This document shows, in pieces, positions 1 to 64,000 of a DNA stretch of 64,000 nt. The translations under genes were made by a program, and so were the position numbers. Position 1 is the stretch's first letter. Each line of letters opens with the position of its first letter. The stretch covers positions 11,718,001 through 11,782,000 of the forward strand of contig NC_045729.1 in assembly GCF_009834535.1 (NCBI RefSeq), given 5' to 3'. This DNA comes from Camelus ferus (lineage: Eukaryota). The notes under the pieces are model-generated. The model had not been told where the DNA came from. It saw only the letters and a list, made by a program, of their open reading frames with translations, and did not search any database.

Positions 1-459
1 TTTATTCTGGAATCAAGGCTGTTTATCCTCAGATGCAGGTGGACTGTAATATTTCAATAAGAGAAAACGTCTCTCTGTCCTGGAGCCCTCGCACTCATGT
101 ACCCAGCTGTGAGTGTGCTAGTGGTTTTCGGAACGATCTACCATGATTCTCAAGTCTCTTCCTTAGATTATAACTGAGGCTTCATCTTCATCTAATTAAA
201 TTTAATAGTGTGGCACAGTCACAGTATTTTTTGTAAAAAAAAAAAAAAGTGTTTTTCATACTTTTCCTCTCCATTCTAAGGATGGAGACAGCAAAGCTTT
301 TCCAAGTGACTCATCTGAGGTACTTCAGATGATGCGAATAGTTAAACATTCTTGGCAGGTAACATGGACCTCGGGTAGAGAGGTACCGTACCTGTTCTGT
401 ACTAGTAATTGCAATTTTTTGTGAAATTCCTCGGAATTATTTAACCCACAGTATGTTGG

Positions 460-472
460 TGCTGAGTCAGCA
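460..472. promoter_or_regulatory. Perfect T-MARE (Maf recognition element) TGCTGAGTCAGCA
   Basis: Exact 13-bp consensus match; function unproven. Confidence 0.5.
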
Positions 473-578
473 TATTAGAAGTGAAAAGGTTTTCTTGGTT
501 TGAGAGTGAAAATTGAACTTCCTTCATAAATTGGTTTTGGTGCAGAAATGATGTCTTTATTTTCTTGTGTGATGACAG

Positions 579-722
579 ATCCTGGATGACAGGAAGCAAT
601 GGTGGAAAGTTCGAAATGCAAGTGGGGACTCTGGATTTGTGCCAAATAACATTTTGGATATCGTGAGACCTCCAGAATCTGGCTTGGGGCGTGCTGATCC
701 ACCTTACACACATACCATCCAG
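579..722 (+). CDS. EPS8: EPS8 coding exon, C-terminal half of SH3 domain plus linker (ILDDRKQWWKVRNASGDSGFVPNNILD...PYTHTIQ)
   Basis: Acceptor gacag|ATC at 578/579; donor CAG|gtaatt at 722/723; 144 nt, phase 0-0; SH3 signature WWKV...GFVPNN matches EPS8 as recalled. Upstream exons lie before the window. Confidence 0.97.
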
Positions 723-1845
723 GTAATTGTGATTTCTGAGCAGAACCTAACTTTTACAGATTTTTCAAATTCTTCACGCCTAAGCAAGACTTAACTACCT
801 TATATGTCTTAGTCATTTTGAGACTTAATTGGTTATGTATAATTTTTTTCTAGGGTAATTGGAGGGCAGTGGCTAGAGACATAGGGGAGAATTATACATA
901 TGTTTTCTGATTTACTTCTTCAGGAAATTGCTCGAAATGTTTACCACTCAGTGACTGTTTCTCTGAATGCTGTTTTTGTTTCTACCCCATAATATTTCTG
1001 CCATTTGGAGAAAGAGTGTTTCTGCCTCTTCACTCTTCCCAGAGCCCTGCTAGCCAAGGGTCCTGATGGAAGCCAACACCGAGACAGAGGATGGAGTGCC
1101 TGCAGTTGTCTGCACCTGCCTTTGCCCCCATTCTTTTTATAGACTTTGATTGGTAACCTGTTTGCTTGCAACTTTCCAACTATCAAATCTTAACCCCTTT
1201 TTAGAAACTACCTTAACATGACAGAACTTCCATCCAGTTTTCAGCGCCATTATCTTCCTTCAGGCGTGGTGACCCCATGAGACTAGGGCGGCCGCCGTGT
1301 GCTTTTTGACCTGTGACAGGATCTCTAGAGTCAGATCTGCCAGTGGAGACAGAATGGATGGACGGGCCCATGCATCGCCTCTGAACCTGTGTTGGCTACT
1401 TTCTTATGCCCCCAGGAAAATTCTTTTCATTTTCAGAGGCTTGAGCCAAGGATCACATCTGACCCCGTAATAATGTCATAAATGGGTAGAAGCTGAAGCT
1501 GCATAGAACATGCAGTGACAGAGTCAGATCTCATGCCTCAGCTCAGTAAAATACCAACTGTCCAAACCTAGAATTGTGGCCATGTGCTGTCATGACCATT
1601 CATGTAAGTACCTCTGTCCCCCTGGCATTCGAGCCTAGTGCAGTCCTGCACTTAACTGAGGGACTTTGGGCCTTATTAGAATCCAAGAATCAAGCAAACA
1701 TTTCAAATAAAGAATTGCTGTACAGTTTATATATCTTGATAACTTACAGTGATGGCAGTGGGAACTGTTTGCTGTGCTGGCTTTTTGGCTGGCTTGATGT
1801 GCACAGATATTCTCTACTTACTTTATGTTCATCATTTGTCACTAG

Positions 1846-1881
1846 CTGTTGATGCCAAAGAAGGAGTTTGAGTTATTCAAG
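1846..1881 (+). CDS. EPS8: Candidate EPS8 36-nt in-frame cassette exon (LLMPKKEFELFK)
   Basis: Pyrimidine tract ttctctacttactttatgttcatcatttgtcactag, donor AAG|gtacgg, phase 0-0 like the host intron, no stop. Prediction only, no transcript evidence. Confidence 0.65.
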
Positions 1882-2795
1882 GTACGGTCTGCTCCATTTC
1901 CCATGGATTTTTGCAGTGAATTTTCTAACTTAATTTTAACACCTCTTTCTTTCCTAAGTTCTTACATTTCTTATCTTGTGATGTGCTTACCTGACGTAAT
2001 ACAGGCTTCTGTCTGGTTTATAAATGCCAGGCCTTTGTGTTCTTTTCTAGAGAAGTTTTGACTGAATGCCTTAGGGAGCATTAAAGAATGTTGGCTTGAA
2101 ACTATGCATGAAACAGTGGTAGAATATGTCCCCTTTGAGCTCTGTGGGCTGTTTTTAATGTTTAACTCATGATAAGCAATAAGAAAGATGTTCACAAAGG
2201 ACCTCACCAGTGGCCGTGTGTGAGCAGAAGCCCAGAGTTCATATATAAAGTGTTACAAACACTTAGCCAAGTTTGTTTTTATTATAGGAATGGGCAAACT
2301 CCGATAAAATAAGATACCTAAAACTTGCAAATACTAATGTACATCCTAAGTATTTCCCGCCACCTGAGATTTCCTCAGGAGTTTGACCTCTTTTACCTTT
2401 TCCTGTTTACTGTTCAGTCTTGTCTTTTTCCTCAGTTTGGATTCTTGGCTTGGGCCATAAGTTGACTTTTCTGTTCAAAGGTTGCTTCTGTCTAAAACGG
2501 AACCCAAACTATTAATATATATCATATTTAGAGTACTTTTTGAGAACATAAAACCTACTTCTCCTTTCTTGAACAGAGCCTTGGTTTATATTTTTGTCAA
2601 CTTTGGCAAAACCAAGAAATTTTTTAAGTGTTCCCAAGTTTCAGGAGTTTGTTTTGCTGCTTTGTGTAAATAGAAACTTGTGGGGATTGCCTGTTTGGGC
2701 TGTTTCCTTTTAAACTTTTCAACACTATCTGACTGTCTGAAATTTTTTGGATGCAGCTCTGAATGCAGTGATGTACATAGAAATGCGTATAGAAG

Positions 2796-2796
<1 letters not shown>

Positions 2797-2840
<44 letters not shown>
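2797..2840. repeat. (TG)22 perfect microsatellite
   Basis: 44 nt of uninterrupted TG. Confidence 0.97.
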
Positions 2841-2843
<3 letters not shown>

Positions 2844-3654
2844 AGGTTGAAAGTCCTACTTTTAAAAGGAATTAAAAGCCATCTAGTTTTCAACACCTCC
2901 TGAAAAATTTGGGCTGAGCCCAACAAAACCACCAAAACCTTGTAAAGTTTTAATAAGCAAGCTTGACAATCTGCTATCTGGCATAAATATAACTCTGAAA
3001 GGATTGCTATTCTCAAAGCATTTATAACACAACAGAGAAAAATGACTAGAGAGAGTGAGATGGAAAAGAAAAACAACCTCAGAGATACATACCAGTTATT
3101 TTGTATCTCTGCAGCCATGTTACCAGACACTTTTATCTAAAATATCCAAAGAAAAGCCCTGCAGCTTATATCAGAATGGCAATAAAATGCCACTACATTT
3201 CCATAGGTTGCTATGGTCCTGACACCCTAGACACGCAGAACTGTGCTGGATTACAAACACACCAAAAGCAATCCTGTGTCCTACCCCTCTTCTCATTCCT
3301 TCCTCCACAAATGTATTGAGTGCCAGCATCTTGCGTTCGATGAAAAGAAAGACAGAAATCCGAGCACTGAGCAGATCCTCTATTAAACCCGCCACCCAGA
3401 ATCAAACCTCCGTGCCGCCCCGGCTTTGCCCCTCCCCTCTGAGCTTGTGCATCAGGAGCGGGGACCCCCCTCCTTCTTCAGAAATGGCCCACGCTTTCCC
3501 CCTGTCTCATCCATCCAATGATACCAAAATTTTACAGAAGTTTAAAGACACTTCTTACAAAAACATCTTAGAACCCTTGTACTGCCCTGCAGAAAGACGC
3601 TCCGGCTGAGTGCCGGGTTGTTCAAGGACTCCACAAATACTGGTCCACTGAATT

Positions 3655-3790
3655 CCCACGACAGCCCTGTGAAATAGGCACAGTTTACATATGTGGAAAT
3701 TTAGGCACAGAGAGCTGACTTGCCCACGGTTGCACAGCCTCATGAAGCCAGGGTGGGGACCCAGGACTCTGGAATCAGAACCCATGCTCT
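3655..3790 (-). mobile_element. MIR SINE fragment
   Basis: Core-like tttacatatgtggaaatttaggcacagagag...acttgcccacggttgcacagc. Confidence 0.75.
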
Positions 3791-4999
3791 GATATGTCCC
3801 GAGGAACAGTGCTTACCCTTACGTCTCGTTGAGGGTAAGGATATAGTTTTTCACTGTATGAGTGCTTAAAGTGACACCTTCCCGGAGTAGGTTTACCGTG
3901 CATTGTGCTGTGTTGATCTGATCAGTCACCATCCTTGGAACTGGATTTTTGCTTTATGCATCCATCCTTGGATTTCATTCATTCTTTCACTTTTTAACTC
4001 ATTCGGGAAAGTAATCCAACTTATGTAATTCACTTAGAAAGCAGACATTTTTTTGAATGGTGGGAATAAGGGAATTAGATGTAAATTATTTCCATGTGGC
4101 ATCTACAGGTCACCAGAGGTTTTAAAAATGCACGGAAGTAGGACTGTTATTTTCACGCACTTATCTTTCCTGTGAAGAAGTATGTATGGATAAGAGCAGT
4201 CCCTAGGTGAGGGCAAGGGCTGCCTTGCCTGTGGCTCACACATTTTTGGTTAGAGATTCTCTTCGGACGCCAGGGACGCACATACCTGGCACCAGTCACG
4301 GCTAGGTGTTGAATTGCCACCCAATGTCCCTGTGAGTCCAAGCTATTTAATAACCTCACATTTGGAGTGATTTTTAACAGCTCTGTAAAGACAGCCAGTC
4401 CCACCGAATGTGTTTCCCCACCATGGCTTCAGCAAAGTTCTAAAAATAAAGGACAGGGAGGTAATAAAGAATTTAGGAAAGATGTGGAACATTAAAAAGA
4501 AGATTGGACGAGACCACAGGGACAAGGAAGTGAATGTTTATGAGAGATTATGGAGAAATGACGATAAATGACATACATGCCTTTTGATGAAAGTTCTGTT
4601 GTAGAGCATTCCAGGGCTTTGCGGTCCTTGAGCTGGACAGCGAATGGGCATCCCGGGTGCCTTCCCCCCACCTGGAAGCCACTGGCCACATCACATTTCC
4701 TGATACTTCTTTTGACTCAACTCCTGACCTCCAGCACTTTGACTGTTCATCTACCAGAATCACTTTCATGCTCTATGCCAAGAGTCAAAACCAGCCTCTG
4801 CCATTCTGTTATTTCCAATATCCTAAGAGGCTTGGCTAAAGAACTCTTTTATTTATTATTAATTACCGAGTCTCTGTGCTCATCATTATTGCAGATATTC
4901 TTACTCTACCAAGATGCAAATAATTTGGAATGTCTGGTCACTGTGGTCCTGTAAATGCAACAGGAAGTCTCCCGTCTGCTCTAGTCTCCTAGCAAGAGA

Positions 5000-5140
5000 T
5001 GTTATACTGTGGAAACAGCCCCAGTCTAGGTACTGGGAGGTGAGGGTTCTAGTCCTGGCTCTGGCACTGACTAGCTGCATGACTTTAAAGAAAGCACCTT
5101 ATTTTTCTGAGCTCCGGTTGCTGAGCTGTGAGATGGAAGG
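5000..5140 (+). mobile_element. MIR/MIR3 SINE fragment
   Basis: gggttctagtcctggctctggcactgactagctgcatgacttt...tttctgagctccggtt resembles the MIR consensus. Confidence 0.75.
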
Positions 5141-5313
5141 GGCCAGGGGGTTTCACGATCTCCACAGTCCAGTCTAGACATAAAATTTTGTTACTTTTTA
5201 TTATACGTGTTTAAGTAGCCCTGAATTAACTGTGGCCATGTTTCCTGCAGGGGAATACTAAACCGCTAGCCCTACTAATTTCAGCTCCTGTTATGAATGC
5301 TCTGTTTTTCAAG

Positions 5314-5331
5314 CTTAATCCAGATATTCAG
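5314..5331 (+). CDS. EPS8: Candidate EPS8 18-nt microexon (LNPDIQ)
   Basis: TACTAAT branch-like site at 5273-5279; aaTGCtctgtttttcaag acceptor; weak CAG|gtactg donor; phase 0-0. Confidence 0.4.
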
Positions 5332-6087
5332 GTACTGCTGGGCAGAGAGTGACCGTGTTACTAAAGATGTTTGTATACTCATTCCAGCAGACCAACTTCC
5401 TGATACGATTGAATTGTTAAACAAATTTTTAAAGTTTATCTCAGAACACTCTATCTGTCTATTAATTAGAGGCATGGTTTCTAGACAGGGGTGGTTACTT
5501 TTTTATTCTGCTTCATGTGTTGACATTTTTCCAAATATTTTTTACAATAATTTGAATAATACCACCCTCCTTTCATATATATATATATATAAAACTGCCC
5601 GATATGCGTATGTACAGAATTGTAGAATTTTCTGTTTACCTGCTTACAAGTTCAACTGAAGCTCACTAAAACACACTGATATATATTAATTTCCTTTTGT
5701 AAATCAGATTATTAAGAGAATTAGCCTGACATTTAATGTACTTGTATTCCTTATAAGCTGTAAAAATAGGATGAACCTTTATCTTAATATTTTTAAAACA
5801 ATACCCTGGCACACAAATAGTTACTGAAATACTCGACCCAGTTTATACTGCAGTGAGAGTCTATACAGCTAGTTTCCCTTGACTAGATAGCGGTGGAAAT
5901 TAATTATATATTTACAGGCGCCTTCCCTGGTGGATTTGCTTGATTTGTGGGCAGGTAATTTTACTGTCAGAAATGAATTTGCTCATGTTTTCTGATATTT
6001 GATGTGAAGTATAATTGGTATTCTTTTCGTTCCGTCCCCTATGTTCGATGTTCTCATTTGACGTGATTTGCTGCATTTTCCTAATAG

Positions 6088-6111
6088 CAATTACTTGGCG
6101 AGCTGTCAGAG
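6088..6111 (+). CDS. EPS8: Candidate EPS8 24-nt microexon (QLLGELSE)
   Basis: Long upstream pyrimidine tract; ttTGCTGCattttcctaatag acceptor; GAG|gtaacc donor; phase 0-0, no stop. Confidence 0.62.
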
Positions 6112-6607
6112 GTAACCCACATTTGTTCCCTCAAGGCACTTTCTTTTTAATGGACTTTTTTTGGATTCAGTCTCTGGACTTAACACCCTCCAAATGTTCC
6201 AGCTGTGCCTAGTTTTCACTGCAGAATTCCAAAGAGACTAAATTTAGAGGAAAAAAAAAATGTGTAGGTTACATTTTTAAGAACAGTTCGTTGTTACGGC
6301 TTTGTGTTGCTTGCTTGCATAATTTCCCCTCTGAAGCAGTACCTGCGTGAACCAGGGGTTTATCTCTAGATCACCATCCTTAATCCTGGAGAGTTTCTAT
6401 CAGCTTTACTAGCTAAAGCAACATGACTCATTTGGATTTAATTATCAACAGAAAAATGTATTTTCCATGGGGGCTAGTGATTCTGACTTCTTTCAGGGAA
6501 AGAGAAAAAAACAGATTTTGTTTTAAGCAAAACTTTAAATATATTTGTGGGTGATAAAAGGCAAGAGTTAGGAAGTGACAGTGATGGTACGAAAGTAGGG
6601 CCACACC

Positions 6608-6708
6608 AAGGTGACCAGTCGTCCCAGTTTGTTCACGACTGAGAGGTTTGTAGGAACATGGGCTGAAACTGGGAGAGTCCCAGGCAGACTGGGAACAGTT
6701 GGTCAAGA
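6608..6708. mobile_element. MER81-like hAT-Blackjack MITE
   Basis: Terminal inverted repeats ggtgaccagtcgtcccagtttg ... cagactgggaacagttggtca. Confidence 0.65.
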
Positions 6709-7666
6709 TTTCTTTTTGGATTTGGCAATTCAGCACCCTTGGTTCAGGAGATGAAAAGTTCAGGGTAGAGTTCTGCTCTCCAAGACTTCCCAAAGTTCGA
6801 GGCGTCGCCGGCTCCCTGCCTCCAACCAGAAATAACCAGGAGGCAGTGGTGCTGAAGGGAAGAGCAGTGCTTGGGTGGTGAGTAAAAGGGAGTGGAGGAG
6901 ACGGGGAGGGACAGAGAAAAGTGACTCCAAGAGTCAACACTGATTCTGTTTCCTTCACTCAGAGGATGACTCATTAGTTTCCACAGAAAAGCTACCTTGG
7001 TTTCCGTGTCAGAACAGGTCGTAATGATTTGAGGAAGGTACATCCCGCCTTTTCATTCCAGGGGTTGGAAGCATGAGGCAGGAAGGAGGATCAAGAACAG
7101 GGGAAAATATGCAAGTAAATAAAATTCATGACATAATTCATGAAAAATGTTCATAAGGTTTCTCTTTATATTATATATATATATACATACACACATTATA
7201 AGTCTATTCTGATAGGTTAAACTGATAAAGTTGCATTATATGGCAAGGACAGATGACTGAAATGAGGCACAGAAGGCTTGGTGAGCCTGTCTGCAGGCTT
7301 GATAGTGACAGTAACACAGGTATTCAGTTTTCCACAGTATTTTTTGACCGATAGCAAAACACGAGCTGTTCTTGTTTTTCTGAAAGCAAAAAACATGAAT
7401 TGTATCATGGAATGCAGAGCTGACAGCACTTGTTTGTTGAAGCTTTAAAAGCAATCATTTAAACTGACACGTTTGAAATCCGAATGCGAGAATACACTAA
7501 CCCTTCGTGAAATTACGTACGGAAGACATCTTTGTCGAGGGAATCTTGCAGTATACATTAAGCAGATGACTTTGGTGTGTGCTAAGTATCGCATTGTGGT
7601 GATGTTTGCTGTATTTTGATTGCTTGAAATATTTTATTGGCCCAAATATAGGAACATTGTTTTGTG

Positions 7667-7700
7667 GATGATGATGATGGTAATAATAATAATAATAATG
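7667..7700. repeat. Compound (GAT)n/(TAA)n trinucleotide repeat
   Basis: gatgatgatgatggtaataataataataataatg. Confidence 0.9.
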
Positions 7701-9340
7701 TGATAATGAACTCCATTACTGAATATATTAGAAGCGTTCCTAGGCCTTGAGTGCTGAGAGAATCAGCAGTGTCTGTTTCTCTCCCATCCAACTCCGTGGT
7801 TTCCTCTATACATTTCACCCCCACTTCTCCCCTTCCTCCTGGCCTCTCTCCACCTCCCTTCCATCCCCCTCCAAGAAACAGGAGCATTATAAAGGCTTCT
7901 TTCTCCTCTTCTCCCATCCTCGTTTCATGCCCTGCCCACCTTCTCCACCCCGTTGGCTGGTGAGAGGTAGCTTTTAAAGAGACAGCAGAGAGCCAGGGCT
8001 GCGCCCCACGCTGGTTTCCACAGGTGTTACTCATTTGCTCTGAGGGTGCCTGTGACGGTTGTGTGTTGTTTTTTTTAAATCATAATTTAAAAAGTGATGT
8101 GTGTGGTGTTTTATGTTTTTGATCTCTGTGGAAATTGGGGGGGGGGCCTCTTTTAAAATCAGTATTACCTTATATTTGGGCCAATTTAAAAATTAAAAGT
8201 AAATCCTGTTCTCACCAAAGGACCAGATTACCAAAAGGCCTGCTTTTTGTGTTTCATCTGTTAACCCTGAATTTTAGAATAATTAAAATTGTGACAGGAC
8301 AGTATCTAAACTGTACCTAAATTATAAGTCAGTGCTCTGTGTCTTTGATTCTGTCCTTAAAAAATGCCTTTTGAGAATTTGGAACTTAACTCCGATTGTT
8401 ATCTATTAGAATTATTTTGTTGAAAGTTTTAACTATTGTATGCCGTTTAATGGGGAATATCCACAAATACTGTTTTATAATAGCCATGATTTTAAAATTG
8501 CTGAAAGTTTTTATATATTCTATCACATCCACCTTTTTTGAGTACAAATCTCCACATGGAATTTTCTAAGTACATGCTCTGAGATGTAGTCATCAACATT
8601 TAATTAACGACCATCCCATTACCCTCACCACAATCCCGTTTTAATAAGGCAAGTGTCTAAACTTAATAAATTAATATTAAGATGATGGCAGAAAGGGTTA
8701 TTACTTGGAAAAATAAACAGTGTTTTAAAGTTACTTTATTTTAAAGCACAGTTCTTTTATCTACTGAAATATTGTGCCTCTTCTTAACAAATTACTTGAA
8801 AACAGTATAAACACTCTTGAATATAACATACATTTACAATAAGGAGTGAGTAATGCTATGTGTTATTGATATTTAGACTTCCAAGGCAATTAGAAGTTGT
8901 TATTAATGGAAATTATAAAATAATCAGAAATCCTTTGACTTAGCCTGATCTTGTGTGATTCCAGGTTCAAATTTAGTTTTTTTGACATTTATTACTGTTA
9001 TTAATACTGCTATTTGCTTTTGGTGTATCCTTTTGACTCCTTAATTTACATTTGGATTTTGAACATATATGTAGAGCATTTAAAATATAATTTTTAATAA
9101 CTATTATATCATGTAGGATGGGGGGGTTGTGTATTTTTTGTATATGACACATATACATATGTGGGTACAGATGTGGGTACATGGGGGTTAGTGTATGTGT
9201 ATAAATATGCACACTTGCCATGGATTTGCAAGTGAGTTTTACACATAAATAGCCAACAATGTCCCATCAAAATATAATTTGTTTTCCTAGCCTAGGTTTA
9301 CATTTTTACAACTTCAAATTAATTATTTGTCTTTTTATAG

Positions 9341-9563
9341 AAACAAAGGATGGAATATGGTCCAAGACCAACTGACATCCCCTCTGCTCCGTCACCTCCT
9401 CCAACACCAGCCCCCGTCCCGGTCCCCCTTCCACCCTCTGCTCCAGCACCCGTTCCTGTGTCAAAGGTCCCGGCAAACGTTATCCGTCAGAACAGCAGCT
9501 CCAGTGACAGTGGTGGCAGTATCGTGCGAGACAGCCAGAGACAAAAACAAATTCCTGTGGACC
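9341..9563 (+). CDS. EPS8: EPS8 coding exon, proline-rich region (KQRMEYGPRP...PSPPPTPAPVPVPLPPS...QIPVD)
   Basis: ctttttatag|AAA acceptor; GAC C|gtaagt donor; 223 nt, phase 0-1; translation matches EPS8. Confidence 0.97.
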
Positions 9564-9804
9564 GTAAGTTTCCCAGGGAGGCAAAAAATAGACAGTTTCT
9601 TCTGGGAAATTAAAGCACTGCTAAGTAAAACTTGTTCATTGTTGGTTCTGCTGGTAGTAAATATCATTGAGTATAAATAATAGTCCTTTGCACAGGTGCT
9701 TCATAGATGGCAAAGACTTTGACCTAGTTTCTCATCCTCCAAGTAATTCTGAGAAACTGGGAGTTCTCTCTGCTCTCTAATATGTGCATTTCTACACGTC
9801 TTCC

Positions 9805-10270
9805 AATACATTGTGGTGGTTGAATGCAAACTCTGGAGCCAGACACACTTGAGTTTGTGCAGTAAAACATCACCTGCTGGCGGTGAGACCTTCCACAATT
9901 TAATAATCCTCTCTATACTTTAATATCTGTAAAGTGGGGAATAATGATAGCAACTTCATAGGATAATTGTGAGGATTTAATGAAATAATGCAGGTAAATG
10001 ACTTAGATCAGTTGTTCTCAGCCAAGGGTGATTTTACCCCTTCCCCTGGGGACAGCTGGTATTTGTCTGGAGACATACTTTGATCACAGTTGGATGGATG
10101 CTACTGACATCTGAAATAGGTAGACGTTAGGGATGTAATTCACAACATCCTAAGATGACCGGGACGGCTCCTCCCTCCCCCTGCACAGCAGGGTTATCTG
10201 GCTCAAAATGTCAGTGGTACTGATTGATTTTAACTAATATGACACATTATAAGCAGGTAGTAAATAGTTA
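9805..10270 (+). mobile_element. MIR interrupted by a MER20 insertion
   Basis: MIR body at 9805-10008 (atctgtaaagtgggg...gtgaggatttaatga); degraded tail resumes near 10235-10270. Confidence 0.7.
10009..10228 (+). mobile_element. MER20 (hAT-Charlie MITE)
   Basis: cagttgttctcagccaagggtgattttacccc...ggggacagctgg...gtctggagaca...gctcaaaatgtca matches MER20 as recalled; 3' TIR degraded. Confidence 0.85.
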
Positions 10271-10729
10271 CATATATATACATACAATCACACTAGCTTA
10301 GGATAATCAACCTGCCAATAGCAGTTTCAAGTTTGCCCTCCAGATTCAGATTTTATGTGATTTACACTTTAACTTCATATGTTCATAAGTTTAAATTTTA
10401 TTTTTCATAAGAGTGGTTACTATGAAAACCAGATTTAAGGAAACTAAAAGAAAAGACACTACAGGCCAGCTTTGGATTACCCTTGTTAGTACTGGGGAAC
10501 AGCAGTGTAGAGAATTTGAATGTTGAAGGTAATTCTGAGATAATTTTTATTTTGTTTTTCCTTATCGTATCTGTCTTATCTGCTTAATCTTCAAATCATG
10601 GTTTTTAAAGTATTATAAAATTACTTTGCTTTATCTAGGCTTGATATATAAAAATTCTTGGAAAACTAGAGCCAGAAAGATATTTTCTCAATATGATAAG
10701 AGTATATAAAGTGTGTGTGTGTGTGTTAA

Positions 10730-11070
10730 GGGTATCTTTCATACTGTCCAGTGGCCTCTCCCAGGGCTCAGTGCTGGGTTCTTTTCTCATGCAAACATAC
10801 TTTTACTGTAAGTGATCATATTTTAATTTCTTTCAATACTGTCTATGCTGTTGGAAAAGGCATATCTCCCAAATTTGTCTTCATAGTAAATCTCATCTCT
10901 GACATCCAGATACATGCAATGAACTAGTACCTTTATAGCTGAGATTGTATGCTGGAAATTCAAGTTCAAAATCGAATCATTGAATCTTGCACTCCCATTT
11001 TTTTACCGTACTGTTTTTCTCATCTCAGTAAATCATAGCCCCACCTATTGAGTTTTGGTCATTCTTGATA
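10730..11070 (+). mobile_element. L2 LINE fragment
   Basis: cccagggctcagtgctgggttcttttctc...aaatctcatctctgacatccaga, typical of the L2 3' region. Confidence 0.6.
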
Positions 11071-13149
11071 CATTAAAAATTGTTCAAAAAGAAGACTCAG
11101 AAACTCTTAGTATTTAATTGTTCTAGAAAATCGAGTTAAATGCACTAGGCATAAACCTGCTTTTATACGTTACTTTCTCAACTGAGGGTATAGCCAGTTT
11201 AAATCACCGACTTACCCATTTCCTGACCTTACCAAAGAACTAATGGAGAAACGAAAGCTTTGGAAAAATGATTAACTCTTTTTGTGCAGCAAAAACAACT
11301 ATGCCTGTGTGTGTGTGTGCGTGTGTGTATAAATATAACTTGCTACTAAATTTTTAAATATTTTTGTGTATTTTTTTAAAAGCTGCTTTTTTTTTTGCTT
11401 TTTTTTTTTCCAGACACTAAAGGCATAGTTTTGAGATGAGAAAAAGCTCTATAAATGTTTTTATTGATTTCCCTCAGGAAACTTTTCCTCTCAGAAACGA
11501 CTGTTCTTTCCTCCTTTTTACCACAAGTTTATAACATCCCCCGCCTTGGATACTTCAGCACAGTCCTCTTTGACACCAGGGCACTCTTTTTCCAGGCCTC
11601 GGGTCGGAGTTCATAGGCATCTAGCCTTAATTTTGCAACAGGCCGTGGGCTGGGACACTTTGTTCTTTGTCCGAGACTAAGAAACTAAGAATAGCCTAAT
11701 GGGAAAGAGGCAGGGTTGGAACACTTTAAAGACAGAGAACTCTCCGGATAATTGTGATTCATCATTTTCAAGTCTGTTTTTCATAAGTGAAAGGGTGACA
11801 CTGGAATGTAATACATAAACATCTCTCCCAAAATTAACACATGAATTGTTTCCTTAAAATAATAAAAAGTTTGCATTTACTCACACAACGTTTCTTTTCA
11901 AGATCGCTCAAAAGTATAGTTTGGCATTAAATAAAGGTAGTTCTTTTTTTACGACACAGATACTGTCTTGATAGGTTTTTCTTGAGTACCTCTTTGGAGA
12001 ATGTCTCCTCTAAGTGAATGTTTGGGTTTCTCAATAGTTCTTTTAGAACCAGGCACATTTATTTTATCAGCAGCCCGGTTTCTTTCAGAATATGCCCTTC
12101 ACTTTCCCTACATTCTCTGCTTATACCCTAGACTTCAGATAAGAATAAAATGGAAGGAGCTGTAAATTGAATTCTCACCCATAAAAATGTTACCCAATAG
12201 CTACGAACAAGGAAGGAAAGTTAACAGGCCTGTGTTTAAAGTGTAACAAGGACAAGAGCCCTGCTCCTTCTCTGAAGTGTGACCTGCAGACCAGCTGCTG
12301 GCAGCCCTGTGTCCTGTCAGCTATTCAGACTGACTTGGAGCAGGATTCACAAAGCTTCCCCTCTTACCACTTTTGAAGACGCCAGTGCTTTAGTAGTTCT
12401 GCATTTCTTCCATTTCCTTTGAAATGTTAGTCCTTTTATTTTGAGTTTAATCTTTTGGCATCAGGAGGGTTGTTTTAGAAAGACAAGTGTGAAGTTAGTC
12501 TGGTTTGTTCTGTGCTGGAACGCTGCACGTGGAAACCAAAGCCAGGAACACATTAGAAGAGATTTTTATGTTCCCTGGAAGGAGATTATTATGCTGTGCA
12601 TTAGAGAGGACCCTGCAGTAGCTAAGTCAGCAGATAAGAAAATTAATTTTTTAGTGTACTGATACTTTTTCTTTTTTATTTCTTTGAGATGTACTCCTAC
12701 GCTATAGGGAAGTATGGCTAAATCATAGTGATTTAAGAGTTAACCAATGAAAGGTGTACTGTGTATCATGTAAATGTAACAATCAGCAATGTTCCCTCTC
12801 ACCCTCTCTACCTCCGTGTCCTCTCTCCCGCCCTCCCTCCCTTCTCTTTCCACTTCTTTCCTCTTCAAAAGGTTTCCTGAATACTTGAGGCATAAAAAAA
12901 ATTAGACTGAAATAACACTGATTATTTCACACTTTCACTTATTTCTCAGGGGCCCCAAACACTTTCTAAAATGCTCTCCTTGGGGGAAAAAAATCAGAAA
13001 AATGGTCACAAAAGCTCCCTTAGTGACCAAGTCACTGTCACTTCCCAAGTTCAGTTAATTGTATTTTAATTGTATTACTGTATCAGTTCTTCAGTACTTA
13101 ATCCTTGCAGGTGATATACAAATTGTGTGTGTGTGTGTGTGTGTCTGTG

Positions 13150-14340
13150 TGTGTCTGACTCACATTCTAGAAGGGTCCCGCTAGCTGCTGTATTGAGAAA
13201 AGAATGAAGCGCAGTGGGTGGGGGTGTGCACAGTAGACACAGAGAGACCTGTGAACAGGCTGGTGGCTCAGACGAAGCCGATAACGGAAAAAATGGAGTG
13301 AAAAGATTGCATCTGTGGTACATTTTAATGGTGGGACCAATAGGATTCGCTGATGAATTGGATGTCATCGAGGGTAAGGGGGAATCAGGCATGGCTCCAT
13401 GGTGTTTTGCTGGAGGAACTAGGAAAATAGAGTTACTGGCTAAGTTGAGAACTCTAGCATAAAAGCCAGTCTTCAGGAAGAACATAAGCAGTTCAGATTT
13501 GGACGTGGTGTATCTGAGATACCTAACAGACATCCAAAGGAATAGATCAGGTAGACAGCTGGCACATCTGGATCTAGCGTTCTGAGGACCAGGCTGCACT
13601 GGAGAAGTGATTTGCATAGCCAGCAGTTTTTAAATGGCATTTAAAGCCGTGAGACCAGCACACACTGATCGTTGACGGGGTGAAGGCAGACAGGGAAGAG
13701 GTCCAAGGACGGTGCCCTGGGGAGCTGGGCAGACGAGAAGATTCTGAGAAAAGGGGACAGAGGAGAGGCCAGTGAGACAGGAGGAAAGTCAGGATGGCAT
13801 AGTGTCCAGAAGACCACAAGGAGAAAGTGTTTCAAGGAGGGACAGCTTCTTCAGATGTTGCCGATAGATTAAATGAGGAAATGACTGGGTGCAGACCACT
13901 AGAGTTGAGCAAATGGAGCGGAGGGGTAGGGCCAAATCTGCAATGAATTTAGGGGACAACTGGAGAACAGGAATTGGGATCTGCTAGTAGAGACAGCTTT
14001 TCATGGCGTTTTGCTAAAAGGGGAGTAGAGAAATGGGCAGTCGCTGGGAGGGGGTGAGGGGTTAAGACAGGGCTTATTTAAAGGTGAGAAAAATAACAAC
14101 AAAATAATAGCATGTTTGTATGCTGCTGAAATGGTTCAGTGAAAGAGGAGAACAGACAACAAGGGAGAAGGAGGGGGGCGATTACTGTCAAAGTATTTAA
14201 ATAGACAGAAGACATGGGGTCCAGTGCCCGTGGCGAGGGGTTGGCGTTGGGAGTGTGGAGACAGCTCATCTATAACGTAGTGGGAAGGCAGGCCAGCAGC
14301 GGGTGCAGGGGGACTCCTAGGGAACTGAGGGAGGTTCTCG
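13150..14340 (-). mobile_element. L2 LINE remnant (about 1.2 kb)
   Basis: Purine-rich strand with L2 hallmarks (ggattcgctgatgaattggatgt, gttcagatttggacgtgg...gagatacct, gtgtttcaaggaggg). Confidence 0.85.
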
Positions 14341-14483
14341 TCTAACCTCTCTATTTTACAGAAATTATGAAAGTGAGGTCACAGCTCAGGGTGGGCATGG
14401 AGGACTGGGTGTTTGTTAGAGGTCTGCAGAGGAAGAAGACAGGAAGCACTTGTCTAACAGTGCTCAAATTACATGGTCTGGGG

Positions 14484-14710
14484 CAGGACTTCTCAGACTG
14501 AGCCCTGTTGATGTTTGGAGCTGGGTAATTCTCTGTTGTAGGAGACTGACCCGTGTGCACTGCAGAATGCTTTTGCATCCCAGGCCCCTACCCACTACAC
14601 GATGGTAGCTTCCTTCCCCCCCTCTTCTCCTATTTGTGACATCCAAAAGTGTCTCTAGTCATTGCCTGATGTCCCTTGGGGTCAAAATTTCCCCCATTTG
14701 AAAACCACTG
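14484..14710 (-). mobile_element. MER20, near full length
   Basis: Both TIRs present (caggacttctca ... tgaaaaccactg); flanks gtctgggg/gcctgagg match 6/8 as a decayed TSD. Confidence 0.88.
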
Positions 14711-15089
14711 GCCTGAGGAAATGTAGTATGATTGTCAGGGAGTATTAACAGCCCAGGGGAGGTTTATAATCATGAATTTAACATGAGATCGCTCAGCATT
14801 GTTGTGTTATACTCGGTGTGCAGGTGCACACAAAGAATAAGCAGAAAGTTAGATTTACCAAGGGTTGGGGTTTTGCCAGATGAATACAATAAAGAGAGAG
14901 GAGAAGAGACAGGGAGTCATTTTAATAATTGATCATGGAATTTATACTTGGTGAAGGTGAAAGGTCGGGTGGCAGGAGTAACAGATTATAAGTTCTACTG
15001 GGGTCAAAGGACTCTTGGCATTGGGGTTCTGGAGAGAGTGACAGATATTAGGAGCTTTCAGAAATAACCTACTCTGCATCGGTGTCTAG

Positions 15090-15270
15090 GAAGGAAATCT
15101 CAGATGGAGGAGGTGCAGGACGAACTCATCCACAGACTGACCATTGGCCGGAGCGCCGCCCAGAAGAAGTTCCACGTGCCACGGCAGAACGTGCCGGTCG
15201 TCAATATCACTTACGACTCCACACCAGAGGACGTGAAGGCGTGGCTGCAGTCAAAGGGGTTCAGCCCCGT
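15090..15270 (+). CDS. EPS8: EPS8 coding exon, start of effector/actin-binding region (RKSQMEEVQDELIHRLTIGRS...WLQSKGFSPV)
   Basis: tctag|GA acceptor completes the CGA codon; GT|gtaagt donor; 181 nt, phase 1-2. Confidence 0.96.
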
Positions 15271-16231
15271 GTAAGTCTCCCCGGGGGAGCCTTTACGGTT
15301 CTGTTTTCAATTTGATCACCAAGAAGTCACAAATGACTCTTAAAAAATGTGAGAGCCCAAACTGCCTCTGTTTCCATGCTCAGGAAATGCCTATAGCTGT
15401 TTATAGCTAAAAAAGAATTGGAAGAAGCAGAAATAACCATAACCATCATTTGGCAGCACCCCATTTTCTAGAGGGCGGTGTCTGTTCACTGTTGGCCCCT
15501 TAGGCAATCTGTTGGCAGCTTTGAGGCCGGTGTCTGTCTTTCTCCCTCAGAAGGTCACACAGGGTAGGACCGTGGTCTTAGCTGGACTCCCCAGACCATG
15601 GGGGACCCAGAACCAAATCTTTCCTTCTGCTGCAGCCGATTAGATTATAGATTTCAGGCAAATAAGAAAATAGGTAACATTACCTATTATAAATTATAAT
15701 CTAATAGAACCTTTCCTTTAGTGAACCCATGGTGAAGTTTCTACTTATCTGTAACTAAAATTCTGTAAACGCTATGTGTATTTGGTACACATATTTGAAT
15801 ATGCGTATTTGAACTATTTGAATAATACATATTCAAGAGAACTTGACATATTATAAACTCAGTCACCCACCATGACTGAAAAATGAGGTACACTTGATCA
15901 GCTAATGGCCTGGTTACTAGAAAGTTCCTTCTACGAACACCAAATGTCAAGGAATCGGTACTGCACAACACGAATACTAAACCCAGTTGACTCTTTTTTG
16001 ATACTGCATCATCGATGACCTTATGTAGCCCCGGGGCCATCATCATGACAGTCCCTTGTCATTGCCCTAAGCACTGCAGTGCCATTTTCTGGGTTCCCGT
16101 GTATGGAACACCTAGAGAAGCGAGGTTGTATCAGGACTAGAAACTTTTCTCCTTTGTTTTTCCCAGACAGTATTTTTAATGCTCTATTTCCTTCTTTTCC
16201 TTTTTTTTTTTTTTTTTCCTTATTTTTTCAG

Positions 16232-16361
16232 AACTGTCAATAGTCTTGGAGTATTAAATGGTGCACAACTTTTCTCTCTCAACAAGGATGAACTGAGAAC
16301 AGTCTGCCCGGAAGGGGCCAGAGTCTTCAGCCAAATCACTGTACAGAAGGCTGCATTAGAG
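16232..16361 (+). CDS. EPS8: EPS8 coding exon, SAM/PNT-like part of effector region ([43 protein letters not shown])
   Basis: Long T-tract then ttcag|A acceptor; GAG|gtatgg donor; 130 nt, phase 2-0. Confidence 0.97.
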
Positions 16362-18101
16362 GTATGGCTTGTCCGCCTGAGGTGGTCTTGTCCTGTGTTA
16401 GTCAGGTTTGTGGTCTGCGACTTGAAGGCTCTGGAGACGATGTGTGTGTCCACGCTGGTCACTTTCTTTGCCTTCCATACAGAGCTGAATGAAACTTGAC
16501 TCTGTATTAGTGACTTGCCACTGGAGACCGTCAGGGCCCATTTTCAGGGAGATTAAGTTGTTAAAAATGCTCAAGTAACATGAAGCTTGAGCTTCATATA
16601 CTTTCAGACGTTTAATGAAAAGCCTAATGTTCTCATTTTATATGCATGAACTTCTTCTGTAGGAATTTTAGTTACTCATTCACTTGGAGTGGGTAAGTGA
16701 CTTAAGAAGTCAGAACTCTTTTGCGTGTCCTTAATGTTTAGTGTGGGGATTCTAGTAGGTTAGAGGTGATAGAGTCCTAAAACCATGGCTGTGTACCTCA
16801 GGCCTGGTTATACGTATAAATAATCGGAGGGGAAATATTAGAAAGGGGTCGCTGAAAAGAGGGAGCCCTGACGTGTAATATTCAGTTATAGCTGTTTCTC
16901 TGAAAGCCGGAGAGTAAATGTTTTCTAGATTGGATATACTTAAGGTTCCAGTATCCTACTCTGCTTAAAATGGGCTCTGTAAGGGTGGCGGTTCTAACTG
17001 TTACATCTCACAGCTCTTAATAGCTTTCATGAAAATTAAACTTGGTCTCCAATGAAAGCATATAGGCTTTGGCATGAAATCAATACATAATTATCTCTAG
17101 CAAGTATATTGTGTAAATGCAACAGTTAAATAGCTCAGTAGAGCAGCTTCCTGCATGCAGCCCCGTGACCATTCTCAGGCAGGAGAAATTATATTTTCCT
17201 TGGAAATTTTTCATACGACACTGGGCCTTGGTTGGTTCTGTATTCGGCTTTCTGTGTATTGAATGTGAATCAGGATTAGACCCTTTCTGAGGCACTTTTG
17301 TTACCATTACGCATTCTAATTGTATTGCGAATGTGTAAATTACTCCATCAGGGTCATGGTAGAAAGCTCCACATCCCTAACACGTCTGCATGCCTTCAGT
17401 CCAGACTCCCTGTCACTGTCACCTGCGCCCCGTGCCCGCTTCCTCCTGGTCTCTTGCTCTGGATGTGAGCTGAGGCAGAGACCGCCGACCTGAGGCTCTC
17501 TGTCCTCCCTGCCACCTTCCCACCACATTCTTCTCTCTCGCCCAGTTCACCTTTTAGGTGACTCACCTGGTTGCCAGAGACTTTCAGAGATGAGAGAGGA
17601 GCAAGGAGGGTGAAGAGGGTTGTAGGCAGGAGGCTTGGAAAGGAGAAAAGCCAACGTGACATCGGAGGGTCAGAACCCCGTGGTATGAGGAAACTTGGTG
17701 TCTTCTGAGCCCAGCCTCCGGGCCTGAGTTAGAATCCTCTAGAGGCAGATGCGTATCTTGCTTGACCTAAAGAGCATCCTCTGATAACTTAGCATCTTAT
17801 TATACAGTCTCTTCTTTCTCCCAGAGAGCGGAGAGCATTCCACGTGTGTTATTGATTTATCTTTAACATGCTCAAGCGAAAGGCCTGGTGAATGAATTGC
17901 CTTAAGACATTGTAAATGACAAATGATTCATGTGGTGTTAGTGAAGTCCAGAATCATCACTTACGTGAAGGCAGCCTTCTGTTTTCCCCAAGGGACCTTA
18001 GAAGAGAAACACCCAGGACTGTCAGCCCTGGCCATTTCATTACATGATTTGCAACCTCACAAACCAGTGACCACCTTGTCTGAACCTCGTTTGTGTTTTA
18101 G

Positions 18102-18215
18102 GATAACAGCGGCAGCTCTGAGTTGCAAGAAATCATGCGGAGACGACAGGAAAAAATCAGTGCTGCTGCGAGCGATTCAGGAGTGGAGTCTTTCGATGAG
18201 GGAAGCAGTCACTAA
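18102..18215 (+). CDS. EPS8: EPS8 last coding exon (DNSGSSELQEIMRRRQEKISAAASDSGVESFDEGSSH*)
   Basis: ttttag|GAT acceptor; TAA stop at 18213-18215; matches the EPS8 C-terminus. Confidence 0.97.
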   Translation, partial: DNSGSSELQEIMRRRQEKISAAASDSGVESFDEGSSH

Positions 18216-19166
18216 TTCGTCTTTAAACGCCATTATTCTTGGCATTATTCCAGCGTGCTTTGTTTTAAGAAGCCATGAAGGGAATGTCAGATTCTTATTT
18301 CTTGGTCTACGTGATTGATCGCCATAAAGAAGCAATGCAAACATAAGTAAGCAGAGTGCTTGCTTCCAGGCCCATTATTTTTATTAAAACTAAAAAAAAA
18401 TTTAAATAGCACTTTTTGACCTGGGGACCTGTTTTGCCTACACTTTACCAACGTGAGGTTTCCTTTACTGAATTAATTACTTCATCCCCATCTCAATGCT
18501 TAAGCAGACTTTTTTTTTTTTGACAGTGGTGAAATTTATTTATTGCAACAAAGCCAGAGATATTGCCCGTGATTCGAAATGTAGACAATTTCACTTTTGC
18601 CTGTGACTACGGTGTGTGTCATTCAGGGTGCAGCTAACTTGAGGCTAGCCTCTGCTTACTTAAGTCCCTCTCTCTCTCTTTTTTTTTTTTTTAACATACT
18701 CAATGATAGAATATTTAGATTTATTTAAAGTTCTTAATGCCAACAGTTTAAAGATGAAAACATTGAAGGAACTGTAAAATACAGCAAGGCCTTGGACATG
18801 CAAATAGAAACCTATGAAACATTCCCAAGACGGTTTATTTGTCATGGCTCTGTTGATCGTTTCTCCTTGTATGGCTTGTATTTTGATTTCATTTATATTC
18901 TGCTCATTACCTATACTGTGTTCTGATATATGAGAAAGCACAAGTGGAAAAGAGGTTATATACGTTGAAAATCGGTCACAGGAAGTAGCCTGCGTTGGTG
19001 TGTGTGACAGTATTTTGCTTAACGGAGGCCTCCGTTCTAAATATTGGTAATAAGTAGTAAAAGGACATTGGGGCCATCTTACGTGTTTATCTGTGTCAAG
19101 TTTTTCTGGTAATAAGAAACACTTAATTTACACATATTTTAATCCTGTGAAAGATTCTAGGTAGAG

Positions 19167-19300
19167 NNNNNNNNNNNNNNNNNNNNNNNNNNNNNNNNNN
19201 NNNNNNNNNNNNNNNNNNNNNNNNNNNNNNNNNNNNNNNNNNNNNNNNNNNNNNNNNNNNNNNNNNNNNNNNNNNNNNNNNNNNNNNNNNNNNNNNNNNN
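19167..19300. other. Assembly gap (134 N)
   Basis: Run of n between gtagag and gagatt. Confidence 0.99.
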
Positions 19301-19364
19301 GAGATTATCTAGACTCATTAATTTTCATAGTGCCTTTTTCACATGAGTCAGCCGAAAAGTCTGC

Positions 19365-19394
19365 AATAAACAGTATTTGCTATATGTTAATAAA
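19365..19394 (+). terminator. EPS8: Tandem canonical polyadenylation signals of EPS8
   Basis: AATAAA at 19365-19370 and 19389-19394, followed by the GU/U-rich stretch tggcttctgtttcattgg. Confidence 0.75.
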
Positions 19395-19579
19395 TGGCTT
19401 CTGTTTCATTGGCACAAGGGACCTTTGGCGTGGAGACTGGGGACCGGGGGTGAATGGAGTGCAAAAAACAGAGGCCTGCTCTTGTTTTTTTTAAACTGAT
19501 TTCCAGTAGAGTTCTGAGTGGGTAGAGACCAGTCTAGAATACTTTCTCCAGTTGTTTCTCTCTTTCCACCTCTCTCTCT

Positions 19580-19662
19580 TTTTAAAAAAAATTTTTTAAC
19601 CTTTTTTTAAACTTTCTTTATAATTGAAGTACAGTCAGTTTACAATGTTGTGTCAATTTCCG
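19580..19662 (-). mobile_element. Extremely 5'-truncated young L1 3' end with target-site duplication
   Basis: Reverse complement of gaaattgacacaacattgtaaactgactgtacttcaatta plus an A-rich tail; 13-bp direct repeat tttccacctctct at 19563-19575 and 19665-19677. Confidence 0.8.
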
Positions 19663-21299
19663 TTTTTCCACCTCTCTTATTTCATCATCTTTTTCTTCTA
19701 CCTTCTAGTCACAGTTGGTCCCAGCAGGAAAAACAAACTTTGTATAGCACTTGTGATCACTAAATGCTTCCACATAAGTACTTTGTTGGGCGTCTGCAGT
19801 GAGTCTGTGAGTTGTATTTTGTAGATGAGAAGACTTAGCTTCCTAGAGGCTAATCTTCCCCAAATGGTAAGGGATGTGGGAGCCTCTTGTTTTCAATTGC
19901 TCAGTCTCTCCATAACGTTGTCCCTCGGACAAAGCGAAGCAAACATGAGAACAGTAAAGAATTGTAGATCTTTCCCACTTCATAAGCACTGACACATGTT
20001 TATAACAGCCCTGATTGAAAATCTCTGCAAATGTAGGGATGAGACCAAAGATATTAAAAATGAAAAGTTAAAATATCTTGTGTGTAATGTAGCATATAAT
20101 GTACCATATCTGATATTAAAAGAATTGGTATCACTTATGTCTGTATGTTGTAAAATTCCAAAGGGAACTATCACAGAGGGAGTAATTGGAAGACGTAGGT
20201 ACCTCCCTCAGGGACGCAGGGACAAAGAGAAGGGTTGGGATCAATGGAATTTAAAAGCTTGAGGGAGAGGTACTGCAGAGTTTGGATGCAGACAGCTGAG
20301 GAGCTAGGTCACGGGATGAGATGTTTGGAGGAAAGGACCCACAACTGGCAAACAGACCTCGGAGAAGGGGGCCCAGCCTACCTGGTGCTGTGGCCTCAGG
20401 AATTCAGAAAAGAATTCAGCTGAGAAAATAGCTCAGCAAATCCATAGAGCCAAGACTCAGAGCTCCAAGGAGAGTATGCCAGCCAGCTGACCCTCGAGGA
20501 AACAAGGAGGCTGCTTCCAGGAGCGTGGGGGTCACTAGAACCCGCCGGGAATCGCCTGCTACTTAAAGAGTGAAGAACGATGATTAGGGTGATGTTGACA
20601 AGAAGCAAAACAGAAGGAAGCAAGTCCCTCGTTCCCCCTCTAGCTTCCTGTGTCCCTGTAAGCCCTTTTTGGACAGAGTCGATGGTCACCCACCTGGCAA
20701 AGCCCCAAATCACAAAGATGAGTCTAAAGGGGTAGATTTGAAATGGAGAAAACAGCTCAGTATAACCAACCCATTTCAACTCTGGCTACTTAGCTTCTAT
20801 ACGTCTTTGAAATTCCGTAAAACAAGCAAACAAAAGAAGTTTATGCTTTTACCGCAAAAGGTGCCATCATCCTTCTCTGTTATCTAAATGGTATTTAACA
20901 GAAGAAATTGGTTAAGCAAGGCAAAAAGAGAACACTGAGACTTCACAGAGGTGGTAAGAATAGGAAGCAGTCCCCACACCTTGAGCTCAGGCTGCAGGTG
21001 AAGAGGCTGGGTTTGTCAGCGTTTAGAAGCCGGGAGGAGGGCAGGGCCGTGGGAAGCGTGGGCACAGGCACTGTCTGATGTTGTGCTGATGCCCCAGGAG
21101 CGCAGGGCAGAGATCCCTGGCTGAGCTGGGACAGAGGCCCTTGAAGGGAGATTCTGGACAGTTTATGCTGGTGTCTGACGGGGCGCAGTGATGTTGGTTC
21201 TGGAAATGTAGGGGGAAAAACTAGAAACTAGAATTGCCTACTGGAATCAGTTCCTGCTGCCAAAGTGGAAGCCCCTTCGCAGGGTTAAGCCCTTGTTCA

Positions 21300-23772
21300 T
21301 GGTGGTGCCTTTGTGGAGTTTACTTCTTATTTCTTGTCATTAGTGTTCATTGAGTTTTGGGAACTGTGGGATTGTAGCTTTTAGGAAATCTGGTAAAATT
21401 TCAGTCAATATTACTATTTTTATTTTCCTATCCCTCCTGCTTTCTTTCCTTGGGAGACTCCAGTTTCATGTACGTTAGGCCATTTGAAGTTTTTCCCGAG
21501 CTTGCCGAAACTCTGTTGACTTTTTTAACTCATCCTTTTTCCTCTGTGTTTCATTTTGGGTCGTTTCTGTTTCTGTCTTGAAGTTCACTCGTCTTTGCTT
21601 CTGCAATTCCTAAGCTGCTTTTAATCTCTTCGGTTTGTATTTTTCATCTCAGATGTTAAGGGTTTTCATCTTTAAAAGTTTTACTTTTTAAAAAATATCT
21701 CCCATGTCTCTACTTAACCTGCTCAATATTCCTTCAACTTTATTAGCCGTATGGAAGACAGTAAAAATATGTCTTAATGTTCTTGTGTATTAATTCTGCC
21801 ATCTTCATAACTGCTAGGTTAGTTATGATGGATTTTTTTTCTTCATTATGGGTCTTACTTTCTTGCTCTGGCTGCTTTCAAAATTCTTTTCTGGACCTTT
21901 CTTTTTTAATGTAAATTTTCAATGGGTGCCAGATATTGTGAATATTACCTCGTTAGGGGCTGGATACCTCTGTACACCTGTAAATATTATTGTGCTTTGT
22001 TCTGAGATGCTATTAAATTACTTGCTGAGAGTTTGATCCTTTCTGATCTCGCCTTTAAGCTTTGTTAGGTGGAAGCAAAACAGAATTTACATTAGAACTA
22101 ATTTCAGCCCGCTACCGAGGAGGCAAAACCCTTCTGAAAATCCAGCCTATTGTTCCACGCATTGTGATGTTTTCCACTCTAGCCGGTAGTAATATGGACT
22201 CCTCCTGGTTCTGTGTGAGCGCTGAGAATTGTTCCTCTCATCCTTTTGGGTTGTTCCTTCCTCAGGCTTGGGCAGTTTTCTCATACGCACACAATGATTC
22301 ATACCCCGCTTCAGACTCCACTGGGACCCTCTGCCCACCTCCAGAGCTCTCTTTCATGCAGGTCTCACCACGCTATTGTGCTGTCCTGTGAATGTCAGCT
22401 AGGCCACGGCCCGGGAGCTGAAGTTCACTGGACACTCTAAGCTTTGTCTCCTCAGCTCATGGAGCCTGTTGAACTCCATGTGGGATCTCCATCCCTGCAC
22501 TGAAGCTTGGAAAACTCTCTAGGCAGACAGCTGGAGCAGTTGTAGGGTTTTCTGCCTTCGTTTTTCATCTTTCATTGCCCAGTGTTCAATATCTTGGAGA
22601 CTGTTCATATGTGTGTGTGTGTATATGTGTGTAAATATGTGGGCTTTTTTTCCTTGTCACATGCTAGAGGGTAGATCCAGTCCCTCTGACTCCATCTTGG
22701 CTCAAACTTGGAGTCGCCTTTGTAAAGTCTATTCTTTACCATGTATAGAAATCTAGGTTGCCGGTTTTTACTCTAGAACTTTAAAAGCATCACGCCTTTT
22801 GATTTTTGTCTTACATAGTTCCTGGTGAAAAGTCAGTCATCATTCTTATTTTTCCCTCGAGCTGCTTTCACGATTCTTTTCTGTATCCTTCGTCTTCAGC
22901 AGTTTGATTATAAAGCTGATAGAGTTGACGTTCTTGGTGTTAATTCTATGTGGGTTCAGTGGGTTTCTAGATTTTTATATCAGTGTTTTCCTTTTTTCCT
23001 TACAATATTTTTTTTTGCTTTTTTTTCCCTTTTCCCCTCCCTAGCCCTCTATTACATATATGTTAGCCACTATCCCAAAGATCCCCAAATCTCTGTTAAT
23101 ATTTTTAAAATCCTTTCTTCCTCTTCTTCATGGAAACTTATGTCAATATGTATTCAGCTTCACCAGCTCTCCTTTTCCTCTGTGATCTTTTTTCCAATAT
23201 CTATTAAGTCAATATAGTGAATTCTTCTTTTCAGTTATTTTATCACTTCTAGAATTTACATTTAGTTCTTTTTTATAGCTTCCATTTCTCTGCTGAGACT
23301 TTGTTCACTCATTAAAATAATGTTTCCCTTTAATTCTTAGAGCAATTTTCTTGTATTTCCATAGCACATAAAGGCTGCTTTATCTGCTAAATCCAACATT
23401 TGGGCCATCTCAGGCTCAGTTTCTTTTGATTACATTTTCACTCACGCACTACGGGTCCTATTGTCCTAACTCTCTGTATGTCTAGTTATTTTCTATTATA
23501 TATGCTTGACATTGTAGGTGACATGTTTTAGATATTTTAGAATATGTTATCTTCCTTGGAAGAGTATTTGTTTTCATTCTAGGAAGCAGTTCTATATTGG
23601 CTGATCACTTTGATCTTGTGGAGCTTTGATTTTTGCTTTGTAGGATGAATTATGGCAAGTTCAATGTGATTTACAAGATCTTCTAATTTGATGGGACTCG
23701 ACCTATAAACTCTCTCTCCTCTGCAAATCTTCTCAAGACTTGATTTCAGGCTTTGTCTGTACCTATCAAGAG

Positions 23773-23809
<37 letters not shown>

Positions 23810-24280
23810 GTGGAGTCCTTACTTCTAAGGCATGCCCTTTTTTAAAGATGAATGTCCAGGATATTTTGTATCTCAGCTGGAATCCTAAGGTATTAAAATG
23901 TGTTAAACAAGACCCTTCACTTTTGCTGGGCTGGCCCTCTGATGTCTCCCAACAGGGTGACCTCTGGCAGCTCTGTGCCACTCTCCACCTTGCAGCAGCT
24001 CCTCTGGTGAGCACCAGGTGATGTTGCCCCATGGGAACTGGGTGGATTCACTTAGAAATTTCTGCAGCCACTCTTGGTACAAAGGCCTCCACTCTGGTGC
24101 CCCTTTTCAGAATCTCCAGCCATCTCAGTGCCCTGAACACCGATCTTTGCTTCCTCAGCTCAGCAGGACTAACTTGCTCTTATTGGAGCCGAGGGGCTAT
24201 ACCTCCTTTGAGGAACTGTCCTCCAGGAAAGGGCCAGTGAGTTTCCTTCTCCCGAGGATTGTAGTCTTGTATTTCTTATA
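21300..24280 (-). mobile_element. Old L1M (L1ME/L1MD-type) 5'/ORF1-region remnants
   Basis: T-rich strand with typical old-L1 phrases (gagactccagtttcatgtacgttaggcc, tctgctaaatccaacatttgggccatctc); no intact ORF; boundaries approximate. Confidence 0.7.
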
Positions 24281-24604
24281 AAAGGTAACCAGTAAATTTT
24301 ACTTCTTCCACTGACCTGACTTAGGAGGCACTGGGTCATGGGAAGCTAATGTGAGAGATACTCTAATCACTTACAACTCCTCCTTCCACACTTTAAGAAA
24401 ATTCATAGGAAAGTTTGAGTTTCACTTGTTTTCTAACACTATGTTTATAGAGGCTGCATTGCTACTGGGTAGAGATTTCACTAGGCTGGTCCTTCTTGCT
24501 TCTCAATGCTTACATAAGAAAGGTGGATCAACATTAGAAAGTCGTACAGATTCAGTAAAAGGATTTTTTTTAAATAAAGACTGGTTGTTTCTGAGTAAGA
24601 AAAG

Positions 24605-24720
24605 ACAATGTTCATTCAGTAAACATTTTGTTAAGTGTCTACTTTAAGAATTGGATATTCAGAGAGAATCCGAGATGCAGCTTCTGCCATCAGGGCACAC
24701 ACAATCTGGAGAACCATTTG
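24605..24720 (-). mobile_element. L2 3'-end fragment
   Basis: ttcattcagtaaacattttgttaagtgtctact. Confidence 0.6.
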
Positions 24721-25886
24721 CAGCTTGCTGTATTAACCCCTGGTGCTAGTCTGACTGATCTCCTGGGGCAAAATTATACCCTCAAACTGCACTGCTGATT
24801 TCTCAGAAGCTGTGACTTTATGTTTGTAACATTTTGTTCTCCCCAAAGAGAATGCTTTTAAGTTAGCTTACTCAGAGATCTTTGTAGGGTTGTGCAAAGG
24901 GCCCCTGGGAATGAATGGGAAGGGAAGGTAGTTACCATTCTACAATCCTCTTCTTGGATCTTCCTTTCTTTATTTAAAACAAAACACAAAATACTCAAAG
25001 AGCTGTGGTAGCTATGGGCAATTCCCAGAGAAGGGTTCTATTTCCAACAGTTCTGGGTCCCAGACAGGAATTTTAGTCTTTATTCCCATCTTCCCCGCCA
25101 ATCCAACCCATTCTCTTTCCACCATCTTGGGTCCTCAATCCCTTCTTTTCTGCAGGCCTCTCCAAGACCTACCCCCACCCCACCTCACAGCATCCTTTCC
25201 TGGATGCTTTGTTCCTTTCTGTTCACAGGCTGAGGACAGAAAAGATGCTGAAGAAGCTGGTGCTCTGAGCTGTCGTCTAAGATGTCTTCAGGTTTTTGAT
25301 GGAGAGGTGCATTGTTACCAGGAAAAAAAAAATCTTCTAATACCCAAATGTTCAGATTTATCTTATTACATTTGTGAAAGAAAAATTATCAAATTAAAAG
25401 TTAGTAAAATTCTGCTAAGATAAAAGGAATTACTAAAAACTGTACTCTTAGATTCTAAACTGAATTGAGGTAGGACAGGTCTATCGGGTCTCCAAGGGCA
25501 GTGAGGTCTGGAACCTGTATTTCAGTATCAATGGGGTATTTTAATAGCTGAGATGCTTCCTAAAGAACCTTGGGCATATTGCGTTTAGTTTGGTGCTGGG
25601 ATGAAGTGGGCAGCGAACCAGGGCTCCTGCCAGGCCCAGATGGTCCTGGTCCAGGCTGGTCACTTGGGCTCTTTCCTTCCTGACTGTGGTCCCAGGCACT
25701 TGGCCCAATTCCTACTGCTTTTCTAGGCTGCCCCACCTGGGGCAACCCTGAAGCAGTCAGTCTTATCCCTCAAGCATGGCTGTGGGGTAGAATATAATTT
25801 CTCCAGCCTCAGTCATTCCCGCTATCCCCCTAAATGAATACCTCGTCTCTTTCAGACAATGGAAAATCCAGGAATAAAACTCATGC

Positions 25887-25908
25887 ACACACACACACAC
25901 ACACACAC
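25887..25908. repeat. (CA)n microsatellite
   Basis: About 11 CA units. Confidence 0.9.
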
Positions 25909-28789
25909 AAATGGTGAGTAACTCATATCTGTAGGTCTTCCAGAGCCTGTCCTGATGTATGGTTTCTTTCTCTGAGCTGGGATCATATGGTAAGGGTTTC
26001 TTCTCTCTCACCTATTCTTTTTTTTTTTTTTTAATCTTTTGTTTTGTCTTTTTTCTCCTCCCATCTATTCTTGGAGGAAGGAAAACAGGAACTGAACGTA
26101 TCTGTGCTGAAAACTTTCACGTACAACCCCACTTCACAGATAAGTGTGTTGAAACTCAGATATAAGCAGCTTGTTCCACAGTCAGCGGAACGACTCAAAT
26201 TTGGACTGACTCCCTCAGACTTCTGTATATCCTGCAAATCTTCTTTTCTCTCAGATATCCTAGGTCAGGGTATAAAAAATTTTTTTAAATGGAAAAAGCA
26301 TTTTTTAACACATGAAATTTTATAGACTTTCCTACTGTGTACAGTAAGTAAAAATCAGAGTTTCTCTCGTTGAAGCGGGAGCCTCATTTGGAAATCACTG
26401 GTCCAGGTCCCAAAGATTCCCTGCTCCCCGCAGGCCCTCGGGGGTGAACAGGAAGGTGGATTAGGAGCTGGTCATTCCACAGCAACAATTAGACCAGGAA
26501 ACACAGTCCTTGGTCTCAACAGTCACTTACTTCTTTGGAGAGTTTCAGATGACCTTTGTTTTCCATGTCCCTAAGGGCTCTGGTGACCCTGCCGTGGACA
26601 ACCTTCAGTTTTGTCAGCGTCCGCGTGACACGACTTCCAGAGCTACACATGACAATCCGTCTTTAACTGAGCGACCTACCATGATCAACCCTTTTGAGAA
26701 GCATCAGTGGAAACTGACAGCAGATGTCCTGCTGTTCCGGAAGGCCAGGACCCGGAGAGATCACGGCTTAAGTTTCCTTCTGATGCAGCCGAATGGGGCT
26801 GTGAAAAACCAGAGGTGGTTTTTGTTATGTGCGTGTGTCATGTTTCTGCTGCTTTCTAAGCTCTCTGGCCAAAGTGGATGTCATATTCTGTCCTGGGCAC
26901 GGCCTCTGAGTGCTCAGCCTGGGCCAAGCACCAGGCTGGTGATCGGAGAGCTAGGAAATGAGCCAGCTGATCTGAAGCACATTACATCAGACATGGCCCG
27001 AGGTGGGAAGGAAGGCCTCCTTGCTAGAAAGCAAGGAGGATTTTGGCTCTGAGAGATTGGATTCAGTAACTTCACCTCCTTGGCTGGGAGCCAGCCCTCT
27101 TGCCAGCAGCTCTCATATGGTCTACAAAAAGTTCAGACCCAAAGTCCCCGATCCCTGCCTTACGTGTTGACGTCACAGCCTTCCTTGAGAGATCTATCAC
27201 CTTGCTGGGGGCAGGGAGAGCTTTAAGGAAAGGGGAGATAGCACAAAATCTGATTGAAGATTTTATAAGAGTTTAAAAAAATCTTACTAACTTTTCTAAC
27301 TTTAAATTTGGGGAGCAATGTTGACTCTGTAGTGGAAAATTGTAAACCCTGAATCAGAACGCTGTCCATCCATCACCTTCCTTTCAAGTTAAATAAAACC
27401 ATATAATGGGTAGGGGTGGCTATATTGGCGTTCAACATTAAATTTAGAAATTAGAGTCTTGTAGTCGTTTCTCAATTAACTTCAGAAATTGGTTTTTGCA
27501 GTCAAGGAATTTGATCTCAAGAGCACTTGAAGTTAAATATTTTTTTTTTATTCCGTAGTCTCCAGCTCTCTCTTTGCACCGTGCTGGCTACTATGAACTG
27601 CACGTGCTAATGGTTCCATGTTCAGGACCCTGCAGCACCTCTCAGATGTTTAAAACAAAACCCCACACACCTTAATTAATTATACAGAGGCCCTGGCTGT
27701 CTCCCCTCTGAATTCTTAAAGTTGAATCCTGGGGTGGAAATTAAACTGGTTAGAGGGGCCCAGAGGGTACATGAAAGAATAAAAGACAAAGCACCTTGAT
27801 AGGATTTATCACATCTGATACCCTTTTCACCCACAAACTAGGGAGCTATTCCCAGGGAAATCCACAGTTCACTAACTGAGACCCAGGAGAGAGAAATCCC
27901 AAAGTCATCTGTTGGTACTAAAACCCAAATCTTCTGACAGATTGACCCTTTTCCCATCACAAACTCTCCAATTTCAGGAGCACCAGGGTACCAGTGGACA
28001 GTGATGGCTGCAGGAACCCCTTAAGGGGTGAATGATCTGGTCAAGGGCATTGGTGTCTTCTGGTTTTGGAAAGTTGATCTGGGACTATTTGATCCCTACC
28101 TCAAACAGGTGCTTAAGAAAATCATAAAATATTTAAGAAGTGCTTTAAGTTTCAGGAAAGTAACGTTCCAGGCGGCAGAAATGGGAAATGTGTTTCAGGT
28201 ACCAGCTCGCGTCTCCTCGACTCCCCCAAGGTGGCCCACTTCATCCCGGCCTGGCTGTGTGTGAACACCTAAGGATGTCACACGTAGACTTGCCACCTTT
28301 CTGTAGCCATGTGTGTTGCTGAGAACAGAGTGATACATTATTCACATGTCCAAGAAGGGACTTAAAGGGGTGAGAGTGAGAAGAGAAGGAGGTAGCAGCA
28401 GGGAGGCGAGAAGGGGAGGAAGGGGGGCAAGTGAAAGCTGACAACGCCGGGGAGCCCAAGCTGTTAACCTGCGGGGTCTGGATCTCCTCTGCCGTTCCTC
28501 CCGCAAGGCGAACCTGAGACTCGCTGGCCAGCTCTTGCAGAGAACTGTGCCAAGCTCCGCTGTGGCCAGGCCGTCTCGGTGACAAGAGACAGTGGGGAGC
28601 AGAGCTGTTCACTTGGCATCCTTCGCCATCACTAAGGTCACTGATCAAATATGAAACTGATCCCACACACATGGCTTCATGAAGATGCTCAGGGAAGAAG
28701 GAAGCCAGAGCAAGGGGCAGTGATCAGACACACATGGGCACAGCCTCCTGAAACACACCCGGGAGGTCTCAGGTCAGCCACGCTGCCGC

Positions 28790-30115
28790 AGTGAAGCAGC
28801 CAGCTTGTGTTTACTTTCAATGCAAAACGTTTTCCTTTGTGTATCATCCCATCACCTCTTATTTCTCAGGAAGTGATACAAAGCAACAGGCTTCACGATG
28901 CCATCAGTGTCCAGTTTGTCAGCGTTCATGTCACACTACACAGTCAGGTACTGTAACTATACAAAATGCAGAGAATAAAATGTTACTAGTTACATGGGTT
29001 AAAATGAAACTGACAGCCCCAAAGAAAACGAAACAGAAAGAAAGCTGTCGGAATCCACAGAGACCCTTGACAATATTACCAAAAAAACAAAAAACAAAAA
29101 ACAAAAAAAACCAAGCCAAATAATTGTCCTAGCATGCTTCAGTTCATTGCCATAACTTCGTAAGTTCCCAGCTCTTCGGGAGAAAGAAAGTGCGTGTTCA
29201 CAGCCTACAGTTCGCAAAGAAATAGCTTTTACACGTATGCAGGTCAACGGAAAACAAAACAAGAATGCAAACTCTAGGCACCAAGATTGCTCAGACAGCA
29301 ACGAAGTCTAAAGAACCTGATTTCCAAGTCTTCTGAACCGGATCTGGTTTGTTGAAAAAAGTCTAGACATTGACATTAGTCTAAGAGGGCCAAGGAAGAC
29401 ACACTTAATTGTTAATAAGGAGAGGGAAAAAAAAACATCAAGAACTAGAACAATTAAGACTTAAATATTTTTCCTACTCTACGTTGAAGCTGAATCCCAG
29501 CTTTTCGTATTTGGAAAAGATGAGCAGTTGGTCTGCGGGGAGCAGCCCTCTCTGTTCCCCCAGCCACCCTCTCCGCTCTGACCCGGTAGCCGATGGTGGA
29601 GGACAGGTCGCACTGGGAGGATTTCCTTGAAGCAGAATTACCATTTCTCCGTGAATGGCCATTTCTCTTTTTAACAATGAGGTATAATCTGACACTAACA
29701 ACGCCTGTGCCTTTTCTTGGGCTACTAACTTGATCAACAGTGTGGGCAGAAAACACTCCAACATTCTGGTGAAATCACACACATACAAAAATTATTGCAC
29801 TTAAAAACAACAACAAACTCAGCCCGACCAGCAAAGGGCCAGTGGAACTCTTCGCAGGTGCTGCCCTTCCTGCCCTTTGCGGAGCGTGTGGACCTTTCTG
29901 GAGCCCGGTTGAACTTGGTCCGTTACTGAATGTCCAGAAGTGAGAGAGTCCAAAAGACACTGTAGGCTCTTTAAGGCTAAGTCTTCCGGTGCTTCTATGA
30001 GAGAAATGATTTCCTTGGCCACATACTACAAAGCAGGACTCTTTTTAACAAATGGCTAATAGGGCCCCCAAACCACGCTGGAAGCAAGGGGGATGGGTGC
30101 ACATCACATCCTGTC
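28790..30115 (-). other. PTPRO: PTPRO terminal non-coding exon (3'UTR)
   Basis: Acceptor tctctctctcattcacag|G at 30116/30115; start resembles the human PTPRO 3'UTR as recalled; 3' end inferred from AGTAAA at 28810-28815. Confidence 0.75.
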
Positions 30116-31162
30116 CTGTGAATGAGAGAGAGAGACGCGGTAAGCAGCCTGGGAGAGCAAATCCGCTCAGCAACAGCTCTGTGGCTGAAGTACAGCCGTC
30201 TCCTCCTGACGCCATCACCAGCTCTCATTACACTCAGCCCCACGGCCCACGTGGACGTGGGTTCCCTGTGCGCCTTCCTCTGTGCAAGTCCTCCTCTCTG
30301 TGGCTCTGAATGCCCTTCCCTCCACCTGCACTGTCTGTCTTTCTTTATTCTTCATCCTCTGCCTCTTCATGCTTTCTGTCTCTGTTGATGGATGTAAAGG
30401 TAAAACACTAATCCTGTCCTGGTACCACTGACCCATATCTTTCCATTTTCCTTCCACAACATACCCCTGTCCTCTCCCCACACTGTCAATGCCCCCCTCC
30501 TCTGCCAGCCTCAATATATTCAAACACCTTCCATGCTAGGTTTATTGAACTGAATTAGATTATCCTTTACTTCAGCCAAGATTACTTACACCTCCAAAAT
30601 CTGATCTCCTAGTGAAAATGTGAGCACAAAGCATTGGTTATGTTATGAATTTTTTTTTTCCATGAAGCAATCAAGTAAGTGCTTGGATGACAGATGAGAT
30701 CAAGGATTTCAAACCTCTGTTCTCCTGAGACTATTGGCAGCATTGTTTTTCTCCTTCGAGGTGTCTACTTCAGCTCATGTCTTCTTTATAACCCCTTGCA
30801 TGATGCTTGTAATCAATAAAATAGTTGCATAAAATATCTAGATAAATAGAGTCGGATGGTACTATCCTGATATTGCAGGCACAGATCCAACATCAGAAGA
30901 ATCCTGGGTTCAGGGCGGAGGGGATGGAGGGCAGGTCTTTAGGAGTTGCAGACCACTCCCACCAACCAAGGCTCACTGACGCGCTATCTGCTTCCATATT
31001 TGTCTCTCCCTATGACCACCTCCCTGTGACCACCTCTGTGGAGACAGAGTCCGCACAAATGGTTGCTGCTGCCTTTGGTTGTACCCCTCACTCCCTCTCC
31101 CGTTGTTCCAAGTCCAGGTGCCTGTGACGGGCTCTCCTCTACTTACTGCTCCGGATTCTGAA

Positions 31163-31267
31163 CTAGGACTTGCTGACGTTCTCATAGATGACGTCACTGA
31201 TGCAGAACTGCTGCTTCTTCTTCGTCCACATCAGCTGCACACACTGATGGATGAAAATGTACTGCTC
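31163..31267 (-). CDS. PTPRO: PTPRO last coding exon ([34 protein letters not shown])
   Basis: ttgcgcag|GAG acceptor; TAG at 31165-31163; exon continues 16 nt to a GCA|gtaagt donor at 31147/31146; YENV fits the pY-x-N Grb2-SH2 motif. Confidence 0.97.
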
Positions 31268-31399
31268 CTGCGCAACAGGAAAAGCACGTTTTAGAGCAGG
31301 GTATCTTCGTGCGAATGTGTGCAAAAATGTAATATTTTAATACTTTGGCATTATTAAATACTATGACGTGATGTCAAATAATTCTTATTTATGAAACAC

Positions 31400-32340
31400 A
31401 ATTTTGTAACTGGGAAATCCACTGAAAATCAACTGTAAAAATATTTTGATTAGTAATAGGGCTTAGACCATCATGACTTAATGCTAAAGACAGTGAATAT
31501 TCAAACAACTAATCAAGGGGCTATTTTGAAAAAAAAAGTGCATCACCTCATAATACACTGAAAAAATTCTAGGAAATTTAATAAATTAAGCCATAAAAGT
31601 ATGAAGGAAAATACAGGTTCATTCCTCTCTGATTACTTTAAGGAAGGATTTTTCTAAACGTTCAACAATGAAATAAATTACAAACAAAATTTTCAAACTA
31701 TTGTATGTAAAAAGCAGTTTAAAAACAGAATAAAATAAAGGGCAAACCAGAAACTAAGAGGCACACAAATATTTTCTACAATTGTGATGAATGTCAACAC
31801 CCTTATTTTGGTTTAGAAGTCATCGAAATCAGTAACATGCACACTTAAATTGACAAGTAAATAAAATACGCCAACCACTAGACCAAAGGTCCCAGGAAGG
31901 CAAGGACTGTGTCTTTTGATTCCTAATGCCTAACACTTAGTTTGTGCTTATTTAATGTTTTTTTAAAGTAAGCTGAGGAAATATTAAAACATATGCAAAA
32001 AATGGCCAAGTAATAAAAAATGTAAATTAAAGCAATTGTTTTTCATCTACGTCGCAAAGCTAAAGGAAAAAGTAACATTCGGTGAAGCGTTGAGTCTGTT
32101 GAAGCAGTCATTTTTACCTATTGTTGGTGGAGGTACAATTCATAAAATGCTAATAAATGACACTGTGGACAGATAAAAGTAAGCAAGTAGGAAATGATCC
32201 AATTTAATGTCCTATTAAAAAGGAGGATGTTTTAAGTAAGCAACGGCATATCTAAAATGAAACATTATTCAGTCTTTAAAACGAGATTTATAGAGTTTTA
32301 GGCAATTTGGGATGATCCCCTTAGCACAATGCCGAGAGAA
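31400..32340 (+). mobile_element. Degraded L1M fragments with an embedded L2 tail fragment (about 31870-31960)
   Basis: A-rich strand with L1 3' phrases (ataaaagtatgaaggaaaatacagg, tattgttggtggaggtacaatt). Confidence 0.5.
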
Positions 32341-33084
32341 AACAGAATGCAAAATTAGCATATGCGTATAGAGCATTTGAGCTCCATTGTGTGAAAAGTG
32401 TGCTTGCCTGAAGGTCGAGTTGAGATCAGCCAAAATACTGAGGGTAGCTGTCTTTATGCCCTGAAGTCAAGGTCATTTCATGATTTCCTTTTTCCTCATT
32501 TCCCCAGTTTCTCTCTAAGTAACACCATGATAAGTAACCTTCAAATAAGAACCATTTAAGATAGTCACATGGGATTTCAAGGAGCCTTTCGTGTGACACC
32601 CTCACACAAAGGATGAGGTTAGGTACTTCGCACTTCCCTGGGTGGATACCCAGCCTCATTGTATTTTTCAACAAAATTTGGAGAAAATGTTTTCCCTTAT
32701 TTTGTGACAATGTCACATCAGTAGCTGAGCGTCTCCTTCTTGTCGTGACATGCCCCTCCGTGGTTTCTGGCTCTGTGTCAAGCATGGGGCACCGATAAGA
32801 TTTCTCAACCCGTAACTGCGCAGTGGCCAAACTTTGTGTCCAAAAAAAAAATTGTAGCTAGGCCACAGAAAAAGTAAATAAAAGACTATTTACAGACACA
32901 TCTCTGCACGTTCCTGAGAAATCTAAGCCGCGGATCAGGAGGGCTGGCCACTCAAAGCAAGGCCCTAACTGACCTCCAGGGAAAGCCTGTTAGAGGAGAA
33001 CTAAAGAAAGCCTTGATGAAAACAGCAGAGCGCGCAGGGGAGGCGAAGACCGTCCGCACGTGGCACTTGACAGTTTCAGAGCAC

Positions 33085-33230
33085 TTGTCTAGATGAGCTC
33101 AGTTCACCGGGTGTGCACTTTACAATGAACAGTTCATGAATGTTGTCGTTCACACATCACAGAGGAGGGACGGGAGCTCTGAGAGGTGAGGCGAGTTGTA
33201 CAGTGGTCGTGCTGGGACCCGGGCCTCTTG
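33085..33230 (-). mobile_element. MIR fragment
   Basis: acagaggagggacgggagctctgagaggtgagg, a diverged core. Confidence 0.5.
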
Positions 33231-34149
33231 TGGGGTCAGGCCTGAGGATCCTGCTCTCTGACTACCCCTTGCTGCCCTCATGCAGAGGTCCACACAGCCT
33301 GCCTGGTCAGCCGAGAAAGGGGAGGAGGGCGTGTCAAAATCCAGCCCATGCATTGTGTTGCAGGGACCTGAAATGTGCATCTGAGGATGTGGTCAAATCA
33401 ATCAGTGACTTCTGTTGTTTGGAGAGAGGGGTGGGGTGGTAGGATCAGGGTGATGGGGCAGCCTAGAGGACATAGGAAAATGAGAAACCAGCATGGGCAG
33501 TCACCTGCTACACTATATGCTGTGATTTCTATACACGTATAGACTCAGAAATCAACTGGAGACTCATTCTGGCCTCTTGAAAATCATTAGTTTCAAAGAG
33601 GTGCTCTGAGATGCTGAAGCTGAAGAAAATATTATTTTTTTACTCTGCTCTTTTCTTATGAACCATCAGTAAACTAGGAGGCGGCAGGGCAAGCGTGTGA
33701 ATGGGCTCAAGGAGGATGTTAGGAAAATTCTAACGTTCAAAATACAGGTTGAACCACAAAAAGCACAGGAAGGAGGGAAAACAGAGGTAAATAAACGGAC
33801 AAGATGTTCCAGACATAACTTACAAAAACCAGCACAAATAAATAACTGGAGAGGATCACTGCAAAATCCTGAGGGAACGCAAGAGTGAACCGTAACAGCT
33901 GGGAAAAACAAGTAAACTGTAGTGACCTCCGCCTCTTCTGCTGACTTTGAATTTTCCCATGAGAGTCCAGGGAAGGGATATCATACTTTAAAAAAGACTG
34001 TGTCCCTGGAGATGTCAACCTAAAATGCTACCATAAACAAAGAAGCAAGCAGAATTTGGGGAAAGAAAGTTGGGGAGAGAACAAAACTGGTTCTCAGCTT
34101 GGCAGAAAGTCACATGGTGGCTGCCCTAGTTTCATGGGATCATCCAACC

Positions 34150-34480
34150 TGAAGGAAGATAATGGTGCTGAAAATTGGATGGAGGGTCTGTCATGTGAAG
34201 GTGGTTTTTAAAAGGGGGTTAAGATTCTGTAGTTGGAATGAATGGTGAAAGCAAACAGGCTATAATCAAAGCCTATAAAGTTATAAAGGTTTTAATTAAG
34301 CCAATGAGGGCAGACAATTCATCAAATCCAAAATACTTGAAATAAGGAGTGGCTAAGAGCTTCAAAGGAAGCTCGGGGATTAACATACATAATGGGGAGT
34401 TTTAATCATATAGTAGGTTATAGATTTATGGAAGTGAAAGCCAAAAATATGGACAGATTCACAAAGCACTGTCTAATCAC
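34150..34480 (+). mobile_element. CR1/L3-like LINE fragment
   Basis: ataatcaaagcctataaagttataaaggt resembles the CR1 RT C-terminal region; highly diverged. Confidence 0.4.
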
Positions 34481-34837
34481 TAGGTAGTGCGCTTCTCTGG
34501 GAAACCAGGACATTTTAAACTTATAACAAGTTCATGTCCCCAGAGCAGTCGGTTAGAAGGCGGCAGGACTGGCATAGGTGGGCTGTTATACTAAGGAAGG
34601 GAGGATGCTGTTACAGGACTTAATCCTAATCACCCATGAGCCATCTGAATGGGGAATGAGTTACTCTTCCCAAAGTGCTGTGATCTTGCTGTAGCTCAGA
34701 AGTAAACCTTTGGAACGGTTGTGCCCAGCCGTGGTCAGAAGGGAACGGGGAGGTGAGGGAGAAATGTAAAAAGGGTGGGAAAGGGGAACCGGAAGCATGG
34801 AGAGACAGCAGCCATTACTGCAGGCTTTTGAGTCACA

Positions 34838-34851
34838 CTGCCATCTAGTGG
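34838..34851 (-). promoter_or_regulatory. CTCF core motif CCACTAGATGGCAG
   Basis: Exact match to CCASYAGRKGGCRS on the minus strand; binding unproven. Confidence 0.6.
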
Positions 34852-35788
34852 TGGCTGGTGGGAAAAGCCGGAGGAAGATGAAGGCACCTTTTTTTTTTAA
34901 CCCCCTGGGAATTGAGTCAGAGGTCAGGCCAGGTTGTGTTGTATCCCACCAGCGTTCCTCCCACACACACTTCTTGAGAAGAAGGATTAGTGTTCACCTA
35001 AAGCTAAGAAGTTGCAAGTACGGCTGGGTGACCGGGATTGCGGAGAAGCTATGGTGCTTAGGTTTGGAGCGCACACAGGCGTACGCCGTGCACTGCTGGG
35101 CTGATGCCGTCTGCAGGCACCGGCCCCGGGGGTTGCCGCTCCAGCCTGGGTGCATTCTAAAGCTTCAAGGGAGGAGAGGACTTGGGAGAAGAGGAGGAGG
35201 AGGCGCACGTAACACTGACAGATGTTTCTGGGGATGCCTTCACATTGTTACAATGATGAATCCACTCTAAATCAAGGAAACTGGTGGCACTGGTAGATTG
35301 GGGACTGAAAATCCTTAAAATCAAACGGGGGACAGAAAGCATAAATCCAACCCATGTTATTATCAAAAGTGAACTGGGATAGAGAATCCCACGGGGGACA
35401 AACTAATGACAAGCTTATTGAATCAAATCTAGCCTTTTAAATAGAAATTAAATCACATCAACTCCATACCAGATTTGGTGGCATTTACTCAGATGCACTT
35501 TTACGTTCACCAAACTCTTAGTCTATTCAAAGAGCTTTATTCCATTATAGATACATCCATGTGTTCTGTATTACTGAAGGGCGTACGACACCAATAAAAG
35601 TGCAGGCACTATAAACCGAACAGATTTTCAGAGGCCAGTATCTGTTTCTTTTATACCTTAGAGTAGTTTGAATGCACACAATAAGAATGACAGATGGAAA
35701 AATAATTTCGTAGTGATGGTTTTGAAATATGAGATTGAATAATGGAATGTTTTCCCATCAAGGGCAAATTTCAAAATACATATGATTA

Positions 35789-35962
<174 letters not shown>

Positions 35963-37799
35963 TCAGGAAGTGCTTCTATACTGTTGGAAACTAATCGGCC
36001 ATTCATTAAAAACAAAAAGCCAACAGGTAGCATCACTGAGAAAAAAAGAAGACTAAACTGACAATATTTCCCACTTAGCTGATTTTTAAGTATGCATTGT
36101 GGTTGGTGTGTCTCCTAATGGCACAGTTCTGACTCTCACTGCCACCTCCATTTAAGAGGTATGGGTCTGCACTGCCTTCGCCACACCTGCCCCTCCTGCC
36201 CCGGGCTCTGTATTCCTGAGGGAAGTAATGATTCCACAGGGAGCCTGCTGGAGAGTTGGTTCCTGCCCTCAGCTTGTTGATACACATAAACAATTCCAGC
36301 TTTGTGAGCAGCGTCAGAGGTAAGCCCTCATGCCCAGCTTGAAAGTCTAGTTGGATGCCCACACCCTAGATCGAACTCTGGGGCCACAGTGAGTTGTGTG
36401 TCTTCAACCCTGGGTTGAGTTCATCATCCCAGACCTTCCTCAGGGCACATCTGCCCTGCTAGTGAGTGCTGGTCTGCTTCAATCTCCCAGGGACCTTTTA
36501 GGTAGTTGCCTGAAAAATCAAATTTAGTCTTTGGACCCAGTCTCTTCCAGTCCCCAAATCCCAGTGCTCAAAGTGTAGAAGTTTGTGGAGTGATATGAGC
36601 TGACCAGTTGCCCACCACAGTCCCCAGGGTTGCAGCGAAAGTCAGCTCTTATTTTCCTCCAATCACGCACAGGCTGAAGCGCCAACTGGTTCTAAACTCC
36701 GAATTACGATGCAATACGAGAAAAGAGAAATCAAGACGAATTTACACGCCGGATTTGCTGGGAGAGAAATCCAACATGAGAAACCGCGAGTTCAGAGCCC
36801 TGGTTTGCTTTTTCTCCCAGACAACTTTCTTCTATCACTTTAATATGATGAGAAAATATATATGTCAACATATAAATACATATACACATATGGCTTATAC
36901 CAACAAAATGTACATCAAAATTATGAGCCTTAGTTTTGAGATAATAAATGTGTTTCAACCAACAACATCAAAAAGACTTTTAGAACTCCTAGGACTTCTC
37001 TTCTCGGATACAATGTTCTGTCTCTGGGTGAACACTCGGGAAGTCACCTCCGGAACTGTTCCTGCATGAAAGAATCCACGAGTCTGACCTCATGGTTGAG
37101 CAGCTTTATTTTCTGCTTTTGGAAAAGACCGTTTGGAGACTAGATCATTTCATCTGGCGAGGCAAGGCAAAGACAGCAAGGACAGTCTCCCTAATCAGAA
37201 ACCTGGTAGTTTATGAAGCATTTTTCCTTCCAGGGAGACACGTAATCTTCCTCTCTCTCCCTCTCTCTCTCTCACTCACACACACACCGCCTAGCCATTC
37301 TAGTTCACCGGGCCAAGGTACTAGATCCAGGATTACTGGCTGTCAGTCCCTCCTCTGACATCTTCACCCCATTTCTCTCTCTCCTGTGCAGCAGGAGCAC
37401 ATTGACACCCCCTGTGCTTCTGAGGTTGCATCAACATTTCACAACACTATTGTGTCACATTGATGGATTCTGATGGAGCTTTGTTCACCTGGCAGGAAAG
37501 AAGGCTTAAATTCAGAGATAACCCTTTGTGTCAGGAATTAGCATGGTCCTTGATTTTTGATAACGCGATAGATCATGCAGCTCCTTTCATTTCAGCTGTC
37601 TGGAAATTTAGAGATAATCTTGAAGAGCAACCTAGCAAGTATGTTTATCTTCATGAGCTGAATGTTTTCATTTCTTCTCCCTTTCAACTTGCTCTTACTT
37701 CCATTTCTATAACTCAGGGCTGTGACTGGCTATTTTTAATTTGATCTTGTATTTGGCTGTGTTAGAAACCCCATGGAATCTTTGATGGGATAGGATATC

Positions 37800-37950
37800 C
37801 CATCGTGCTTAAAAGCACGGCCTTAGGAGACGGGTATGCCTGGATTTGAACACTAACTTTTCCATGTTCTCCTTGCATGAACTTGTGCAACGCCCTTGAA
37901 CTCTCTACTCCTTAGGGCTTTTTAAAATCTGAAAATGGGAATAACAAGAT
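37800..37950 (+). mobile_element. MIR fragment
   Basis: gcctggatttgaacac...aaaatctgaaaatgggaataac. Confidence 0.65.
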
Positions 37951-38147
37951 TAATTTTATCAGCTACAAGGTATATGATAGCCATATTGCAAGTAAATTGT
38001 GTATCTAGAAAGACATCAGTTAATCAGAAATTTAAAATAATTATAATTCATGTAACTGTTAATGCAATCTGATGGGCATTTATGGGATGGTGGGCAATTT
38101 CCTGTATGAAACAAAGCCCTAACAGACAGCACATTTGGTGAGGTTAC

Positions 38148-38302
38148 CTGCAGTGCACGGTCATGGGTCCTTTGCTCTTCGTGGCTTGCTGCCGGACCAT
38201 GTGTACAAACTGCAGGATACTTTCTGCAGCGTCCGCGGTGGGCACACCGTGATCAGGCCACGCGGTGTAGTTAAAATGCATCACATCCTGCATCTCGTCA
38301 GC
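38148..38302 (-). CDS. PTPRO: PTPRO exon with WPD loop and start of P-loop ([21 protein letters not shown]...GPMTVHC)
   Basis: ctcccaaag|GCT acceptor, AG|gtaacc donor; 155 nt, phase 0-2; catalytic Asp and Cys intact. Confidence 0.97.
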
Positions 38303-40979
38303 CTTTGGGAGAAAAGCAAGCGTTAATCTCTCAGTCCACCAGCAGGACGGCTCCAGCCCCCACTGCAGCTCAGAAGCCGCTGCGTAAGGTTACAGTAAAG
38401 CCACACCCCACACCCGGTGGGTACACTTCCCTCTCCAGCTCTCGACACTGTGTCTGACACGAAGCAGGCCCTCCAAAAAGGGACTAATTGTCTAAAGCTT
38501 CAAATGGCAGGATAAATAGGCTAACCCCTGCCTGTGTAGTGATAAGAGCTTAAGCAGAGCAGGGTTTGCATTCTGGCTCTGCCATGGAGAAGGTGCATCC
38601 GCCCTGAGGGATGAGTTAAACGCTAGAAGATGCTGTCGGTACCCGACTTGGGTTCGCTTGGCCAGGCCAAGGTGCTGCCAACAGCATCTATCTAGTGACA
38701 CCCTCCTCCGCACAGCTGCCTCCCATTAAAGGGAGCTGCTTGGCTGGAAAGTGCCTGAGAGATCGCGTTCTCCGGCTGAGGGCAGTCAATGAGCGACTGA
38801 CCCTGGGGCACAAAAAGTCAGGATGGGACAACCCTATTGTGTCATTCGTGGGACCTGGCTGAGGCTGAGCCCATGGCTGTGCGTGGCTGCTTCCCTGGGC
38901 CATCCTGTACTACTTCTCTTGTTCCCGTACAGATTTTACCCAAGATTACACTTCCGAAAAATCCTCTATATGACAGTCCCTGTCTTGGGCTCTGATGCTA
39001 GGGGACCCGAGTCAAAACAAACTCGCTGAACACCAGTTTCCTCTTACTTAGAAGGGTCTAATGAAAGCTAGGGTAGTGTTGTTGCAGGGATTAAGGTGAT
39101 CATGTTTGTGGAGGGTGGTGCCTGTTCCGTATCATTATCATTGCAACTACCAGGTAATTACTACCGCTCCCTCCCATCAAGCACAGTGCATTTAAGTGGG
39201 TGCTTCTGGGAAGGCCAGGAAGTGGGTATGTTTTGTTTATTTCCCTATTCATGTGAACCCAGGCACCAAGTAGACTGTCGTTGCCTCTGACCTGAGTAAA
39301 TATCAATTAGGATGTGGGTCCTTCAAGAATTATGTTTTCAGACCCTACTAATTTATACACATAAAATTTTATTCTGCTCTTGTTATCAACTGTCAGAAAT
39401 ATTCCAAACCCAACCCTCACAAAGGTATCATGGATCCCCCATCCCTCAAACTTGCTAAGACCCTAGAATCCACCCAGTAGATGGAATACTATATCATGAT
39501 TTGGAAGAACTTGGTCTGGCTACGAGTTTGGAGCTAAAGTTTAGGTTTTCAGGTATTAAAGAGAAATGGATTTCAAAGAGTCAGTGGTCTTGGGCGAGGT
39601 AAAAATTGTAAATGTAAATACATGTAAATAAATAAAAATATAATATTTGTATAAATATAAATAGCACTTCAATTAGACCCACTGTCCCTTTGGCCCAAGG
39701 CCATCCATCCCCAGCCATGAGCAGTGCCTCCCTCTCCACGTTCAAGGATTTTTTCTGAGACACATAGAGCATGAACTCTGCCAAGATGCTGGCCATGCTC
39801 CCTGCTGTCTTCAGGAAGTATGGCAAGAAAGTAACTCAAGCATAATGAATTGTGCACAATGAATGAATTACTCAACACTATGAGGATTGAAGGCTACTCC
39901 ATCACCAGATAACTTTGGTTGCTCAAAAAAGTTCATGAAAATGTTTGTTCTTTTCAAATGTGGATCACAGGATGAGCATAAACCTTGTACATTGTAGAAC
40001 ATATACGTGTGTGCATGTGTGTGTATGTATGTATCTTCTAATACAGTTGATCTGAAAATGTATCCAGCTAAAATTCACAAGATGGTTCAAAAACAGGAAA
40101 GCTTTAAATGTCATCAGTCTCTCAGCAGCTGCCGTCTCAGTGTCAGATGGGCGATTCTTGTCAGCTGAACAGCAAGGCATGTGCCAGTGGGAACAAACAA
40201 GTTTTTGCTGGTTTTTCGTCTCCAGTTCTCATTCAGTTCATGCCAAGTTTCAAGTACTGGGAAGTGACAAATTGGGTGTTATGGTCCTTTTCCTCCTTTC
40301 TTATTCAATGAGAAAACCCTGCTGGTTACGTCTTACTTCGCCATTCCAAAATGTCTCTTACCAGGATTTCCTTGTTTATGTAATTTTATCTGATTATACT
40401 CTGAAAGATTCCACATATTGAGATGAAGGGAATAAGGAAGTGTATAAGCAAAAAATGAAAAATAAAACAGATAAATGTATTTATTAGCAATGCGCAATGA
40501 AGGTAATGTAACCTTTGCAGGAGCTTAAAATTTAGACTCTGTATGTCTATGGCCCAAAGAGGGCACTCTGGGACCAGATGCTTGTAACTACTGTACAAAA
40601 ACATTACCAGAAAATTCTGTTGTTCATCGTTTTATTCCTGTGTTTCAGGTCCTTTGCATGGTTGCCATTGAAAGGTCATCAATTAAGACCAAGGACAAGA
40701 AGCATGATATTTATCATGCAGTGATTGATGTCACCTTCCCTTGTCAAGGGAACAGTCCCTATTTTTGCTTTTTTCTTTTTTTCTTCTAGAGGCATAACCT
40801 AGGGAAAGATTTATTCTATTCAAATATATCCCCTATCTGTCTAGCAGTTCATACTGGCTTTGTGGCTAAAATAGCCATGACAGAATGCAGAGTTCAAACG
40901 GAATTCTGATTGTCAAATATTTTCTCTGATGGCATAAGTCTGTTGATGTTTTCTCAGTGCTTTATTATTTTTGAAAACT

Positions 40980-41270
40980 TTCATTCAGTCACTCATTTAT
41001 CCCTTCCACAAAGATTTATTAAGTGACTAAGGGTTGGGATTACAAGGATTATTAAAACTGGGTACTTGCTTCTGACACGCATGGCATACGGGGCCGGGCA
41101 GGGAGGCAGACAGGAGATGAGAGAATTGTAACCAACTACAATGCCCTGTGACGGAGCCATGTACATGAAACCAGAGGAGGGGAGGAATGGGAGAGAGGTC
41201 TCTCGAGACTAGGGAAGGGGTGTGACATTTGAGCTAAAACTCTGTGTTTGAGCAGGAATGCGCTTTGGCC
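40980..41270 (-). mobile_element. L2 3'-end fragment
   Basis: ttcattcagtcactcattt...acaaagatttattaagtgact. Confidence 0.7.
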
Positions 41271-41466
41271 ATTTCAAAGAGATGGTACACCAAGGAACGG
41301 TTTGTTACAGTTACACTGGGATTTGCCTAAATTCTCAGTGTAGCAAAACCATTGTTAACTACTAGTGGCAAAGAAGTGAATTGTTTCTTGTACTGATCAG
41401 TAAACGGTGAGTTACTGAGTGCGTGTGTGGTATGGATATGAGCTATCATTTTTGTATCGTCTATAT

Positions 41467-41765
41467 GAAGGGTCAGCACACACTTTCTGTAAAGGGCAGG
41501 TGGTAAACATTTTACATTCTCTGGGTCATACAGTTCCTTTTGCTACTATGCAAGTTTGATGTAGCGTAAAAACAGTCATAGAAAATCAGTAAACAAACTT
41601 GTGGCTATGTTTTAATAAAATGTTACTGATGGATGCTGGAATTTGAAGTGTATAATTTCCATAGTATTCCATGTAAAATATTCTTTCAATTTTTTTCCCA
41701 CAACCTTTAAAAAAGTAAAACTTATTCTTAGCTCATGGGCTTTAAAAAAACGATGTGTTTTTAAC

Positions 41766-41805
<40 letters not shown>

Positions 41806-41837
41806 ACGATTTTTTTTTTAAAGTTTGCCACCCTCTG
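41467..41837 (+). mobile_element. MER58B-like hAT-Charlie MITE interrupted by (TTTA)n at about 41766-41802
   Basis: ggtcagcacacactttctgtaaagggcaggtggtaaacattt ... aagtttgccaccctctg. Confidence 0.85.
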
Positions 41838-42582
41838 ATCTATACTGGGAAGAAAGGCTGTGGACAAGGACATTTTAATGAGGACTTTCCTGTTAAGCTT
41901 TGTCCTCAACAGAGCACGTTCAAGTGGAAAATGCTGGTAAAGCTCCCCTCCTGTTTTCTGGGGCCGCTCTCTGTGAAGAAGGCCCCAGGGAGACTGCGGC
42001 TGATGTAAGGATCTAGCCCTGCACACAGACATTCAGCAAGGGCTCAAAGGCCTGTCAGCAGAGGTAGCAGGCTTACAAAAAAAAATAGGCTTTTCTGACC
42101 TTCTAACCACCAGAAATCAGCAGCATTTCAAAAGTGCAATGAAACCATGATTAATTAGGTCCAGAAGTACCTTTGAAATAATAAAAACCAAAGTAGAACC
42201 AAATATGGGACAAAGCCAAACAAAACTCAAACTGCTATACCTAAGACAACATTTTAGTTTAGAATGTGTTTGTATCTCCTACATACACTCACACACGGTC
42301 AGTGTAAGTAGTGACAACGTGTCTCTGCTTGGTCATGCCCGGTTACAGTGAGTCACTGTGTCTTCTGTCACCCTAGGCTTGTCTGAGACGGGGCAGTGCA
42401 GCCTTCTGGCTGCATCTCCTTGGGCCCTCCAGCATTTCATCCCCACCATTCTCCATGAAATGGGAAGCAAGCACATCACACCTGGGATTTTTCTCTTGCA
42501 GGAAGCAGGGACGTGATTCTCCTGACCCCAGGGGGGTTCCCTCAGCACGGGGACAGCCCCGAACCTGTGCTGCGTGACTTAC

Positions 42583-42705
42583 GTAGTTGATCCGGAAGTG
42601 TCTGCAGGCCCAGTCGTCCTGCTCGTCCTCCGAGAGCATCTCCACCGTGATGTCTCCGTAAGCTATAGGTTCTTCCGTGAATGGCCAGTAGTGGTCACAT
42701 TTCAC
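42583..42705 (-). CDS. PTPRO: PTPRO exon ([41 protein letters not shown])
   Basis: ccctcag|GTG acceptor, TAC|gtaagt donor; 123 nt; KCxxYWP motif. Confidence 0.97.
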
Positions 42706-42929
42706 CTGAGGGGTTAATAGCACAACCGTTTAAAATGAACAGGCGAGGGGAGAAACAGTCTATGCTCGCTGAGGGAAAACAAATGACTTGCCTCTGAAGG
42801 ACTGTATAGGATTATTGCGAGGATGAAGGATGAATTAACTGGAAGTTTCTGGTACCCAGTAAGCGCTGACTGTATGTCACTGGCTCGTGCAAGGTTTTGC
42901 TGCTCAGGGGGTGGGGGGTGACCCCACTA

Positions 42930-43094
<165 letters not shown>

Positions 43095-43640
43095 TCAACA
43101 CCAAATGCAGCTTCACACAAATGAGAAAAACAAACCCTGAAAATTCACTGGGGATAAACTTGGCAAAGGATCACATGCCTGTGTAGGCAGTCATGGCAAC
43201 TGATGGTATAAATCCGTATGATTTTAAATATTTTTCTCGGGAAGCCTATAAAATCACACCCACGTCTTTTTACAACCACCACCACTGTTTTATAGACACA
43301 TATAAGAAGCACAGGTGTTCAGGGGGAGCTCTTTGAATTTGGTTGCCGACACCGAAATTTAAACACAAGCAAGATGATCTTTAGTGTAATTATCGACTTT
43401 CACGTTCACTAGTCCTTCACAAAGAAATCTGAGTATTACTAATCTCTGGATTTCTTTTTTTCCGTTATTCGTTATTCTATACGGGAATAATGGAAACCGT
43501 TCTTTAGAACTGCATTGCTTGGTGGAGGACGGCTCTCTGTGGAGCTGTTCAACACATCCCCGTGGCCCTGGTTTTCCTCCTCTGGCTGGGCTAGAATTTG
43601 GATGCTTGATTTTAAAATTTTTTAAATTTTGTTTACTTAC

Positions 43641-43717
43641 AGGGATGTAGTTGGCATTGATGTAGTCTGCACCTTCCTCTTCGTTCATGGAGACTAATCT
43701 TACTCGGCTAAAGTCAT
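43641..43717 (-). CDS. PTPRO: PTPRO exon ([26 protein letters not shown])
   Basis: tttacag|AT acceptor, CCT|gtaagt donor; 77 nt, phase 1-0; contains the DYINAN motif. Confidence 0.97.
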
Positions 43718-44789
43718 CTGTAAAGAATAAGGAGAAAAGAAAATAGTAAAAATTAGAGTGGATGGAAGAATCATCTTCACTCCTTGTCCCCAGTATCAAG
43801 TCAAATCTGTCAGTGAAAGGGCAGGTAGATAAAGTTTATTTTAGCTTGATATGTTAGCCATACTGCAATCTTAGTTTCTTGTTTAAATAATATATAAATA
43901 TCTCCAGGATTCTCTCCCCACCAGCACTCCTGTCCCTGGAAGAGTTGTCTCCAGGTTTTTGGCGGAGACTGTGCGGAATATGCACAGGAACTAAAGTATC
44001 TGGTAGGTTGTGTGGAAGGCTACAGAGTGCAGCCTAAACACAGGACTCCCATCTCACTCAGGGGCATCCAGGGAATTCACTAGCTTTGGGAGACCTAGAG
44101 AAGTGATGATGGAGTTGATGGGCTTTTGTAAATGGACTTCAAGTGAAAAAAGTCAATCCTGAAATGTGTACAGATAGAAGATGTTATAACAATAATACCA
44201 CCCAATTTTGTCAAGACCCCTTATGAAGGAGAGAGTTCTCCTTCTAGAGCTTTCCACTTTTTCCTTCTTTCCCAGCTCCCCCTAGAGTGTTGCAGAGAGG
44301 AAAGGTAAATCTATATGGGAATCTACTTTAATTGTCCTGTACGTACTTCATGTTACTTTTCCTTTGAATGTTACTTTTATTGCAAAACGCTAGCAAATAG
44401 CAGAACTTGCCGGAAGCAAGAAAGGACGCTTTTTCACACCTTGCACTCTGTCTCCATTTTCAATGAACTGACTGAAAATTGGTTATGAGCACAAATGATC
44501 TTACCCCTAATTTGGCTGAGACTTTTTGATCTCCAAAGGGCCAAACTGTCAATCCTTTCAGTTCAGATATAATTCATTGAAAAGCACAATAATTACATCT
44601 TCCTACATAGGACAGGGCAAAACGACATCAGTGCACCAATGAGCTCAGCGCAGCCACAGGCGTGGCCAGGAGGGTACAGACCATGACTGGGCCTGCCTGG
44701 CCAGAGATCGGTGGGACTGACTAATCCACAATGACAGTCCTTCAACCTTTGGGAGACACGAATAGGATTTGCGCTATCGACAATCTTAC

Positions 44790-44880
44790 ATGGCAGGATG
44801 TTTGTGTAACGGTTTTTACATCGGTTCAGGGGAAGGTCTGCCGCAAAGTGTGGAATGTCCAGTCCAATCAATTTCAACTC
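44790..44880 (-). CDS. PTPRO: PTPRO exon with KNRY pTyr-recognition loop ([30 protein letters not shown])
   Basis: tttacag|GAG acceptor, T|gtaaga donor; 91 nt, phase 0-1. Confidence 0.97.
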
Positions 44881-44981
44881 CTGTAAACGACAGAGAACAG
44901 ATGTGAGATTCCCGCGCATGGTGTGGGCTGGATTATTGTTCACATGGGCTCATTGTTCATATTGGATTATTCTTCATGTCC

Positions 44982-45376
44982 TGTAACAGAAGGCTCACAG
45001 TGACCACACCCCCTTTGCCTTATGATGGCGCAGTGGCTCCCTTTGGGGACAGAGCATACTTCTCCACCCGACTTGTCACCTTGCTTTTGGCCAATGAATT
45101 GGATGGAACGCACATCTAATCAGAAGCTTTCAATGTGCTTGCTCAGCTTACTTTCCTCTCTTGTGCTTCCTGCCATCTGCACTAAAAGAACACGCCCAGG
45201 GAAGCTGCCAGTCCCAGGATGAGAAGACGCACGGAACAGACCTGACTTGAGCAGAACCACCTCAGCTGTCCCACGGGCCCACGAGTGAGAAAAATTAATG
45301 TTGCTGCGGGTCACTGAGATTTTGAGGTTGTTTCTTATGCAATTTTATTGCAGTAACAGATGACTAATGTAATACA
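44982..45376 (+). mobile_element. Old MaLR solo LTR (MLT1I/J/K-like)
   Basis: TG...CA ends; cttgcttttggccaatgaattgg and gtcactgagattttgaggttgtttcttatgca hallmarks. Confidence 0.75.
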
Positions 45377-47677
45377 CAAACACATCGGATAGCTAAGTGG
45401 TCATTTGGAGAAGGAAAGAATTGAGTGCATCACACTCAGGGTATGGAAATTTTGGAAAGCAGAAATAGGTTTCAGACTTTCGGAGGTACAGGGTAACTGA
45501 AATGTATGCAATTTGCATAAATATATAAGGAATTGTAGGTATTTCTCCTGTAGGCAATGGGCTTTCGAGAAGGTAGTAAAAGAGAGAATGAGGCGAGTAC
45601 GGAGCATTCTCCACATTACAAGATACAGGGTCGACAGTCATTAAGTCTGGTAATGAAACCCCCAAATAAGGATAGAGCAGTAGTGGGGAGGCGCACCTGT
45701 CGATGAAAATAAGAACACCCAAATATCTGCTGGTGTGTCACAGCACTCATGAATTCTAGTACCGGAAGGTGCACTGATAGGGCAATTTTTATATAAACAG
45801 ATGATCAACGTACTTCAAAAAGGTTACGTTACTGCAAAAGAGGGTTTCTAAGCTGCTCCGTCATGTGTCTGATAGGAAACAAGAGGTTGGAGTCAGGCCA
45901 CCTGGATTTCCCTGCAGGCACCACTTACACTGTGATCTACATGAACGGTGCTTCCTGGAATTGTGCAGTGCACAACCTATACAGCAGATCCTGTACAAAC
46001 CTGAGGGTAATATTAGTAATGGCATACATAACCAACTACAAATGGGGTTGCATATATAGTATGCATTTTTCTATAAGCCTATTAAGGGAAGAAGTAGAAA
46101 CACCACTTGCTGTAAGTTTTTTTTACTCATGTGGGATGTTACTCCTCACACTTCCTCCCAATTATTATTTCAAAGAATCATAAGCTGGAGGAATATTTCT
46201 TTGGGGGAAGAATTTTGGAGAGTTTTTGAAAGACTTTTGAGGGGAGTTGGAAACATTTGGCAATGTTTTGAGAAATTGAACAGGGATATTTCTTTTCATG
46301 CCATTTGCTTCTTGGTTCAAGGGCTCATGCAAAGCAAATGCTTTAGACATCAAGTTCTTGGTGCGTCTGCTGTGTCCACAGAGAAGGTCATTGGTAGCTA
46401 GTGTGTGTCCTTAATAGCTCTGGGATGCAAGCTGCAGTCAACAAGGATGAAGTGACCTTCAGTTGCCCAGATTTCTCTCTTCCTTTGATTTCTTATCACT
46501 TTGGCTTTTCAAGCTCATAAAAATCTCAAGTTCGTTGGCCCAAGTTGAAGCCAATCTCCAGATCAACAATGCTGACTTTGATCCTCCAATTCACAAATTT
46601 AAAAGATTTTTTTCCATCTCAGGCAAAACCTTTGCTTGCCAAATGCCCTTAAACAGAAGCTTGTCATTTTGCCTTTATAACTTTTTTTTCCATTTTAAAG
46701 AGTTTTCAAAGACTGATTATATTGTTCTTATAAGAAACAAAAACATTTTTAGCAAACTTCAACCAAGTCAGTGTTATTTTTAGATTAGCGCCTTAGCTCC
46801 TTTTGGAAGTTATAAGCTTACTTAAATGATACTTCCATTGCTTAAAATTTTTTGGAAATCTACTTTCTTTGGGGAGTGCCTTCATAGATAGTTTGTCAAA
46901 ATATCTGGCTTATTTCAGTGGACCACTTATACACTGCTGGGTCTTGAAAAAGGAGTTCAGTTCTCCCTGACATCAGTTTAGTTATCTATAAGATAAGGCT
47001 AGTAATTTTTCCACACCTTCCTGATGTACAGTGACTATGAAATGAAATGATTAAACTCAACAAATATTAATACAGCCCTGTTGATCTTGACTGTGAAATG
47101 CTTCCTCTTTGTTTATTTTGCTTTGCCAGGCTCCATAATTTCTCCCTCCTTTGCTATTTGCACTAACCAACCAGCAACTCCCGCCTTCGAGTCCCCCGCT
47201 TTGAGAACAGACTGATAAACTGCAGGAAAAGGAACTGTGCAAGCAGATTGAGGCTGAAAGCTGGAGCACGTATGGAAGTTGACTAACCGACAGAACTTTA
47301 ATTGTGTGTTCACTCCCTGCTGTAAATGCTCTCGGTTGATAGCAGAGGTTTAATTGACTGAACACTGGAAACGTAAATTGCCAGAGTTAAACTGCAGCAA
47401 ATCAGGGACGGCATGTATACACAAAATGCCTTGCGATATTGTAATTTAGCCTGGCACTAAGTGGAAAATCAAATTCTGAGTTTCCAGCTCAACAGCTTTG
47501 CAGTTACCTTCTTTCTAACCATATGGAAACTCCAGAGGCTTAAATCTTCATGAAGGCCAAGTAGGAGGTGATGGCCTGAAACCAACATAAATCATTTTTG
47601 AAATTTCTTTTGCTAGTTTTGTTTCTGATATAATTTATCATCATGGGGTTCCCTCCCACCCAGGTTACATAGTTACT

Positions 47678-48106
47678 TATAGTGGATTAAATGATGGTCT
47701 CTCCAGAGATACGTCCACATCTGGACCCCTGGAATCCGTGACTGTGGTCTTGTTAGGAAAAAGAGTCTTTGCAGACATAATGAAGCATCACAAGATAAGA
47801 TCTTTCTATATTATCTGCTGTATTAGCCCTGAATCTAATGACTAGTGTCCTTAAAAGAGACAGAAGAGGGTGAGGCCACGTGGAGGTGGAGGCATTGGTT
47901 CGAGTTATGCAGCTACAAGTCAGGGATGCTTGGAGGTGCCAGAAGCTGGAAGAGGCAAAGACGGATTCTTTCTGAGAGCAGAGGGAGCACGGTCCTGCTA
48001 ACACTTTGAGTTTGGACTTCTGGCCTCTCAAATTGTGAGAGAAGACACATCTGTTGTTTTAAGTCACCAAGATTGGGGTAATTTGCTGTACTGGGAAACT
48101 AACACA
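47678..48106 (+). mobile_element. MaLR solo LTR (MLT1B/C/D-like)
   Basis: gtctttgcagac...ccagaagctggaagaggcaaag...ggacttctggcctc...ggaaactaacaca. Confidence 0.9.
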
Positions 48107-48188
48107 GGCACCAGCACCAGCGGCAGTCTGAGTTGTGCTGGTTGTGTTTGAAGCACCGTCTTGAAAAGCAGAGCGCAAACACGTGCGC

Positions 48189-48483
48189 TGTGTTAGTCAG
48201 CTGGGGTTGCCGACACAAAACGCCACAGACTGGGCGGCTCAGGCAGAAGCGTGTTCTGCATGTTGCTGCCTTTGTCATCACCCAGCGTTCTCCCTGTTTG
48301 TCTCTGTTTTTGTCTTTACATAAGGACACCAGACATACTGGGTTAAGAGCCCACCCTCCTCCAGTCTGACCTCACCTTAATTACATCTGCTAGGACTCTC
48401 TTCCTGAATAAGGTCACGTGCTGAGGTACTAAGAGATTACGGCTTCAACGTATCTTTCTGGCGACACAGTTCATCCTAGAACA
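48189..48483 (-). mobile_element. Second MaLR LTR (MLT1B/C-like), internally deleted
   Basis: tgtgttagtcagctggggttgcc...cacagactgggcggctc...ataaggacaccag...ttaattacatctgc...aataaggtcac. Confidence 0.88.
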
Positions 48484-49902
48484 GGTACTCGGGAGGAAGG
48501 ATGGAATGCTGTAGCGAGGGGAAACTTGGGCAGGTGAGGGGAGACTGGGAAGAAGGAATCAACCTCAGGAGAGTCTGCCAACAGCCAGAGGGGCCGTGGG
48601 CTGTAGGGTGGGATTTAGGGCAACACTCCAGTCACCAGACAGATTGCCAGTGCAGGTACTTGGCAACAGGGACAGCAAGGAATGACAGCAGAGAAAACTC
48701 AGGTCTGGGAATCAAGTAAACCCCCTGAGTGAGCACTGTTGGAAAGGGTTCGAAGTGACTTATTTCAATGATGGCTGCAGGAAGGTCTCCAGAGAACTGG
48801 ACTAAAACACAAGTAAAAGACAGCCACAAATGGAAACTACAACCAGAAACCAAAGGTCTTCTGTGAACCGTATGGTAAGTAGTGTTGCCTTGTTTTGATC
48901 TTCGTAACCACATTTCCGAACAAAGGTGGTAAGGGTTTTCACTAGCATCCCGATCAAACACAAAGCACAGAAATTAATGGCAAAATGAGCAATTTGTGAT
49001 ACGTCTTGTGGGCTCCTAAATCCCAAGCTCTAAAGTCTAGCTCTCCAAAGCCTTTCCAACAGGAGACATAAGAAATGAGGAGCTGAATTTAATTCCTGGG
49101 TCCCAAAGCACCTTAAGAAAAGATGTATATTTTCATTAGAAGGATAGTCAATCTATCCAGCAGATCCAAAATCAGATGCAGAGTGAAAGAGAAATTTATT
49201 CAGTGAATGCAAATTAGCAGTTCATACAGCTTCACGTGTGATTTATAGTTGTACCGGTGATACATATGAATCTAGACATTCGTTTCAATTTGCATAATGC
49301 TTATAAATGATGTAATTTCTCAATATGAGCGCAATCTTTCAATGTCAGTAACAAAATAAATACACGTATGAAGCATCATTATAAACAGGACAAATAAACT
49401 GCTCGGAGACTGAATTTAGCTAGCCCAATTCAATATCCTCTTGGGTTCCCATTAGAGTAAGAAATATTTTTTTCCTTAAGCCTCAACTATTTATCAAGTT
49501 CAGGGAAATTTGAGGGCTACCACGTGAAAGGTTTGACATGCACCCTGAAGTCAGGTCTGGGAGTGCAACGCGCCTTTGAGAGTAGAGGAGGTTACCCTGA
49601 CACTGAACCTCAGGATGTGGGTGGAGCTGGGGGCTGGCAATTCATGGGAGGCTGTCAAATAAAAAAAGGAAGTGAGTCAGACCACTGGGCCACTGCTTAA
49701 GCCTGAAACCTGCAATCTAAGCCTGTGATTTAAAACAGACTTCTGGAGAGTAATTTGTGTTTTCTCATCAGAGCAGAGATGCAGTATCAGGACTTGGCAC
49801 CAACTACACTACATATTTGACCAATTATATTCTAAGAATAAAGGTATGTGGGAAAAAAAGCTTCATAATAAGTAAAAATACTAAACACTCTTCAAATCAA
49901 GG

Positions 49903-50430
49903 TGTGATGGCTGATTTTATGTGTCACCTTGCCTGGGCTACGACACCAAGGTGTTTGGTGAAAGTATTCTTTTAGATACGAATTACACTTACAATCGGTA
50001 GACTTTGAGAAAGCAGATTACTCTCCATGATGTGGGTGGACTTCACCCATTCGGTTGAAGGCCTTAAGAGAAAAGACTGATGTCCTCCAAGGAGAAAGGA
50101 ATTCTGCTTCCAGAAAGCCTTTGAACTTGACTGGCAGCATCAGCTCTTCCCTGGGTCTCCTACAGATGGCAGCCTTGCCAGCTCCCACAATTGTGTGAGC
50201 CTAATCCTGTCAAGTAAATCTCTCCATCTCTCTCTTTCTATATACATGTGTATCCTATTATATTATCATACATAGGATATACATATAATAATTACATAAT
50301 CATAATCAAAATATAATTATATAATGTACAATAATTACATAACATAATTAACATTATGAGTGCTTATATGTATGTGTGTGTATATACATCCTGTTAGGTT
50401 CTGTGTCTCTGGAGAGCCCTGACAGATACA
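49903..50430 (+). mobile_element. MLT2 (ERVL) solo LTR, complete
   Basis: tgtgatggctgattttatgtgtca ... ggagagccctgacagataca; flanks caagg/ccagg match 4/5 as a TSD. Confidence 0.9.
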
Positions 50431-50679
50431 CCAGGCACACAGCTTGGATGTATCCCTGGCCCACAGTGGTCCAGCGTCTCTCAGTGGAATACTGCTGGCC
50501 TGGGACGATCTTTGCTGTGCAGGACTGTCCCACTCATTGCAGAGCAGCTCTGCCCTTCTCCCCATTAAATACCACTGGTAGCTCCCTCCCAAGTCCTGAA
50601 GACAACCACACACTCCCAAACCCCCTCTAGGGGACTGCCTGGTACGAGCTCAGTTGACAACAACTGATTTTGTTCAAAT

Positions 50680-50790
50680 TAACCATCTTATAGATGAAGA
50701 AACTGAGATGATGAGAAACTGTGATTTTTTTCCTCAACATTAATCAGTGGCGAAACGGTAGTGAGGACCTGGGTTTTTGGACTCCCAGTT
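50680..50790 (-). mobile_element. MIR fragment
   Basis: ccatcttatagatgaagaaactgaga core. Confidence 0.75.
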
Positions 50791-51945
50791 AAGTGTATTC
50801 CTATCCCCCTTATAAATCCTATGAAATAAACCTGAATGTGTTCATTGATACATTGAGCATATAAAAGTCTTCAGTATGTCATAAGCGTTCAATTTATGAC
50901 ATAAAATGTAAAATTCCACTTTTCACATATTTGAAGCAGCTGAAGCTAAGATCTAATCACTTACTGCTTGGTTCTCCAGTGTCCTCTCTTTGTTTGGAAA
51001 TAATGTTCCCCTCTTTGGTTTAGCTGTATAGCGAGAGCTTCATAGATTGTAACTTCAAGGAGATTAAAAATGTACCTACGTTATAATTTTCATTGCCATT
51101 ATCAGATTTATCTAGATATTTGTTTTCTTCTGCTTTTTGGCTTATGTTTTCTTATCAAAAGTCCCCTCCTTTCGTCGATTTACTCCTTCTGAAGTGCCAT
51201 CCTCACCAGAGATCTCCAATTCAAATCGAGTTTCTGTTCTTTGAGCTGTAGCATTTGGTGTAGCATTTATAACCTCTTACGCACCAGCAAACAATGGCTA
51301 ACTGAGCCAGGCTTTATGTGGAAGTTCCCATGACACAGGTGGTAGTTAGGGGGCTTGGTGTCTGATAATGTATAAGGTTCTTTTCATCCTTAAATGCCCT
51401 GTTAGAATGAACACCCACACCAGGACTCCTGCTGCTTCTTGCAGACCAGAGCTGTCCTTGGCTGATTCCAGGGAAAGAAGAAATGGTTGTGAATAATGAG
51501 GAGAAAGCAGCTACAGTCTACAACCTGGTGTTTCACAGGAAAAAGCAGCAAAAGGGCTTTTTAAAAAACCCACATAATTTGGCAAAGTTACTTTATCTTT
51601 CACTTCTGCTTGGTCTCCCTGAATCACGGACCACCTGAGCCTCCTGTAGGAGTTTAAAGGATGAGAGGTTATCTAGACTGTGTTCTGAGCTGGGAAGTGC
51701 ATGGGAAGAAAGACTGAGGACCAATCACATCCCTTCCACCACTGAGCTCCCAGACTCGCTCATTTCCATACTCTGACACACGGTCTTAGACTCAAACACA
51801 CATGCTTCAGAAAAGGGACATGTTGCTAATTTTGTTCTTCTTCTACACAAACCATGTGTAACTCTCTTTCCCCAATTTCTCCAAGAAAATAAAACCTCCC
51901 AAAGACCTATGAGGTCCCATAGTGCGATATACTTTATCCACTCAC

Positions 51946-52027
51946 CTCAAATTGAAGAGAAAATTTATAGTCAGAGTCTTTGGCCATATCCTTGATGTAG
52001 GCGTCAAAGTCATCCAGTTGAACTGGG
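51946..52027 (-). CDS. PTPRO: PTPRO exon, PTP domain start/wedge ([27 protein letters not shown])
   Basis: gacaaag|C acceptor, GAG|gtgagt donor; 82 nt, phase 2-0. Confidence 0.96.
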
Positions 52028-53685
52028 CTTTGTCAAACACAAGAAAGGTACTGATGTTATTAAGTAAAACCATTAAAGTTTAAATGTATTATCTGGGTCC
52101 TATAATGCTCTTAAAATCTACCCAAATCTTAACATAAATTAATCTATCAGATTAGTTAATCAACAACTTCAAACAAATATATGTATTGAATACAATGTAT
52201 TTGCTAATAGGATGTAAAACCACAGGTGGATGATATAAGCTGAGTGACTTGCAGCAAGACTGAGGGAGAGGCCAACTCTGTGGACCCCGCCAGGGTGGAA
52301 AGGTGATGCGGAAAGGAGGGGATGACGTGGAGATGGGGAAGGGGAGCCAAGGGGCGGGGCAGCAGCGTGGGTGGTGGGGGGGCATTTGGAGTGAAGGGGA
52401 AAAGATAAACAGAAGGTAACTGGAACGATGGGGGGAGACTCTCAAAAAATGGCTTGTAGAGAAGGAGAGAGGATGAGAAGGACAATGAGAAGAAGGAAGG
52501 AGGAAGCTGGCTTGATTTGAGGTTTTGGCTTGTGGGCAGGTTCCACGTCGTCCACACTCCACCCAAACTCTGGTCCACATCCTCCTTCTCTCTGCCTGGG
52601 TCTTGGGAGGAGCAAGGCCTGAGACTGTCTCCCCTTTTTGGTCCCAAGACCCTGTCCTCCAGCCTCTCTAGTCTATGCCTCCACCTCACTTCACAATCCA
52701 ACCAACGATTTTGGGCAGCAAAATCTTCCTATTTCGGTCCGATTATTCCTTCCAGCTGACAGTGTCTCTCCTCTGCTTTGGCTGTTCTTGTCTGTCCTAC
52801 GTCACTAAACATATGCCAATGGGATGCGTACTGATTTGAAATAGATTAAAGAAAAAACTATTCTGTTATCTCTGTGTGCCCAAACATCCCTCAAGGCTAA
52901 GTAGAAATTTTTTGCATCAACATTTCTTTTGTATTACGTGCTTCTTTAGCACAGATACCGTAGATCTGGCTGGGACCCCTAATTGCCACCCCGTGTTAAT
53001 TCATCAACATTCTATCCCAAGCAAGTATGAGGAATGGACTTGATTTATAGGAATGTTCCACTCTTTACATGTAGAGTTTTTAACTAAAGGCCCGGAGGTG
53101 ATGATCTAATTAGGCTTTTGAAATCAACTGGTAGTTAATTTTCACCCATCAGAATTATAATTCTTCTGACTTAATAGTTCAGTGGATAAGTGAAACCACA
53201 GGCTAGCTAAAGTAATTACCCTTTTCCATTTATTATAAAGATTTCCTGAGACAATATCTATCGAAGTAGTTTATTACATCAAACAGAGTAAAAGCCTTTC
53301 CCTGCAATAAGCACAGAATTTGAAGCTACAAAGTGGCAGTTTTTGGTACTACTTTGATGTAGCTAAATGTTAGATTTTTTTTATAGATTTAGAACAGTAG
53401 ACTTCCTTCTGCAAGATGTTTATAATTCCTAACAACCCGTTCTTTCTCAGATTTCATACGGTGAGAATTTTATTCCTGACTTAGTTTCTGTAGTACACTT
53501 TCTTAGCGGTCACGGTCATTCATATGTGTAAACACACCAACACTCAATAGTTCAGCTATTATAATATGCATTTGCCTTTTTCTTCAGCATCCCTTCTATT
53601 TAAAGGCAAGCGATCTTTTCCACTTGGAAAGTGAAGATCATTATAAAGAATACTTTTTTCAAATGAAATAGTAAGAAAAACTTAC

Positions 53686-53721
53686 TTAGTCAGTTTCCTC
53701 TTCTTTAAACCATTTTTACTC
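53686..53721 (-). CDS. PTPRO: PTPRO 36-nt exon (SKNGLKKRKLTN)
   Basis: tttttaattctcag|G acceptor, AA|gtaagt donor; phase 2-2. Confidence 0.95.
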
Positions 53722-54918
53722 CTGAGAATTAAAAAAAAAGAAAAAGCAAATTTATCTGGGCAAAAGAATTGATTAACATAATGATTAAACTTGAAGAGTT
53801 TTAAATAATTACATCAGGCACCTCTATTTTATTTAATTTTTATTACACCTACCTCAAGTTTGCTTAATTACCTTCCCATAAATGAGACGATAATGTTAAA
53901 ATTTTCAGATTTGTTTTTTAAAAACTTTACTAGATTTCAGGAACATACCTGCACTTTATATTTCAGATTCCCCTCCCTCCCAAAATGAGTTGCTCCTAGG
54001 GGTTCAGTTGCTGAAGTGTTTTGTACACAGACAGAAGTTATCTGCTCCCTGGATAGTCCGGGTCCCACACGCGAGAAGGAAAGCACTGAGGAATAAAGGA
54101 GCGCGCTGATGGTGGCAGGCGGGGCATGTCAGTTTCTTAAATAAAGACTAAAATAACCTTTCCGGACACTTTAATTGAGAATGTGAATTTTTTTCTATCA
54201 GTGTTGTCGTGTATCTTACATAATTCTACTATGGCATTAGTCTTTTTCAGTTTTGAACTAGGTTTTAAGCTACCTGAAGAGTTGTACCTGCTTGTCCTAA
54301 TTCGTTACTAGTCTGCAAGGTTGAACTCATGTAATACTCATGTATGTTTCAGTTAATTACATTTTTAGGGGGATTTTAGGATAATTGTTTTCCACCAACA
54401 AGTAAGATAACAGACGTAAGTCAGATAATACTTAGTATCTGTGGAAAGATTTCATTATTGCGTTTTTATTATCTGATGCAAATGGTGAATACTGATACGT
54501 GATTGAGTATGAGTGACAATTTTTATAAGTAATGTTTAGAGGTCTTTCAAGATTGATGGAAGCACCCAGACGTTCAGAACATAAACAATCTATAGTAAAT
54601 AGCCATTTGTGATCTGAATACTCTTCTGTGCCAAAATTCTAATTTATATTGAAAATTATGAATGCTTGGGTATCCCCATTTCTGGAAAGTCTTTAGCAGA
54701 ATGAAGCACTGCTTCTTCTGAGCTTTCATAAAACTTGGTTCAGGGAGCATTTCTTACATGGTCTGACCATCAGACACGTGCTCCTCTCCTGACTGTCCTT
54801 TGTCCCCAGAGCTGAGCGCAGTTAATGGGACACTAGTGGGTGGTCAATAAACGCTTATTTAGTTGAATTGAAACAAAACACCTTTGTTATGTTACCCACA
54901 CAATTTTAATTCCATTCA

Positions 54919-55143
54919 AGATTTGCAGACACTAACTACTATATAGAAAATAGATAATCAACAAGTTTCTTCTGTAGAGCACAGAGAACTGTATTCAATA
55001 TCCTCTAGTAACCTATAATGAAAACCAATATGAAAATGAATATATGTGTGTATATATATATATATATGACTGAAACATTATGCTGTATACCAGAAATTGA
55101 CACAACATTGTAAACTGACTGCACTTCAATTAAAAAAAAAAAG
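54919..55143 (+). mobile_element. Young L1 3' end with poly(A), camelid/cetartiodactyl type
   Basis: actactatatagaaaatagata...taacctataatgaaa...gaaattgacacaacattgtaaactgactgcacttcaatt followed by an A tail. Confidence 0.9.
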
Positions 55144-55518
55144 AATTTGATATTAGATTTGGGCTCATAGGGGATCCCACTGGGGATATGGGACTTGTGG
55201 AGGGGAGAAAGTAATGCCGTGAAAGACACATAGAGAAATATCCACAAAGGCAAGTCGTGCTTCTGATTTTCCTTTTCTAGTTTCCGGTGGTTTCTATTTC
55301 TGCCCAGTTTTGAATGAAGACCATCCATTTGATAGTTCTTGTCCTTTTTTTCCTCCTTCATCCTCTTTGTCTTCCATACTTGGGATTTAGAGGAAATAGA
55401 CATTCTAGTTTTTACTGTTCCCTTCCCTCCTCCCTCCCCCAACAAATCCACTGTCATACTGGACACAGCTGTACCATGTAGGCATTTGGGAACCTAAAGA
55501 AATATGTCTCATCATCAC

Positions 55519-55637
55519 TTTTTAAAATTGAAGTATAGTTGATTTATAATATTGTGTTAGTTTCTAGTGTACAGCATAGTGATTCAGTTCCACCTGTACA
55601 TGTATATTTTTAATATGCTTTTTCATTATAGGTTACC
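55519..55637 (-). mobile_element. Older L1 3' end (L1MA9-like)
   Basis: ttgaagtatagttgatttataatattgtgttagtttctagtgtacagcatagtgattcagtt...cattataggttac. Confidence 0.88.
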
Positions 55638-56239
55638 CTGGTCATTATTAAAGCCTAATTTGTAAGTTACCCCATCAATCTCTGTATTATTCCTTACAAC
55701 TGCATATGAATTTATAATTATCTCAACATTTCAACATTAACTTTAAAAACTTTAAAAATGAAGATATGCAAATAAGCATAGATTCACCTGATTTAAGCTT
55801 AAAACAAACTGTGGAAAATGAGAAAGTCAGAGAAGTAAGCAGGGAAATGAATATAACAGTATATGCAATTTTCTTTCTTTTGTTTTAGTTGAATTCTGTG
55901 CAGTGTACTTGAAGGGTATTTGCTGCAGGCATTCTAATAATAAGCAGAATCCTTGAGGATGATCAGTCGATCCTGAGTTTAAAGCAAATGTGTATTTTGA
56001 GGGTCAAGATGGAATTTATGTGTACTGCTCATACCTGAACACTATCTGATGTTAAATACTTAAAGTATTGATTGACTATGGTGAAGTCCTCTACTGGAAA
56101 CTGTTGTTAAGAATAAACATAGAATAACGTCATTGTAGTAATAGCTTCATCATAATAGCTTCTCATCAGCTAGTACATTCCTCTGACTTAAGTACTTACA
56201 CATCAGTGTCCACCACGCGTCAAAAGTTTTCTATCTAGC

Positions 56240-56585
56240 TCTCTTTTTAAAGAAAATACAAATTCCGGTATTAACAATCCCCACTGTGAGGCAGTTCTGT
56301 TTTTATATTTCTCCCATTGCAACTCAAAGTCCTACACTTTGCCCCCTGTATTTATTCTGTCTTCGGAGGAGCTGGAGAGCATTTGATCAATTGCCTTTTT
56401 GAATAACTAACCCTCCAGATTGCTTAAAGCTTGAACTCTGCACCCCTCCATAAGCCATTTTCATTTCCAGTCTGTGAACAATTTTTATTGCTTTTTTCGG
56501 AGTCCTTCTCAAGTTGTCCACATTTCTGGATCTGTCTGTACATAGTTTAGTATCTAAACACCATGGACTAATACTTAAGGACAAT
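56240..56585 (-). mobile_element. CR1/L3 LINE fragment
   Basis: Minus frame NVDNLRRTPKKAIKIVHRLE resembles the CR1 RT segment DIDKLERVQRRATKMIKGLE. Confidence 0.7.
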
Positions 56586-57554
56586 GATTTTTTTCCTTTG
56601 GGAAACTGGTACCTTTTTCCTTATGGCTCAGAAAAAGCCCTTCTAGATACTTTAGCCTCAGAATTCAAGATTATTATTACTACACTATAAAAGTTGAGAG
56701 GGACACCCTTTGAGGTTTGATTATTAAAATGATTTTAAAAATCAATAAAATAAGAATTGAAAGGAGGTTGCTTTTTAAAAAATTTCTACCGCCCAGTAAT
56801 TTATTTTAAATTTGAGTACTTTCAAATTCCACAAAGAAAACTGAAAAAGAGCAATCTTTTGTCTGAACTCTTTCTTCTGTGCTCTCAGTGATCTAAAACA
56901 CCGCAACATCCAACATACACAAACCTCAGGGCAGGGCTAGTAAATACACACAGCCTGGAATCACAGTGCTCTTTGCTCCTGAATGGAATGGTCCCACAGA
57001 AAAAGCACAGGGTACGGCACGACACAAGGGCACCTGTTACATATGAAGTGAGCAGAAACACCCTAGCATTTTCCATATGCATGATGAGGAAACCTGCATA
57101 GGGCAGAGGGCCTTTTAAGCTCATTTAAAAGTCAGGCAAGTTGTCTGCAATGCATTTTTCAAATAATACGGAGCAGACTGCAGTCCACTGCAGGATACGC
57201 TGATTAGCCTTGTCTTTGTTGGCACTGACAGTCCTCCACGGTCACGTATCAGTGTTTTCACTTTAGCTTTTCTTTGAATAAAAGAAATTTAAATGCATTT
57301 GGACAATACATACTGTAAGATGTTTGCATATACTAAATTTAAAAGACTCAATATTAGAGTTTTTTTCCTTTAAACACAACAGAGTGCGAATCAGGTTCTT
57401 CACAACAGATTGAATATTAAGCAGTGCTTCAAAGAATGAAGGGGAAGGAAAAAAGGACCAAGTGAATAAACACTGAAACATTATTTTCAAAGGGGGAATA
57501 GTTTCCATGTTTATTCAAAGGAAGTCGCTTTTTAGAGAGGAAAGAACAGATTTC

Positions 57555-57745
57555 AGAGACACTTGGTTCTGGAACCTGGGTTTTCTATATAGTCGTGTGA
57601 GGTTAAGATAGTTAATCTCCTTATGCCTCTATTTCCACATCTGTAAAATGGGGCTGAGAATGCTCTCTGCAGAGTTGTGGGGGCAATTAAATAAGAGAAT
57701 TACACAAACAGGCCTGCACATAGTCAGTTGTTCAATATTCATTGA
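57555..57745 (+). mobile_element. MIR
   Basis: cctctatttccacatctgtaaaatgggg core, followed by a gcacatagt...aata tail. Confidence 0.85.
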
Positions 57746-58174
57746 GTTACCATTATTATAAAAATATGAAGGCCCCAAATACAGAGTATAGTATTCAGGG
57801 TTTCTCTACTTAGAGCATTTCTTCCTTCTTGGAAGTATAGCGCTAATGGATGGAGATGGTGAGAAAAACAGAAAGCATCATTTACAAAGATGAAAAGCCA
57901 ATGGATTGACTCAACAAAGAAACGAATAACTAGCAATAAGTGGAAGAAAAGCTTGCCAAGAACATCACAAGACGAAAATTTAATTGGGAAGACATTACAG
58001 TTAGCATCTTGGTACCATTAGCTACGTTCATCCATTTCAATACATGTTTAATAATTTTACATGCTGCTAAACCCATATACTCATTAAAAAGGATTTTCCC
58101 TTCGGTTTACTTCTTGAAAGCTAACTTTTAAAGACTTTGTGTTAGACAAACAGTAAAAAAAAAAAATCACTTAC

Positions 58175-58258
58175 CAAGGATTAATATAAAATGCCAAAAG
58201 ATAATCAGTCCAAAGACATGAGGGTAGCAGGGTTAAGAAAGCAAATATACTCCTACGC
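58175..58258 (-). CDS. PTPRO: PTPRO 84-nt alternative cassette exon ([28 protein letters not shown], the 28-aa brain-type insert)
   Basis: ctcacag|G acceptor, TG|gtaagt donor; symmetric phase 2-2; peptide matches the known 28-aa cytoplasmic insert. Confidence 0.95.
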
Positions 58259-60608
58259 CTGTGAGCATTAATAGATAACAGATGTAAAGATGAAAAAGTG
58301 AGCAAGAGTTAGTAATACAAACTGTGAACAGAGATCAGTAAATTACCTGCTGGGATTAATTAAAATGACAAGCACCTTAATTACAATTACATATTATTCA
58401 ATTCTGTGAAATTTAAACATGAGGGCTTAAGTACTATGATACTACCAAAATCAGTTTTATTCACACGTGGCCTTGTTGTAATCAGATATAATTCTTTCAA
58501 CTTGGTTTGTGTCAGTTAGTCTGCTATTAGGTGATTACACTTTGCATTCAGTTAAATGAGGCTCTGAAATGCCTCATTCGTTATCTCCAGTCTTACTCTT
58601 GGATATTACCCTTGCCGTGTTAAGTGTATTTTAAAAAACCTCTAAAACATCGTTTGATAGCTGACAGCAGCTTGTGTAAGGAAATGTAAATGGTCAGTTT
58701 ATGAACACTGATTCTGGTAAGTAATTTTTCAGGACACATTCTTATAAAGCTGTACTGCTGGGTTTGATGTTCTATAATATTTAAAATTTAAATTAACACA
58801 TCATTTCCAAAAAAAAAGTCACCCTTAAAACAGAGGTATGGTATGACACCCAGGTATCATTCATTCAAGATTCATTCAAGATACGTAGCTCATTACCTGT
58901 CTAGTTTCTAATCTTACTTACATTCAGTTGAGTGGGAGCAAAATTATTTAGTTTCACGTTAATTCTAATTCAGACTTGATTTAAAACGCCTGGTTTGAAT
59001 CAAATTTCAGGTATTTAAACCATTTGTGAAATGGAACATTTATTAATGTAGATTTCAAAATAGCCTATGTTTGTATCTAGAGTTTTTCCGAGAATTAGGG
59101 GAGAAAATGTCACCTTGTTACTTTAGCTATTACAAGTCTCCACTGAGACATGTAGTCTCAGTTAGCCAGAAAATCCTGGTGCTGGCAAAACCGTCTTTAC
59201 CCAGAGCTGCAAGAGAATTTTCTTAATTTTACAGAAAGGTCCTGGAATGAATTCTCTTTTGCCTCAGTTCTCCCAAAACTGGTCTCTCATGAATTTTCCG
59301 TATTGTGACCGATTGCGTAGTCAGTCAATTCACAGCCCTCCTGAGTCACAGGTATAACTGGCTCCGTTCCCAGATGGGCCCCTCATCACTACTCTGTGGA
59401 CTGGGCTTTTTTAAGGGTGGGCCAGGCAAGAAACAAACATGAGTGAGTTACTCTCCTCATTCGGGAAACAGTGCTAATTACACTTGAACAAATCTAGAAA
59501 TGTTTCTTAACTTTTTACCATCCAGAGTTTATCTGTTTCTCTTTCTTCACAGTTGGGTGAATCATATCTGAGTAGCCAAAATTCCATTCAGGTTGAAGCT
59601 TCAGGGCAGCACAACATATTGTCTTGTTGAAAAGAATCCTATTTCAACTAGAGTTTCAACTAGAGTGGGTCTCAACTAGTTGCCCACTTAAGGAATTAGA
59701 ATTCATAGTTTAAAGAAAGCCCTCCCTCCTTCATTAATTCTGAGGGTAAAATTTCCAGTCTTTATATTTATTTCTTTCAGATTAACCATTTTGGGGCGGT
59801 TAGGAAATAGAAAAGAATCACTTACTGAGGATTAACCTGAAATGTATGTATATTTAAATGTGCTTTGCATGAAAGAAACAAACTAGACCATGGAAGCAGT
59901 GCTGGCGTATGAAGCGGTTACTTAGTCAGCAATCTTGTTGGGTATTCATTGCTGAGTATAGGATTATTAATTTTCCTGTATCACTGTTAAGTGTAATGTC
60001 AACTAATTTAACCTCATGACGATGCTTTCTTAATTCTCAGAATACCTCTTCCCTCCAGGTCCTTAATACTCAAGCATAAAGAAACAGGAGGCTACGTTTC
60101 TTATGGAAATTTCCTGGCTTTGACAGTCTGCTGCCTGTAAGCATAGGAGTTGAGAGCCCTGGGCTGTACACTTCTACTTGATTTTTGAACCGAAGTGGCT
60201 GCTCATTTCCCCAGGCACTAAAGTGAAAGTTTTAAATAGTGATCTCCCGCGGTTTGCATGGAGCCTCCCCTCCTGCCTGCAGCCACTCTTGTTTGGCGAG
60301 GCTCCTGCATTTCATTCCAGCTCTTCTGCAGCCGCGTCCTGGGTGACTTGCACAACTGCACTTGTCCTTTGTGTAATATGGTAAATACAGAGCCATCTAC
60401 TGTATTTTCTCTTCTTCTTAATTGCATTAAACTTATATCAACGAACGTACTCAGTGAAAAAGATGTAATCTTCAAAAATCCACTATCATTGAAATTATGA
60501 AAGGATAATCGGGCAAAACTATCTATCCCCCTAAAATAATGCAGTAGGGTTTGGAGCACACACAGTGTAGCTAAGCCACGTAGAGACTCTTTCCAAAACA
60601 ACACTCAC

Positions 60609-60677
60609 CAGTTGTATGGAAGCTTTCCATCTCGCTCTAAGGATGCAAAATTAACAAAAGTGCCTGCTCCACACTCC
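60609..60677 (-). CDS. PTPRO: PTPRO juxtamembrane exon ([23 protein letters not shown])
   Basis: Minus strand: tttccaacag|G acceptor, TG|gtgagt donor; 69 nt, phase 2-2. The transmembrane exon lies beyond the window. Confidence 0.95.
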
Positions 60678-61632
60678 CTGTTGGAAAGAAACCACAAAAC
60701 CAAGGTTACTGCTTGACAGAGTGCTCTTTACCTTGACATAAAAGAAAGTCTTTAACAGCTAACCTTCACAGCATTAAATTTAAAAAAAACCTGATATAAT
60801 TTCCATGTATTCCTATTTTGTGTATGATGCAAAATAGAAAGCTAAAACAAAACAATTTTTCACAAGGGCACACGCACCCAAATCAAGTTATTTGAAGCCA
60901 AATGATTTGGTTCATAATCCTTACCAAAGGGCACTCATGATCCTAACAGAAATCTTTGAACTATTTGGGGTACAGTAGTTTTTACAAAAAGCCTTCAATA
61001 GTAAGGTATAGAAACTCTCCTGGACTGACCAAGGGCTTCCCATTTTTAGCAAATGTTCTTTGTTTCTATAGCATTTAATTTTCTCTCTATAATGACACAA
61101 GGCTCCAACTGCATTGTTTTCTTCCTCCAGAATTCTCCCCTCGTATTGTGATGCTCATTTAATTCATCACCTGAGAGTAAAGGAGTGATGCGTATGAAAA
61201 TGAAATAGATGGGATTTTGCAGAGCTTCCTATCCAGAAGTTTGCCTCTTAATCTGTCAGCAGAAAGTATTGTTAAAGTTTTATTTTCCAGAAGTGGAGGA
61301 AAAAGGTAAACATAATTCTCATGCTTTCCCCACCTTTCGCTTAATATCATGAGTAAATAACATAGCTCCCTGGGGCTCATGCGTCTCATTTTTCCCTCTG
61401 TAAGAAATTGATGGGCTTATTCAGAACTGAAGCAGATTTTGCCATTATTGGCACAATGTACTAATTACTTCAGTTATCTGCCTGTTCTCATTAGAGTGTT
61501 CAAAGACTAGCTTTCTTCCTTGAAAAATACACTAACATATCATTTCATGTTGTATGTATTATAAATTAGACCTCATCAATTGATGTTTCTATGTCAATGT
61601 CCTGTATATGGGATTTATTTTACTCTCTAATT

Positions 61633-62123
61633 CAAGGGTTCTTAATCTGGGGTCCAAGGATAGAATTTAGGGCTCAAGGAACGCAAGTGGGAAAAAGTAC
61701 ACCTTTTTTTCACAACCTCTAACTAAAAGTTAGCAATTTCTTTAGTTATTAAAGTAGGCAACAAGAGCCAATCATATCATCAGTACTTTTGAGATTTGAG
61801 AATAGAAATTGCATTTATTTTTCTATAATAGACTTGCTGCTGATATTAAAATATGGTTCACAGTCATCACTCTGATGAAATTATGAGCGTTCTTACACAC
61901 CTTACTAAATATTGTTATGTGATGTACTAATAAAGATGCATGCAACTCATTTGTTTTCTGAATACTTTGATTACCCTATTTTCATATAATTAATTTCTTT
62001 TTTTTAATCCTATGTGTTTTATTTTAGGCACTTAGAAGGAAAGCACTGTTCTTGAAGAGATCCACAGGCGTCATTAGACTGCCAGAGAGAATCACGGCAC
62101 AAAATAATGTTAAGAATATCCAC
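61633..62123 (+). mobile_element. hAT-Charlie non-autonomous element (MER113-like), near full length
   Basis: caagggttcttaatctggggtcc ... ggcacaaaataatgttaagaa TIR-like ends; internal acctctaactaaaagttagca. Confidence 0.75.
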
Positions 62124-62279
62124 TCTAATGACCAGCTGGCTGGAGTAGAATCACTCCTCCGAAAGATTCTGCTGTATGCATCACAAAGGATGCTCCTGCA
62201 ATGATACCTTCATGAATACCACTGCTTCCATTACTCCCTTTGTTTCCGCCTCTCCCCATTACCATTGTGGGCTAACATT

Positions 62280-63620
62280 TATTCCGTGCTTCCTATGACT
62301 CTACCATAGCTGAGTTATTGCTCCTAGCCATCTGCTAATGTAGGGCTGTTATCATCTCTTCCTGATCTACATTTTTTCCTTGGCTTCCAGGACCTCATTC
62401 TCTTAGTTTTCCTTCCACTCCACCAAATGCCTCTTGTTGGTCATTTTTTTACCATTATCTCTTATTTTCTCCCTGAAAAGCTTAATATTAGTTTGTTCTG
62501 GTGCTTAATCCAGGGCCCTCTTCTCAAATTTACGCTTAAGTCCTGGATTTCATCCAGTCTGTAGCTTTAATAACATTTGTATGGTAAGAATCCTAAATTT
62601 CTATCTTTAATCCAGACTTGTCCCCCAAACACCGGACTCTTACGTTTGGTGGCCTACAACACACCTGCCCTTGCGGTCACCTCGGATTTGACATCGACAA
62701 AACTGGAGTCCATGTTCCTCCAACTCTGAAATCCTCACCTGGAATCCTATGTCAGTTGATAGCAGCTCCACCCTTTCAGTTGGTAGGTTTGAAAACCGTG
62801 CCACCAACCTTGACTCTTACTCACTTCCATTCCACATCCAATTCGCTAGCCAACCCCGTGAGCAAATACCTCTATTTTCAAAATATATCCAGAATCAGAT
62901 CATTTCTTCCTACCTCCATTGCTACTACTCTGGATTGAGCCAGTATCACCTCTTGCCTGGATCACTGTAATGGCCCCTCCAGTTGCCTTCTCTCAATACA
63001 GACTCTTTTCTACACAGAAGTCATAATGAAAATGTTAAAACATAAGATCTCCTGGCCCCAATCCTGCAATGGCTGACCTCTACTCTGAACGAAAACCAAA
63101 GACCTTACAATGGCTTACAAAGTCCTGTGGGATCTTGTGTCATCTCCTGCTAGTCCTCCCTTCATCTCCTCCGCTGTAGCGACACTGACCTCGCTGCTGT
63201 TCCTGGAATGTGCTAGGCATGCTTCTGCCTCAGGGCTTTTGCTCTGGCTGTTCCCTCTTCTGGGCACACTGTTCCTCCAGATAACACATGACTAACTCCC
63301 TCATGTTCTTCAAGTCCTTTCTCAGATGTCACCCTTTCAGTGAGACCCACCTGCCTCCCAGGGCTCCTCCCCCCAGACCCTCCACACCTGACTGCTCTCC
63401 CTCACTCTGCTCTATTACTCTTCTCCCATCATCTGCTGATGTGCCAGGGAGCCATTTCACTTCCACTTTTATTGTGTATTGTCTATCTCCTCAACCAGAA
63501 TACAAGCTCTGTGAAGGCAGAAATTACTGTCTGCTTCATCTGCGGCCATATCCCAAGCACCGGGAGGAGTCTGACACAGAGCAGGTGTCCAGTAATATTT
63601 GTGAAGTTAACGAATGAGGT
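62280..63620 (+). mobile_element. L2 (L2a-like) 3' 1.3 kb including tail
   Basis: Pyrimidine-rich strand with L2 hallmarks (aatatatccagaatc, tcacctcttgcctggatcactg, tgctaggcatgcttctgcctcagggcttttgc), ending aatatttgtgaagttaacgaatga. Confidence 0.92.
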
Positions 63621-64000
63621 TTCAATGAACCGCACAAAGTCACATAGGTTGTAAATTAGAATTTGACCCCAAGGAGTGTAATTTCAGAGCTTTATACTCT
63701 AGCCACAGTGCAGTACCACCACCCTCCTGATCCTTCTAAGATTTGTTCAAATGCTGGCATTCAAGAAGCTTGCTTTTTATATTCAGAACTAATCCCTTTT
63801 CTTGACTTTCACGGCATCCCATTTTTATCTACTTTCTGGTACAGGGAAGTTTATACCTTTAAATATATTTGTTTATGTACATATCTCCAGCTAGGTGCTA
63901 ACTTCCTGGTGGACAGCTTGGATTTCTGACTGTTCTGATAGTACTATATAAGGTAGCAGTTAAATCATTATTGGATGGATAAGTTTATTTATGAATGAGT

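Follow-up and report, generated by a model that had tools for sequence, protein, structure and literature searches.

Whether the long intron that follows the SH3 domain of EPS8 holds genuine alternative exons, and what a peptide inserted at that point might do in a protein that serves as an actin capper and bundler in stereocilia, microvilli and filopodia, and whose loss leads to deafness, is the question raised by this locus. The window, i.e. the whole stretch of 64,000 nucleotides that was analysed, contains a camelid-like EPS8 gene in its 3' portion. The constitutive exon in which the SH3 coding sequence ends lies at positions 579 to 722 of the forward strand, as placed by translation and by tblastn with the bat isoform P0308, and its product is identical to the representative protein P0001 at 48 of 48 residues; it ends at position 722 in phase 0 (..PPYTHTIQ). 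The constitutive proline-rich exon (KQRMEYGPRP...), which was located at 9341 to 9563 of the same strand by translation, splice sites and tblastn, begins in phase 0 and finishes in phase 1; the two are separated by an intron of 8618 nt. A preliminary description had reported three short in-frame units within this phase-0 intron, and all three were found where described, at 1846 to 1881 (LLMPKKEFELFK), 5314 to 5331 (LNPDIQ) and 6088 to 6111 (QLLGELSE), each being flanked by AG and GT, a multiple of three in length and free of stop codons. The bare pattern, however, is no more than chance, and was rejected as evidence because 177 AG..GT units of 15 to 39 nt that are likewise stop-free and a multiple of three in length arise by chance in the same intron. 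When these were scored with an approximate splice-site matrix, which gives only a rough ranking, the three candidates were placed 1, 2 and 9 among the 177. A scan of positions 1 to 20000 of the window against Rfam returned no match.

Comparison with other vertebrates was more decisive. The 36-nt unit (1846 to 1881, forward strand, phase 0-0) retains its AG and GT, is identical at 36 of 36 nucleotides in whale and bat, and differs at three positions in rat and two in owl, all of the changes being synonymous. It falls within the most conserved 60-nt interval of the intron among camelid, bat and rat, can be aligned with the introns of owl and tuna, and is represented in isoforms from sharks to mammals. 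A purine-rich run (AAGAAGGAG) was also observed inside this exon. The 24-nt unit (6088 to 6111, forward strand, phase 0-0), which encodes the LLxEL motif core discussed below, likewise retains AG and GT and can be aligned with the owl intron; it has a single change in each of whale, bat and rat and four in owl, and these too are synonymous. Indeed, when the two units were compared with those of bat, rat and owl, 11 of 11 changed codons were synonymous (P ~ 2e-8, on the basis that 20% of possible single-base changes are synonymous), and the comparison with whale contributed one further synonymous change. BLAST of the whole intron against owl gave matches only at 1843 to 1900 and 6056 to 6116, and separate phase-0 exons of 36 and 24 nt with AG and GT were found in camelid, whale, bat, rat, owl and tuna. 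The two units thus stand far above chance, because they align with owl, change only synonymously and include the most conserved interval of the intron. They are under extreme purifying selection, and are almost certainly real, alternative cassette exons. The splice sites and frame expected in other mammals were present in whale, bat and rat for these two units, whereas the donor GT of the 18-nt unit was not. Microexons measure up to 27 nt in the strict sense and up to approximately 51 nt under wider definitions, such that the 24-nt exon qualifies under the former and the 36-nt exon under the latter only.

Both exons are in fact already known, being annotated in the isoforms of many species, as the preliminary description had guessed. 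All four combinations (both exons, 36-nt only, 24-nt only and neither) are annotated among EPS8 isoforms on the basis of gene models, and forms with both, either or neither are seen in fish, across tetrapods, including bat and marmoset, and within one species, Phyllostomus discolor. The 36-nt exon is annotated from sharks to mammals, while the form with the 24-nt exon only, which reads IQQLLGEL, is annotated in panda, horse, marmoset, a bat, a gecko, a bird, a lungfish and tunas. Neither exon appears in the camelid RefSeq isoforms of the cluster that was examined. The modular in-frame array that had been proposed therefore holds for the 36-nt and 24-nt pair, with every combination annotated, but not for three exons, since the 18-nt unit is unsupported. 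A comparable segment was absent from those EPS8L2 paralogues that were fetched. The p97 and p68 forms, the difference between which is of unclear origin and may reflect splicing or proteolysis (PMC4265741), provide another instance of EPS8 isoform diversity; however, they are separated by a large gap in size, whereas the inserts considered here, of 8, 12 or 20 residues, would not be separated on such gels.

Joint inclusion of the two exons gives an insert of 20 residues, LLMPKKEFELFKQLLGELSE, with no residue differing among sharks, skate, bichir, sturgeon, owl, bat and the window. The mean identity of the insert (0.92) exceeds that of the SH3 core (0.75) and of the linkers (0.41-0.47), and a constraint stronger than that on the SH3 core therefore implies a specific and important interface. 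Identity maintained over more than 400 My also exceeds the conservation that is typical of low-affinity linear motifs, and the absolute identity of the insert may reflect an interface with stricter requirements. An AlphaFold2 model places a helix over 16 of the residues (KKEFELFKQLLGELSE), at positions 89 to 104 of the modelled part, with pLDDT values of up to 78 within the block, flanks that are partly below 50, low-confidence linker on both sides and a pTM of 0.34. The pLDDT of the helix is itself only moderate. The hydrophobic moment of the insert is 0.49, a value attained by 2.5% of shuffled sequences, and a phmmer search of PDB chains with the 20-mer returned no match. The amphipathic helix that had been anticipated for the product of the 36-nt and 24-nt exons is thus what AlphaFold2 predicts, since that product contains the modelled stretch, and on the strength of the model the insert probably does form such a helix.

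The preliminary description likened this helix to the LD motifs of paxillin. Motifs of that type (class I, LDxLLxxL) have L at position 0 and D or E at +1 (PMC7703752), whereas the core formed by the two exons together, FKQLLGEL, has F at 0 and K at +1 and falls outside the class. The leucine spacing, the amphipathicity of the helix and the setting in an adhesion or actin scaffold are similar, but the replacement of L0-D+1 by F-K amounts to a charge reversal at a position that makes an ionic contact in known complexes (PMC7703752). The resemblance does hold for the inverse, or class II, LD motif, in which hydrophobic residues occupy 0, +3, +4 and +7 and D or E stands at +6, before the L at +7 (Alam et al. 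2019, PMC7703752). This pattern is present in FKQLLGEL, from both exons, and in IQQLLGEL, from the 24-nt exon only, and is absent from the forms with the 36-nt exon only or with neither; the core had been expected whichever exon precedes the 24-nt exon, which holds among annotated isoforms for the 36-nt and constitutive exons, the 18-nt unit itself being unsupported. The F or I at position 0 of the EPS8 forms is a departure from L. The helical state and exposed, unstructured surroundings of an inverse LD motif are also features of the AlphaFold2 prediction. Shuffling the insert yields the pattern in 2% of cases, and it occurred once outside EPS8 in 69 kb of SH3-protein sequence.

Two inverse LD motifs provide the closest comparison, namely the LPP core SLTSILADLE and the CCDC158 core DLKQLLQELR, the latter of which has been confirmed experimentally and binds FAT site 1/4 (PMC7703752). 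EPS8 (LFKQLLGELS) has K-Q-L-L-x-E-L in common with CCDC158, a likeness that was noticed post hoc among a few dozen known motifs, and shares with both motifs the same hydrophobic and acidic spacing in a predicted amphipathic helix within a disordered region. It differs from CCDC158 in having F at 0 and G at +5, glycine being unusual inside a helix, and from both in that the motif is confined to alternatively spliced forms and straddles the junction of two exons. EPS8 is mentioned nowhere in PMC7703752.

EPS8 thus has two ancient microexons, of 36 and 24 nt, situated between the SH3 and proline-rich exons, each of which can be skipped without the other, and their joint inclusion adds 20 residues to an otherwise fast-evolving, disordered linker. 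In the mechanism that we suggest, 16 of these residues would fold as an amphipathic helix and present a splice-switchable docking site for a partner protein. Any switching between tissues, which the preliminary description proposed for neurons, stereocilia or muscle, is hypothetical. The 24-nt exon supplies the LLxEL core and still generates the motif IQQLLGEL alone, whereas the 36-nt exon contributes the F at position 0 and an N-terminal extension of the predicted helix, and alone gives no motif. Partner docking is, on the conservation and modelling described above, the most likely role of the insert, albeit one that we favour only by a modest degree. The best specific candidate would be an inverse-class LD-type motif that engages LD-binding domains such as FAT of FAK, for which the candidate peptide is EFELFKQLLGELSEKQ; that the insert is an LD/FAT motif in particular is possible, but doubtful. 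The fuller proposition, in which splicing of an inverse LD motif would switch EPS8 onto the FAT domains of FAK or PYK2, GIT, parvin or vinculin, with the 24-nt form being weaker and the 36-nt exon having a tuning effect, must be regarded as rather unlikely. EPS8 has been reported to bind the FAT region of FAK directly, including FAT peptides, in experiments that used commercial recombinant EPS8 and constructs spanning residues 1-821, presumably without the insert (PMC4265741), and the insert is not required for the reported contact because the constructs presumably lacked it.

Alternatively, the insert could act without a separate partner, as an intramolecular regulatory helix that alters autoinhibition, or as a further amphipathic helix making contact with actin in the manner of the capping helix. 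Its location after the SH3 domain and ahead of the C-terminal capping and bundling region would suit such a function, as would conservation above that of folded domains, a level in keeping with close packing at an interface; the amphipathic helix already known downstream, of similar character, is also seen in the model, at residues 183 to 200 of the modelled part, and autoinhibition of EPS8 is relieved via the SH3 ligand Abi1 (PMC4265741). Against this, the helix is modelled with only moderate confidence and the model, the pTM of which is low, gives no indication of a confidently docked arrangement; no resemblance in sequence to WH2 or to capping helices was established, and the EPS8L2 paralogues are without such a segment. 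An intramolecular or actin-contacting role is consequently considered unlikely, while being far from negligible. Less probable again, and by some way, is that the helix serves as a leucine-rich nuclear export signal for CRM1, making the isoform more strictly cytoplasmic. Hydrophobic residues with x2/x3/x2 spacing are used by one published class of export signal, and by inspection F8, F11, L15 and L18 of the insert fit this spacing; in addition, LD motifs and export signals overlap and interconvert (PMC7703752). However, descriptions of EPS8 place it in the cytoplasm in association with actin, which leaves no clear need for an export signal, and the pattern is generic among amphipathic, leucine-rich helices.

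As opposed to docking by the product of the 36-nt and 24-nt exons, the three-exon array would require the 18-nt unit at 5314 to 5331 (forward strand, LNPDIQ) to be a genuine exon that has evolved recently in the lineage of the window. The unit does have AG and GT in the window and is free of stops, and a dromedary genome-project model (P0404) shares its donor at 5331, with an acceptor upstream at 5251. At the donor, though, whale, bat and rat have AT in place of GT, which indicates that GT is a derived change, and the acceptor AG is replaced by CG in bat and AA in rat. Identity within the unit is not above that of the surrounding intron, its splice sites, in which a weak A stands at -3, take place 9 among the 177, and it is absent from the camelid RefSeq isoforms examined. 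LNPDIQ was found in one of 425 proteins fetched, P0404 itself, where it ends a predicted exon of 81 nt, and in 127 of 127 isoforms that carry both the 36-nt and 24-nt exons nothing but an occasional extra Q lies between them. P0404 has several other odd insertions, of the kind typical of ab initio over-prediction, and its 81-nt exon, which contains stops in whale and bat, was rejected as one such over-prediction. The 18-nt unit was similarly rejected as a conserved exon, being a chance unit with a lineage-specific donor, and a recently evolved three-exon array is very improbable. That the 36-nt and 24-nt units are themselves chance AG..GT pairs or functionless splicing noise, as the abundance of comparable units within the intron might imply, is barely credible for exons that are annotated in dozens of species, encode an insert identical from sharks to mammals, change by synonymous codons only and form the sole islands of the intron that align with bird.

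Two further candidates were considered and set aside, namely a 37-nt exon at 5918 to 5954 that ends at a conserved GGCAG|GTAAT block, which has an unconserved acceptor and a stop inside, and a 9-bp stem that would pair the same block with the beginning of the 24-nt exon, in which a pair is broken by a change in rat and no covariation was seen.

The sequence immediately upstream of the 24-nt exon (6056 to 6087, forward strand), comprising the pyrimidine tract and 3' splice site region, is also conserved, and lies within the camelid-owl alignable island at 6056 to 6116. A UGC close to the 3' splice site is a feature of the neural microexon programme, in which SRRM3/4 drive tissue-restricted inclusion. 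A UGC at -19 of this exon is kept in whale, bat and rat, whereas owl has UAC and tuna lacks it, and no conserved UGC was found at the 36-nt exon. No GCAUG (Rbfox) motif conserved in bat and rat was present at up to 300 nt from either exon, and nearly all of the Nova, MBNL and PTB-type motifs that were counted proved unconserved; the idea of flanking control by Rbfox, MBNL or Nova was consequently dropped. The exons nevertheless resemble the deeply conserved vertebrate microexons of neuronal and endocrine programmes, e.g. that of DAAM1 (PMC12056172), in being very short, frame-preserving and alternative, and also in that the host gene encodes an actin regulator, the insert falls in a disordered linker beside a modular domain and the flanking intron is conserved. 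They differ in that the upstream UGC is restricted to mammals in EPS8, that the 36-nt exon exceeds the strict limit of 27 nt, and that two neighbouring microexons jointly build one motif. No entry for EPS8 was found in the microexon papers and supplements that were searched, and literature searches for a functional study of the 36-nt and 24-nt exons, and for the peptide strings of the insert, identified no paper.

Work on EPS8 appears to have used the form of approximately 821-822 residues. Motif scans that are restricted to canonical isoforms can miss motifs that are built by microexons, and scans of the proteome for LD motifs may have overlooked that of EPS8 if the sequence scanned was without the insert. 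The match to the FAT-binding inverse LD motif, taken together with the reported contact between EPS8 and FAK, provides a definite hypothesis that would be inexpensive to test. If the LD interpretation is true, then splicing would decide whether EPS8, as an actin capper and bundler, connects to adhesion-type scaffolds.

The C-terminal 263 residues of EPS8 are encoded on the forward strand of the window by five constitutive exons spanning 579–18215 (579–722, 9341–9563, 15090–15270, 16232–16361 and 18102–18215, the last including the stop codon), and the product differs by 1 residue from isoform X1 of Camelus dromedarius (XP_031299906.1), which places the window in a camelid or a near relative. 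A run of 134 Ns lies at 19167–19300, ∼1 kb 3' of the stop codon. Within the 8618-nt, phase 0 intron between the SH3 and proline-rich exons (723–9340), the preliminary description had proposed three in-frame microexons that would build an amphipathic, LD-like helix. All three units were read in the window exactly as described, on the forward strand, preceded by AG and followed by GT: the 36-nt unit (1846–1881) translates to LLMPKKEFELFK, the 18-nt unit (5314–5331) to LNPDIQ and the 24-nt unit (6088–6111) to QLLGELSE. This pattern by itself carries little weight, since the intron holds 177 stop-free AG..GT units of 15–39 nt and a multiple of three in length; scored with a rough splice-site matrix, the three ranked 1, 2 and 9 of 177, and position −3 of the 18-nt unit is an unfavourable A.

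Comparison with the orthologous loci of rat, a vespertilionid bat, tuna, burrowing owl and gray whale separated the units. In all five, the 36-nt and 24-nt units correspond to two distinct exons of unchanged length, phase 0-0 and flanked by AG/GT. Between the window and bat, rat and owl, the 11 codon differences in the two exons are all synonymous, where 20% of possible single-base changes would be (naive probability ∼2e-8), and the whale adds one further synonymous change. When the whole intron was aligned between camelid, bat and rat, the most conserved 60-nt window was 1831–1890, and the 24-nt exon fell within a cluster of conserved windows. BLAST of the intron against the 8.6-kb owl intron returned exactly two islands, 1843–1900 and 6056–6116, and against tuna 1844–1884 only; a dinucleotide microsatellite at 2791–2841 also matched the CA/GT repeat with which the tuna intron opens, a match discarded as spurious. 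The 20-residue insert encoded by both exons, LLMPKKEFELFKQLLGELSE, is identical in four sharks, skate, bichir, sturgeon, owl, bat and the window, with one conservative change in frogs and two changes in teleosts. The 36-nt and 24-nt units are real, ancient and alternatively used microexons.

The 18-nt unit, on the other hand, is a chance unit, and the proposed array of three is reduced to two. Whale, bat and rat have AT at its donor, so that the GT of the window is a derived change; in place of its acceptor AG, bat has CG and rat AA, and its identity does not exceed that of the surrounding intron. By the preliminary description's own standard of refutation, this unit is refuted. LNPDIQ was found in 1 of 425 proteins, the dromedary genome-project model KAB1254443.1 (880 aa), as part of an 81-nt exon (5251–5331, GNTKPLALLISAPVMNALFFKLNPDIQ) that shares the donor of the 18-nt unit and uses an acceptor at 5251. 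This exon is probably an ab initio over-prediction, given in-frame stops in the bat and whale stretches and several other odd insertions in the same model.

Both remaining exons are already carried by public gene models of many species, as the preliminary description had suspected, and their existence is therefore not new. A search of 1.84 billion representative proteins with the SH3 exon retrieved a tuna Eps8a isoform reading ..HTIQ-LMMPKKEFELFK-QLLGELNE-KQ.., and three focused searches of a 5.8-billion-protein collection, with cluster look-ups, gave the set of 425 proteins. Among the first 268, mainly fish isoforms, 111 contain both inserts, nine the 24-nt insert only (mostly tuna and other fish, plus bird and lungfish), two the 36-nt insert only (one fish, one partial frog model) and 22 neither insert or read-through into the intron. 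In tetrapods, the 36-nt insert occurs alone in marmoset, desman, two bats, gundi, dugong and razorbill, the 24-nt insert alone in panda, horse and gecko, and both in Phyllostomus discolor; this bat by itself has annotated isoforms with both, either or neither, bearing out the proposed modular use of these two units. Nothing lies between the inserts in 127 both-exon isoforms, save an extra Q (..ELFK-Q-QLLGEL..) in nine fish isoforms (P0185, P0186, P0232, P0240 and five others), read here as putative use of a tandem acceptor located 3 nt before the 24-nt exon. The camelid RefSeq isoforms in the cluster examined have neither exon, which would fit tissue-restricted use or merely thin RNA data. Many mammalian 'isoform X1' models (P0271, P0278, P0282, P0292, P0321 and others) are 837–841 aa long with neither microexon, implying at least one further alternative segment of EPS8 upstream of the window. 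In a Pogoniulus pusillus isoform X6 (P0012) and a Thomomys protein (P0386), the 24-nt exon continues into intron sequence and soon meets a stop (..QLLGELSE-VTTLLF*); such isoforms, which could be real or model artefacts, would yield EPS8 lacking the proline-rich and actin-binding parts.

With regard to splicing control, a purine-rich run in the 36-nt exon, AAGAAGGAG, has a central core of 14 bases (ATGCCAAAGAAGGA) that does not vary from tuna to camelid, even at synonymous positions, as would fit an exonic enhancer. Directly 5' of the 24-nt exon, a 32-nt stretch of intron is shared by mammals and owl, and four mammals, unlike owl and tuna, have a UGC at −19; no GCAUG near either exon proved to be shared with bat and rat. 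Camelid, bat and rat share, without a single change, a 5' splice-site-like block at 5944–5966 (TTGTGGGCAG/GTAATTTT), which precedes the 24-nt exon by ∼130 nt. It was rejected as an exon end for want of a conserved acceptor, and it gave no alignment to owl; it could be a decoy donor or a splicing control element. Pairing over 9 bp is possible between this block and the first bases of the 24-nt exon, with no covariation. Downstream of that exon by 60–100 nt, a near-invariant block of ∼45 nt (6170–6215, TCTGGACTTAACACCCTCCAAATGTTCCAGCTGTG..) in the same three species may be an intronic splicing element. Further islands conserved between them (2586–2719, 4359–4418, 7592–7651 and 8086–8223; mean identity 0.83–0.88 in 60-nt windows) gave no owl alignment and no Rfam matches.

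Across an alignment of 35 sequences that contain the insert and range from sharks to mammals, identity to the bat sequence averaged 0.92 for the insert, compared with 0.86 for the known capping helix, 0.76 for the C-terminal domain, 0.75 for the SH3 core and 0.41–0.47 for the flanking linkers. AlphaFold2, run on this alignment, predicted one helix over KKEFELFKQLLGELSE, with pLDDT of 59, 78 and 58 in successive 10-residue blocks and below 50 in places in the linker on both sides. The hydrophobic moment is 0.49, a value reached by 2.5% of shuffles, and F, L, F, L, L and L occupy one face of the predicted helix, in keeping with the amphipathic helix that had been anticipated for the joint product.

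The supposed resemblance to paxillin LD motifs was set against two classes of such motifs. In the classical consensus LDxLLxxL, position 0 must be L and position +1 acidic, the latter making an ionic contact (PMC7703752); the EPS8 core, F-K-Q-L-L-G-E-L, has neither and fails this test. In the inverse class, the acidic residue is at +6, ahead of L+7; two such motifs have been confirmed on the FAK FAT domain by NMR, one of them in CCDC158 with the core DLKQLLQELR (PMC7703752). EPS8 LFKQLLGELS coincides with this core at K-Q-L-L-x-E-L; by sequence pattern the insert would belong with the inverse class. The 36+24 and 24-only isoforms display this pattern, which the 36-only and canonical forms lack; it arises in 2% of insert shuffles and occurred once in 69 kb of SH3-protein sequence outside EPS8. 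The LD proteome paper makes no mention of EPS8 (PMC7703752). Its DLC1 sequence is the UniProt canonical one, and if the scan was likewise made on canonical entries, it would have overlooked the insert of EPS8.

Recombinant EPS8 binds directly to FAK residues 981–1053, within the FAT domain (Schoenherr et al. 2014; PMC4265741), and since 1–821 constructs were used in that work, canonical EPS8 already binds this region. The main rival to docking is that the insert has an intramolecular or actin-contacting role. A docking role for the insert is put forward as a well-motivated hypothesis and not as a result. A literature search, with coverage excluding most subscription journals, found no paper on these EPS8 exons. 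What seems to be unexplored is the degree to which the 20-residue helix has been conserved, and how closely it matches a class of FAT-binding motif established by experiment.

Follow-up and report, generated by a model that had tools for sequence, protein, structure and literature searches.

The 36-nt stretch at positions 1846 to 1881 of the window (the whole stretch of 64,000 nucleotides of Camelus ferus DNA that was analyzed) is very probably a genuine, ancient, and frame-preserving alternative exon of EPS8, which adds the 12-residue insert LLMPKKEFELFK between ...PPYTHTIQ and KQRMEYG.... It is the orthologue of exons that are already present in the annotations of other species and not a new kind of element. 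The same insert is found at the same junction in annotated isoforms of six mammals and, as LMMPKKEFELFK, in teleost eps8a. These isoforms bear out the proposal, made earlier from the sequence alone, that EPS8 has an in-frame cassette exon of 36 nt between the exons that start at positions 579 and 9341.

Gene context

The window covers the 3' part of camelid EPS8, which is encoded on the plus strand. The 36-nt exon and a second, 24-nt cassette microexon lie in the same intron, between two constitutive exons:

579..722, plus strand: constitutive EPS8 exon, codes for the last part of the SH3 domain and the first part of the linker, ILDDRKQWWKVRN...DPPYTHTIQ; matches EPS8 proteins
1846..1881, plus strand: alternative cassette exon (very probable), 36 nt, frame 0, encodes LLMPKKEFELFK
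6088..6111, plus strand: cassette microexon, 24 nt, encodes QLLGELSE; used either alone or along with the 36-nt exon
9341..9563, plus strand: constitutive EPS8 exon, KQRMEYGPRP and the proline-rich linker; donor ACC/GTAAGT

The exon at 579-722 is translated as ILDDRKQWWKVRNASGDSGFVPNNILDIVRPPESGLGRADPPYTHTIQ. It ends at 722 and not at 723, with a complete last codon, and its donor is CAG/GTAATT. The translation of 9341-9563 is identical in 74 of 74 residues to EPS8 isoform X1 of Camelus dromedarius (P0313). The intron between these two exons (...PPYTHTIQ on one side and KQRMEYG... on the other) is a phase-0 intron of 8.6 kb. The open-frame listing contains more EPS8 coding segments at approximately 15.1 and 16.2 kb. 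A run of 134 N at 19167-19300, which is either an assembly gap or a masked stretch, is located 3' of the EPS8 coding segment at approximately 16.2 kb, the last one observed.

Sequence and splice signals of the 36-nt exon

The exon reads CTGTTGATGCCAAAGAAGGAGTTTGAGTTATTCAAG. It is preceded by ...ttcatcatttgtcacTAG (in a longer form, ...tacttactttatgttcatcatttgtcacTAG) and followed by GTACGG (in a longer form, GTACGGTCTGCT). Frame 0 contains no stops and yields LLMPKKEFELFK, and both other frames contain stops. The splice sites are canonical (TAG/CTG...AAG/GTACGG), and the length of the exon preserves the reading frame in its phase-0 intron. The splice signals around it are as follows:

1815..1821, plus strand: branch-point-like TACTTAC (yUnAy), with the A at 1820, 26 nt 5' of the exon
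1822..1845, plus strand: acceptor region, 70% Y over -23..-4, three YCAY motifs, TAG end; near-identical in five mammals
1882..1931, plus strand: donor AAG/GTACGG and downstream flank; flank conserved in mammals

The core of the branch-like site (ACTTAY or ATTTAT) is retained in 5 of the 5 mammals. The acceptor is TAG, except for CAG in the desman. In birds and in the python, the acceptor tract is weaker (50 to 55% Y) and different from the mammalian one. The donor reads GTACGG in the window; the other mammals have GTATGG or GTATGA, and the birds, python, and tuna have GTAGGG or GTAGGA. In all species compared, +5 is G and +4 is a base other than A. The purine-rich core of the exon, GCCAAAGAAGGAG, is invariant in 9 of 9 species.

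The intron was also searched for other in-frame stop-free AG..GT segments of 12 to 60 nt. By a crude position-weight score for the donor and the pyrimidine tract, only 1 of 305 such segments reaches the values of the exon, and this segment is the exon itself. The motifs listed in the sequence-only reading, namely TACTTAC at 1815-1821, TGCT at 1770, 1775, and 1890, TGCATG at 2105-2110, and TCAT, TCAT, and TCAC in the acceptor, are all present where it placed them; what the flanking ones may mean for regulation is considered below.

Isoforms in other species

A search with a horse query centered on the junction shows LLMPKKEFELFK at THTIQ/KQRMEYG in the cluster representatives of six mammals:

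Ctenodactylus gundi, P0294
Callithrix jacchus, P0295
Galemys pyrenaicus, P0297
Dugong dugon, P0302
Cnephaeus nilssonii, P0303
Rhinolophus sinicus, isoforms X2/X1, P0298/P0399

In the same search, the representative from Phyllostomus discolor reads LLMPKKEFELFKQLLGELSE. The isoforms of this bat contain neither exon, the 12 residues, the 8 residues, or 12 plus 8 residues. All four combinations are thus found, indicating that the 36-nt and 24-nt exons are independent cassettes and that EPS8 forms with +0, +8, +12, or +20 residues are possible. Gene models of marmoset, gundi, and tuna also show both inclusion and skipping forms. All these are models from species other than camelids and are automatic annotations. 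The annotation sources that include the exon comprise NCBI XP_ models, deposited GenBank assembly annotations, and the UniProt entry for marmoset.

In teleost eps8a, the junction reads ...SHTIQ-LMMPKKEFELFK-QLLGELNE-KQ... in two fish representatives retrieved with a downstream-exon query. A tuna query gave 77 parsed eps8a matches, of which 67 contain the 20-residue double insert, 7 contain only the 8 residues, and 3 contain neither; these counts are biased toward inclusion, as the tuna query protein itself carried both inserts. Two fish carry LLMPKKEFELFK, identical to the peptide encoded in the window. The fish query matched only fish proteins, and a lungfish query matched tetrapod proteins with QLLGELSE alone or with no insert.

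Among tetrapod EPS8 proteins derived from Logan transcript assemblies, 16 of the 16 parsed full-length sequences are without both exons, indicating that, in assembled transcripts, the skipping form predominates. The 12-residue exon is contained in 0 of the 6 camelid EPS8 protein models retrieved. A DNA-pattern scan of metagenomes for the exon yielded a single genomic contig, from a bird, but no cDNA in spliced form. This contig, Ga0065711_1029605 (JGI, 35 kb; L008 4249-11885), represents bird host DNA and contains the EPS8 SH3-end exon, both cassettes, and the proline-rich exon.

Two individual gene models deserve separate mention. The hedgehog EPS8 model P0376 (L001 70406-70447) ends with ...LLMPKKEFELFKV. 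It continues beyond the donor of the exon and then stops, approximately 2.4 kb short of the contig end. In the camel model P0385 (KAB1254443.1), an 81-nt AG..GT segment at 5251-5331 is used as an exon at the same junction and is translated as GNTKPLALLISAPVMNALFFKLNPDIQ. Its conservation is at the background level only, and this segment is probably a mispredicted exon.

Sequence conservation

Orthologous loci from hedgehog, tuna, desman, a vespertilionid bat, dugong, rhea, and python were compared with the window, together with the metagenome bird contig. The exon is intact, with its AG and GT, in 8 of these 8 other genomes (hedgehog, desman, bat, dugong, the two birds, python, and tuna). The Rhea and Python genomes hold an intact exon even though the protein models retrieved for them omit it.

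In the nine species, 7 of the 36 exon sites are variable, as opposed to 33 and 34 of 36 sites in the adjacent 36-nt flanks. Five of the variable sites are at codon position 3 and two are at position 1. One of the two first-position changes is a synonymous change in a Leu codon; the other, L>M in tuna, is the sole amino acid change and a conservative one. Judging from these alignments, the protein sequence is under purifying selection from teleosts to mammals. The 12 residues are identical in the sampled mammals, birds, and python, and 11 of 12 are identical in tuna, which indicates strong selection and, hence, some specific function.

In a comparison of four mammals, all four agree at 35 of the 36 exon positions, where the intron background is 0.44 (binomial probability, 7e-12). 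The exon ranks first in conservation among the 36-nt windows of the intron: of 8583 windows, only those that overlap it match its score. When the whole intron is aligned in 40-nt windows for the same four mammals, the peak at 1812-1913 (0.975) exceeds even the constitutive exons. In the 50 nt downstream of the exon, the fraction of positions identical in all four mammals is 0.72, again compared with 0.44 for the intron. The absence of a conservation peak had been named in advance as an outcome that would speak against the exon; the peak is there and is the strongest of the intron.

Seven other blocks of the intron are 75 to 85% identical in all four mammals: 2454-2517, 2622-2680, 2714-2771, 4354-4418, 7333-7403, 7611-7672, and 8095-8212. 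None of them is used as an exon by any annotated isoform, and they are possibly regulatory elements. A (TG)n microsatellite is located at 2797-2840, approximately 0.9 kb 3' of the 36-nt exon.

The second conservation peak of the intron, at 6050-6249, surrounds the 24-nt exon. A TGCTGC sequence is found approximately 16 nt 5' of its acceptor. Annotations that contain its peptide, QLLGELSE, come from horse, panda, marmoset, bats, birds, reptiles, amphibians, shark, and lungfish, and at the equivalent place a distant EPS8-like protein (P0037) reads RLVGELSE. From this distribution, the 24-nt exon might predate the 36-nt one.

Alternative explanations

Stop-free AG...GT segments are common enough in this intron (the 305 mentioned above) that one of them might resemble an exon by chance and never be spliced in, and camelid gene models, which are without the exon, would fit such a pseudo-exon. 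However, a chance segment would have to share 12 of 12 residues with the inserts in annotated isoforms of other mammals, display a codon-position pattern of conservation that extends back to teleosts, and coincide with the highest peak of conservation in the intron (P ~7e-12). These three observations effectively refute the pseudo-exon, which is left with practically no probability. It is also very improbable that gene predictors have mistaken a conserved noncoding element of the intron (for example, a regulator of splicing or transcription) for an exon. Other conserved nonexonic blocks do exist in the same intron, and the isoform models are automatic predictions. Nevertheless, nearly all substitutions are synonymous and fall at third codon positions, and conservation stops sharply at the AG and the GT. 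In addition, several independent annotation sources include the exon, as do most of the retrieved fish isoforms (the query itself had the insert). The noncoding element is rejected on the substitution pattern and the independent annotations.

An exon that functions in other lineages might have fallen out of use in camelids, as none of the camelid protein models (0 of 6) carries it. Against this, the camelid copy is identical at the nucleotide level to those of hedgehog, bat, and dugong, and its AG, GT, branch-like site, and pyrimidine tract are all intact. Such an intact and identical copy is not expected had the constraint been lost, and a camelid-specific loss is improbable. A genuine alternative EPS8 exon remains the favored explanation.

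Regulatory motifs

The sequence-only reading further described the flanks as typical of neuron- or muscle-included exons; on this view, the exon is neuron or muscle specific, with inclusion promoted by Rbfox at a downstream TGCATG and with inputs from MBNL (YGCY motifs) and Nova (YCAY motifs). The exon is held to be real in this description as well, and only its regulation is at issue. Two elements of the flanks are important here in addition to the acceptor region:

1765..1778, plus strand: upstream block CTGTTTGCTGTGCT, with two UGCU (YGCY) motifs; kept in 4 of 5 mammals, lost in dugong
2105..2110, plus strand: TGCATG, Rbfox consensus, 224 nt 3' of the donor; not conserved

The motifs exist at these places, conservation within mammals extends to the YCAY cluster and to the 1770/1775 UGCU pair, and regulated exons typically have conserved intronic flanks, as is the case here. 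A survey of micro-exons (PMC4317164) describes those of up to 51 nt as regulated by RBFOX and PTBP1.

On the other side, TGCATG is absent from the aligned site in the four other mammals, which reads TGCCTG in hedgehog, TG-CAT in desman, TGCCAA in bat, and TGCCTT in dugong. A conserved Rbfox site is therefore rejected, and the proposed downstream enhancer turns out to be specific to this species among the five mammals. Elsewhere, GCATG is found at +87 in python and only upstream of the exon in birds, and there is none within 300 nt of the exon in tuna. Viewed in isolation, the short motifs of the flanks do not exceed chance; TGCATG, for instance, occurs in 7% of the 300-nt windows of this intron.

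The claim of MBNL-type flanks fares no better. There are two YGCY motifs in the 100 nt upstream and one in the 100 nt downstream; the intron mean is 1.17 per 100 nt and the 95th percentile is 3, so that this is the background level. TGCT at 1890 is found only in this species among the mammals compared. Assignment to the MBNL-regulated exons, which would call for a YGCY cluster above background, is not supported, and only the 1770/1775 pair is conserved.

The YCAY motifs number three in positions -45..-1, and at least three per 45 nt are found in 4.5% of the intron windows. The number of copies is 2 to 4 in mammals, 0 in birds, and 1 in python, and the cluster is inseparable from the pyrimidine tract. 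According to the published Nova RNA map, a YCAY cluster in the acceptor tract, where the conserved cluster sits, would predict silencing and not enhancement. The exon also differs from SRRM4-type neural microexons, as it is longer (36 nt versus a limit of 27 nt) and the 45 nt immediately 5' of it contain no TGC. An SRRM4-type microexon is rejected on its length and on the missing UGC between the tract and the acceptor.

The conserved regulatory motifs thus comprise only the YCAY-rich acceptor tract and the upstream UGCU pair, and these are conserved only within mammals. The combination of Rbfox, MBNL, and Nova is unlikely to be what controls the exon. Still, the conserved flanks (0.72) make regulation by some factor likely. 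The suboptimal donor, which never has A at +4, and the TAG acceptor would keep inclusion low and open to regulation, and the invariant purine-rich core of the GAAGAAGGAG type, along with the conserved flanks, would assist inclusion. Since this core is also constrained by its coding for KKE, its role as an enhancer is something that we infer.

Protein context and possible function

In the bat isoform P0296, Pfam assigns the SH3 domain to residues 540-588 and SAM_3 to residues 740-799, and the insert occupies residues 609-628. Approximately 20 residues separate it from the SH3 domain, and it falls in the linker toward the C-terminal SAM-like region. An AlphaFold2 model based on an alignment of 66 sequences shows a helix at residues 613-630 (KKEFELFKQLLGELSEKQ) within a disordered linker, at low confidence (pLDDT of ~50, compared with ~40 around it). 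The hydrophobic moment of the 12-mer is matched by a fraction of 0.50 of shuffled sequences and that of the core of the 20-mer by 0.05 to 0.08, which is borderline. A significant amphipathic moment for the 12-mer alone is rejected, as it is no better than in the shuffles. By inspection, the insert contains no exact LDxLLxxL consensus, and the insert region had no match in a sequence search of the PDB. In the literature searched, no EPS8 paper mentions the exon or the function of its peptide.

The peptide, especially in combination with QLLGELSE, would form a short helix in the disordered linker and might serve as a binding or autoregulatory element. It is tentatively suggested, as a model, that the 12-residue exon, alone or with QLLGELSE, could be a helical element for docking or autoregulation, restricted to certain cell types, in the linker between the SH3 domain and the effector region of EPS8. 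In specialized cells such as hair cells, neurons, or brush-border epithelia, it might switch the binding of partners or the capping and bundling of actin.

Implications for EPS8 annotation and biology

The commonly used EPS8 reference protein has approximately 821 to 822 residues and is without the insert. The camelid EPS8 models retrieved miss the coding exon at 1846-1881 as well as a second one at 6088-6111. EPS8 participates in actin capping and bundling and in the control of stereocilia length. It is also a recessive deafness gene, DFNB102 (PMC4022326, PMC9837036). Up to four linker isoforms could be compared with respect to actin, partner binding, and hearing.

Comparison with known systems

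The EPS8 exon resembles the tissue-regulated micro-exons of brain and muscle, as these are described in PMC4317164 and PMC12064062 (up to 51 nt, with RBFOX, PTBP1, SRRM4, or MBNL as regulators). It is likewise small and frame preserving, shows strong conservation of the exon and its flanks, and is located in a linker by a protein-interaction domain. Unlike the micro-exons covered there, it contains no conserved motif for a defining regulator: there is no UGC between the tract and the acceptor, and TGCATG is not conserved.

Another point of comparison is the 24-nt exon. Both exons are found in the same intron, preserve the frame, are conserved and alternative, and contribute to the same predicted helix. 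The 24-nt exon differs in that it is annotated more widely, is shorter than 27 nt, and has UGC motifs beside its acceptor, which the 36-nt exon lacks.

In isoform X1 of eps8a from Thunnus albacares (P0024, L002 12806-12841), an exon with AG and GT is found in the same position and phase. It encodes 11 of the same 12 residues and is followed by QLLGELNE. In contrast to the mammals, most of the retrieved teleost isoforms include both exons (a query-biased figure), and the flanking introns of teleosts contain no regulatory motifs that can be aligned with those of mammals.

The closest match is provided by the annotated isoforms of mammals, in which the orthologous exon lies approximately 0.4 to 1.3 kb 3' of the SH3-end exon. 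The insert-bearing isoforms belong to other species, whereas the six camelid models are without the exon. Nevertheless, both the peptide and the junction are identical to those of the window exon in Phyllostomus discolor isoform X6 (XP_035875201.1) and Rhinolophus sinicus isoforms X1 and X2 (XP_074182071.1 and XP_074182075.1). Likewise, Callithrix jacchus (UniRef100_A0A8I3VWG9) and Ctenodactylus gundi (KAM5262936.1) have an identical LLMPKKEFELFK at an identical THTIQ/KQRMEYG junction.
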